Shown here one piece after another: positions 1 to 64,000 of a stretch of DNA of 64,000 bases; the first letter of the stretch is position 1; every line of letters begins with the position of its first letter. Source of the stretch: Lingula anatina (lineage: Eukaryota > Animalia > Brachiopoda). Below the pieces are notes generated by a model that saw only the letters and a program-made list of their open reading frames with translations, did no database searches and was not told the origin of the DNA. The stretch is from contig CM120640.1 of the NCBI GenBank assembly GCA_051362555.1, forward strand, positions 57,824,788-57,888,787, read 5' to 3'. The position numbers were made by a program, and so were the translations under genes.

Positions 1-238
1 CCTCTTTACCTAACAAAGCCCCTCAGTAAATTTACAGTAAAACAAAAATACCGTTGGGAAATTATTAGACGAATATCAACAAAATTGTGCAAAAAAACAG
101 AATAATTACCAAACAAAGCCCCTCAGTAAATTTAATGTAAATCAAAAATATGGTTTGGCAGTTATGGGATGAAAGTCGTGTTGGACAGCGACAGACCAAT
201 CAAAATATATACAGACACTCATAGTGTCTGTATATAAA
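1..238 (-). mobile_element. End fragment of a HINE (non-autonomous Helentron-type) element, continuing off the window
   Basis: Tandem units of about 100 bp (AACAAAGCCCCTCAGTAAATTT at 12 and 112), a short GACAG repeat, then the hairpin ATATACAGACAC-tcata-GTGTCTGTATAT followed by an A run. This is the same terminal signature as at 30076-30106. Confidence 0.6.
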
Positions 239-351
239 AACTGTTTGGTTCTTTTTACCAATTGTGTTACAATGAACAAATCTTAAGAATTATTAATTAA
301 TAATATATCAACTTCAAAGAAAAGAAATACACAATTATCAAATGTTCCAAC

Positions 352-3300
352 CTGTAACTCCATGATACAGGACACCCCTACTATGGTGTCATGGATGAAC
401 TCTGTAAATGACTTAGTCCAATGGCCATCTGCTGTATTCTAGCAAAAAAAAAAAAAAAAATGCTCAGAGACATCTCAATATTCAGATTAAATAAAAACAA
501 GTTTTATAATTTTTTTCAGTCTGTTAATGTTTGAGATTTAAGGGAATTGTAACCCTTTATCATCATCCAGATACCAAAAATGAGTTTTTTCCTGCATCTA
601 ATTATTCAATAATGCATTTATCTTTGTGTTGATTTAAAACAATAACCCCCCCTCAAAAATATAAACATCAGTGTTTATATTTCTTGTTGCAATGTATAAG
701 CATAGGCAACTCAAAGCTTTTATCATCAATTTAATACCTTTCTATTTCGAAGTGAGATAGCAATCGGTATGGGGTAACTTCATCCTTGAACAAGATTTTA
801 TCACGAAAATTGGCAGGGTTGACCACAAGTGTATGAACTACAATCCTGTGCCATCTTGGTTTATATGTTTTTGTTATGGAGTTATGAGCCCCTTATTGCA
901 GATTTTCATTAACAAAGGCATTATTTTGGTTTATTGATGATAAAATCTGAACCAAGACTTCTAAAAAAAACACTGGCAGGGTTTTGAGTACTAAATGGTA
1001 TCATTAAATCCGCATTGAAATGGTGATCGTAAGTGCTCAGGTAAAGGAGAAATTTGAAAAACCAATTTTTCAGTTTTTACCCTAAAATTGCAATTATGAT
1101 GTCATCCCTAAAATGACATAATTATGACATTGTGTAAATGTTAATTAACTTAGTCACTGAACACTGAAGAATTATCTATTACCCAAAAGAATGTATATAA
1201 GGCAGTAAATAAGTAGTTTTGGGTGTGGGGTGACAACAATATCTTGAAATGGGTGTGATCCAATAAACGAAATATATAATAAGAGTTGGACAATTTTTCT
1301 TACTGGTTTGATCCCAAATAAAATGCACTCCAGGCACTGCTGAGGAATCTGAGTCAAAATGACATCACTCCTTAAATTTTCAGGCAATACATACTCATTG
1401 TTGCCAAAGTCGATGTAGTGGACCTAAAAGGAAAATATTGTATACGGTAATATGCCAAACAATTCGACCAAGATTAATTAATTAATTTCATGGAAATGTC
1501 AGTTTGGTCGAATTGATTAAAATACAGCAAATGGAAACCTTTGATATCGTCGGATTGTTAGGGGCATCTGCCAAAACGTCCATCTTTCCAGAAGTATTGC
1601 ATTTTACCGGAAGTGTTACGCAAGATAAGCCGCAATTTTCGCCTAACACGTGTTTCAGGCATTTTTTATCCTCCTTCTGAAATCTTATTTTGCTGTGTAC
1701 AATATGTACTAACATTACTTAACATTACAAAAGACGACAATTATAATTTCTAATTATATATTTCCCTCACATACGATCATTTCCATGATGCGCTTCACGT
1801 ACAAGTGGGACGAGTATTTCCCCGGAGACAGGTGTTGTAAACAAAGGCCAGTCACTTATATTTGAAACCGGTAGCTTTAGTGGACTTAAACTAGTTATTT
1901 GAATTTTAATATGACAACTGAAATCAACCGAATTGAATTTTTTTACCAGTCTGAGATCAGTTGTTTTCAACCCGGCTTGCTCAGCGTCGAGGCGTAGACG
2001 TACGTACTTCCAAAGAGAATTCAATCAACTGTATCAAAGAATACCAACTGGTACTCAAACGGAAATCAGTGTCACTTCAAATTACTTTTCAGTATTTTAT
2101 TTAAAAGCATGTCATATTAAAACATATTGAGAAAAGGCAAAATACGGAGCCTACCTGTGCCGATAGACATACAGTATCTTGCTGGCACTCTTCCGATTTT
2201 CTTACTTATATACTCTCGCTGTGCACAAACCGCGGTGCATATTGAAAACCCCACTGATACAACCCAAACGTAAAAAAATCATTTAATTGCCATAATTTCA
2301 AAAAACAGGTGCATTTATAATTTGACGTGAGAATTGAGCACATGCAGAAATAAGGGACTGGTCTTAACTGGTCTGCTCCAGAATAGCGCAAACCACATGT
2401 TAATGAAGACGGTCCCAATTTGGGAGAGGGGGGGTCACAGGAATGGGGTTCTTCGTGGTTTACGCTAAATATTATCAACATTTCATGCATCTGGGGAAAT
2501 AGAAAGTGACTCACAGGTAACGTAAATACCCAGTGGAACTCTCTATGAAGCTTCCATGGAGTTAAGGAAGACGTCATTTTTATTGTTGACATGTAGGTGA
2601 ACAGCTACACGTGCTCGTCAGATTTTGACAGCGCGTGGTATTTGGCGCCAAGAAGTCTGGGTCGATCTGATCTTTCGGTCGATTGTAGTAAATGTAAGAT
2701 CTTGCGGTGTTGACTTCAAGAACGTTTCCCCATCTGAATATATATTCCAATCGAACTTGAAAATAAATTGCTTATTCCTCCCAAACTTTTTATTGCTAGC
2801 AAACGCTATATATGGTCTATATGAAGGTGTTTACGACGTATTCTACCCACTGTCGATATTTGGTTTCATCCATAATAGACCTTTTTTTTAACCCCCCCCC
2901 CCCCCTCCCCAGTTACGGGCGTGATGAATCAGTCAGCGAGGGCAAGTCTGCTTAATTAGCACAATTTGTATGTCTATAAGCACTATTATTGTCATCGGGG
3001 ACAAAGGAAATGACAGGTACGTCATGTTTCCAGATTAGATCTTCAATTAATTGTTTCTTCCTCATTGACGAGAGCTTTTGAAAGGACAACAATTGACAAA
3101 GGGCCGAGGCACGCAGCATTTATTTCACTGGCTTGAAAATTTACCGAGTCTTGCCGACGACGTGGTCGAACAATCGGAACAAGAAAAAAATTCTGTCGCA
3201 TGATTTTGACGTATGGACTAAATGTTTGAGCCTAGAAAAATTAATTTTATAAAATAATTTTTGTGGTCGGATTGACTGGGCCCGTCGAAATGCTTGGCTC

Positions 3301-5856
3301 ATTACCGTAACCATCATTTTCTGTAACAGTCACTGTGGCAGTAACAAAGAATAAATTGTACATTTGCTGCAATATAAGCCATATGTTGTCAGCTCCATTA
3401 ATAAGATTAACAGGCTAAATTAGATTGGTGCTGTCTATATGTTAAGTTTCTATTTTTGTTTCTGCAATCATTATTTTATAGACAATCACTAATGATGAAA
3501 ACATTAACACCTACAGTTCTTTGCACTGATATTCCACTATATTTTGGAAGATTCCAAACAAACCAACTACTCCAATATAAGGAGCAGCTTTTGTACCCCC
3601 CAATGGTCAACACACTCACCAATATTCCCTGCTCATTTATCTCCAGTACCCTCCCTCTGTACCAGTGCATATCCTGGCTGAACCTGGCCACACAGGCTTG
3701 ATCAACTGCCCACTGGACATTCAAGTCTGGCTCAGTGTTCTGGTAATGGTGTTGTAAGACATCCATCAGTTGTGCCAAGGTGCTGTCATCTAAAACAACA
3801 AATAAATATTTTTTTAATATATATATATATATTGCATTTTTTGAAGGAGCAAAGGTTTGTATATTCTGTTTTCCAAAAGAGGCCTTGTACATGAAGTTAC
3901 ACAGCTATAGCCTACGCCATTTTATTCCACTGGTAAAAAAATGCAAGAGTGCTCCAGTATCTGAAATGTTACGGTAATGTGCCAAGCATTTCGACGGGCC
4001 CAGTCAATCCGACCAAAAAAATTATATTATAAAATTAATTTTTCAGGGCTCAAACATTTAGTCCATACGTCTAAATCATGCGACAGAATTTTTTTCTTGT
4101 TCCGATTGTTCGACCACATCGTCGGCAAGACTCGGTAAATTTTCAAGCCAGTGAAATAGATGCTGCATGTCTCGGCCCTTTGTCAATTGTTGTCCTATCA
4201 ATAGCTTTTGTCAACGAGGAAGAAACAATTAACTGAAGATCTAATCTGCAAGCGAGACGTACCTGTCATTTCCTTTGTCCCCAATGACTATAATAGAACT
4301 TATAGACATACAATTTGTGCTAATTTAGCAGACTTGCCCTCGCTGACTGATTCGTCACGCCCGTAACTGAGGGGGGGGGGGGGGGGTCTGTTCTGGATGA
4401 AACCAAATGTCGACAGTGGGTGGGATATGTAGTAAACTTCTTCATATAGACCATACATAGAGTATGCTAGCAATAACAATTTTGGGAAGAATAAGGAATT
4501 GGTTTTCAAGTTTGATTGAAATATATATGCAGGGGAAACGTTCTTGAAGTCAATGCTGCGAGATCCTACATTTACTACAGTTGACTGAAAGATCGGTGAG
4601 ATCGACCGCCTAGACTTCTTGGCGCCAAATACCACGCGCTGTCAAAATCTGACGAACGCGTGTAGCTATTCACCGACATGGATAACCGTTTAGTCAACAA
4701 TAAAAATGACGTCTTCCTTGTTAGAAAAAAACAGTAACTTATATGGCGGTGAAAAGCGGAGCTTCACAGAGAGTTCCACTGGGTTTTTACGTTACTTGTG
4801 AGTCATTTTTTATTTCCCCAGATGCATGAAACGTTGATATCATTTAGCGCAATCCGTGAAGAACTCAATTCCTGTGACCCCCCTCCCCCACAATGGGACC
4901 GTCTTCATTAACATGTGGTTTGCGCTAGGTATGCTGGAGAGACCAGATACAGTCTCTCATTTCTGCGTTTACTCAATTCTCACGTCAAATTATAAATGCT
5001 TGTTTTGTGTAAATTATGGTAATTAAATGCTTAATTTACGTTTGGGTTGTATCAGTGGGGTTTTCAATATGCACCGTGGCTTGTGCACAGCGAGTGTAGG
5101 CCTATATATGTAAGAAAATCGGAAGAGTGCCAACAAGATATGTCTATCGGCACAGGTAGGCTCCGTAGATTGCCTTTTCTGAATATGTTTTAATATGACA
5201 TGATTTTTAAATTAAATACTGAAAAGTAATTTAAAGTAACACAGAATTCCGTTTGAGTATCACTTGGTATTCTTTGATAGGGGTGATTGAATTTTCTTCG
5301 GAAATGCGTACGTTTACGCCGAGCAAGCCTTGCGAGTTGAAAACAACTGATCTCAGACTGGTAAAAAATATATCTCAATTTGGTTGATTTCAGTCGACGT
5401 ATTAAAATTCAAATAGGGCGTATGTAGATCACATAACTGGTTTAAGTCCACTAAAGCTACCGGTTTCAAATATAAGTGACCGGGCACTGTTTACAACACC
5501 TGTCTCCGGGGGAAAAAGCGTCCCACTTGTGAAGCGCGTCATGAAAGTGATCGTCGGTGAGGGAAATAAATAGTTATGTTAGCACATATTGTACACAGCA
5601 AAATAAAATTCCTCAAGGAGGATAAAACGTGCTTGAAACACGTGTTAGGTGAAAATTGCGGCTTATCTTGCGTTACACTTCCGGTAAAATGCAATACTTC
5701 CGGTAAGATGGACGTTTTGGCAGATGCCCCTAACAATCCGACGATATCAAAGATTTCCATTGCTATATTTTAATCAATTCGACCAAACTGACATTTCCAT
5801 GAAATTAATTAATTAATCTTGGTCGAATTGTTTGGCATATTACCGTACTGCCTTTC

Positions 5857-5900
<44 letters not shown>

Positions 5901-7395
5901 CAATTTGATATCATGTACAAAAAAATTTTAATGAACTATATCATGTATCCATAATGTAGTGGCTATGTACATATGGGCATTTTTACAATCCTGGGCACTT
6001 TTCAGATTTTCCCACATATTGCTAATTAACAAATTACATACATATCATCAAATAATTCTTTTATCACTATGTTAGAGAATGGTGTAAGTGAAGATAAACA
6101 CTGAAAATAGAAACCAAATATCACCACTGAGTCCAAAGTTATGCTAAAGCAAAGCCTGAAAAATGACCAAAAAATTTTCCCGTTTTAGTCATATGAAATA
6201 AAAAGCAATCTGAAATAAATTAGAACAGTGTTTGACATGGCATTTTTTTGGATTATAAAACACTCAGTAGTATGGTGGAAGCAAAAAAGTTTAAATATTA
6301 ACAGGAGAGAGGTGTATCCTAGAAAAAAAAGTCTTTTAATGGCATGCTGGTATTTCCGTTAAACGAAATGTCCATTCCGAAACAAAAATAAATTACTTTC
6401 AGAAAACATGTCATAAAACATACAGTATAATTAACCATCCTAATCATTATTTGGATGTATTGGTATTGTTTGTATCAAATAATGAAATCTGCGCGATGAT
6501 TCTGGAGCTTGACATGGAGTGCAAAATAACCCTACCGTGTTTTTCCGTTAAATTTGTCCATTCCGAAACATTGGGTTTCTCTTACATAAAAAGAACATGT
6601 TGACACCTAGCCTGTAACAATATATATTTCTCTAAAGCCCAGGGCATGTGACATTTATTTTTATATAAGAAAACCCCAGTGCGCAGAAACCCATTTAACT
6701 GTGGCCTTTTTTGAGATGCTTGTTAAAAATTGTCCATTCCGAAACAAAGTACCTTTACATTGCCAATGTTATAAATAGGGAGAATTTTGTCTTTAATGAT
6801 GTATGTTTCACTTGACATGAGCAAATTACTGTTAGAGCATCATGCATATGACATAAAAATAATAGAAAAACATTTCTTCAATGGCATCTTTTAAAATTTC
6901 TATATATATCTTCAACAAAAAAAAATCATTTTTGCGAGTCAGCATCTTTTCTTTGGATCTACTAGAACTTCCATTGCATATTTTCCCAAAGTTCATGTAT
7001 TTCAAAGTTAAATTAACAATTAATTGAAAAGATTATATCAGTATAAATAGAAATATAGGCAATTTGGATGCTTTGTATTGGAAAGGACATTTTTTAACAC
7101 ATTGTCTAAAACACTTGTTTACTCTTTGGTCTGCTCATCTATTTATTATTCATGAGGAAGAGGATGATGAGAAGCACATCAAATTTATGTAGAATATAAT
7201 TTTGAATAATATAGCTTACTTGAAATATTGCTTACTTATGATGTACATAAAAGTATTTGAAAATAGTTATGAGGCTACACATATTAAAGTTGCGAGAGTC
7301 AGTTCACTGGCACGGTTTACAGAGGCACTTGCAGGCAGACACAGGTTATAATTAACTTCCTGTGATTATTTATAATATATACATACATTATGATA

Positions 7396-7487
<92 letters not shown>

Positions 7488-10400
7488 ATTTAAGCAATTT
7501 CGTAAATGTTAAATAAATGTCCATTCTGAAACACAGGACATGCCTAAAAGGACATATTTAAAAATGTAATTACTAAATTTAAACCTGACCTTGTCAAATA
7601 ATATTTTATACAGCTATAAGCTGTAACAAAAGGAAGTAGAATAGGGTATAATGGAGTGTAGAAGACTCTGTTTTATGTCATGATCAAATACTAATGGAGT
7701 AACATTTCAAAAAAGAATCAAAAACTATCCAAAATGACCAATTAATGTAATAAAAACAGTTCAGTTTTAATCTAGTTAACTCATATTTTGTCCAATGATT
7801 GCTGTACCTTATAAACCAACATACTATGAGATCTTAAGGCAATTTCATAAATGTTAAATTAATGTCCATTCCGAAACAAGGACATGTCTAAAAGGACATA
7901 TTTTTAAACATGTCTTTACTGTTGGTAAATCTGACATTGTCAAATTATATTTTATACAGCTATGAACTGTAACAAAAGAAACTGGAATAAGGTGTAATGG
8001 CGTAAAGAATTCCTGGAATATATCTCAGAATCAATATTTAATAAAATAAAATTCCAGTACCGAATTACTAGTACAGAATAGACAAAACAAGCACAAAATG
8101 TAATAAAAAGAATTCAATTTTAGTTCAGCTTCCACCTATTTTGCCCAGTTATTCATAGACTTATAAACTCAAATACTACAATAGACTTATAAACTCAAAT
8201 ACTTCAATAAAATAAAACAATATCATAAATGTTAAAAAAATGTCCTTTCCGAAACAGGGATGTTTCGGAAAGGACATTTATTTTAACATGACACTGCAAT
8301 TAGCACACATGTCCCTGCAAAATAATATTTTACACAATCATGAAGCATAACATAAAGAACTAATGCAAGGTAAAGTGAAGTACAGAATTCCTCAGAATAT
8401 CTCAGAATAAAAAACTTCATGGAGTCGCATTTAATACTGAAACAGGAAAATTACAAAATATCATTGATTCGTCAAATTTTGGATATTTTCTACCATTTTT
8501 TTTGCAAATATTTAAAAGAGCAATACTCTCTGAGTAAAACTAAGTGGTTTTTTGGAGATCAATGCCTTAAATTATCATAAAAGTCACACACTTCAAGGTT
8601 TAGCTTATGAAAATTAAAAAAATGATTTTCAAAATTCAAATAATCATATCTTTATACATACACAAGGTTTTATCTCGGGATTGTCATTTCTTATACCCTT
8701 CAGGTCTATACTTTCAAGAAAAGTACAAATATCAACACAATAATGACTTCTATTTTTGACCCTTGGTGGGAAAAAAAGGAGCCCAGGATTGTAAAAATGC
8801 CCATATCAATTCCAAAGTATTCAGTGGGATATGCTATTAAACAAGCTAGTTAAAACTTAAATTTAAAGAGATGACCTATTTTAGTTTAAATATCAAGAAA
8901 AAGTCTAGTGCATTGACTAAATGCGCACCAGCCCTATCATTAAACAGCTGCCTGCATATGACATTAAGAAGGAAAAGAAATGGATTGTCATACACACAAA
9001 AAATTTTGGAAGAGACCAAAATTATTACATATGTAATTTATCATTATCATAAGAAATTAAGGGAATGATATCATCTTGCACATTTCCAAATTTGCCCCTC
9101 ATTTTAAGTTATAGGTAACAGCAGGTTTAACCTAAAACAGACCTAGTGTATGGATTATAAAGTGTCAACAAGAACAAAACCATTGAAAAAGTAATCAAAA
9201 ATAAATATGGTATGATCTTATCATGCCCAGTTTCAAACCTGACTGCAGTTACAAATCTGGCTGCTGTGCCAAGACTATGCGGGTAATGTCTGTACATAAA
9301 AAACATCACAAATGACAAAAAAGTACCATCTATGTAGGAAAGCAGTTTATTAACACAAGAAGATAAGAATCAAATTGTAAGACAACTAGAAATACCTGTC
9401 AGTAAACAAAAACACAATACCTATGTACGATAGCAAGCTAGTAAAAGCATGTAGATATTAAACTCTGGGAGGAGTTTAAATTCAGAAGTACTGTCAGAGA
9501 TTTTACTTACCAAAAGAAGTGACATCTTGTCTATCAGCATGTTGCTGCATTTCACATATTCTCATCTGCCTCCATGCAGCGTAGTCAGGGTTGGGTACAC
9601 AGAGAGAACTGGGAATGGCAAGATCATAGTGACCATTATCCACCCTGCCGTCTGAGAGAAAGATCAGCTCCACAACATCTGCAGAGCCAGCACCATAGGT
9701 CCTAGTCAAAACTGGGGTGTGCAAGCCATTCATATATAGCACAGTTTGAATGTCATATATGTAGCAGACCACCTGGATTTCTACCTCGCCACCATATGAT
9801 CCTGGCTTGGCTAAGTTTTGTATATATTTCATTTTGTCATCTTCATAAATGATATCCTTGAAAACATCCCACTGCTCCTGCAAAGCCTGGATCACTGCAC
9901 TTCGCACAATAAGATGTTGGTTCTGATCCTGAAATATTCCCTGGGCAAAGGCTCGAAATAAGCAGTTACCATCTGCAATGATTTTATACCTTTTCATACC
10001 TATACTCTGTAAATATTTGTCTTGTACTTTCACTTCCAATGTTGACTCCTGTAGGATATAACCAAGTCTCCCTTCTGGGTCCTCATCTAAAGCAAAAGTA
10101 GAAAACACTTTAAAACTTTGATATGGGTAAAGTCTGCTGGCTACTCCTTTCCAAGTATTATTTTCTGTTTTCAAACTTAAAGGGATAATAACTCTTCGTA
10201 TGAAATCTGTATTTCACAATAAAAACATTGTGAGTGACTCATAAAAATATAATATATTCTGTTTTCCCACAAAAACGGCTGTTATAGCTATTATTCTGAT
10301 ATCTGAGCTTGTCTTTAGACCACGTGACCTCCATTGATGGCTATACTATGTTAAAATCTCTTAAGAGATTTTAACAAAAAACCAAACTTTTTAGAAAAAA

Positions 10401-13400
10401 ACCAGGGACTAACTTTGAATGTAAAAATGGATTCATTAACCATTGGTAAGTATGGGAAAATTGTTGTTTACTCCAGGAAAATTCATTTTTTGGCCAAAAC
10501 GAAGAGTTATTATCACTTTAACTACATTTTTTGTGGAGACCAACCATGACAGACCTACTGCAGCAGTGCTCCTTTCTCTGTGAACTCAATGGAAAAGATC
10601 AGCAGACAAACACCTTGTTGGAGCAGACCTTAGAATTATTTAAGTTTGGCACTAAGCGATCACTTGATCCTTGGTATAAGTAAATGTGTCAACTCAGAAG
10701 TATCTATTTGGGGACAATCTATACCACTGATTCAAATTGTTTTTGATTTGTGCTTTTCTAAAGCATCTTTCTACTTCACAGAATCTGGACCACTATTTAC
10801 ATAAATATTATTTATTTACTCGTAATGTGTACCTGATTTATACTCCTGAGCATATATAACCCCATCTATACCAACATACGTGGGAATGACTGTCAAGGTG
10901 CCTGGGTACGGTGGCAATTCAAATGGTGGGAATTGTGTGGGTGGTTGGGCCAATTCTTCTCTTTTTTTTCTTTTTTTTAGTAACAAGCTGTTGGGTGGGA
11001 GTTCAATTGGAAGGTCCACAGGTGAAAGAGATTCTTCGGTGTTTGACTCTGTAGCCACAGGCTCATTAGCCATGGTCTCTGACAACAGTGGTTCTTCAGT
11101 TAATGCTTCTGAATGCTGATCTTTGGTTGGTGCCACAGTTACTTCTGCGGCTAATGCTTGTGTGGGCAGGATGTCTGATTTGGTTGCATCAGAAAATGTA
11201 TTAGACTGTACAATTAATTGCCCCTGTTCTGAAGTTGCTATCCTTTCATTGTTTTCCTGTAATGATGCTGCTACTTGTGACCTGAAAACAGAACAATAAC
11301 AATATTAGGTGTAATGCATATTAATGTGCATGGATATGGCATTTCATTAATACTTTTCATGCAAATAGAATATGTAAAGTACAGCTATTTTTTTTCTCTC
11401 TCTCTCTTTAATGGCATTTGTTTATTTGCCTGACTGCTGTGTACCTCTTCCTGACTGGAATAGCTAAACCTTCTTCCACTAAAATTTTGCTGAAAGATCT
11501 GCATTCAGTTGTTGCTGGAGTCAAAGCATCTCCTTCCAGTGTTTCTATCATTATTAAGTCAATTGGCAGGGAACCATCAGTCAGTTCTCCCTGTGAAATA
11601 ATACAAAGAATGGTGATTTAAAAGTAACATCAAAGTCTGATATAAGGTCATTGTGCCTTGTGAATGCACTACTGTTGTAAAAACATATAATGTAGGGTTT
11701 TTTTAATAAATTGATATTTTTTAATAATTTCAATATTAAATGCTTTTAAAAACTTTTAAACAAAATGTATGCATTACAAAAACAAACCTTTCGTTTTTGT
11801 AATAAGTAATATGTCATAAACTTTTCATCCAAGTTAATGCTCTGACATATCAATTACAATTGCCAATCACAAATTTTAGGCTTATTTAGGTATAATGCAT
11901 CTGCAATTCCTCAAAATCATTCAATCATGCCTTAGTTAAGCCTTATAACACAGATATCACAATTCAGTATTCACCTTAGGTTCTATATTACACTCTGCAT
12001 CAGCAATGAGTTCTTTGAAATGCTCACATGCAGTCTTGGACCACCTTGTCCTATCCCCAGCAGCACAGATGTCTGTGAGGTGACAGCGAATGGCAAACAG
12101 ATTGTATTCTATGAATCTAGCCTCTAGGGGGCGCAACATCTCCATTTTAAGCTTTTCCTCAAAGCCAAAGTCAAGCATATGCACCTTCAGAAAATAAACA
12201 AGATAAGTAAATCTAGAGACAAGCAATGTTAAAGGCTACCAAAATCTAAACACTAGCATTCACATCATTCTGTTAAAATATCAAAAATAAGTACCTCTGT
12301 AAAGATACAAAAATGTTTTCTGTCACATTTCATATGCTGATGATTTTTAAACTATCACATACAACACAAGTAATATAAACAAAAATTTTATGTGCTGATG
12401 ATTTAACTATCACAAATAACAGAAGTAATATAAACATTTGTTCTTGCATTTTGTTACCTGGACAAAATCATTTGACAATATGCTCAGGACTTTGGCTCTG
12501 TACCAGCGGCCGTCAGTTGTACTCTTGGCAGCACAGACATCTTCTGGCTCTAATGTCAGCTGGACTGGTGAAGTTTTGGAAAATTGCTCATCTAACTCAT
12601 TCATCAACCTATCAGTAGTATACACATTTCATAAAATCAATGTTTGCCATTTAACAACACATCTTTTTAGTCTCATTTTATCAAGCTGAGTATCTCACCA
12701 GAAAAAAAATAATTTAAATAAAGATATTCATGGTGAATGCTTTTAGTAGGTACTCGTAAACTACATAACATAACAATGTGATCTACACTAATGCTGAGCC
12801 ACTCTCTGCATATTCAAACTATTGTTGCTTCTTAAATTCACTAATGACTACATTTCAAAATATCACTGAAATATATTGCACTTACTTGTTAAGATCAGTT
12901 TCCCCATCCACTGTTCTAACATATAACAGAGTTGGAGATTCAACATGGCTTACAATGATTGGGGTTCCAGGCACGTCTTTCAATTTCTTTGACTTCCTTA
13001 TTTTGACAGATTGTTCTTTGTTAGCAGTAGCAAATTTGCCAAGTTTCATTTTTTTCTCAGTGTTAATATCTCCAAACCAGTCACTATCTCTTTCTTTCTC
13101 TGGTATAGTAGAATGGCAAGGTTTTTTGTCTTTCTGAGATTCTGCTTGTCCTGCTGAAGCTACATTTACTTCTAGGTCAGTCACCCTACTGGTCACACTT
13201 GCTGGACTAGCTTGGACAACAGACTGAGGTCGATGCCAGCCTCCATGAATCTTTGCCATGTCCTCTTCAGACAACTCATCTGTTCTCAAATCACCCTGGG
13301 CAATCTGTGACACTACTGGATCACAAATACCAATTTTGACATCTTTGGCAATGTTTGCCACTTCCTGGTTTTCCAAACATATACCAGAATCCACCTGCAG

Positions 13401-16400
13401 TACAATATACTCGTTATTTAGATCTGTGTAGTTTTGATATTTATACTGATCACTTCTATGTCAGCAGATGATATACCCTTTCTGGTTCAGAATTTCATAA
13501 CAATTAATTTTTAAGTTTAGACGCCTTGCACAGTAGAACAGTATGGTTCATGTCACATTATAAAAACATAACAACTCACCAAATTCAGTGCATTAGGGTG
13601 AACCTGATTGTTCCCAGGTATCGATTCCAAATCTTCTGTTGCAGAACACTGATTTTTCCCGTAAGATATTAGGTTTGGCATAGCTAAGCTAGTTGGCTTG
13701 GAACTGGAACATAAATGAGTATACAGCCCTTTCACATTTCAAGATATGACATTGTACTGTACAGCATTTTAAACAAATAAAATAAATTTTTGGTAAATAA
13801 TGATAGACTTAGGTGTCAAAAAAATAAACCGTTTCACAAAAAATAACAACAATGCATGTAAGTAAGCATTTATTCCCAGAGCCTTGAAAATTGCAAACAA
13901 GAAGGATTAAAAAAAAACTTAAGGCTCTAAAACCCTTACCCAGGTCCTGTGCTGACAGCAAGTCCCTCATTCACCAAATATGCATTAAAGCAGACTTCAC
14001 CACTGTCAGTCACTGCACACAGCAACACTGACAAACATTGATCAAGAAACCCTAAAAAGCATAGTTACAAGTCTACAGTAAAAGTGAATGTATGTTTTAG
14101 AGATATTTCAAAATCAAAATACACCAAAAAGTGTACTTCAAAAAAGGGAGAGAAAACTTGCAAAGAAAATCAAACCATACCCTGTTTAAACAATGACCCA
14201 CATTTTAGCTCCTCTCCCTGTTCCACAATGTTCAAAGTAAACATGAAAATATTAAGTACTGCAAATTATATTTTGATCACAGGACAATTAAAGACATATA
14301 AATAATCTGAACAATTAGTTTATGGACCCTTTCATTAAATATCAACTAATTTATGAACTGTATAACCAACATACCACTTCCCATGCACTTAAAATTATCA
14401 ATTATTATGATTATTACCTTTGACTCTCAAAACTCTTTGCTGGAAGACATTCGTCTTGAACTGATCCACGACCTTAATAAAAATTGATTAAGAATTGGTT
14501 GCTTGTCAGGTACTTAGGTCAGATCACTTAATTGTTTAAACACCAAAGTTGGTGGAACATTAATCACATCAGTTCAGACACAATAAACACCAAAAACATT
14601 TGCAGAAAAATATATAAGCCATGCCCTGTTTCAGATGTTGTCTTAATTTCTCTGACTCATTGCTTTGACATTTATAAAAACTACACAATTTTCCTCAAAT
14701 GCACTCACATTACTTCAAATGTCCTTCAAATTAAATAAAAATACAGAATAACTGGAACATTATTTGATATACCTGTGGACTCCATCCCACCTCTACATCA
14801 ACAGGTTCAATATCAGCAAGACTACAGTGCAGTCCCTGGAATGAATCCATGTTTTTCCGTTAAGTTTCTTCTAACATGCACACACAGCTTCTCAAATCAA
14901 ATTAGTTCATTAATTATTCTGTCTAAAAAAACCACTACCAACAAACAACATATGGCAGATGTTACATGTGATAATGTAGCTTTCAACATGGTACCAAATG
15001 CCTAAGAAAATCCTACCTGAGCAGGAAGCACTAGATGCCTGTCCAAAATTTTCCTGAGCTTCAAGTGTGAGATGATTTCTGAGTTTCCAAAATCCACATA
15101 CTGTATCTCAACCATTCTCCTGCCAGGGAGACGGGTCACCTGGGCACGATACCACAGGTTGTCATGGTACTGGGCTACACACACCATGTCTGAATATGAA
15201 GGATGTTAGTACATGTATATTAGAGTGCATTTATTTGTATATAACCCCCTCCCCACTGTTTAAATGACCTGGTATGCCACTTCTACGAGGTGTCACCTGG
15301 ACATTAAGTCAGGAGTGTCAGGCCCGTAGCCAGGGGGGGTTCGGGGGGTGCAAAAGAACTGCCCTTTTTGCTGGGAAAAGGTCCACTCTGGATAAAATTT
15401 GATTTAGGTACAAGTAGGTTTTATGGAAAAAGGTCCACTTTTTCAGAAAACGAACCCCCCATTTGAAATTGCTGGCTACAGGCCTGAGTGTCCTGGAGGC
15501 AGTTCCACAAACCCTTGGCTAGACTACAGAACACTCTTGGATTGTTAGCTAAATGTTTCAAATATGTAGATAAATTTAAAATACTTAACCACAATGGCAT
15601 TCTCAAGCTAACATGGTTTTGTGAAAACTGACACTTGACAGTTAGTTGATAACACAGACCAAGTCTAGAACTGATGGCAGCTATGCATTTCATTTACCAA
15701 AATGACGTTTCACCTGCACAGACTTCATACTGTAGGTATCAGCTTCTCTGTAACCCATCAAACCTGCTAGGGCTATAAATGTGCCACTACCTACTACCTC
15801 ATTTTGGCAGTGCCAAATTGTTATAAAGGATTGTTCAGGTCAATAACATTTACCTTTTTGTGGACACAAAACAGCATACAGATCTTCAGTATTGTTGTAA
15901 ACAGTTTGGAGCTCTTCCATCATTTGTGAAAAGTATCTAGCCTCATCATTAGTCTGAAATTTGAATTTCAATTCTTAATGACATAAATTGCTTGCTAAGA
16001 GAAATGTGTGCAGGACATATATAAGACCATGTATGCTGTGTGGGATGGAAACAGTACCAATAAGAAAAAAAACAAGAAAAGAAGATGGAAGCTTTGATGT
16101 TCAATGAATGATTATGCTCACTTGGGTTTCTCACTGGGAAAAACATGGAGGAATAGAGTGAGAAACGAGAAGCTGTTAGAGATCTTATTAGGGATGGCAA
16201 GGTTTGTTGAGATAGCAAGAGTGGAGGCTGTGCTGGTATGGATACATCAGAAGGATGGAAGAAATGTATGTAAGGCATACAATGCTGGCAATGAAATCAG
16301 TAGGAAAGAGAAATGTGGGAGGCTGAGGAAAAAGTTTATGGATGCTAAAGAGGACTGCAGGAGGTAGGAGGTGGACAAAGCACAGGTGTAGGTGTTCATT

Positions 16401-19400
16401 CCACTGTGGCAACCCCTCAGAAGGGCGATTTCAAGAAGGGCAGGTCTGATTAGGTTGAGGATTTCCTGTCAGATCAAAAATGCATGTTCTGGTGTTACAA
16501 TAACATCTTTTTATCTTAAGGCTAAATATCTCATTTTTTAATGTCTTTAAAATATCTCACTGTAAAATTAATGCAACTAACACTATTTCCAACTATTCAC
16601 TTACTTGTTGTACGTAAAAGCTACTGGGACTGTCAACGTGACTTATCACCACATCTAATATGTCATCTATTTCCGGCAGCTCTGGATGGAGGTATCTTCT
16701 GGCAGGTAGTAGCATTGGGCCTGCAATTTACACAACTTTTAAGGTCTCAGAATTGCCAGAATATCTGGCTAAATACCAGGGAATGAATTCTCAAAATGGA
16801 GATGGATGTTCGATTTTTCACTTGCCATCAAAAGGTTAAGTCCATAAAATTAAATTCGTGAAGTCACATCAATTGTTTTTCAAACTTATAGGTTTAAAGA
16901 AATAGAGACCAGATGAGTAATTAAATTTTCTCCAGGCATCTCACGTTTTTGCCTGATGTTCCCAGAGTGTTCCTTAAAAAGGTACATCTTTCAACTTATT
17001 CTCTTAAAATACGTAAATATTCACTGTAAATTTTTCTTAATATGTGAAATAAATTTAAGCAAAAATTCAAGTCAAGCTACTACTAGAAACAGGGGCGGAT
17101 CCAGAGATATTTTCTGACAGTCTTCCAAATTATCTTTGTTGATCTATTCTCTATTTTTGACCGTCTTCCGACTGAAAAAATTAGATACTCGTCAATGTAA
17201 ACTTTAAAATCTGACCGTCTGCCTAACTATTTTCCATATTTTTCATCATATCAATGCATGCATTAGTTAATAAAAATTTAGACATGTTACAACCACACTG
17301 TCCAAATAACAATAAAGCACAGATGGAGTTATATTACCAAGGTTCATCATCCATCTACATGGTAAGGCTGATACCAATAACGAAAATAAGCATGTGTATC
17401 AGAGCCAAAGACATATGGAAAGTAACTGTTCCATGATATACATTTATCTTTTGGGATGTTAGGAAGGCAGTAATAGTGATGACAACCTGGCAAAGGGAAT
17501 TAATCCAATTTGCTGAATCACTATATAAAAACCCTTCTTGTCACTATATTTAATAAATCCAATGGTAAGTGTGTGTAATGAAAAAATGACACAGAATAAA
17601 TTGTCAGTGAAAACATTTATTTACAGACAGGTTATGACTTACATTTTAATAAAGTTAACACTTTGCATGTCAAAAAGTTCCACTTAATGCATTTTACCCA
17701 TCTGCTAAAATGCTCTTTTCCTTACTACTTAAATGTTTTAGCTTTTCATATATAAACAAGTATAATCTTTATCCTAATTCAAAAGCACCAGCACCATACC
17801 CACAATTGTTTCCATTGGATTCATTAAAGCAATGACATCAAATCTTAAAATAAGTACAGATTTGTTTAATTTTCCTAACAATACAATCATGTTTCATATT
17901 TGAGCTGAATATAACAAAAAAAAAAAAAACATGCTGTTATATACGTCTTTATATGGGTTCCAATCTCAGATGAAATTTTTATTAAACTAAAATGTAACTG
18001 TATCACTTCCAGTAAGACTTAATTTTTCCGAGCAGCAGCTCTTCCATTGCCACCATTTTCTTTGGCCTTTTTCTTACCAGAAGTAACATGAGTGGACTCT
18101 GGGGTGGCTAGACAGGCCAGTTCTAGGAATACAAGAGAATCCCTCATAGAAACAGGGCGGTCATCCTGGATTCCATCATTGGGAGGCTTACTCAGGTCCA
18201 CATGCATCACATTGTTTACATTTTTAACAACCTGGAAAAAGCCCCAAAGATATTTTTCTAAGACAAAATTGAATGTTGATTCAATAAAAAAAAATGTTGG
18301 ATAGTAACCAAATTCTAGATTTTAACAGTTTGAAGCATGTGATCCAGATCTACTATTTAATGTGAACTATAAAAATATTATTTTGTCAATACATGCATTA
18401 GGCAAATTCATGTGCCACTTACACTCATGAGCATGGGTTTATCCTCTGTCATCTTTGCAAATGATTGGATTGCTTCAAGGGACCACTGTGGGTTGGTCTG
18501 CAAGTAATTAATGAATCATCTATCTAAAACCCATCAACACTGCCTTAGGGTGCATTCCCACAGATTTAGATTGATCCAGAGATTTAGAGTTAGATCGACC
18601 TAACTCCCTGGGGGTTCATGCTAAATTGCAGTCAGCCGAGCGCGCAACAAAGTTAATTACCCCCTTACAGCTTTTAGTAGGTGGGACAGACGCTTTAGCT
18701 GGCTAAGCTGACAGTTATCTAGTGAGACTCCCCACAGGGATAGATTGATCTAAAATCCATGGGAATGGGGTCTTAGTGAATGTCAAACAAACGTTTAATC
18801 ATAAAGCCACATACACAAAAGTTCCACACACGTAGCATAAGAATGGATAATTAAATATTGCTCATTTTTAAAAAATGGGCATGTTCTTAAATGTACCTTG
18901 TCAGCAGGAACCAAGTCCAAAAGGGCACACTGCACAGCTAACTCTGGGACACGCAAAAACCTGTTCTGCATTGCACGCACTCTGTAATATATAAATGGCA
19001 ACTTACCAACTACCTACACCATCATGATCAACATATTTCAATAGTAAACAAACAGCAATCAGTCGTATCCATCCCATTACAATGTTCAAAAATACACCAA
19101 TAGGAATGGTGATTGCTAAGTATGTTTTCCCTTTACGCAAAGAAACTGTAATGAAAACCAATCTATGCAATGAAACAGATTACTGCAATACAGATGAATT
19201 AACAAACACACACAATGATACAAAGCAAAACACTTACTTTTCTAAGGGCACAATCTCAGTGTTGCCATAGTCTATATAATATACTTCTATCTTTGGCTTG
19301 CTTGATGTGGTGGTGTCACTATCCCACAAAATATCTTTCACCCTGGCCCTATACCAGCAGTTATCCAAAGCATACTGACAAAGGACTAGATCATCTGTGA

Positions 19401-22400
19401 ATAAAACATAGAATGGTAAAAAGACAACTTCAAACTGATACGATATAGGGTAAAGTTCTATTCAGGCAGTATTTCCCTTAGTTTGCTTGGTTATTTACAA
19501 GATACAGATACAGTTCTGAAAACTAGAAAAAATGTTGCCTTCAATCCTAACTGATCAATATAATAAATACAACAGAATACAAGATACTATTCAGAATGCA
19601 ATTTCACATAAACAAGACTTTGATAACAAGACATTCTACACAGATTCAGAGTCAAACATGCCAAACTGTTTCTTCCAAGAATCTTACCTTTGCATGCAGA
19701 AGACGGTCTTTCTGCCTTATCTCCATTACACCATTTGTTCATATTCCTGGCTAAGGATTTGAGCCTCTCTACATCTGCTACTCTCTGGATTATGAAGTGA
19801 CTAGGGTTTTTTATATGGGTGACATACACCAACTCTTGTCGTACTGAAATCAAAACTCAGCAATATTATCATATGCAGTTTATTAAAATAGTGTAAGCTT
19901 TCTATTACTGATTCGCTGACTAAATTTCATAAAGCAAACTTATCATTATCATTACTATATATTTTTCAAATTTTACACTAAAAAACTACAAACATATTTT
20001 AAAATGATAAAAATATGTGAACAAAATAAGAATAGTCTTGAAAAGTCTGACTACATGAGATTAAGTAAAACATCAAAACCCACATGTTTAGCCCCCCCCC
20101 CCCCCCCTCCCCAGTGTGCTGGTATTGCACTTCCTTAAAGCTAATATTAAGCACAAGAGAGGATCATGCTTACCAAAGTTGACCTTTGTCCTCTGAGCCA
20201 TCTTTTTTCTATGTGCAATGGTGTCAGTGGCAGAGACACTGGTGCCAGTCCCAGAACTGTGCTGGCTGTGTTGAGAGGTAGACAAGCTACCATCAGTAGA
20301 CAAGCTCTCTTCTATCTCTTCTGCAATGTGGGGGAAATACCTTATATCTTTTTATTGTATAATTTCGTAACTGTTTGAAAATTAAAGTATTTACTTTAAA
20401 ACAAATTTTTTTAGTCTGAGCCAAAACCTACTCAGCTTACTGGACATTCTGGCCACCAGCTTTTTAAAATCTTCTGGCCTGCATGATATTTATCATCTTG
20501 ATTAAGATAAAACAAGATGTAAAAGTAAACTAAAATTATATATATGTCTCAAAAACAATCTTATTTAACTAAAACCTGCCTTTGAAAATGATCCTCTGCA
20601 TTTCCTTTTAGATGAACAAGTGAGTCTTTACCCTGCTTGGATTCTCAATTTTTCGAAAGTGCTTTTGGAAACCATTACTTTAACTAAGAAGAGGTTATAA
20701 AATCACACAGCTCTACTTTCAAGTTTAAACTGGTTTTCTGTCCTTTACAAACTTGGGAGTTTCAATCATTGGTTTACTGGCAGAGTTTATAAAGAAAGCA
20801 GCCTTCTTATCTTTTAAGAAGGGGGTTTTGATATACTTTTATAATGTCACAGATAATAACTTAATACATAATTAGGTGCACACTGTAATTCTTGACAGGT
20901 GCACTGGTGGGCCTGAAGATGAAACTGCCTTACTTTTATTATAAATGGAAGGCAATGCCTACTGATAGTATCACACCCACTTTATGCATACAGAGGTTTT
21001 GATTTTTTAGTAATTTTTATTAAAATAAATACTTTTTATCATTTTAGGTGGGTAAAACAACATTAAATTTAAAGGTTTACAGAAATTTATGTGAAGAAAG
21101 ATCAGATTCTGGAAAACTTTGGCCCAGTTATGTAGTTATCTCCAGGCCAGTGGGTAACATTGCAGTCTGAATTTAGTGAAGTTGAACACTGTTTACATAC
21201 CCTCAATGATGACATCATCACTGATTTCTGAGGTCCTATCATCTCCTTTATCTACAATCTCACTAAGAGGCACCAGCTCAAACCTAAAGAAATAATGTGT
21301 CACAAAAATGTGAAAACATTAAAAAAATATTGTTCCAAAGTTTGCTTACAGATCTAGTTCTCAGAACATACTGGATATGAACTACTTGCAATTTTTGTGT
21401 GTCCCTGATGCTGTTTTATCAAAATTGACCCCCATTTGATACACATTTATCTCAGTCCTGAGTGTAACATTATCTACTTGTTGTTTTGTAAATGTCAGTA
21501 AAGGTCAGAAAGTTCCATTAGTGACATTCTTTAAATGACCCTGGTCACCTACAGTTTTCACATAAGGTCTGTCATTGATTTTTTCTGAGCATGTGTTAAC
21601 AACAGAGGACTACAAAGATTTGTATCCATTCTTTTGCAAGTTGGTTGTTATTGCACTGTTATTGCACATCTCAATTAGTAGTGTGCCTTGTGAAGGGGAT
21701 TTAGTTGTATTAACAGAATCCACACAAAATCGCCAAGAAAATTAAGTCCAGAGCGTGTGGAAAAGTTAATGTTACTTTCCAAAGAGGGGTCAAAACTGGG
21801 AGAGTTTAATTTTGGTGGTGCCCTTGCAAAATTTAAAGCTGACAAAAACAGAAGGAAGTAGAAAGTAAACTGATAATAAATAACACTTGTGACTTTTGTT
21901 GTTTTTATTGCTTTTTATATTTATTTCAATGTTATTTCAAACTTATAAATTCTTGACCCCCATTTTTAAAAAGTGGGGGTCAAAATGACCCTTATGTGCA
22001 AAATCTAGTGGAAAACCTTAAATACATAGGTTAACATGTGTACATGATTTGATTATCACGTAAATGCTGACTCACCTATTGATTGGGGTGGATTGGATCT
22101 TGCCATACTCTGGTATCATGTTTTTGAAGTCTTCTGTGAACTGAACTCTGCAATAGGTTTAGCACTGATAAGATTACACAAACAAGCAAAAAAACTGACT
22201 TCTTCAAACCAAAAGCACTGTCCAAAATTTAAAAAGATCTATGGTTTTACAAATGCAGTAAACTGTCGACATTTTTTGTAATTTTCAGTTCATGTAAAAC
22301 AAAAAGTCTGTTCCATGAGATTTGCTCAGGTAAACATATTAAGTTATAAGGTTACAAGTTATGCAGAGACTACTTCCACATACCATCAAACTGTGTTTTC

Positions 22401-25400
22401 ACTGTTAAGAGAGTTTTAATCAACCAAAAATCAGGTAATGTAAAACTCCATAAACTAATTCACAGTTTTCTTTCAACTTCATAAAAGATTAAAATTATAA
22501 CAGAAATATGTCTGGTACCTCAACTGAACAGTTTTCAAAAAGTGTACTCACTTCACCCCAAGCTGCTCCTCCTCAACCACAGGAACACAGTGACAAGGGA
22601 AAGTCTCTATAGACTGCAGCTTACTCAAAATCTCATTGGCATTCAGTATCAGTTGATTGTTGTTATTCATCACCTTTCTGGCATCTTTACAAATATATGA
22701 ACATACAGTTTTGTTAATTTCTGTAGTTCTGGGTTAATATTTCTTAAAGACATCTTTTTGAGAGGAACTTTGAGAACAACCTCCTTTCCCAACCTGTTTT
22801 ACATTTAACACAAAACATAAAAGTCTTTGATAAATTTTGAAATACTTTTAATACCTTTTAAAAGAAACTCTATTCTCTTTGACTCCTCAACAATGTTTAG
22901 TTTCTGAAAAGGAAACAGGTATTTCAAATTCAGGTAAAGTATAAAATCCCTGACATAAATGTCACTTCCCCATGTAAGATGTAATATCTGCAATAATTGA
23001 GGACACAAAATTTCAATTCCAGACAAATAGTTAAAACATCTTAACATTATTACATACTGAACTTGTTAATTAAAATTTAGCAGTATGTGTGGAATAGAAA
23101 AAAGAACACACCATATCTTCCATTGGCATTATCTGTTCAGCGCATGCTGTTTCTATTTCTGCTGTTAACTCTATCTCCCTGAAATTAAACATTTTGGGTG
23201 GTTTTTAACTTCTTATACAAATGTCAAATTTCATGAACTGAAAGGTTTATAAAAGAATTCATCTTTCCTGCAAATTAATTTAATATGTTCAGACTTAGAT
23301 TATGAATGGACATACAAACAATAAAAAAACTAACAACCACATTGAAACAAGGCAGCAAAGCTGTCAAATGTACAGACAAAAAACAGAAAAAAAAAGATGC
23401 AAAATAGGTCATTATGTCAATTTTGATGCAATAATAAATGCTTATAATAGCACAGTCAGTCAACACTGATTTTTAATCATGCACAACAGGTAACATGGTC
23501 AATAACAGGAGCAGATTCAGAGATATTTTCTGACAGTATTCCAAAGTATCTTTGTTGATCCATCCTCCATTTTGATAGTCTTCCAACAGAAACCCGTTAA
23601 TATAAACTGTAAAATCTGACTGTCTTCCAGGAGACCCAGAAGATGGTCTTAATCCACCCTTTCAATAAGATTACAATGTCAGGACCATGAGAGTTAAAAT
23701 TCACATGATGAAAATCCCTATATATGAAAAATGATGACAGTGCATAAAATAATATTACATCGTGTTTAAAGACATAAATACCAATACAGCTGCTTATGTG
23801 GAAATACTGAAAATGTGCACAGCCTCAGGTGGATGGAAGTTAAAAATCACATCTTAAAAATGCCAGTGTTGGAGAAAAAATTAAATAGAAACAACAAAAA
23901 TATAATTCTAATGAAGCTGTTATTCACTGCTTTTTTATTATGGACACTTTGTTATCTAGCAGAGAGCTTAACAGGGAAATATCAACAAGTGTGCTTTATG
24001 AAATTTCAATTAATGGCTACTTAATTAGGTAAATGAGTTTATAGCACTGAAATTAGCCTTGTGAATACCCAAGGGGAATTAACAGACTGACCACACAAAT
24101 TTGTCTATCAAAGGTCTTCAGGCCCATAAGTCACACCTTAAGAAAAGCAGAAAACAATAATGCACAAAAACAGGAGACTGCCCAATTCTGATGCAATAAT
24201 ACATTATGTTTAACTGCACAGTCAACATAAAATTTTAATTATGCACAACAGGTAACGCTGATGAAAGTAAAAGCATAAGGCTCCAGGCCCATCAGAGTTC
24301 AAGTTTTCAATTAGAAAGTGCCAGAATGAGAAAAATGAAAATTTCACAAAAAATGCATAAATTTAATAAAAATGATTACCCAATTGACCTGGCTTTCTAA
24401 TTTCAACTGCATGCCAATCCTAAAAATCGTACTTATAAGTTAAATATAATAATAAGTAACACAGTTTTCTTTTCATAATGTTTGCAGTAGCAGTGCAAAA
24501 AGATTATTGTTAATTTTGATGTAACATTACATAATAAACTAGAGGATCAGAGAGGCGATAGCGCCTCCGAATATTGTACCACCAGCTGGAGCAAGCGCAT
24601 TCGTATAGACCCCCACATACACAAAATAAGGGTCACAGCCACCAGTCTTCTGCTTGACAAGCTGTAAAAATGCAATCAACAAGAATTTTCAAAATATGCA
24701 AAAAATATATATGCCTAAAAATGGTACAATCAAAGTTAAGTTCATCGTAAGGTAGGTCAAAAGTCAATTTCAAGGTCACAGCAAATTGCCAGTATATGAC
24801 TTCCTATTCAACTTCAATAGTAACTATGGACCTATCTCTGCCAGTTTTGGAGATAAAAGGGAAGCAAAATTTGCAAAGTTCAGTTCATGGTGAAAAGTAG
24901 GTCAAAGGTCAATTTCAAGGTCACATTTAGATTGCCAGTATATGACTTCATATTCAACTTCAATAGTAACTATGGACCTATCTCTGCCAGTTTTGGAGAT
25001 AAAAGGGAACCAAAATTTGCAAAGTTCAGTTCATGGTGAAAAGTAGGTCAAAGGTCAATTTCAAGGTCACATTTAGATTGCCAATATATGACTTCCTATT
25101 CAAGTTCAATAGTAACTATGGACCTATCTCTGCCAGTTTTGGAGATAAAAGGGAAGCAAAATTTGCAAAGTTCAGTTCATGGTGAAAAGTAGGTCAAAGG
25201 TCAATTTCAAGGTCACATTTAGATTGCCAATATATGACTTCCTATTCAAGTTCAATAGTAACTATGGACCTATCTCTGCCAGTTTTGGAGATAAAAGGGA
25301 AGCAAAATTTGCAAAGTTCAGTTCATGGTGAAAAGTAGGTCAAAGGTCAATTCAAGGTCACAGTAAGATTGTCAGTATATGACTTCCTATTCAACTTCAA

Positions 25401-28400
25401 TAGTAACTATGGACCTATCTCTGCCAGTTTTGGAGAAATAAGGGACTAAATGTTATAATTTTGGAGTTACCATAATGTGCCATAAATTTCCTATAGAAGA
25501 AATTAATTAAAATAAAGAAAAGGTCATTTTGGTCAAAATTCTTGATGAAATAATGTCATTTTTGACCACAACTTGTCTGCTTTGCCAAGCCTTATGTTTT
25601 ATTTTTCCGGAGTTCAAAATTTATTATACATTACCGTACTGCACATTTTGCTTTCACCACCAATATGTACTTTTTGATACAGCGTAACTTTGGAGATAAA
25701 AGGGAAGCAAAATTTGCAAAGTTCAGCTCATGGTGAAAAGTAGGTCAAAGGTCAATTTCAAGGTCACAGTAAGATTGCCAGTATATGACTTCCTATTCAA
25801 CTTCAATAGTAACTATGGACCTATCTCTGCCAGTTTTGGAGATAAAAGGGAAGCAAAATTTGCAAAGTTCAGTTCATGGTGAAAAGTAGGTCAAAGGTCA
25901 ATTTCAAGGTCACATATAGATTGCCAGTATATGACTTCATATTCAACTTCAATAGTAACTATGGACCTATCTCTGCCAGTTTTGGAGATAAAAGGGAAGC
26001 AAAATTTGCAAAGTTCAGTTCATGGTGAAAAGTAGGTCAAAGGTCAATTTTAAGGTCACATTTAGATTGCCAGTATATGACTTCCTATTCAACTTCAATA
26101 GTAACTATGGACCTATCTCTGCCAGTTTTGGAGATAAAAGGGAAGCAAAATTTGCAAAGTTCAGTTCATGGTGAAAAGTAGGTCAAAGGTCAATTTCAAG
26201 GTCACATATAGATTGCCACTATATGACTTCATATTCAACTTCAATAGTAACTATGGACCTATCTCTGCCAGTTTTGGAGATAAAAGGGAAGCAAAATTTG
26301 CAAAGTTCAGTTCATGGTGAAAAGTAGGTCAAAGGTCAATTTTAAGGTCACATTTAGATTGCCAGTATATGACTTCCTATTCAACTTCAATAGTAACTAT
26401 GGACCTATCTCTGCCAGTTTTGGAGATAAAAGGGAACCAAAATTTGCAAAGTTCAGTTCATGGTGAAAAGTAGGTCAAAGGTCAATTTTAAGGTCACATT
26501 TAGATTGCCAGTATATGACTTCCTATTCAACTTCAATAGTAACTATGGACCTATCTCTGCCAGTTTTGGAGATATAAGGGACTAAATGTTATAATTTTGG
26601 AGTTACCATAATGTGCCATAAATTTCCATCAGAAAAAATTAATTAAAATAAAGAAAAGGTCATTTTGGTCAAAATTCTTGAAATGGGAGGTGCTCTGAAG
26701 TTCCAGATGTTCAAATTTGATGAAATAATGTCATTTTTGACCACAACTTGTCTGCTTTGCCAAGCCTTATGTTTTATTTTTCCGGAGTTCAAAATTTATT
26801 ATCCATTACCGTACTGCACATTTTACTTTCACCACCAATATGTACTTCTTGATACAGCGTAACTCGAAAACCGTATGGAATACAAAAAAACTGAGACCAC
26901 CTCCAGTGTTGGGCTTTACATGCTCTACAAAATGCAAAAAAGAATGGGTCTCTAGCATTAACGGTTCCTGAATTAGAGACAGTTTTCAGTTTCGGTATCT
27001 TATGGCCGCTACTCCCGTGAAAATGCACCGATTGACCCCAAATTCACGGAGATGAAAGATGACCTGAAGGGTAACACTTTCCAATAATATCATTGGTTAA
27101 GTCTGTGTGGTGTCTGAAAAACAGGGCAAATAATTTTTTTTTCGTAAAAAAATTAATTTTTTTGAAAATTTTGGCCCGTTTGACCTTGAAATAAAGGTCA
27201 AAGGTCAAATCCAAGGGCATATTTGAAATCTACACATATGACTTTTGGAAAGCCGTCTGTAGAAATTTTTCCCGTAATTCCTTCCGTAGGGTAGATAATT
27301 AGCATTTAATTTTGCCATTTTTAGACAAGGGTGCATTGCAATGAGTGTCACACCTAGACCCCAAAACCGACAAAGCCCAAATTTTATGTGGAACGAGTTG
27401 AGATTATAGGTGACCTAAATCCAAGAGATGGGTACGGGGGCCCTTACCGTCTATGAGGAGAAGCGGTAACGGTAGCCGTCCGGCGGAGCCGGCGGAGCCG
27501 GCAGAGCCGGCGGAACGATCCGGACGGGACTAAAACCATGTGTACCGCCAGCGCTAACGCTGGTGGTACAATTATAGAATAATTATCACCAATTTTTGAT
27601 TATTGACTATAAATAGCATGGACATGTAGAAAATTTGATTACCATTAGGCTTCATGTCCATGGGAGCTCTGAGTCCCACAATGAATATGCCAAAAAGATA
27701 ATGAATATTTCACTAAGTGTATAACTTCCAGAAAAAGAAGCCAATTAGACTGCTTTTCCAACTCGGGCTGCATTTAAGTCCTGTTTCTTTTTTGAAAGTT
27801 TGACAGTAATAAGTAACACCGTTTTCCCAAAATGGTCATCATGGCAGCAGCACCAAATATTGTGTTTTCTTCTATTTTGATGCAACATTACATAATGCTT
27901 AACAGCATAATGACCATCAATTTTAAATGATAAAATATACGTGTCATGGATTTTCAGAAAATGTGACTAGCAAGGGTCTTCAAGCCCGTGGAGGTTCAAA
28001 GTCGCACCTTGAAAATGTCAATAAGTGAAAAATTAAATTTTCACAAAAAACTGTTAAATTGCCAGAAAAATTTACCAAACAGACTGCATTGCCTACTGAG
28101 GCTGTATGTTAGACCCATGTTTCTTTCTTATAAGTTTGAGAACAGCAAGTGACATGTTTTCCCTTAAATGGTCATCATAGGAGCAGTGCCCTAAATAGGG
28201 GTTTCTTCAAATTTTGATGCAACGTTACATAATGTTTAACAGCATAATAACCATCAAATGTTATTAATAAAATATTAGTAACATGGACATTCAGAAAACA
28301 TGACAAGCAAAGGTCTTCAGGCCCATGGAACTTCAAAGTCACATCTTGAAAATGCCAAAATGTAAACAAGACAGCACTGTCCTGAAATGGGTTTATTTCC

Positions 28401-31400
28401 ATTTTTAACACTTTTTTAACATAAAACAAAATAAACATTTTACTGCCATTTTTATATGACCAACTAAGAAAATTGATGAGATGGGAAAAGTATCAATAGA
28501 ACAGTGTTAAATGTCCAATTTCCTCCATTCTGAGATTCTGAACATAGTGGATGATTGAATCTGACAAACTGCAATGATATGAGTTTATTTCCATTTTTGA
28601 CACTTTATTACACAATACATGATAACAAGTTTACCATGTTTTTTTTTACATAATCAACTAACAATGTTGTAAAGATGCAGGAAATATCAAACAAACACTT
28701 TTACGCATCTAATTAGTTCAATAATGAGACTGTTAACATGCCTAATAATTGAATCTGAGGAAATGTGAAAAAACAGTATAACTTCTAAAATAATGGCCCG
28801 ATTATGCTGATTTTCGAACTCAACCTGCATTTTAGTAAGATTGACCACTCCTGTGAATATAATGCCAATTGGCCAATCCGTTTTTCTTATATTGTGTTAT
28901 CAGTGTTGCATTTATATTGAAAAGTGAAAAAACAGCATAAATTCCCTAAAAATGGCCCGATTATGCTGATTTTCGAACTCAACCTGCATTTTAAGAAGAT
29001 TGACCACTCCTGTGAATATAATGCCAATTGGCCAATCCGTTTTTCTTATATTGTGTTATCAGTGTTCCATTTATATTGAAAAGTGAAAAAACAGCATAAA
29101 TTCCCTAAAAATGGCCCAATCATGCTGATTTTCGAACTTGACCTGCGTATTAAGAATTTTCATCAGTTCTGTAAGTTTCAAGCCAAAAGGTAAAATGGTT
29201 TTCCACTTACTGTGTTATCGGTGCTGCATATATGCTGCAAAAGTGAAAAAACAGCATAAATTCCCTAAAAATGGCCCAATCATGCCGATTTTCGAACTTG
29301 ACCTGCATATTATGAATATTCATCAGTTCTGTAAGTTTCAAGCCAAAAGGTAAAATGGTTTTCCACTTACTGTGTTATCGGTGCTGCATATATGCTGAAA
29401 AAGTGAAAAAACAGCATAAATTCCCTAAAAATGGCCCAATCATGCCGATTTTCGAACTTGACCTGCGTATTAGGAATTTTCATCAGTTCTGTAAGTTTCA
29501 AGCCAAAAGGTAAAATGGTTTTCCACTTACTGTGTTATCGGTGCTGCATATATGCTAAAAAAGTGAAAAAACAGCATAAATTTCCTAAAAATGGCCCAAT
29601 CATGCCGATTTTCGAACTTGACCTGCATATTATGAATATTCATCAGTTCTGTAAGTTTCAAGCCAAAAGGTAAAATGGTTTTCCACTTACTGTGTTATCG
29701 GTGCTGCATATATGCTGAAAAAGTGAAAAAACAGCATAAATTTCCTAAAAATGGCCCAATCATGCCGATTTTCAAACTTGACCTGCATATTATGAATATT
29801 CATCAGTTCTGTAAGTTTCAAGTCAAAAGGTACAATGGTTTTCCACTTATCGTGTTATCGGTGCTGCATATATGTTGAAAAAAGTGAAAAAACAGCATAA
29901 ATTCCCTAAGAGTGACCCGATCATGCTGATTTTCGAACTTGACCTGCGTATTATGAATATTCATCAGTTCTGCAAGTTTCAAATCAAAAGGCAAAATGGT
30001 TTTCCACTTATCGTGTTATCGGTAAAAGTGCACGGCGACGGCGACGACGGCGACGACAGACGCAGATGATGGCTATATGTACAGACACATCTGTGTCTGT
30101 ACATAAAAAGTGTGTCTAAATATTTACATCTCACCTTGCTTGAAGCAGTCCATGTAATGTTTGGAAATGAGACTGCACTTCCTCAACAAGCTGAATTGCT
30201 GTAACTCTACTATCTGGAATACCATCATTCAGCACCTGTAACAGTGTAATTATGTAATTCATGTTCATGTGATCTATGCACACAAACTTCAGATATTTAT
30301 TTCATTGAAAATGCTCAGGAGGCAAAAAATATTGCAAGTTTTCATAAAAATCCTATCAATAAGCCACTGTAGTTATTCATGACCCTTCATGAGTAAAGAA
30401 CATTTTGACATTCAAAATTGATTGCTTTATCTCAACAGTACTTTCAACAACATAAAAATATGTTACCTTTTCTGACTTTTTCAGGTTTTTTAGCACCTTG
30501 GCAGCTGTGTTAATCACGGGTTCCATGTCTGCAAACACAGTTTTATTCTACAAAAATAAAAGCCCATATATCAAAATTTGTTTCGGTTAACATTTATGAG
30601 TGTGCCAAATACAATTTCATCACAAGCATGAAAAGACTCGGTGACAGTGGACGACAAAATGTGCAGAGGTTTCAGTGTTGCCACAAACAAAATTTCCATT
30701 CTAAAGGGATGTTTCTCATGTTTACTTCAAAACTGTACCAATAAACATTCCACCAAAAAAATAAACTGCAAAAAATAACATTTAAGTTATCTGTAAATGT
30801 AACAGGTATCAATGCTTGCACATTATGCACTATCCATTTGAATTATCAATTTTTTTCACAATGTAAGAAAGCATTCTCACTTTGTCCTCCATAGAAGAAA
30901 TGGCATGGCTCTTGTGCTCCCCTACAATAACACAATGTGAACATATTGCAGTTTGGTCGTCCTCACAGAAGTATTCTATGGCACGGTTGTCATGATCCTT
31001 ACAAACACTGCCACCAAGTGACAAACTGAAAAACCAATATACCACCACAATTATTTAAGCCAAAAAATCTGTTTCAGCAAAGCATGTAGTATTATTGATC
31101 ACATGATACAACACCTAATAAATGCAAGTACTATTCAAACAGTTTTTAAGGTTAATTTCAAAGTAAAAAAGATCATTTAAGAGAGCTATTAATATCACTT
31201 TTAAGAAAGAACATTTTAAATTTCACAGAAACATCAATGTCACTTTTCAGAAAGTACATCACAGGGACTTTTATGATTAACTTCTATAAATCATAATTTG
31301 ACTGACAGTATCTTTGTACTGCTATTGTAACAGTTTATGCCGTTTTCTCACCCGCTTTCATAGATTGGCACAGCTTGATGCTTCCTTAACGTATTGGAGG

Positions 31401-31957
31401 CAGAGTGAACCTGTTCAAAACATTTGTCAGTGAGAGCATCCAGATAAAATAAATTATCATAAAACACATCAGTGGTTTTAATCACAATAAGTTACCAAGT
31501 GTATGTGTGAGCATCACAACAAAAAATTTAACTTCTGGACGATTGTTATCCCCTTGGAGCAATTCAAATCAAATTATAAAGAACACACATCTGCTTAATT
31601 CTTTTGCTTTAAAATCATCAGCTTTAAAAAAACAGCGCAAAGTGAAACAGCATGTGATACTTCTGTTCTCCATTATATTTTTAATCATTTACAATGTATT
31701 AAATTAATAATAAAATTCAACAAATACTAAGAAACTAACATTAATTTTATATTTCAGATAACATACCCTATCAAAGCATATCCCACACATGGTTACATCA
31801 CACTTGAGACAACAGCATGTAGCTGGATTAAAATTACACTCTTTGCAAGGAACTTTTGTTTCGCAGTCTTCTGACTCCTCCAGGCTGCTTTTCTTCTTTC
31901 TTGGCAACATTCCAGCTGGTGTAAAGTTAAGGACGCTGCTGGAAAAGTTGTAAAATG

Positions 31958-32049
<92 letters not shown>

Positions 32050-34333
32050 CAAACAAGGTCTAAATTAACAAAGGATATATAACATATAAATATCTAAATT
32101 CAGATCTTGTTCACTTTCTGGAGCACACAAAAAGAAATCACTTTAGTTAATATGCATTGGTACATATGTCGTATCTCTTCAATTGGCACATAAATTTAAA
32201 ACTCATTCAGAATCCAATGTTCTTTGTATTTAAAAAATAATAATCAATTCATTATCTAATATGACTGCATGTGTAGTAAGACTAACAACACTTAATGACA
32301 CTTTTTTTTAATTATATCAAATCTGGATTCACTGAATGGTCATAATATATATAATAAACCCCTTATGTTGATGTAATATGTTTTATGGCATTTACTTGTT
32401 GCTGGCAACACTCTTTCTTCTTTGTGCAGAGAGCAAACCAAGTAAATATATGTTTGGCTCCAAACATTTTATACTCCCTTCTTCTTTCAGCTGTGTCAAA
32501 ACCTGTGAACATAAAGGGAAACACATTCTGTAAATAATTACATCTTTCATTTCAAGCTTACTTCAAATTGCCTACTTTACATTTAACAAGTAAAGTCTTC
32601 CCTGTTTTCAATTTTATTTCAAACCCTGACACAGTTGGATTGTTAAATGTAATTTCAACCACATCCCCACCTAAATCCACCAAATCTATCTTTGGATCAT
32701 AAGGGACGAAAAAAACAAAATTTAATAACTTGGATGCTGATATCTGCAAAATTATTATCTGCCAAACAACTAAGAGGTACCTTAATTTGGCAACAACAAT
32801 TGTTGTGAACTGGTAGGCATTTAAGTAGTTTAAATCAATACACCCATGGCCAAAATATTTTTCTGCATACTCACTTTGCATGATGGGCATGGTATACCAG
32901 TCTTGTGAAATTTGGCAAGTTTGAAAAGACAACTTTCACAATATGTATGCCCACATCTCAGCAACAGGGGCATTCGTGGACCATGAGGCCGAGCTGGGTC
33001 TGGTAAGAAAAGAAGTTAAATCAGTCTAGTTGTAGCCATTCCCATGCAGAATTAGAGATATCATGTTAATGTGACGGTAAGACAAGTCCACACAGTGTAA
33101 CAAGAAAACATGTCTTATATCTTTCTTATCAAAACAATAACATATCATACCCTGATGGAAATTCAGTACAACCAAATTCAAAATTTCACAAAATAACATT
33201 CACACGTAATTTACTTCTTAAAATCTAAATTAGGTATATCACAATCCGCTAGGGGCGCTACAGTAGGAACTATCCAGGGGCAGTGAAGTGTAAAACTGAT
33301 ATCGGCCTTCTGACAGCTCGCCAATAGCACCCCTTTTTTAAATCTCTCTTTTAGTAAAACTAATACAAGCCATTAACTAAATAAGCTGTAAATCAAAGAG
33401 TAAAATCCGATCACGTGATTTTCCCGTGTTGCAGTCTTTGAGAAGTTTCAGTTCAGGGCGTTTGAAGTTTTGCCTCGACAAAATGCTAAAAAATGTCAGT
33501 TAAGTGCTGGTTGCAGCTTTTTGAAATTTATAGCGAATAAAGTTTATGAAATTTGCAATATTATGTAGAAAAAACATGAAAATTAAACCATGCGAAGTAT
33601 AGTTTATTTGATGCACAATATTTATAATACATGATCTGCACGGAAGCCATCCCAGCCATGTGCTTGTGCAGTTGCCAATTTGGGTTTGTTTCCGGGTCAT
33701 TAGATTAACATACAGTCATAATTGCCCTAATTAGTCACAAGCAATTTGAGCTGCAGCTACAGCTGAGTGATCACCGCTGGACAGTAGTGACAGGTTTTAA
33801 GCTGAAGAGTGTGGACACTTTTGGTGAATTTTTGCAGTTAAAAAACTTCAATATCTTTGTTGCTTGTAGGAATATTTAAAAAATTCCAAGTGATTTCATC
33901 CGGTTTTTGCATTACCTTTCAGATGATATAAGTATTATAATTTTCTGATCAGTTTGAAAATTTTTCTGATATACCTATCTAAATCGATTGCTTTGGATTT
34001 ACTTTGAATTGCAATAAACCAATTTTTGTCTGAAAGTTAAAACCAATTTTAAAGCAAAAAAAAAATAACGCTCCCTGCAGTCAATTATGTGGCAGATATA
34101 CATCAAATCGCTAGATATTTATGTTACGATATACGAGTTGCATGTACATGTATGACAATGACACGAATGAAGTCGAATTTTGTCCTCATTAAATGAATAG
34201 ACAGCAGTTGCACGTTTAGATAAATAATTTGCACAAAAATTCTTTTAACGCACAGTAGCAAAAATGCATTCTTAACATTACCTTTCGTGCCAAAGGTGTG
34301 GCAGCACGCAGGACATGTAGGATTCTTCTGCAT
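352..34333 (-). CDS. RNF17: RING finger protein 17 / Qin(Kumo)-like multi-Tudor piRNA-pathway protein; multi-exon, 3'-partial (continues beyond base 1)
   Basis: Hand-spliced GT-AG exons with consistent phases (minus strand, 5'->3'): 34333-34282, 32999-32875, 32502-32396, 31938/31935-31767, 31410-31352, 31025-30881, 30547-30467, 30235-30135, 23178-23112, 22903-22855, 22684-22552, 22147-22076, 21283-21201, 20320-20174, 19843-19688, 19394-19238, 18981-18897, 18497-18423, 18231-18078, 16720-16605, 15953-15854, 15189-15017, 14835-14773, 14472-14418 (least certain), 14051-13940, 13703-13580, 13394-12886, 12608-12458, 12184-11975, 11590-11445, 11281-10833, [10164-9511 optional OTU exon], 3789-3620, 1423-1304, 438-352. 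C3HC4 RING (CPAC...LLLRCGHTYCESC...CPSC), B-box1 (CKEC..C..C...CGIC..VH....H), B-box2 (CKDH..YFCEDD..ICSHC..GEHKSH), coiled coil, and four Tudor cores (WYRARV..YIDYGN; WYRAQV..YVDFGN; WYRAKV..MLDFG; WYRGRV..YIDFGN). This domain order is diagnostic of RNF17/Qin. Confidence 0.88.
1445..3307. mobile_element. 1.86-kb non-autonomous TIR DNA transposon, copy A (TA target duplication; Tc1/mariner-like)
   Basis: TA|CGGTAATATGCCAAACAATTCGAC ... GTCGAAATGCTTGGCTCATTACCG|TA, with imperfect TIRs of about 24 bp. CpG-rich relative to the host intron, no transposase ORF, and a full-length homologue at 3972-5845. Confidence 0.85.
3972..5845. mobile_element. 1.87-kb non-autonomous TIR DNA transposon, copy B, inverted relative to copy A
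   Basis: Reverse complement of 1445-3307 along its whole length, with substitutions and small indels. TA on both flanks (3970-71, 5846-47). Confidence 0.85.
5975..8802. mobile_element. 2.8-kb non-autonomous TIR element with 4-bp ATAT flanks (superfamily uncertain; Sola-like possible)
   Basis: TIR GGGCATTTTTACAATCCTGGGC / GCCCAGGATTGTAAAAATGCCC with ATAT on both sides (5971-74, 8803-06). Internal repeated motif TGTCCATTCCGAAACA and degenerate tandem units of about 350 bp. Confidence 0.8.
7398..7483. repeat. Compound (CT)n(AT)n microsatellite
   Basis: Directly visible; lies inside the 5975-8802 element. Confidence 0.95.
9511..10164 (-). CDS. OTU-family deubiquitinase domain (OTUD1-like); candidate in-frame cassette exon of RNF17, or nested/retro-derived ORF
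   Basis: ORF 9503-10174 has a Cys box IIADGNCLFRA (DGNC at 9962-9973), GGEVEI, and a His box NGHYD (9623-9634). Flanking motifs QDKYL and PNPDYAAW resemble OTUD1 as I recall it (QDKYL...IIPDGNCLYRA...NGHYD...PNPEYDNW). It has a consensus G|GTAAGT donor at 9510 (phase 1) and AG acceptors at 10165 or 10207 (both phase 1). There is no ATG before the QDKYL motif. Confidence 0.8.
10181..10517. mobile_element. MITE with TTAA target duplication (Kolobok-like), copy 1
   Basis: TTAA|AGGGATAATAACTCTTCG ... CGAAGAGTTATTATCACT|TTAA. Homologous copies at 42752-43063 and 44317-44663. Confidence 0.85.
15319..15486. mobile_element. Short TIR MITE with 5-bp TSD
   Basis: AGTGT|CAGGCCCGTAGCCAG ... CTGGCTACAGGCCTG|AGTGT. 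Confidence 0.75.
16100..16365 (+). mobile_element. Degenerate 3' fragment of an RTE-clade LINE
   Basis: Translation LGFSLGKTWRNRVRNEKLL...VLVW...KCGRLRKKFMD resembles the post-RT C-terminus of RTE elements (W.DR.RNE...RL.W.GH...GRP.K.W.D). Recognised by eye only. Confidence 0.45.
17090..17225. repeat. Fragment of a CAGGGG-terminal MITE family
   Basis: CAGGGGCGGATCCAGAGATATTTTCTGACAGTCTTCCAAATTATCTTTGTTGATC; a related copy lies at about 23507-23622. Confidence 0.55.
18548..18772. mobile_element. PIF/Harbinger-like MITE (3-bp TSD TTA)
   Basis: TTA flanks, imperfect TIRs and the core AGATCGACCTAACTCCCTGGGGG...GAGACTCCCC, shared with 39676-39894 and 53021-53452. Confidence 0.75.
24537..27571 (-). 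mobile_element. Nested HINE with a 146-bp core satellite
   Basis: Sub-TIR TTGTACCACCAGC (24574-86) / GCTGGTGGTACAA (27559-71). Stem-loop GAGGCG-atag-CGCCTC (24552-67) and terminal CTAGTTT on the minus strand. Hairpin at 27542-27569 and a (GCCGGCGGA)n microsatellite near 27480-27515. Confidence 0.82.
24750..26580. repeat. Tandem satellite, 146-bp monomer, about 11 copies in two blocks (about 5 + 6)
   Basis: AGGTCAAAGGTCA recurs at 24899, 25045, ... (period 146). The blocks are separated by a spacer of about 250 bp (25442-25688) that is duplicated at about 26577-26860. Confidence 0.95.
28765..30025. repeat. Tandem satellite, about 160-bp monomer, about 8 copies
   Basis: AAGTGAAAAAACAGCATAAATT recurs at about 28922, 29081, 29241, 29401, 29561, 29721 and 29882. 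The first two units are a divergent variant. Confidence 0.95.
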
Positions 34334-36443
34334 TATCAACGATATTAGTACCCTTTCTCCTCAACACATGTAAATTGAGCCTCGGTTTCGAGGTTTTGAA
34401 ATGGAGGCAACAATCTCGCTCTCGCTCTACATATGATATAAGGAATTACTCCCTCCGCTCAAACACCTCGTTCTTGGTGGCACTAGTACATGTAGTACTG
34501 CAATGTACTTCTTAGAAATCACGTCATAATATTTTTTAATTAAATTTCAGTGTATAGGTCAGGTAGATAAGGTTTTGGAGAATATTTGGAAACAGACTGG
34601 CATCAATTTAGCACGGTTTTTCAACTGAATCAAAATTCATATTAAAAAATGTTAACATCCCCCACAAGATGTTTAAACTAAACAAGTATTATTGCTGTCA
34701 TAAGAAACCAACAATACTGCGATGGATACACTTGGACACATTACAAACTAGTAATATGTTATAAAAAGATAATGAAACCAAGCCACATAAAATTCTTTCA
34801 GGGATTTTATTTTGGGGTCTACAGTTGTAAGAACACCATTGTTAATTAAAACAGCTTTTAAATATTAAGAACATTAAAATAAATTTAAGAAAAGGCACAA
34901 ATCATTAGTTAGCATAAATTACCACTTAAGTCAGAATACAAAGCAGTCAGAATACAAAGCATATTGTAAGAAAACCCTATGTCTAAATAACTCAGCAACA
35001 ACTCAGAATTGGCATATTATTTAACCCTAGCGAAGCCTAGCTTCGATTCAATTTGTGCACAAATTTCCTTCATTTAAAATCTATAATTCAAAAACTTTTA
35101 ACTTGTACATTTAATTAAGCCAGGTACCAATTAAACAGTACTAGAAATTGGAACCATATCAAAACAACTGTGGTCAATCTGTATGGCCTGTTCAATTATG
35201 ATAAAAATCTACAGTACATCTTGGTGAAATATGCCTGTCTGAAAGTCCTTTTTATTAAAGTATCACATTCCCTTGTTGCAAAATATGAATAACAATTAAC
35301 AACATTTGACTGACTGAACAAAAGAAACATATGTTAGAGCAACACAACCTTCTTAAAGGTAATTATAAGTACTAGCTAACAGTTAATTAAAACATTTAAT
35401 TTACATAAATTGCAAACCATCAAAATCCACAGAACATTACAGCAGCATGAAAAGCAAATGTTAAAATATGACTGGTATGAGATATTATGCCTTTATAAAT
35501 GCACCACTGTCTTCCAATATCCTCTTAAACTTAGTTACTATCTAATAAGGTGGGAGAATAATCTTATAAAACAAACTACAATACATTGAGCATATTATTT
35601 AAATTTGTTACTTAAGATTACAACTATCACATTCACTGTCTTATGGCAAACTCAAATAGATAATGCATAGAATTATGGCAAGTTAGATTACATTAATATG
35701 CGGAACCTTTTATGTAAACCATACATGTAGGTAACTGCAGACTGACACTGTCATTAGCATGTCACCACAATTTTTGCCTTTTCGCAGTTCTTGTGCTATG
35801 CATAAATATGCATAGACCACACATAATATCAACAGCTGATATGCTATATGGCATCCTGAAAATCTATAAAAAGCAAATCTGTTCCTAGAATCATTGAAAC
35901 TGCATAGTGGGCAAGTATCTGTGCATATACTCAACTGGTAATGTATGCTGCAGCTTGCTGTGACATTTATGATAGGATGCTTTTTATACAGAATTTCAAT
36001 TGACACTATAACAATTTTAAAATATAAAAGGCATAAATTAAAAATGAAATGACTCATAACACAGAGACTTTGGGCCACACAGTTCAGTTAGTAATCAATT
36101 ACTGTCCAATTCACCAAATCATACAAACTTTGAAAGTGCACAGTTATTTAATAACAATTTCCCCAGATTATGATTTTTAAAAAGCCGCACTGCTTGGTAC
36201 ACATCATCCTTATGGCATCAAAGACCCAGAAGGCTACCTCCCAGATTGCCTCTTTTGAGCGCTGATCATAGGAGTTCTGAAAAGTAAAATAAAAATAAAA
36301 CATGTAATACTACATACTGACAAAACATTAAATTAAATGAACTTTGAGAGTTGCTTCAGATTTTGCACAAACATTCATCAGCATGAGGCATACCAAAAAA
36401 TTATTCAACGGAACTTTGCTTGAAATACATGTATGTACCTTTG

Positions 36444-38759
36444 TTATGTTTCATGCAAAGCATTTGAATGTCCTTCTTCAGGTTTGATAGGAGCCCACAG
36501 AGTAGGTTCCACCTCTTCATCTGCCTTTGCAGCTTTACGCATATGGCCTGCACGTGTTGGGCTCTTTGGCACTTTTCCCTTTCCTAGAACAGAGTTTAAC
36601 TTCTGCTGGAGTTCACGTACTGCAGCCCTGATATCCAGACTCTGAGTGTGGGATCCTCTGCCAGGTTCACTGAGTGGGTAGACTAGATAAAAATCACCAA
36701 CCCTCTTACGTGGACCACTTTTAATGTGAGGTTTCTGGGAATCCCCACTGTCAAACCTCCCCCCATGAGGCTTGTCTGGGCTTTGAACCGAAGACCGTCC
36801 TTGTGCGCCCATCCCTGCTCTCTCCTTATTGTGAATCTGGGACTTCAGACGAAGCTTGCTGAAACTAGAAGTCTTTTTCATTTGTTTTAAAGAAGACATG
36901 CTTCTCGTGGCCTTTTCACGGTCACCATCAAACAAGAAATGTTTGTTATTGGCATAAATGTCATCTGACTTGAATTTATGAAAGGAATTGGCATGGAAAT
37001 TGCGTGACTGCAAAGGATTGTTATGGCTAGTTTGTTTTGTTTGTGACAATGAGGACTGCTTTACAGTGATCACTTGACCTTTCTTTTCTCTTCCCTCTTT
37101 CTTTTCACTAGTGGGCTGTTTGCGCTGGTCACTGAAATGAGCTTGTTTTTCAAATGCTTCTTCACTTGAAAAAGACAAGGAGTCTGCACTGTCAGGTGGA
37201 AGACTAGACATTGTTATCTCTGAATGAAATGATCCAATACTATCTTCACGGGCCATTTTTAAATCATTTCCATTTAAGTCCTTGGTCAACCTACTCAATC
37301 TTCCCTCTACTATTGTATGCAAATTATTGGCCCTTGAGTCGACTCTCTTCAAACCAGACTTTGAAGTCAGGCTTCGCTGTGTTCCATTGCTGCTACGAGG
37401 TGTGGATGATGATGTTGAAGTGTCTGAACTATCAGATCTAGATGCATTTCTGGAGTGAGCCTCTCTACTGGCAAGTGAGCGTCTGGTTTGTGCTGAATAA
37501 TCAGAAAAAAGGGATAGATCATCATCACCAGCTGTATTTACTGCTTCACTGCTTCCACTCATATTACCATTTAAGTTGATACTGGGAAGTTTGGCACCAT
37601 TAGGATTTATGGCAGGCTTTTTTGATAGTTGTTTTGACACTGGTCTCTTGGCTGAATTTGGTCTAGGAGGGCGTCCAGTAAACATTCTACAAGCATAGCG
37701 TTTCTTAAAATCACTTCCACCTCTATCTGCATCTTGGATTTTGAAGTTCAGCATATCAATCACATCATTTACCAATGGCTTTTTAACAGTCACATCTGTG
37801 ACACAGTCCACACCCAGTGCAGGACTAAAATTGACTTCAAGAAGCCAAGGTTTGAGTTGATCATCAATCAAAATATCAAAACCATACAGTTCAAAGCAGT
37901 TGTTGATTTTTGGGACTTGTGGAATTTGAGCAAGTAATGTCAATATAATGAGATTCTCTATCTTGGCAAATAGAGGGCGATCATCAATATTTGCTTGATG
38001 GAGATAATATCGTAACTGTGTGAGTGTCCATTTGCAGCCAGGTCCAACTCTTTCTTTTTCTAATGTGTACATGGGCCCATGCTTGTTTATAGAAGTATTT
38101 GTAAGGTGTGAAAATACATTTGTCAAAGAGCTTAGGTCGAATTTTTCAGTACTGAAGCGAACAAGTCCCTCTTGGTAAATATAGACATACAGTGGATGGA
38201 AGCTGGATACACACACATAAATTCTGATATCGAATTTGTATCCTGAGATGAGCAAAGGGTTTTGAATGTACTTCTGGACAACTGCAGTACAATCATACTG
38301 CAGTTGGTTGATGTCTTTAAACAAAAAGATGCCTCTTCCACGTGATAGGTCTGCTGGCTTGCATATCCAAAAGTTCAACTGGTCAGGATTGTGCTGTTTC
38401 TGTTTTGATACATCTGACACAAAACGTGTGTAGTCATTGGGTACGTTGTATGACAAAGGACTAAAATTATATACATTAGGACCATATACTCCTTTCATTC
38501 GCTTGAGATTTCTTGCCAAGCTGTCTTTTTTAGTGATGCCTGTGGTTTTAGGATAGTGGTTAAGCCTTTGCCATGGTAGAATTTGTTCATACTCAGAGTT
38601 CCTAAATCTGCTTGTTTTCCACCAAATGTTCCAGTCAAACTCCTCTTGAGTGTCTTCATCAAATTCAATCCATCCCCGTTCTACAAAGACATCTCTCAAC
38701 AGCTCTGGCCCAACACCATTGTCATTGAGTCGAAATACCAGCTGTTTACTAAGGCTCAT
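36444..38759 (-). CDS. TTLL2: Probable tubulin polyglutamylase TTLL2; CDS in a single exon, long Ser/Lys-rich C-terminal tail
   Basis: 777-codon ORF with a TTL domain (WICKPADLSRGRGI, VVQKYI.NPLLI.GYKFDIRIY, FELYGFDILID..LKPWLLEVNFSP). The N-terminus LVFR..ERGW..WN.WW.TSRF..PWQRLNH..T.KD.LA..LKRM..YG is characteristic of TTLL2. First ATG at 38759 with an in-frame stop upstream. Acceptor near 38813 and a probable non-coding first-exon donor near 39460. Confidence 0.9.
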   Translation of the reverse strand: MSLSKQLVFRLNDNGVGPELLRDVFVERGWIEFDEDTQEEFDWNIWWKTSRFRNSEYEQILPWQRLNHYPKTTGITKKDSLARNLKRMKGVYGPNVYNFSPLSYNVPNDYTRFVSDVSKQKQHNPDQLNFWICKPADLSRGRGIFLFKDINQLQYDCTAVVQKYIQNPLLISGYKFDIRIYVCVSSFHPLYVYIYQEGLVRFSTEKFDLSSLTNVFSHLTNTSINKHGPMYTLEKERVGPGCKWTLTQLRYYLHQANIDDRPLFAKIENLIILTLLAQIPQVPKINNCFELYGFDILIDDQLKPWLLEVNFSPALGVDCVTDVTVKKPLVNDVIDMLNFKIQDADRGGSDFKKRYACRMFTGRPPRPNSAKRPVSKQLSKKPAINPNGAKLPSINLNGNMSGSSEAVNTAGDDDLSLFSDYSAQTRRSLASREAHSRNASRSDSSDTSTSSSTPRSSNGTQRSLTSKSGLKRVDSRANNLHTIVEGRLSRLTKDLNGNDLKMAREDSIGSFHSEITMSSLPPDSADSLSFSSEEAFEKQAHFSDQRKQPTSEKKEGREKKGQVITVKQSSLSQTKQTSHNNPLQSRNFHANSFHKFKSDDIYANNKHFLFDGDREKATRSMSSLKQMKKTSSFSKLRLKSQIHNKERAGMGAQGRSSVQSPDKPHGGRFDSGDSQKPHIKSGPRKRVGDFYLVYPLSEPGRGSHTQSLDIRAAVRELQQKLNSVLGKGKVPKSPTRAGHMRKAAKADEEVEPTLWAPIKPEEGHSNALHET

Positions 38760-39459
38760 GCTGTTGTCAGCTAGCAAACCTGGCTGTCATTTTCCTTATG
38801 AGTGGCATTATACCTGAGAATATAGACAAACATGAGATCTGAGTTTCTTAGTTGAGACACACATTTTTACAAAAAATAACCTTAACATGTTATGATTACA
38901 TTTTTTTATAAATGATAGGGGAGGAATTTACTAACTGATGCTAGCAGCAAGATGAAGTACAGTAGCAGAAACTTGAGAAAAATAGAAAAAGAATTTGCAA
39001 AACACTGTCATAAAATATCTTTCTTTTTTGTGAAAAATGCACAAGACATATAGATTATGACATTTATTATCTATAAACCTTCCTAGTTAAACCTCTGGAA
39101 CCCACAAATGTGTCCTCTGATAATAACCGATGACCATCAGGCAAATTTGGAAATTTTACCGATTTCCTTAGATTTTCGCGTGTATGAGATTTTTTAACAT
39201 TGATCTGTGTGACATCTACATAAGACATAGGTGGATCAATCTGAGTTTTTGTAAATCATACACAGGGCCTGTATCAATATCACTTCGACGATTCTTTCTA
39301 GATAGCTTCTGCTTGGGCGGTAAGACATCTTAACTGTGTGGTTGCATGATACCGCTCAAAAGGAATCATAAGTAACCGAATGGTGCTATGCCATTGCGTT
39401 AAACATAAAAAAAGTTCAATCATGTATGCTGATGATAGCTTTGATTGTTAATATACTTA

Positions 39460-39600
39460 CCGAGATACAACATTCTGTCTGTATCTACAGGTAACACCAC
39501 CTGCCCTAGCCAGTAGACATCACCTCACCAAATGACATTCACTGTTGTTACCACGTGACTATCTCTCTATGCCAACAGCCAATCAGAAAGCACAAAAACC
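39460..39600 (-). promoter_or_regulatory. Probable TTLL2 first non-coding exon and promoter
   Basis: Donor G|GTAAGT on the minus strand near 39460; CCAAT box (AGCCAATCAG, about 39577-86); GTTACCACGTGAC (E-box / X-box-like) near 39547. Confidence 0.4.
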
Positions 39601-39675
39601 AGATTTGTTACATATATATTTCTACTCGTCTCAACTATCGCATTGATTGCATTTTTGTAGCCTTTTGTAGTCTAG

Positions 39676-39894
39676 GGGTGCTTTCCCAGAAATTTAGATC
39701 GATCTAGAGATTAAGATTTAGATCGACCTAACTCCCTGGGGGTAAATTGCAGTCAGCCGAGCTGGCATCATAGTTAATTACTCCCTTACAGCTTTTAGTA
39801 GGCGGGACAGACGCTTAAGCCGGCCAAGCTGACAGTAATCAAGTGAGACTCCCCACAGGGATAGATCGATCTAAAATTCTATGGAAATGGGGTG
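39676..39894. mobile_element. PIF/Harbinger-like MITE (TAG TSD), upstream of TTLL2
   Basis: Same family as 18548-18772; TAG at 39673-75 and 39895-97. Confidence 0.75.
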
Positions 39895-39989
39895 TAGTAT
39901 TATATATTATTTCATCTCGGTGGAGAAAACCCTTGTTTTTACCAAAATATTTACTTTGGGATTTTTTACTTGTCTTTTGTGCCTTCACA

Positions 39990-40080
39990 TTTATATTATA
40001 TTATATTATATTATATTATATTATATTATATTATATTATATTATATTATATTATATTATATTATATTATATTATATTATA
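39990..40080. repeat. (TTATA)n microsatellite
   Basis: Perfect pentanucleotide run. Confidence 0.95.
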
Positions 40081-41739
40081 GCAGTTAAGTTAGAGAAATC
40101 TATACCACCTTGAAACAATGTTTTTTCAATTAACTGAATAAATGAGTTAAGTTTTTTTGCAGTAGTGTACATACAAGCATTTATAAAAGTATATTTTTTT
40201 AATGTGAATGACTTAAAGGCCGTTGACAAATACTAGTAAATCATTTGCAAAAAAAAAAAAAAAAAAAAAAGATTCACCTAAATAAGCAGAATTACCTGTT
40301 CTTAAAAGTAGGAACCCACCACCTTAAAAAATTCTCAATTTCAAATGTGAAGTGTATCACAATTTGATTACTGTCAGTGACAGTGATACATAATGGCCAT
40401 AGAAGTAGAGAAACTTTCTCTACTTCTATGGTAATGCTTTCTATAGTTCTTTTTTATAATGATTGCATTGATAGCTTCTCTGAGAACTAAGAAACCCTTC
40501 AGGCAAAATAAGTTTTTTTCCTGAAATTCATTTATTTCTACCGTGGATGGGAGCAGAGGGTAGACTGCTCTTTTCTCACTTTTAGGGGTGTGTCAACGAA
40601 GGGAGAGGAGGTGATTGCTCCACACTTACAGGACTCCCCTTTCCCTTTGATATTCCTGGTCACAGGTCTGTCTGTACAAGAAATTTCAGGACATAACCAA
40701 CGTGAAACTTACCTATAACACATACATAATAATGAATTTTTTGTTGCCATTGGTTTTTAAAAACACATGTATTTGTCAAGTTACCTCACTTCCTTGAGGC
40801 AACTTAAAAATAAGACAGAAAAAAATGCCATGGGAGGCAATTGATCACAGAAATACAATTTGATAAATAACAATGTCCATTCCATTTTTTAATAAATAGA
40901 ATGTATAGTCAAGTATAGAATGACACGTAGACAATATACTGTTAATCTATCACCAGCTTCTTTATTCTCACTGTAGAAATACATTTGCACATACACTATA
41001 CATCTGATAAGTGATGAATGATTGAAGAAAAACAAAGAATGACCTGTTGTGGGGAATTTATATCTCCCACTCATGTGACCCACGTGACAGAATAAGTAAC
41101 TATACTTGTCAACCAGTTACAAAAATATTAGGTAACAACCTGTTGAACTATTCTTTTAACTATTTAGGGAAAAAATAGACAAGGCCAAGCAACAGCAAGA
41201 AAAAAAGAAAGCAAAGAAACACAGAATTGGGATAATATTGAACTTTAAAATAAATTATAAATCCAAAAATTTTGAAAAAAAAATGTGACTTAATTTAAGA
41301 CCCAAGATATTTGACAAAAAGGCATTTTATCTGTTCCTACTTACTAAAAAAATTAATTACTTTTTCATACTTAGATTAAAAAATAATTATTCAGAGAGAC
41401 CCAAACCTTTGATAGACAAAAAGGTCCTACAAGCCTTTTTTCATTCCCTGTATACTGGTACCCTCTACCAGGGTGGGAGATATTAGAGGCACATTTTCCA
41501 CCAGCTTTTGGTCAGATGGAAGCATAAACCTGCACATGTGCAGATGGCATTGTACTCACTCCGTAGGGAGCTACTTTGGGAGATTCCCCAGTTAACTTCA
41601 ATCTGAAGTAATTAACAAGCTATTCAGAAGGGGCTATTTTTATCTGTCACAAAAGAGCAATTGATTAAATTCAGATCAATTAACTGAGTAGTTATGCAAA
41701 CAATTACCAGCCATGTAATCAACCTAGAGATTTCAGCAC

Positions 41740-42050
41740 AGGGTCTGGCTAAACTGGCTAAACTGAGATGTGGGGTGGCCCCACTCAGAACAGAAACTGG
41801 ACGGTATGAAAAACTTCCAATCCTGTAGAGAACCTGTGTGCTCTGTGAATCAGGCTGTGTTGAGGATGAGATTCATTTCTTAATTAATTGTCCTTTTTTT
41901 AATGATCATCATATTGATTTAATAAGAACTGCTAAATGTTTTAAGCCAGATTTTGATTTATTGGATGAACAAAGCAAATTTCTTTTCCTGATTGACGATC
42001 CGAAAATGATTTTTAGCACTGCCAAAGCCTGTAGCCTTTTCTAGGATTAA
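41740..42050 (+). mobile_element. 3' fragment of a non-LTR retrotransposon (CR1/L2-group C-terminal Cys/His domain)
   Basis: Translation AKLRCGVAPLRTETGRY...RTCVLCESGCVEDEIHFLINCPFF is the typical post-RT ETGR..C..C...EDE.HF...C motif; it is interrupted by stops. Confidence 0.7.
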
Positions 42051-42216
42051 GAAGAGATTTTAAGTATTTAAACTGGAATTAGTTTTTGGTCTCTCGTAGT
42101 TCTTTATAGAACTGCCTTGTTGTAATGATGTTTTAACTTATATTGTTTTTGTTTCCTAGTGCCAAAGTTTTGTTCAGCTGTTTAGGTAATATCATTCTGG
42201 TTCTTTTGACTCGAGT

Positions 42217-46444
<4,228 letters not shown>

Positions 46445-46875
46445 GCTGGAGTGCTGAAGATTTAATCGCCGAGCTGTTTACATGTGACACGTGCAATCTG
46501 TGGCCTTGACCTGCGAACACTAGTCCCCAGATACTTTAAATCAAATAAAATAAAGAATGACATGGAAACTATTTGTTATTATAAGGTTAAGTACAAAGTA
46601 TTAAATATATTTTTATAAAGGTTTCCCTAAAACAAAAACTTAGCTTTGAGAGTAAGGGCTTGATTCATTCGGAACTCCTCGACAATTTCCGGCTATCTTC
46701 CGAACGCCTATGATGACGCAGGAATCAATCGACGGTGAGCGGGCTTGATTTTGACTAGCGACATCTATTTTCCATGTTTACTTCCGGTTGTTGTCCGTAG
46801 CAACAAAGAATCCGTGAACACTGCGACATCCGACATTATACTATCAATATATTTTCGTGGTTTAGTCAAATTAAG
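46445..46875. promoter_or_regulatory. Bidirectional ASPDH/CCDC65 promoter with an RFX X-box and an ETS site
   Basis: CpG-rich gap between head-to-head genes. ACTTCCGG (ETS-type) at 46780-87 abuts GTTGTCCGTAGCAAC (46790-46804), a match to the RFX X-box typical of ciliary genes, just upstream of the probable CCDC65 5'UTR exon. Confidence 0.65.
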
Positions 46876-47224
46876 GTAAGATATTGCAAGCATATGAATA
46901 ATGGGATTTTTCTATGCATCAAACTTGGAAATGAGTAGAGAACGTATATCTCTCATGGTACTGTTAAAATGTGTTTTGATGATTGATCGACACTTTATGC
47001 ATTTGACAAGTTGTTTGACACTTTGGCACTGAAGTCGTAAATCTTCACAAATTGAAAATATTGAGCCCAGTCTTACCTACCTATGCAAATTATGATAGAT
47101 CACTAAAGGGTCATCCCAGCAACTCTGCAGTCGGCTATTCATTGCCTGCTACCTTGGTTCTATGGAATATTATGTAAGTTTTATCTCTGGAATGTTGTGG
47201 TTCTTCACAATTACCCCCCCCCCC

Positions 47225-47400
47225 CCCCCCCAGTACATTGAAATAGAATTGGTAAGTCCTTCCAAAGCTTATCAAGTTTGTTTTCAAAACTATTGATTGG
47301 CAGTGCTGTGACAACTTCTATATGCAAACTGTTCCAAATATATGTGGTTCTGACTGAGAAAACATTGCTTCTGATAATATTTGTCTTAGTACATGTACTT
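47225..47400 (-). mobile_element. CR1-type LINE 3'-end relic
   Basis: RSNVFSVRTTYIWNSLHIEVVTALPINSFENKLDKLW matches the CR1 terminal motif FS.RVV..WN.LP..VV.A...N.FK..LD. Confidence 0.7.
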
Positions 47401-48068
47401 TTGCTACTGATAAGGTCACTGTTGCTGCATGTAAAATGCACAAGGTTTTTATTTTTATTGTGAAGTTCCTGCATCTGGTGAAAACATTATAAATGCAAGT
47501 GTCAGGTAAAAAATACAGTAGAATAGTACGATTCTACATGTACAAGATGGTACTCCATGTACATCTGCCACAAAAAAAAAATGTCTGGAGATGAACAAAT
47601 ATGGAAAGCAACATGTGCATATTGTGGTCATACTGCATAGATTTACATCAGAGCATTTTTGCATAAATAAACCTAAAAATACCAGTGATGGGGTAGTGGC
47701 GAAAAAACAGTGGTTGGAATGATTAAAATATTGCTGGTTCTGCACTTATGAACACTGGTAATGTATGCAGTCAAAGTCATCATGTCTTTCAATGTTGTGT
47801 TTTGAACTTGAAATGATAATTTTGATGTCCTTTTTGAAGATATTTATTTGGCAGTTATCAGTAATATGCTAATCTGAGTCATACATATTTTGGCAACATG
47901 CATATTTTGACCAGGCATGTGAGTGTGAGAGATAGGTAAGCCTGTGAAAAATTCATATCTATGTATCCTTCGCATGTATGAGTTTTTGGTTCAAAAATTT
48001 TTAGATGTTTTGAACTCTGTCTTGTGACTTAGATATATGGGATTATTCTGTTTATTTTAGATACCAAA

Positions 48069-51000
48069 ATGCCAAAGAAAAAGTCAGGCAAACTGTCCAA
48101 GATGACGGAGGAGGAGAGGCTTCTGTATATGGAGACACAGAGGCTAGCAGAGGAAGAGATGAGGAAAAAGAAAGAAGACATGCTTACTCAGTTTCTAAAG
48201 GTACACATTTGCTCACAATAATATTTTATTTTTCTATTTTTCTAACTAAAATGTATAACTTGTTACTACAGATATTCATCTTGTTGCAGATCCTAATAAG
48301 TTTTCACTTGCACTATATGCTCAGATAAGAATGGTCTCTGTAACTTGGTGAAGATGGTATGAATATCTCATGTATCTCTTTCTCAATACTATTTATATGC
48401 TGTTTATGTTTGGTTCTATATTAATGTTCTTTAGGATAAACTGTCCAAAGAAGAAAGAGCCTCAAAATTCAATTTATACAAGCTCAATCACCAATGGCGC
48501 AACATCATGAGAGAAGCAAAATCTAAGGAACTCAAGAAGGACATTGAGATCCTAAGTCAGACATTTGAAAGAATTGTGGATAGAAAGGAAAGTGTTATCA
48601 AGTCTCTGGCTAAAGATTTATTGGAAGCAGAAGAGCAATATGCCATGGCATTAAGAAGTCATTTGCAGAATGTTGACAATTTGATAGGTAAGCCATAAAT
48701 ATGTTATAAATATCTTCACATTTCTTGGCATACAGCTGCAATAATCCTTTTAGTTGATAGATTCATAGTATGAACCCTGCATTAGGCTATATTTTTACAA
48801 GGCTATATTTTTATATTTGTTTTTAAAGTAAAAAGAAAAAATGTCAAATGAAAATTCTTTTTGAAGGAATTAATGTTAAGAAATTCATTTGAACAGCCTT
48901 TTTAACTGATGTGTTATATTGTTTGACAGCCCTCCAAAACCAGAGGTTAGACACACTGAAATTGGAATATGAGGAAGAATTGGAAATGCTAAAGAAGGAG
49001 TTTGATACAGAGAGAGCACTCATGATTGAACAGCATTTGCAGGAAATGAATGATTTGGCAGATATTATGTTTGCTATGGAGCAGAACTTTAATGAGCGTG
49101 AAAATGATGCAAAATCTGATTTCCAGAGCCTGAGGGATGAGATTAAAAATAAAGTAAGTTTACCATTTATTACTTTTAAGTCACTTCTAACTAACATCAG
49201 ATGTATTTTTATTTTTATATTTTGCAAAGAGGTGTCATTTAATACAGCTTTGCTTGACCTTACATTTAGAATTACACATTTAGTGACACATGAATGTATT
49301 GATTTAAAAATGTTCCCTTTATTTTAGAATTTGGAAGAGAAGCATGCACTGAGGGTCAATTTGGAAGGAAAGGTGGAAGGATTATGGAAAGACTTTGAGA
49401 ACTCTTTACAAACTTATAGCTCAACAACAGAGGAAAGGCGCAAAGCATTTGAGGATTTAAAAACTAAGGATGAAAAAAGTGCTAGTGAAATAGAAACACA
49501 GATGAGGAAATTGCAAAGAATTGCAGATCACATTAGTCAGCTGAAAGCAAAGATGGCACAAAATGCCAAAGAAAATGAAGAGCGAAATAGACACCTTAAA
49601 GAGGTAAGTACATTTTTGCAGTTAGTTGCCATGAAATATATTTCACACAAATACAAAATTATCTGCAATTTGTTTCTCATATTTGAAATATTCATTCATG
49701 ATTATAGTGTAAATATTCATTGTTCAGATTTGTACCTTTTTAGTATGCTGCTGATGGTTCCATGCTGTTGTCATCTGGACTTGTTTGCAACTGACAGCTT
49801 TTATCGACTTACTCTAACTCTGTGAAGAGACATCATGGAGTGTTTACCTTTTTTTAAAAAGATTTTGTAAATAAATAACAATTTTATATACCTTATTCTA
49901 GGAACGAGAAGTTATGGTAGCACACTTCAGAGAACTAAAATCCCAGATGAACAAGCTACGTGACTTAGAGAGAGAAAGATTAACAAAATTAACATTGGAA
50001 AGCAATGCATCAATAAAGGAACTAAAAAGAGTGTCAGAAAAGGTGAGGAAATATTTTTTCCATTTAATGATTATCCTAGCGAAGGATTATAATTGACCTG
50101 GAATATTCTTCTCATAAATCTAAAATAGAAAATTTTAACAATAAAGTTGCCTATAGCAGATTTGGCCCATTGAATGATGTTTACCTCTTAATTTTTGTTT
50201 AGAAGTATAGTAATTGGTTTTTTTATTTTTAAATACTAGCTGCACACTTTGTAGAAAGTGTAAGAAATTATAAGATAAATTTTTGTCATTAATTTAGGGT
50301 GAGCGTATCCTAAAATTAGCTGAAATGAGCAGAAAGTGTGAGACAGAGGAAGAGAAAGTGCTTCCATTTTATGCCTCATCTTTGACACAAGAAGAACAGG
50401 AAGATGTGGCAGCAGCTGTGGCTGAACCACCATCAGAAAGATTAGCCTCGGTAAGTGTATCATGCATAAATAGTATTTCAGTGCCCAAGATAGTACTACC
50501 TCTACAGAGATGCAACATTGATCAGTTGAATTTTTTACTGCAATGGGGAGAAACAAGAGAATCACTAGTACAGATTATTTAATATTTTTGGTTTTGAGTT
50601 AAATATTGTGCAGTGATATTTTTCACAATTTGATGGTACAGAACAAAACTTTGAACAAACCAGTGACCTTAATTGATGTCCCACATTTCAGGTTATGCAT
50701 GAGTATGCTGCCTTAGAAAACTTTTGGAAGCGCTATAACAAAGTTCTACTAGACAAGTGTGCATTGGACAAGGAAAAGCATACATTGGTGGATGAAAACC
50801 AGAAACTGCGCATGTTGTTGAAGCAGTATTTGGATGGTATCTCTGTGAATGATGAGATTCTGAGCCAAGTGAACCCTCTCTTCATTGTCAATAATCAAAC
50901 AAATGTCAAGTATGTGGAGCAAAATTTTAATTTTTACTTAGCTGTAGATATTATATATTCTTAACTGGCATTATTTAACTTAACACTATTGTAAAATTCA

Positions 51001-51234
51001 CTATACCACTTCTTACTATTCTTTTCTTTAGATTGGCCTTTATGTTAGAAATAATCCCAATTTTGTAAAAAGTAAAAGGAGAATACTATGTTGTGTGTAA
51101 AGATGAAATAAAAAGAACTTGATTTTGTTTTTTTCAGGATGAACGTCCCTGTATCAGATCCCCGTGTGAGGAGACCACAGCACACAGTAGTAGAAGCAGC
51201 ACATGTAATTGGACGATCAGTGCAGCCATCTTAG
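48069..51234 (+). CDS. CCDC65: Dynein regulatory complex subunit 2 (coiled-coil domain-containing 65); 8 coding exons
   Basis: Exons 48069-48200, 48435-48687, 48930-49153, 49328-49603, 49902-50042, 50298-50450, 50692-50909, 51138-51234. Sequence [94 protein letters not shown] matches DRC2. A probable non-coding exon ends near 46875 (AG|GTAAGA). Confidence 0.92.
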
Positions 51235-51643
51235 GACTGAAAAATTCTAAAATCCCTGTAGTAAAAAAAAGGGAGAAATTTATCTCATGAAAACTCATTC
51301 ATGTGTTGAATGGCATACATCACAGGATTAGGAAATTTATATGAACTATCCACTTATTTTCTTGTGTACATGTATATCTCAAACAAGAAATTGAAAGAAA
51401 GTTTTTTTACAATGATGATAAGAGTAAAAAAATAAATGTAAATAGGTATATGGTACATGTAAAAAATAAAAATAAGATACATATTTTCCTTCGGTTTTGC
51501 TTTGCTATCAGTTCGACTTATATTTTATGGATTCCTGAAAGTGTTTGAAAGAGATAAAGATGTATTGATTGTAAATGTCATTTCTTTTTTTTCAAAATTA
51601 AAAAAAAGAAAGAATACTTTGTTACTTGATCAGGGAATCATAC

Positions 51644-51678
<35 letters not shown>

Positions 51679-52278
51679 TGATTGACAATATATATCCTCA
51701 ATGAGCAATATTTAAAACATTTCTTTTTCAAGCGAAACGTCGAAATTCTACGTCATAAACGGCCCTGCGCTCTCTACAAGACTTGCTCTGTTGTCACTGA
51801 ATAATGGAATGTACCAAGCCCCTTAGTAGCCTGTGCATGCGATTTAGATGGTCCCCAAACATGCAAAAGCGATGTGAACCATGTCGATGTTGGATCTTAT
51901 ATATATGCGAAATTGACACGAGCCGTGTCACATTTTTCTTTTACTGTGGTGTTTTGATCCCAAAATGAATATGTTATAAAACACGGAATCGACATGGCCG
52001 TGTCTAGTAGTTTAACAGGTCCCATGGAAACGAGATTGCCCCGGGCCACGTCGCATTCGTCTTTTGATGTGGAATTTTGAGCCTAAAATGACTATGTTAT
52101 CAAACACAAAATAGAGATAGCTCATGAGATAGATATAGGCTGTGCTGTGCATATCTTTCGAATGCAAGGTATAACTTCGGCGGAGAATACAGAAACAGTC
52201 CTCATATCATGCAAGTAAAGGTCGGGTACAAAACCAAGAAAAAATAAGTCAAAGAGGTGGAGGACTATTGGCCAAGTT

Positions 52279-52568
52279 CAGTGGCGGGTTTAGAGGGGGC
52301 GTCAGGGGGGTCTTGACCCCCCCCCCTTCAGTTTCTAAAAATATATCACACCAATATTCCCCTCTTAAAATTAGAATTGTGAGTATAGCTATATCATAGT
52401 TCTAAACCGTACCGTACCAAAGGGTACCGTTTGCCCTCCAAAACACTAAAAATTTTCGGGCACTTGAGCAGGCCCACGTCAAGGGGGTGATGGTCGGCTT
52501 TGCATCCGAGGCTTGTCGTTCCGGACCCCCCCCCCCCCCCCCTTCAAATAATCCTCGATCCACCCCTG
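52279..52568. mobile_element. CAG-terminal MITE (GGATCC/CCCCTG family)
   Basis: CAGTGGCGGGTTTAGAGGGGG ... GATCCACCCCTG, flanked by near-matching 5-mers (AAGTT/AAGTG); homologous to 60349-60625. Confidence 0.65.
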
Positions 52569-53020
52569 AAGTGTGTTCATTCCAATTCATAATAAAGGCT
52601 AATATACATGTAGCAGTGGATTAATCTATAAGGGTATTTTTAGGCTGATAAAATGTAGCTGCAGCGCGTATTTATACAATTTTTACATACAAGCAACTCA
52701 AATTAAGTAAGCAAAATATGAACTTAAAGCATGCAATGAGCGTAAGTTTTTTTTTTTTTTTTTTTCATTTTTAAATTTCAATACTTTCTCTTAAAGGTAT
52801 TCCATTCGGAATTATCTTCCAAATCGAATTTCCTCGATAAAAGTCATTTTTCCTTACTCACAAATCAGTGCTCGATCTGCCCCTGGGTTCGATGTCTATA
52901 TTTTCTCTAATTAAGTAATTTAGTTCAGAGTTCTAAATGACTGGCCATTCACCTAGACCGCATTTACTTTGGTCGAATGAGAGAGATATGTAACTTGTTG
53001 GGCGAAAAAGCGTTTTATTA

Positions 53021-53452
53021 CACCCCATTTCCATAGATTAGATCGACCTACTTTAGATCGACCTAACTCCCTGGGGGTTCACGCTAAGGGTCTGTTCCCA
53101 CAACTTTAGATCGATCTATCACCGCGGGGAGTCTCACCAGACTACCGTCAGATAATCCCCCTTAAGTGTCCGTCCCCGCCCATTACAAGCCGTAAGGGGC
53201 AATTAACTTTCGTGTCCGCCCGGCTGACAGCTATTCAGCGCGAACCCCCAGGGAGTTAGGTCGATCCAAAGTAGGTCGATCTAATCTATGGAAATGGGGT
53301 GTAAGTAGCTGTCAGCCGGGCGGACACGAAAGTTAATTACCCCCTTACAGCTTGTAGTAGGCGGGACGGACATTTAAGCCGGATTATCTGAAAGTAATCT
53401 AGTGAGACTCCCCGCGGGGATAGATCGATCTAAAATCTATGGGAATAGAGCC
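53021..53452. mobile_element. Harbinger-like MITE with an inverted copy of the same family nested inside (53088-53301)
   Basis: Outer TSD TTA (53018-20 / 53453-55). Inner TSD TAA (53085-87 / 53302-04). The inner copy is the reverse complement of the family consensus. Confidence 0.82.
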
Positions 53453-54191
53453 TTAGTTCAAGTGTAGACATAAAAAATACATGAATGAAATTGTCTAGCG
53501 CACATACCTTTTTCATCTCCCGGGTATACCATACATGGCATATCAAAAACCGTTAAAAGAACTCATAAACCCGTTTTCACTCTTATACCAGTTAATATGC
53601 CGTAAATGGGGGGCTTCGTGGTGCAATATTGTCAGACAATATAAAAATATCCAGAACTCATAAACGGATGTCTGGATCGTAATTTTGTCAACAATTTACG
53701 ATAAGGAACACCTTGGTGATGAAAGGAAAATCAATTTCTTTATTAAATTATTCATTTAATTCGTTAATGTAACTGAATCTATCTTAAATTATTTGTTTTA
53801 ATATTTACTTTTCAGTTTATTTATTTATTGTCTAGTTCACGTGAAACGTAACAAAATTTGCAAAATCATGGTTGACGAATCCTTGAAAACCAAAATAATG
53901 TGATTTGAGCACTTCGATTATAGTAGGATTTACAATCTTAACCCTGGAATATTTCGACACCGAAGCAGTGTCTGATCTCCGCGATACTTCGTTATTATGT
54001 CCAAGCTAAAACCTAGAGCCACGGTGTTCTTCACGTGTAAAACTTGCAGTGTCACTGTCACGTGGATAAATTTATACAAGTTATTAAAGCCGCAAAGCAC
54101 ATGACAAAGGTGCCGCCTGCGCATTGTTGCTACATAAATGGAATGACCTAGATTGGAGTCGAACTTGGAAGTCCGGACAACCACCGTCAAG

Positions 54192-57100
54192 ATGAAGGCC
54201 CTGTTCGTCCTCACCAGCTGCTCTGAGATTAAAACAGTTGGCATGAAGACTGGATGGTATCTCCCCGAAGTTGCACATCCATATGAAGTTTTCACCAAGG
54301 CCGGTGTCCAGGTAGACTTTGTAAGCCCCAATGGAGGAATGGCTCCTATGGTAAGACTCTATATATTTACCTGTGAGCTATAACATGATTGTTGAAACTT
54401 GCCTGCCTTTTTTTTAAACTTGAGCTTATCATTCGATAATTTTCATTTTTATTTAATGTGGACTATGTCAATGGAATGACTTGAGAACAAATTGCATTTC
54501 CTGGTCTAATTGAGGTGTCCAGACAAAGCAGGGCGTGTCCTCATACCTCGTTCTCCAGAAACTTCGTATCGTGAAGCAAATGTGTCTCCACTACATTCTA
54601 AATTCTGTTCCTGTTCACCGAATTGTCATACCAACTGCTAGTGGTCGTGTCAATAAGGAGCTCTAGCGTAGCTTACTCCATATGTCATTATAATTTATCT
54701 ACCACAGGCCATTTATTAGGGGCCCGGTGAGTTCATGCCTAGTCATCGACCAGTCCTGTTTTTAGTTACGAGGTGCCAGTGTAACGAAACCGAGGATCCT
54801 ATAGGACTTTTTCGTAAGGGACTGTATCAGTAGTGATACCAAGAAATCCCTTAAAGACTTCTATCTCATTTTAAATATAGTCTTTTGCCTTAAGTTACTC
54901 GATATTTTGAACAACGGGTTGGTCACTTTAAAGGTGATAGCTTTCAAACAAACAATTTCCTACAAAATCCCTGATACAGTCTGTAATCTGCATACTTCAT
55001 TACTAGTATAGTGTAATTTTCGAAGCGATCGGTTGCGGATATTGGGATATATATTTAAAAGCGATTCACATTGGCCTATCTCGTCAATCTTGAGAGCTGT
55101 TAAAACGGCGAAAAACGGTCACCGGCAGGTTTGATTAGATTACAATATTGAAAGTTAATTACGTCTTGGACAAATAAAACGTATTATTTGTCAAAGATTA
55201 CGTTGGTCTTTCGGGACCTTTTCGTAAGCGTAGACCTGTCTTATCTCTTTGTTAAGTCCTCCTAGATGTCTGAAAATCATTATTTACAATATTCAAATTA
55301 CACCATGTAGCATAAATTAGAATTACTTTTGTAGGCCTACTAAGCTTGCTTTTCGGACCAAAAATGCTGTGAGCCATGGGTGTAGCCTACAGCATCTTTT
55401 TTTCTTCCTTATTTTTAAACTTATCTGTTACACGTATTTTGATTAATGCATGTAGCACCACCAAACAAATCAATGCAACCTCTTCCACCATGATTAAAAA
55501 CTTACATATATTTATAGGACCCAGGGAGTGCTGAAGCCTTCAAAGACGATGCCGTCTGCAAGGCTTTCTTGGCGAACGAGACCGCCATGGATGCCATAGC
55601 TAACACCAAAACACCGGCACAGGTTACACCTGGGTAAGTTGCAGGTTATTTTGAAGGTTCATTATCAGATTTCAGCTCTACGTTGTAGTATTTTTTTAAG
55701 TTAGACTATTAAAACATCTGAAAAGTGCGTTTCCCCCTTTGATTTCTTGGAGTTGGAGTTAAGTGTAGAGAAAATGTCTGTGTTTCAATGAAATGTTTAC
55801 ATTATTTTTAGGGAATATAAAATAATTTTCTATGCCGGTGGTCATGGCCCAATGTTTGACTTACCAGATAATGTGGAAATTGCCAAACTTGCCACAGCAG
55901 TTTATGAGGCTGAGGGAGCTGTGGGAGCTGTTTGCCATGGGACAGTGGGTATGTACATTTGGATATCTTTGGTAAGCCTAAAAATAATTTAACTTAGGTC
56001 TAAATAGGCATATTGTAAGTGGAATGAGACATTTTTTGATATGAAGCATTTTTTTTGGTTTTAATGCCATGATTAATTGTAAGTTTGTTACATTTAAAAC
56101 ATATAGCTTTATTCACAATTAAAAAAAGAAGCATCGTAATTCGAGATTTATTACGCCAGGAAGCCAGAGGGCGTTTGGAGAATACAACGGAATAGCTTTC
56201 TGTCGTATAGACCTAGTCAAACGATCGGACTAGACTTTGAAAACGCATTTGGATATCATACGTTGAAAGACGAAATACTCGAACAAAATAGACCATTTAG
56301 ATAAATTTTGATCCTGCTTCCGATACTTATTAACCTTATCCACATGGTGAATAAGCCAGATGGATTAGATTAATGGGTATCGGGACTAGGATCAAAATCC
56401 TCCAACTGGTTTATTTTGTTCGAACCAAAAATTCGCCCCACGTGCCTTTTAAATTGAACAATCTGAGAAGCGCCATTTTGTTTTTATGGTATTTGATAAC
56501 ATATCGGAATTCGTGAACCGAGTCGCATTTTTTTATTTGCCAAAGGTATTTTTTAGTTGACAACGGTATTAAATACATATCTTTACCGGATAATCGTGAA
56601 AATAGGCTCACGCCTTAGGTCCTGATATCGCTTTTTTGATGATTACAGGTCTTATTCCCGTAAAACTCTCCAGTGGTGAACTTCTGATCAAAGGCTTAAA
56701 GTTGACCTCCTTCACAGACGCAGAGGAGAAAGCGGTAAATCTTGATGGGGCAATGCCGTTTTTACTTGAGACGCGACTGAAGGAATTGGAGGCAGTGTTT
56801 GAAGGAGCTGATAATTTTGCTTGTAACGTGCAGGTAATACATCAATTTAGGCCATACTTATAGATCTCTTATTTATCAAATAGACAAAATCATGTTTTTG
56901 TTAGTTAACTTTTGTGACTTTGAATAGATTTGAAGAATAAAATGTTAAGTGGGGTGCATTTCTCCCTCCAGATATATAATTAGCTGCGAACACTGTAAAG
57001 TACTTCAGCAAACAAGGTTCCTTAACGAGTGGGGGAAATAACGATTTTATTTATGATTTGTCGGCTCGGACACTACTGTAAATAAGTTTTCAAACCATAA

Positions 57101-58296
57101 CTTTCCTTAAACAGCCTACAACGCATTCTTAAAATGGTTGTCCAAAAGATTGCTGATGCTGATATGTTTCTTTCTTTCTGTTCTCCTGCATATCAATCTG
57201 AACTCTGAATCTAGAAAAATGCGCCTATAGAGCTACAAATATATAAGGCTCAAGATTATGTCACTATACATGGGCGTAACTAGGCATACGCACGGATGCA
57301 CTGTGCGTACAATTTTTTGGCCAACCATGATATTATTTTATATAAATTTAGTGTATTTTTCGCGGAATATAAAAGAAAATCCTTTGCTTATTAAAGTCAC
57401 CTGTATGTACAAATCCTCTGTATCAATTGTATAGGCACAATTGTTCTGCCCCCCCCCCCCCTCCCGGTCTTGCAAACTTAGGTAAACAATGCCTGTAACC
57501 TTAACAAGTCCATCTAACTGAAACTTCCTTTACCTGAGTGTTGTTTTCAAAGAGCAGCTCCCACAACCCTGGGGGCACTAGATAAAATCTGGACACCAGG
57601 TTTAAGAAGGAGCTAGAGAAACAAAGGAAAAATTTTTCCTGCAAAGCTTCAAAGGATTTTGACCCAGCTTACCCCTCCAAACTAACAGGGTGACATGGGC
57701 AATTTTTACAAACAAATAATTAAACTTAGATGTATCAGAGCTCTGTCGTGTCGTACAATTGGTTTTTTTTTGGAGCCATGCATCCACATGTAAGGTGAAT
57801 GAAACCGTATGTTAGTTCAACTCAGAGGTGGATCCAGGATTATTGGAAGGGGGTTCCACATATGCGAAGCTAGCCTCCTTTTAAATAAATATACCGTTCT
57901 GGGTAATAAGAATATTGAAACTTTTTTTAATTGCGAGAATATTTCTGACTAAATGATGATTTTATTATTAATGGAAATTAAGCTGCGATGTGTGGCACAT
58001 ATGCTGTAATTACGCTGTCCTTCATCTCTTGCGTTAGTCTACATTTTGCTGGGAATTTTACAAATCTGTGCGTACAATTTTTAAAGGTCTGGTTACGCCC
58101 CTGCTATATTTTGTATGATTCTCATGTGTGTTAATTGTCACATGCAGTACAGTACACTCATATGTTGCAGATACAATGTAACATGCTTATGCAGGTTGAT
58201 GTTCTTTTTTGGCAGGTGTCTCGCAGGGTTGTGACAGGCCAAAACCCAGCGTCGGCGACGAAAACAGCAGAGGAGTTACTAAAAGTAGCCAAATAG
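54192..58296 (+). CDS. DJ-1/PfpI superfamily, Hsp31-type (glutathione-independent glyoxalase III-like); 5 coding exons
   Basis: Exons 54192-54350, 55518-55633, 55812-55948, 56649-56833, 58216-58296. Motifs TGWYLPEVAHPY, SPNGG, IFYAGGHGPMFD, GAVCHG (catalytic Cys-His), TSFTDAEE, MPFLLE, VVTGQNPAS. Confidence 0.88.
57269..58103. mobile_element. 835-bp non-autonomous TIR element with 5-bp TSD, in DJ-1/Hsp31 intron 4
   Basis: CTATA|CATGGGCGTAACTAG ... CTGGTTACGCCCCTG|CTATA. Confidence 0.75.
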
Positions 58297-59994
58297 GCCT
58301 CTTTTTTATATTTAGAACTGATTCAAGATTTGCCTGGTTAATTTGATGCGCATTCAAAATTTTAAAGTAAATTTTCTTATTGCCTCTATACTTTTGAGTG
58401 TTTCCATTTTGATATTGACGCGGCGGTGTTGTTGCTTAATCAAACGTAGAACAGTCCCAAAAGTATAACTGTCTGGTCAAAATTAGAGCATGTGAGAGAG
58501 ATGGAGAGGAGAAAACACGGCACAGAGTTGTAGATAGTTCATACCGATCAAAACTGTATTCAACCGTAATCTATTGAAATTAAACAAGAATGCAGAGGAT
58601 GGATGTTTCTAGTTCAAACCATAAGCTTTACTTGTCATTGCACACAGACTGATTGTTAGTAACTGCGTTGTTCACTTATCTACGCTAATGTATGTTTGTC
58701 ATTTTGTAATTTGCAATACAAATGTGTAAAAGGAGTGAAATAACATTTTGTAATTATTGATGCATTTTCAGTAAAATCTGTAAATTCTGTGTTTATCATC
58801 TTTCTCGTTTCTCAAATATGCTGCTGTTATCATCTGATATATATTTTAGTGAATTTCAACGATTCGTCTATTTATTATTAAAAAAAGAGCGAAATGCAGA
58901 AACACTTACCCCGGTAGTAAATCATCCAGTACTGAGACAAGGAAATGTAGTTGTTTGTATAACATCTATGATATATCGTTTAGGTGAAGGGGTTTGTTCA
59001 ATAATTTTGAGAATATAATTTCAAATCCGCCTATGCCTTGCAAAAGGACGAGAGATTCTTATTCGTACCGGTGGAATATTGGTGCGTATACCCCCATATC
59101 CCGCATAAATGTGTATAACGTAGGTATAAATGAGATGTTGTCTACGCGCCTGCATATAAACGAAGAGTTTTCTTAAACATGTACGTTAATCATCTAGTCG
59201 TATGTCACAAAAATGAAATTTAAAACACAAACTTATACTGGGCTCCGTAACTCGACAGCATCGTGAATTGCCACTATGGCACTAAGCGCAACCATGGCGA
59301 TTCGTCGCTATTCTATAACTCGAAACCATCGCAATTTGCGACCGAGCGCTAATAGCCGTACCACCTTTAGTTTCGAGGCTATTATTTGCCACGGGTAAAT
59401 AAGTATACGTTTAAACTTAAGGTTGATTTCATCGTGAATTTTAAATTTACACATATATTTTTTCCTACTAAATATTTCCTCAAATATCAAGTAATATCGT
59501 GAAAACCTTGATTGTTCTTGTAGCTTTATCTTTGCCTGATGAAACTCCAAATGAACGGAATAAATTCCCTCATAAAATTAGATCTACACCTTATTTTATG
59601 AATAATTTGTTTATATAACCTTTTGAAAAAGGTCTTTGGCAGGACATTTTTCTGATTTCTGGCCGTTGCCTTTTCTTTTACGGAATGACCCTAAACATAT
59701 ATTTCCGTGTTTTTGGAACCCTCGAGAAACTTTAAATAACTTTCTCTGTTCTAATGAGTTATTTGCAAAACATCTATACCTTTTTATCATTTTCAAGTAC
59801 ATCTTTTGCATGGAGACAGCGAGCACTGTTTGATAAATTGCTCAGGTGTCACCCAAGTGCCCTCTAGCGGAAAATCTGGAACTGAATTCTGCGAAACTAA
59901 GGCTAAAACCCCGATAAGACGCTTTTCCTGCGACACTTGAAATGTCTGGCGGGTAAACCTCTCGAAAATATAGGTGAAGGCCTCACCTCTCAAA

Positions 59995-61785
59995 ATGGCA
60001 TTACTGACACAACAAGCTGAAGAGGATGAGCATTATATACTAGTGGCAAAGATGGACAACGCGAGAACAATGTCAAACATACTAAAGGCGATTCATTTTA
60101 AAGAGGTAAAAACTGGTTTTGTTTTAACCAGACCCATCATGCAAGAGCAGAACTTACAGCTAGTCTACAGTGGCAATATACCACCCTCGGTAGTCACCAT
60201 GGTTATTAAATCCACCTGGTGGATAAACCTAAAAACCACAAAAAACGACTTAAAATAGCATACTTATGTACAAGTCTAGTACTAGTTGTACACCTTTACA
60301 AAAAAAATGTCCCAGTTTTTGGCCTTTCGTGCTACATGTACCCAGTAGCAGTGGTGGATTTAGAGGGGGTATCAGGGGGGTCCTGCCCCCCCTTTGGTTT
60401 CTGAAAAAAACACACTTATATTCCCCTCTTGAAATTAGAAATTTTAATAGCTTATTTAAAGTTCTTAACTGTTCGAAAAGGCACCATTTGCCCTCTAAAA
60501 CAACAAAATGTTATGGGGCCCTTCAGCAGGCCCCGAACCCTGGGGCTGAGGGTCGTCTTCTTATCTGAGGCCTGTCATTTCTAAAGAATCGGACCCCCCT
60601 TCAAAGAATATTGGATCAGCCCCTGTAAAGGCACCTTTACCTATTTATCTATATGTGGTGAGAACACTTTTAGCATGTAAGACCAAAAACTGAGGCAAGG
60701 GGTATTACAATGATTTGTTTTTTAGCATTGCCAGCTAGCACTCAGAATAGTGCTGCTAAGATCAGCTGCTTTACCATCTAGCATCAGTATTTTTTGCTTT
60801 GTGTCTGTATATTTCCCAGCTTTGCTGCCTTGTTGAAAATTTTCTTTAAACTTATTGATTTTGACATATACTGTAGACTGCCACAGTGTTTGCCAGTGAA
60901 AGGGGGTTGAAAGTAACCGTTGAAGATGCAAAGTGTGTTCAGGCTAATGCATTTCTGCAAGCAGAAGTATTTCAAGAATTTATCATCAAAGAGGAACAAG
61001 CAACATTCAAAATCAACTTGACAGTACTATTGGTATGTGATATCTTTGCTCATTTTAATATGTTAAATAAGTTGGTATCCTTTTTTTAGTGGGTTGCATG
61101 TGTGTATGTATGTACCGGTACCTTGCACATTGATTCAAGGTACATACATACACATTCTAATATACTGAGCAAATGTCAACATTGTTTAACTGTAGTAAAA
61201 CATGGCATTACATATTTTACTTTAATATGTTTTTCTGTATTGGACAAAACATACAGTATATGATATGACTTTTGTATCTATAAGTAGTTCATTACCTTTT
61301 AGGACTGTTTGAATATATTTGGAAGCAGTAGCAACCCTGGTGTGACAGCAGCTTTGAAGATGTGTTATGGTGGATATGGGTCACCTCTGAAGCTAATGTA
61401 AGGACTTGTTGCACTCATGTAGTGTGTGTGTGTTTTTAGGTTAATTTTCGTCTGTTTTTGTTTTGATTGTGATCCTTACATTAATTTACATCAAGGATGA
61501 CATTCTTACTTATCTATGAGCATATAAATGGAAAAAGTTTAAGACCTTAGGAGTAAAATGCATGCCCCACGGCAAAAGTTTTCGTAAAATGGAACATATG
61601 AAGAAAGAAAACAATATATATACTTTTTTGACAAAAAAGAATGAGTCTTAGGTTGTGAAGTTGTCTGTGGAAATTATTGAACTGGATGTGCAGGAACATT
61701 AATTTTTTTCTACAATATAGTTCATACTGATACTTGACTATATGGGTGCATTCATCATGTCCCAGTATAGTGATTGTGTGCAAAA

Positions 61786-61821
<36 letters not shown>

Positions 61822-63251
61822 ATATGGGCTTTATCTCACAAAATAAGTGCACATTTGACATAATTTGTGAAAAACTTTGTTTGAATTGAATCATCATAAC
61901 ATAACACCTTTAAGTTGCTTAATTGAACAAATCATGTTGATTTTTATTCCTTCGGTACTTGCTGAATCTGTACATAAATCAAATAGATATACCATTTTTA
62001 CAATGTTTAAGTTATGGAAGTCTACTAAATGTTAAATGGATGCAGTTACAATAAAATATTTTAAAATACTCTTTTTTCAGGCTGGAAGAGGAAGGAGTTC
62101 TTACAGACTGCAGTATCAAGACTTTGGAACCAGATGACACCCTTGATTTTAACTTTTCCAGTGCTAATGTCATCAACAAAATCATTATGAAAGTAAATGC
62201 TTAACTATTTACAATAAGCAGAATAGAAATTACTTGCATTGTTATTGATTATTATATCTTTTAGCTTAATTGCAATTATTGATTATATATAGTTCATCAT
62301 CCAAGATATAAAAAGTTTCCTGATAAGTGTTAATATGCTCATGATTAGTGACTAATATTTCAGTCTGAGTGTCTTAAAGAAGCATTCAATGAACTGGACA
62401 TGACCAGTGAAGTTTTACAGATAGTGATGTCACCTGACAGACCTTACTTCAGACTGTCCACATTTGGAAATGCAGGGAGTACACATGTAATTCTATTTAG
62501 TTTTAATTAATGACAAATGGGTTTCCATTTCTGTCTAAGTCTGGTTGTTTTTCAAGGGTATGTCTCAATCACAGCTGTCTTCACTTGAAAATTACATTTG
62601 TTTATTCATTATGTATCTTTTGTTGCTGTTGCTGTTCTTGTTGTTGCCATTTAAATTATCTGAAAAAAGATTTTCTCCTCAAAATTTAGACATTATAGAA
62701 AAGCAGAAATGACTTTTGTGTGTTTTTTCATACTATTTTTCAGTCTGACTTTTCCAAGGATTCAGATATGATGGAAGCATTTAACTGCGCACAAACCCAG
62801 ACAAACAGGTAAATACTCCTGTATTTTTGCCATATTGTTGACATTATTTTTCTATGAAAAAACCAAGAGAAAAATGATAATATGTATAACGCTTTGAGAT
62901 CCCTGAAGGAGAAATTCAGATTCTATACTTTTTTGCTGTATTCTTGGATAAAAGTGTCTGAATATTATGTATCATTTTTTAATATATTTCACTAGTTCCT
63001 ATTTCTGAATTAATTTAATTTTTAGGTACAAGGTTTCTTTAATCAAACCCTCCGTGAAAGCTCTGGCGTCTTCTGTGCGTGTCTCCATTAGAACTGATAA
63101 CAGAGGGTTCCTGTCACTGCAATTTATGATCAAGCTTGATGATGGCCAAGTGTGCTTTGTTGAGTATTATGTGAGTACAACCTCCAAGTTTCTTATTATT
63201 TATTTAAAAAATGTCTTGTTATTATATCATTTGATGTGATTAATTCCTGAG

Positions 63252-63297
<46 letters not shown>

Positions 63298-63389
63298 GGG
63301 TTTATTGTTGAGCAATTTTAAATCTGTAATTCACAATTGTATTTTAGTGTGTGCCTGATGAAGATCTAGCGGAGGAGTATGATGACTGA
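59995..63389 (+). CDS. RAD1: Cell cycle checkpoint protein RAD1 (9-1-1 clamp subunit); 8 coding exons
   Basis: Exons 59995-60105, 60877-61032, 61303-61397, 62081-62192, 62364-62486, 62744-62808, 63026-63170, 63348-63389. Motifs LKAIHFKE, GLKVTVEDAKCVQANAFLQ, INLTVLLDCLNIFG, MCYGGYGSPL, LEEEGVLTDC, PYFRLSTFGNAG, VSIRTDNRGFLSLQFMI, CFVEYYCVPDE. Confidence 0.95.
60349..60625. mobile_element. CAG-terminal MITE in RAD1 intron 1
   Basis: CAGTGGTGGATTTAGAGGGGG ... GGATCAGCCCCTG; homologous to 52279-52568. Confidence 0.65.
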
Positions 63390-64000
63390 CTTCAACTCAG
63401 TTTGAGGGGGAAAAGATTAATTTAAGTTGTCAAAAGTTGAATAAGTGGAGTATGCAGATGGAGACATAATTGGAAAACTGTCAAACATATTGTGTCAGCC
63501 AGAGAGTTTCAGGTTTAGTCAGCGAAGTCTGGGATTTTTGTGTTTAGAGCACCCCAATATAACTCCAAGGGCTTACAACATTCAAGCTGCCAACCAGACA
63601 CTTCCACATCCAGTCCTGGTTCTAATTTATTTTCCATGGCATGAAAGGTCAATGTGTCATGCTATCCTCTGAGCTGCTTAAGAACGTTATTTGATCAACG
63701 AACTTGTACTCCATTATCATTAGCCTTGCCTACTGCAAGTATGCTTTTGATAGGACAAAATGCATTGAGCACAAACACACTTGTTACTTTATGATTTAAT
63801 AACAAGACCTTCGTGTTAACCTGCCAAAGTGGGAGTGATATGCAGGATTTTCTTCTCAAATGGGAAGTGATTAGGAACTGCATTTAATAGGGATTGATTA
63901 CTCTGAATTATTGCTTTATTACTGCGGCACTCCAAGGGTTTGTTGCATTTATTGCATTTGTTTCCATCCAACCAAATACATGTACTAAATGTCCTCAGTA

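Follow-up and report, generated by a model that had tools for sequence, protein, structure and literature searches.

The RNF17/Qin gene of the brachiopod Lingula anatina contains an exon that encodes an OTU domain, placed in frame within the fourth of the protein's five Tudor stretches. This OTU exon is real and ancient, and it has been kept across two phyla; the RING + OTU + Tudor protein that carries it is a conserved, lineage-restricted variant of RNF17, present in RefSeq, GenBank and UniRef. In the reading that we favor as the probable one, the OTU occupies the Tudor 4 loop that links strand 2 to helix A and is a routinely included, putative deubiquitinase (DUB) acting on proteins held by the Tudor domain. 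All coordinates refer to the 64,000-nucleotide stretch of L. anatina DNA that was analyzed (the window).

The portion of RNF17/Qin inside the window lies at 349..34333 on the minus strand, as defined by the match to the RefSeq protein XP_013416573.1 of L. anatina (P0002), in which the OTU exon is already included; Tudor 5 falls outside it, past the start of the window. The same match assigns the DNA to a Lingula-type brachiopod and speaks against a mollusc as its source. The first three coding exons (32398..34333, minus strand, approximate limits from tblastn) encode the RING finger. The exon upstream of the OTU (10833..11281, minus strand) encodes a linker and strands 1-2 of the extended Tudor 4 and ends in a phase-1 donor. 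The downstream exon (3620..3789, minus strand) opens with a phase-1 acceptor and supplies helix A and the Tudor 4 barrel with most of its aromatic-cage residues, and the one that follows (1304..1423, minus strand, 3' end approximate) encodes the end of the barrel and the start of the C-terminal SN-like part. A domain scan of P0002 recovers five Tudor stretches, a B-box (E 3e-11) and a RING that at E 5e-4 is just under the Pfam cut-off; in the Owenia and Lamellibrachia proteins the RING is above it. A first-pass annotation had placed the OTU in RNF17 as a coding exon, and the match to XP_013416573.1 and the domain scan bear this out, the chain being RING, B-box, OTU and five Tudors. Orthology with named RNF17 proteins is supported by a Tudor 3+4 tree in which the host protein falls with RNF17, a tree made by a quick method from 34 of 44 rows, with 10 dropped in which Tudor 3 and Tudor 4 were indistinguishable.

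The introns and surroundings of RNF17 have several features of their own. A pair of 1.9-kb inverted repeats (1443-3311 and 3968-5847, 84% identity) flanks the 170-nt Tudor 4 exon 3789-3620, and the two could form a stem that promotes RNA editing, skipping or back-splicing at this exon. At 24731-26581 and 28761-30023, RNF17 introns contain tandem arrays whose units measure 146 and 160 nt, and many diverged RNA reads map to short intronic repeats at about 15350-15490, 17090-17220 and 18560-18770. Immediately upstream of RNF17 and in its orientation, an unbroken ORF of 780 aa at 36444-38786 (minus) encodes a tubulin-tyrosine-ligase domain (E 5e-82). The plus strand has coiled-coil-protein exons at 48014-50964 and the beginning of a further gene at 59974-60258; these may be DRC2/CCDC65 and RAD1, which they resemble.

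The OTU exon itself spans 9511..10086 on the minus strand (576 nt, 192 codons, phase 1 at both ends), limits set by Pfam, XP_013416573.1 and homologous splice sites. An ORF scan of the window places it within a stop-to-stop ORF of 236 aa (minus strand, 10213-9503) that matches the Pfam OTU family PF02338 with E 1.4e-12, above the curated cut-off, and has both the Cys box and the His box, in agreement with the complete catalytic set noted in the first-pass annotation. The phase-1 splice signals predicted there also hold: the donor reads TTTG|GTAAGT with the intron beginning at 9510, and the flanking exons are in phase 1 on both sides, TCAG| ending the one at 10833 and |ATGAC following the acceptor at 3789. 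The acceptor of the OTU exon had to be moved. The earlier choices, 10164 and 10206, gave exons of 654 or 696 nt; the true 5' boundary is 10086. Phase-1 AGs number at least 14 between 10300 and 9990, and of these 10086 has the best pyrimidine tract (15/20, compared with 10 for 10206 and 11 for 10164). In a tblastn comparison XP_013416573.1 is identical to the window over the 192 residues of the OTU exon (100%, 10087-9512), and its joins fall at 10086 and 9511. The insert of the Owenia protein opens with the same linker peptide as the Lingula exon bounded at 10086, and in four contigs (L001, L002, L005 and L025) a phase-1 acceptor stands at the corresponding base. Acceptors 10164 and 10206 were both rejected on the pyrimidine tracts, the RefSeq join and the homologous acceptors; 10206 lies within a multi-copy element, and 10164 is 13 nt outside it. 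The element is MITE-like, with TIRs and TTAA ends, and occupies 10177-10521 (345 nt) in the intron that precedes the OTU exon. Further copies are found in the window at 44302-44667 (89%) and 42748-43067 (74%), and the family is plentiful in poly(A) RNA, attracting hundreds to thousands of RNA reads from diverged copies.

The best PDB sequence match of the domain is OTUD1 (4bop, E 1.3e-13). The catalytic Cys codon (C1451 of P0002; 9962..9964, minus strand) and the catalytic His codon (H1562 of P0002; 9629..9631, minus strand) align to the OTUD1 Cys and His boxes and are invariant in alignment A2. Among the RNF17-OTU sequences that cover each position, Cys is retained in 17/18 and His in 17/18. 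One member of the RNF17-OTU clade, P0209, retains the outline of the exon but has lost both residues, and P0185, its sister, is divergent as well.

The insert occurs at the same site in Lingula (P0002), in the annelids Owenia fusiformis (P0001, 43% identity) and Lamellibrachia satsuma (P0003), and in P0164, and in all four it starts with the same linker peptide and ends just before Tudor 4 helix A. In P0003, residues ~1575-2530 in the C-terminal part of Tudor 4 form a long tandem repeat of a 10-residue unit, which is probably a gene-model artefact. A search with the RNF17 N-terminus found an OTU in 3 of the 120 matches listed, the best 120 of 344, and a search for longer fused relatives (proteins up to 2000 aa) found only Owenia and P0164. 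A comparison of the site in 34 proteins gave 3 with the insert, 27 in which strand 2 leads directly to helix A, and 4 that carry no information on the site, having matched a different Tudor repeat. The 27 OTU-less rows include 11 named molluscs, the nemertean Tubulanus, deuterostomes, arthropods and Acropora; like all the named proteins compared they are gene predictions, and they may hide an unannotated exon. It had been anticipated that OTU-containing RNF17 might already be annotated: this is so for a brachiopod and two annelids, and for none of the molluscs examined, the group that had been named.

Among 1.84 billion representatives, a search picked out a tight cluster of homologous ORFs, mostly exon-sized. 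Eighteen were aligned, and in all 14 that reach the 3' end (14/14) there is a Gly at the position of the window's G|GT, after which the sequences diverge, as expected from read-through at a conserved phase-1 donor. A phase-1 donor is present in L001 and L030, in both of which the Tudor 4 exons follow; in L002, L005 and L025 further introns split the OTU. The proteins P0165 and P0224 are translations of L001 and L002 and hence not independent of those contigs. In L001 a stop codon precedes the acceptor, which excludes an upstream start there. Over 191 codons the window and L001 are 49/67/27% identical at the three codon positions, with third positions saturated, a pattern that indicates constraint at the protein level.

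AlphaFold models of the OTU-Tudor 4 unit reached pLDDT 92.2 and pTM 0.84 for Lingula and 91.7 and 0.85 for Owenia, with agreeing secondary structure; strands 1-2 of the OTU-less rows are wrongly placed in alignment A3 and presumably in A4, and the models rest there mostly on OTU-bearing rows. The Lingula model aligns with the TDRD1 extended Tudor (4b9w) over residues 3-390 (Z 21.3, rmsd 2.2, 182 of 191 aligned) and with OTUD1 (4bop) over residues 44-196 (Z 20.6, rmsd 2.4, 144 aligned). Both the alignment and the model put the OTU between strand 2 and helix A, confirming the site that the first-pass annotation gave as lying between the N-terminal strands and the helix of extended Tudor 4. The annotation had further suggested that splicing could switch the Tudor 4 fold. 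Since the TDRD1 alignment spans model residues 3-390, strands 1-2 meet up with the C-terminal part on the far side of the insert, and a fold switch is unsupported: Tudor 4 is predicted to fold intact around the OTU in Lingula. The high pTM for two domains of similar size suggests, at the level of the models, that OTU and Tudor 4 are held in a fixed arrangement. The cage positions of P0002 carry aromatics and an Asn (F1638, Y1645, Y1661, F1664 and N1666, to which we assume the cage pattern applies), so that the Tudor 4 binding cage is apparently intact.

We propose that the OTU, predicted to pack against Tudor 4, would be held beside its cage. Tudor 4 would dock clients, probably piRNA factors bearing dimethyl-arginine, and the OTU would strip ubiquitin from the docked clients or from nearby granule proteins, RNF17 included, thereby counteracting or editing the marks that the RING, or some other ligase, had placed. 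The parts of this proposal differ in strength. It is quite probable that the OTU domain cleaves ubiquitin, and a single RNF17 chain likely both adds and removes it. That the substrates are Tudor 4-docked clients or germ-granule neighbors (PIWI proteins, Vasa, RNF17), with the OTU opposing or editing ligase marks on them, we rate at slightly below an even chance. According to the available text of one study of fly Qin, eTud4 alone among the Qin Tudors bound a methylated ligand, and did so weakly, while eTud3-4 bound none of the peptides from Aub, Piwi or Vasa; the study argues for a nuclease role (10.1101/2021.10.25.465661). The lack of peptide binding and the nuclease argument weaken the docking step, Lingula Tudor 4 being equated with fly eTud4 by its order in the chain. 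Other points count against the favored reading: P0209 has lost Cys and His, the molluscs, the nemertean and all outgroups examined manage without the domain, and the Lingula RING, a putative ligase, is just below cut-off.

The first-pass annotation had presented the OTU as an alternatively spliced switch, and the most serious rival to our reading is of this kind: a regulated cassette exon would give OTU-plus and OTU-minus RNF17, and splicing would tune the DUB by tissue or stage with the Tudor fold unchanged. The phase 1/1 symmetry of the exon allows for this, and skipping would restore the ancestral Tudor 4 join; however, phase symmetry is required for the survival of any exon insertion. In the databases Lingula, Owenia and Lamellibrachia each have a cluster with one member, all with the OTU, the RefSeq protein has no isoform label, and no second RNF17 protein of the three species is among the matches listed (120 of 344). 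The extra introns that split the OTU in L002, L005 and L025 also argue against a cassette. The RNA data point both ways. Four of nine same-species runs (X1, X4, X7 and X9) were mapped to 7600-20000, and all four (4/4) cover the OTU exon, at a depth of 1-4x; in X1 and X4 the coverage is exclusively in the RNF17 sense orientation. The OTU-exon bin has depths of 1.2, 2.0, 4.3 and 2.4 in X1, X4, X7 and X9, respectively, and the upstream exon bin 7.8, 0.6, 2.5 and 1.8. The low OTU depth in X1 beside the upstream exon could be a hint of skipping; coverage in X1 is uneven, other exon bins being near zero as well, and in X4, X7 and X9 the OTU depth is at least that of the neighboring exon bins. RNF17 expression is low, and intron 13703-13940 is spanned by 10 X1 reads and 3 X7 reads. 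Neither the inclusion nor the skip junction of the OTU exon is among the joints listed (15 of 55), in which repeat reads dominate, at an exon depth of 1-4x. We consider a regulated cassette unlikely, and it is quite probable that OTU inclusion is the normal form of RNF17.

Less likely still is that the OTU has been kept mainly as a ubiquitin-binding module or structural brace of Tudor 4, or that what it cleaves is not ubiquitin chains on piRNA factors but something else. The high pTM, which suggests a rigid two-domain unit, would suit this reading, as would the conservation of the insert's N-terminal linker beyond the catalytic core and the persistence of the domain in P0209 without its Cys and His. 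The retention of Cys and of His in 17 of 18 sequences, across saturated divergence, speaks instead for catalysis.

We see little room for an alternative last exon, in which read-through of the 9510 donor to an in-frame TAA would end the transcript near the AATAAA at 9351 and yield an RNF17 with the OTU at its end and without Tudors 4-5. The TAA lies 6 nt beyond the donor and the poly(A) signal 155 nt further, together outlining a putative intronic 3' end (9346..9505, minus strand), and in X4 the depth in bin 9256-9669 equals that inside the OTU exon. Against this, the homologous ORFs conserve the donor Gly and not the position of the stop, and four full proteins run on into Tudor 4. The idea that gene prediction wrongly attached a separate nested gene, or a recent remnant of a transposon, to RNF17 is largely refuted and very improbable: the domain does have a sister-group signal with mobile-element-type OTUs and a MITE adjoining its exon, but insertion point and splice phases are identical in two phyla, the RNF17 OTUs form a clade of their own (99/97), and L001 has no upstream start, with a stop preceding the acceptor.

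That the RNF17 OTUs are a single clade implies one insertion, an ancient event at or before the annelid-brachiopod split. Its source is harder to name. The first-pass annotation called the module OTUD1-like. OTUD1 is its best PDB match in sequence and in fold; the trees prefer a sister group of mobile-element-type OTUs and do not reject OTUD1. In three trees the RNF17-OTU clade is sister to the mobile-element type (95/85; 88/82 on core columns; 91/85), with support of 88-95 bootstrap and 82-85 SH-aLRT on hand-picked subsets of 46, 46 and 40 rows. The grouping with transposon-encoded OTUs that had been raised appears in these trees as a sister relationship, and not as nesting inside them. A forced OTUD1 grouping is not rejected (p-AU 0.233); the groups for these later trees were named after viewing a quick first tree of 144 of 156 domains, which settled on no sister group, and the AU test thus lacks full independence. 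Over the core, the RNF17 OTU is 28.8% identical to OTUD1 and 31.3% to the mobile-element-type group. The sister group includes a reverse-transcriptase-linked OTU (P0202), its one member with a tested mobile-element domain; the others look, by eye, to be Helitron- or virus-borne. Beside the OTU exon, the ORF list, of which 10 ORFs went through a Pfam scan, has none of at least 80 aa resembling a transposase, Rep/helicase or reverse transcriptase. A viral fold search gave generic OTU matches only, the best being baculovirus Vp80 (24%), and a search of the ESM Atlas gave no usable match. A mobile element as the source has close to an even chance in our estimate, and an OTUD1-like host gene is a tenable, somewhat less probable one. 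As the first-pass annotation had observed, the C-terminal helix of OTUD1, which we take to be its ubiquitin-interacting motif, is absent: the exon stops at the point at which OTUD1-like rows enter that helix.

Three further OTU proteins came up in these comparisons. P0257 of Ptychodera flava joins an OTUD1-like domain without the catalytic Cys to a death effector domain. An intronless ORF of 1349 aa at L003:8502-12551 has an OTUD1-like domain first and a long low-complexity tail after it. L004:708-3931 lies on a gene-dense contig, virus-like by eye, whose ORFs include an OTU, an ankyrin-like type and an F-box plus ubiquitin-conjugating-like type, and its OTU falls in the mobile-element-type clade.

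A20/TNFAIP3, an immune-signaling protein, combines an OTU deubiquitinase and a ubiquitin-ligase module in one chain. Its ligase is of the zinc-finger type and its OTU is distant from the Lingula model (Z 9.9, rmsd 8.5), whereas Lingula RNF17 has a RING and would act in the piRNA pathway, with ubiquitin editing there putative. With OTUD1 the RNF17 OTU shares the N-terminal QDxYL helix and the C-terminal YxxW helix; it differs in its separate clade, in the missing helix that we presume to bind ubiquitin, and in being fused into RNF17 rather than free-standing. OTUs borne by viruses and by transposons such as Helitrons, Ginger1 and non-LTR elements (those of Ginger1 and Helitrons are reported in the available text of PMC2836005) share its D-x-G-H-Y/F-D His-box context, whereas the RNF17 OTU is sister to them, not nested, and is a single host exon under long-term constraint. 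Otu, OTUD4 and ALG13 likewise have OTU and Tudor in one chain, and a germline role is given for fly Otu in the available text of PMC12263153 and PMC12147562. In these proteins, however, the OTU precedes a short Tudor and there is no RING, while in RNF17 it interrupts an extended Tudor, and the RNF17 OTU falls outside their clade (99/94). Mouse RNF17/TDRD4 and Drosophila Qin/Kumo have in common with Lingula RNF17 the RING, the B-box and five Tudors; the OTU of ~190 aa inside extended Tudor 4 is found in Lingula, and none of the 27 orthologue rows mapped as OTU-less has it. In the available text of PMC4511215, RNF17/Qin is a piRNA ping-pong factor with a ligase-type RING and five Tudors that binds MIWI in mouse.

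We did not find a RING + OTU + Tudor RNF17 described in the literature searched, although subscription journals and the supplement of PMC12147562 may describe one. The RING is the only extra domain of TDRD4/Qin in the table of PMC12147562 as available, and PMC11114477 makes no mention of Qin, RNF17 or OTU.

Presence or absence of the OTU bears on spiralian relationships, which according to the available text of two 2026 papers are nearly unresolvable (PMC13271739, PMC13674499), and the insert is possibly a spiralian character of value; loss in molluscs and nemerteans explains the pattern equally well. A fuller scenario seems to us improbable as a whole: capture of a mobile-element DUB into a methyl-arginine-reading Tudor 4 before the split, giving an A20-like writer-eraser that would control the turnover of PIWI or Vasa in germ granules, as a rare change uniting Annelida and Brachiopoda and excluding Mollusca and Nemertea. 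The RNF17 variant adds a candidate to the proteins that combine a ligase with a DUB, and indicates that the loop from strand 2 to helix A of an extended Tudor can house a complete enzyme. The part played by ubiquitin in the piRNA pathway and the ligase-type end of Qin are unsettled, and a putative DUB hard-wired into RNF17 offers a direct handle on both.
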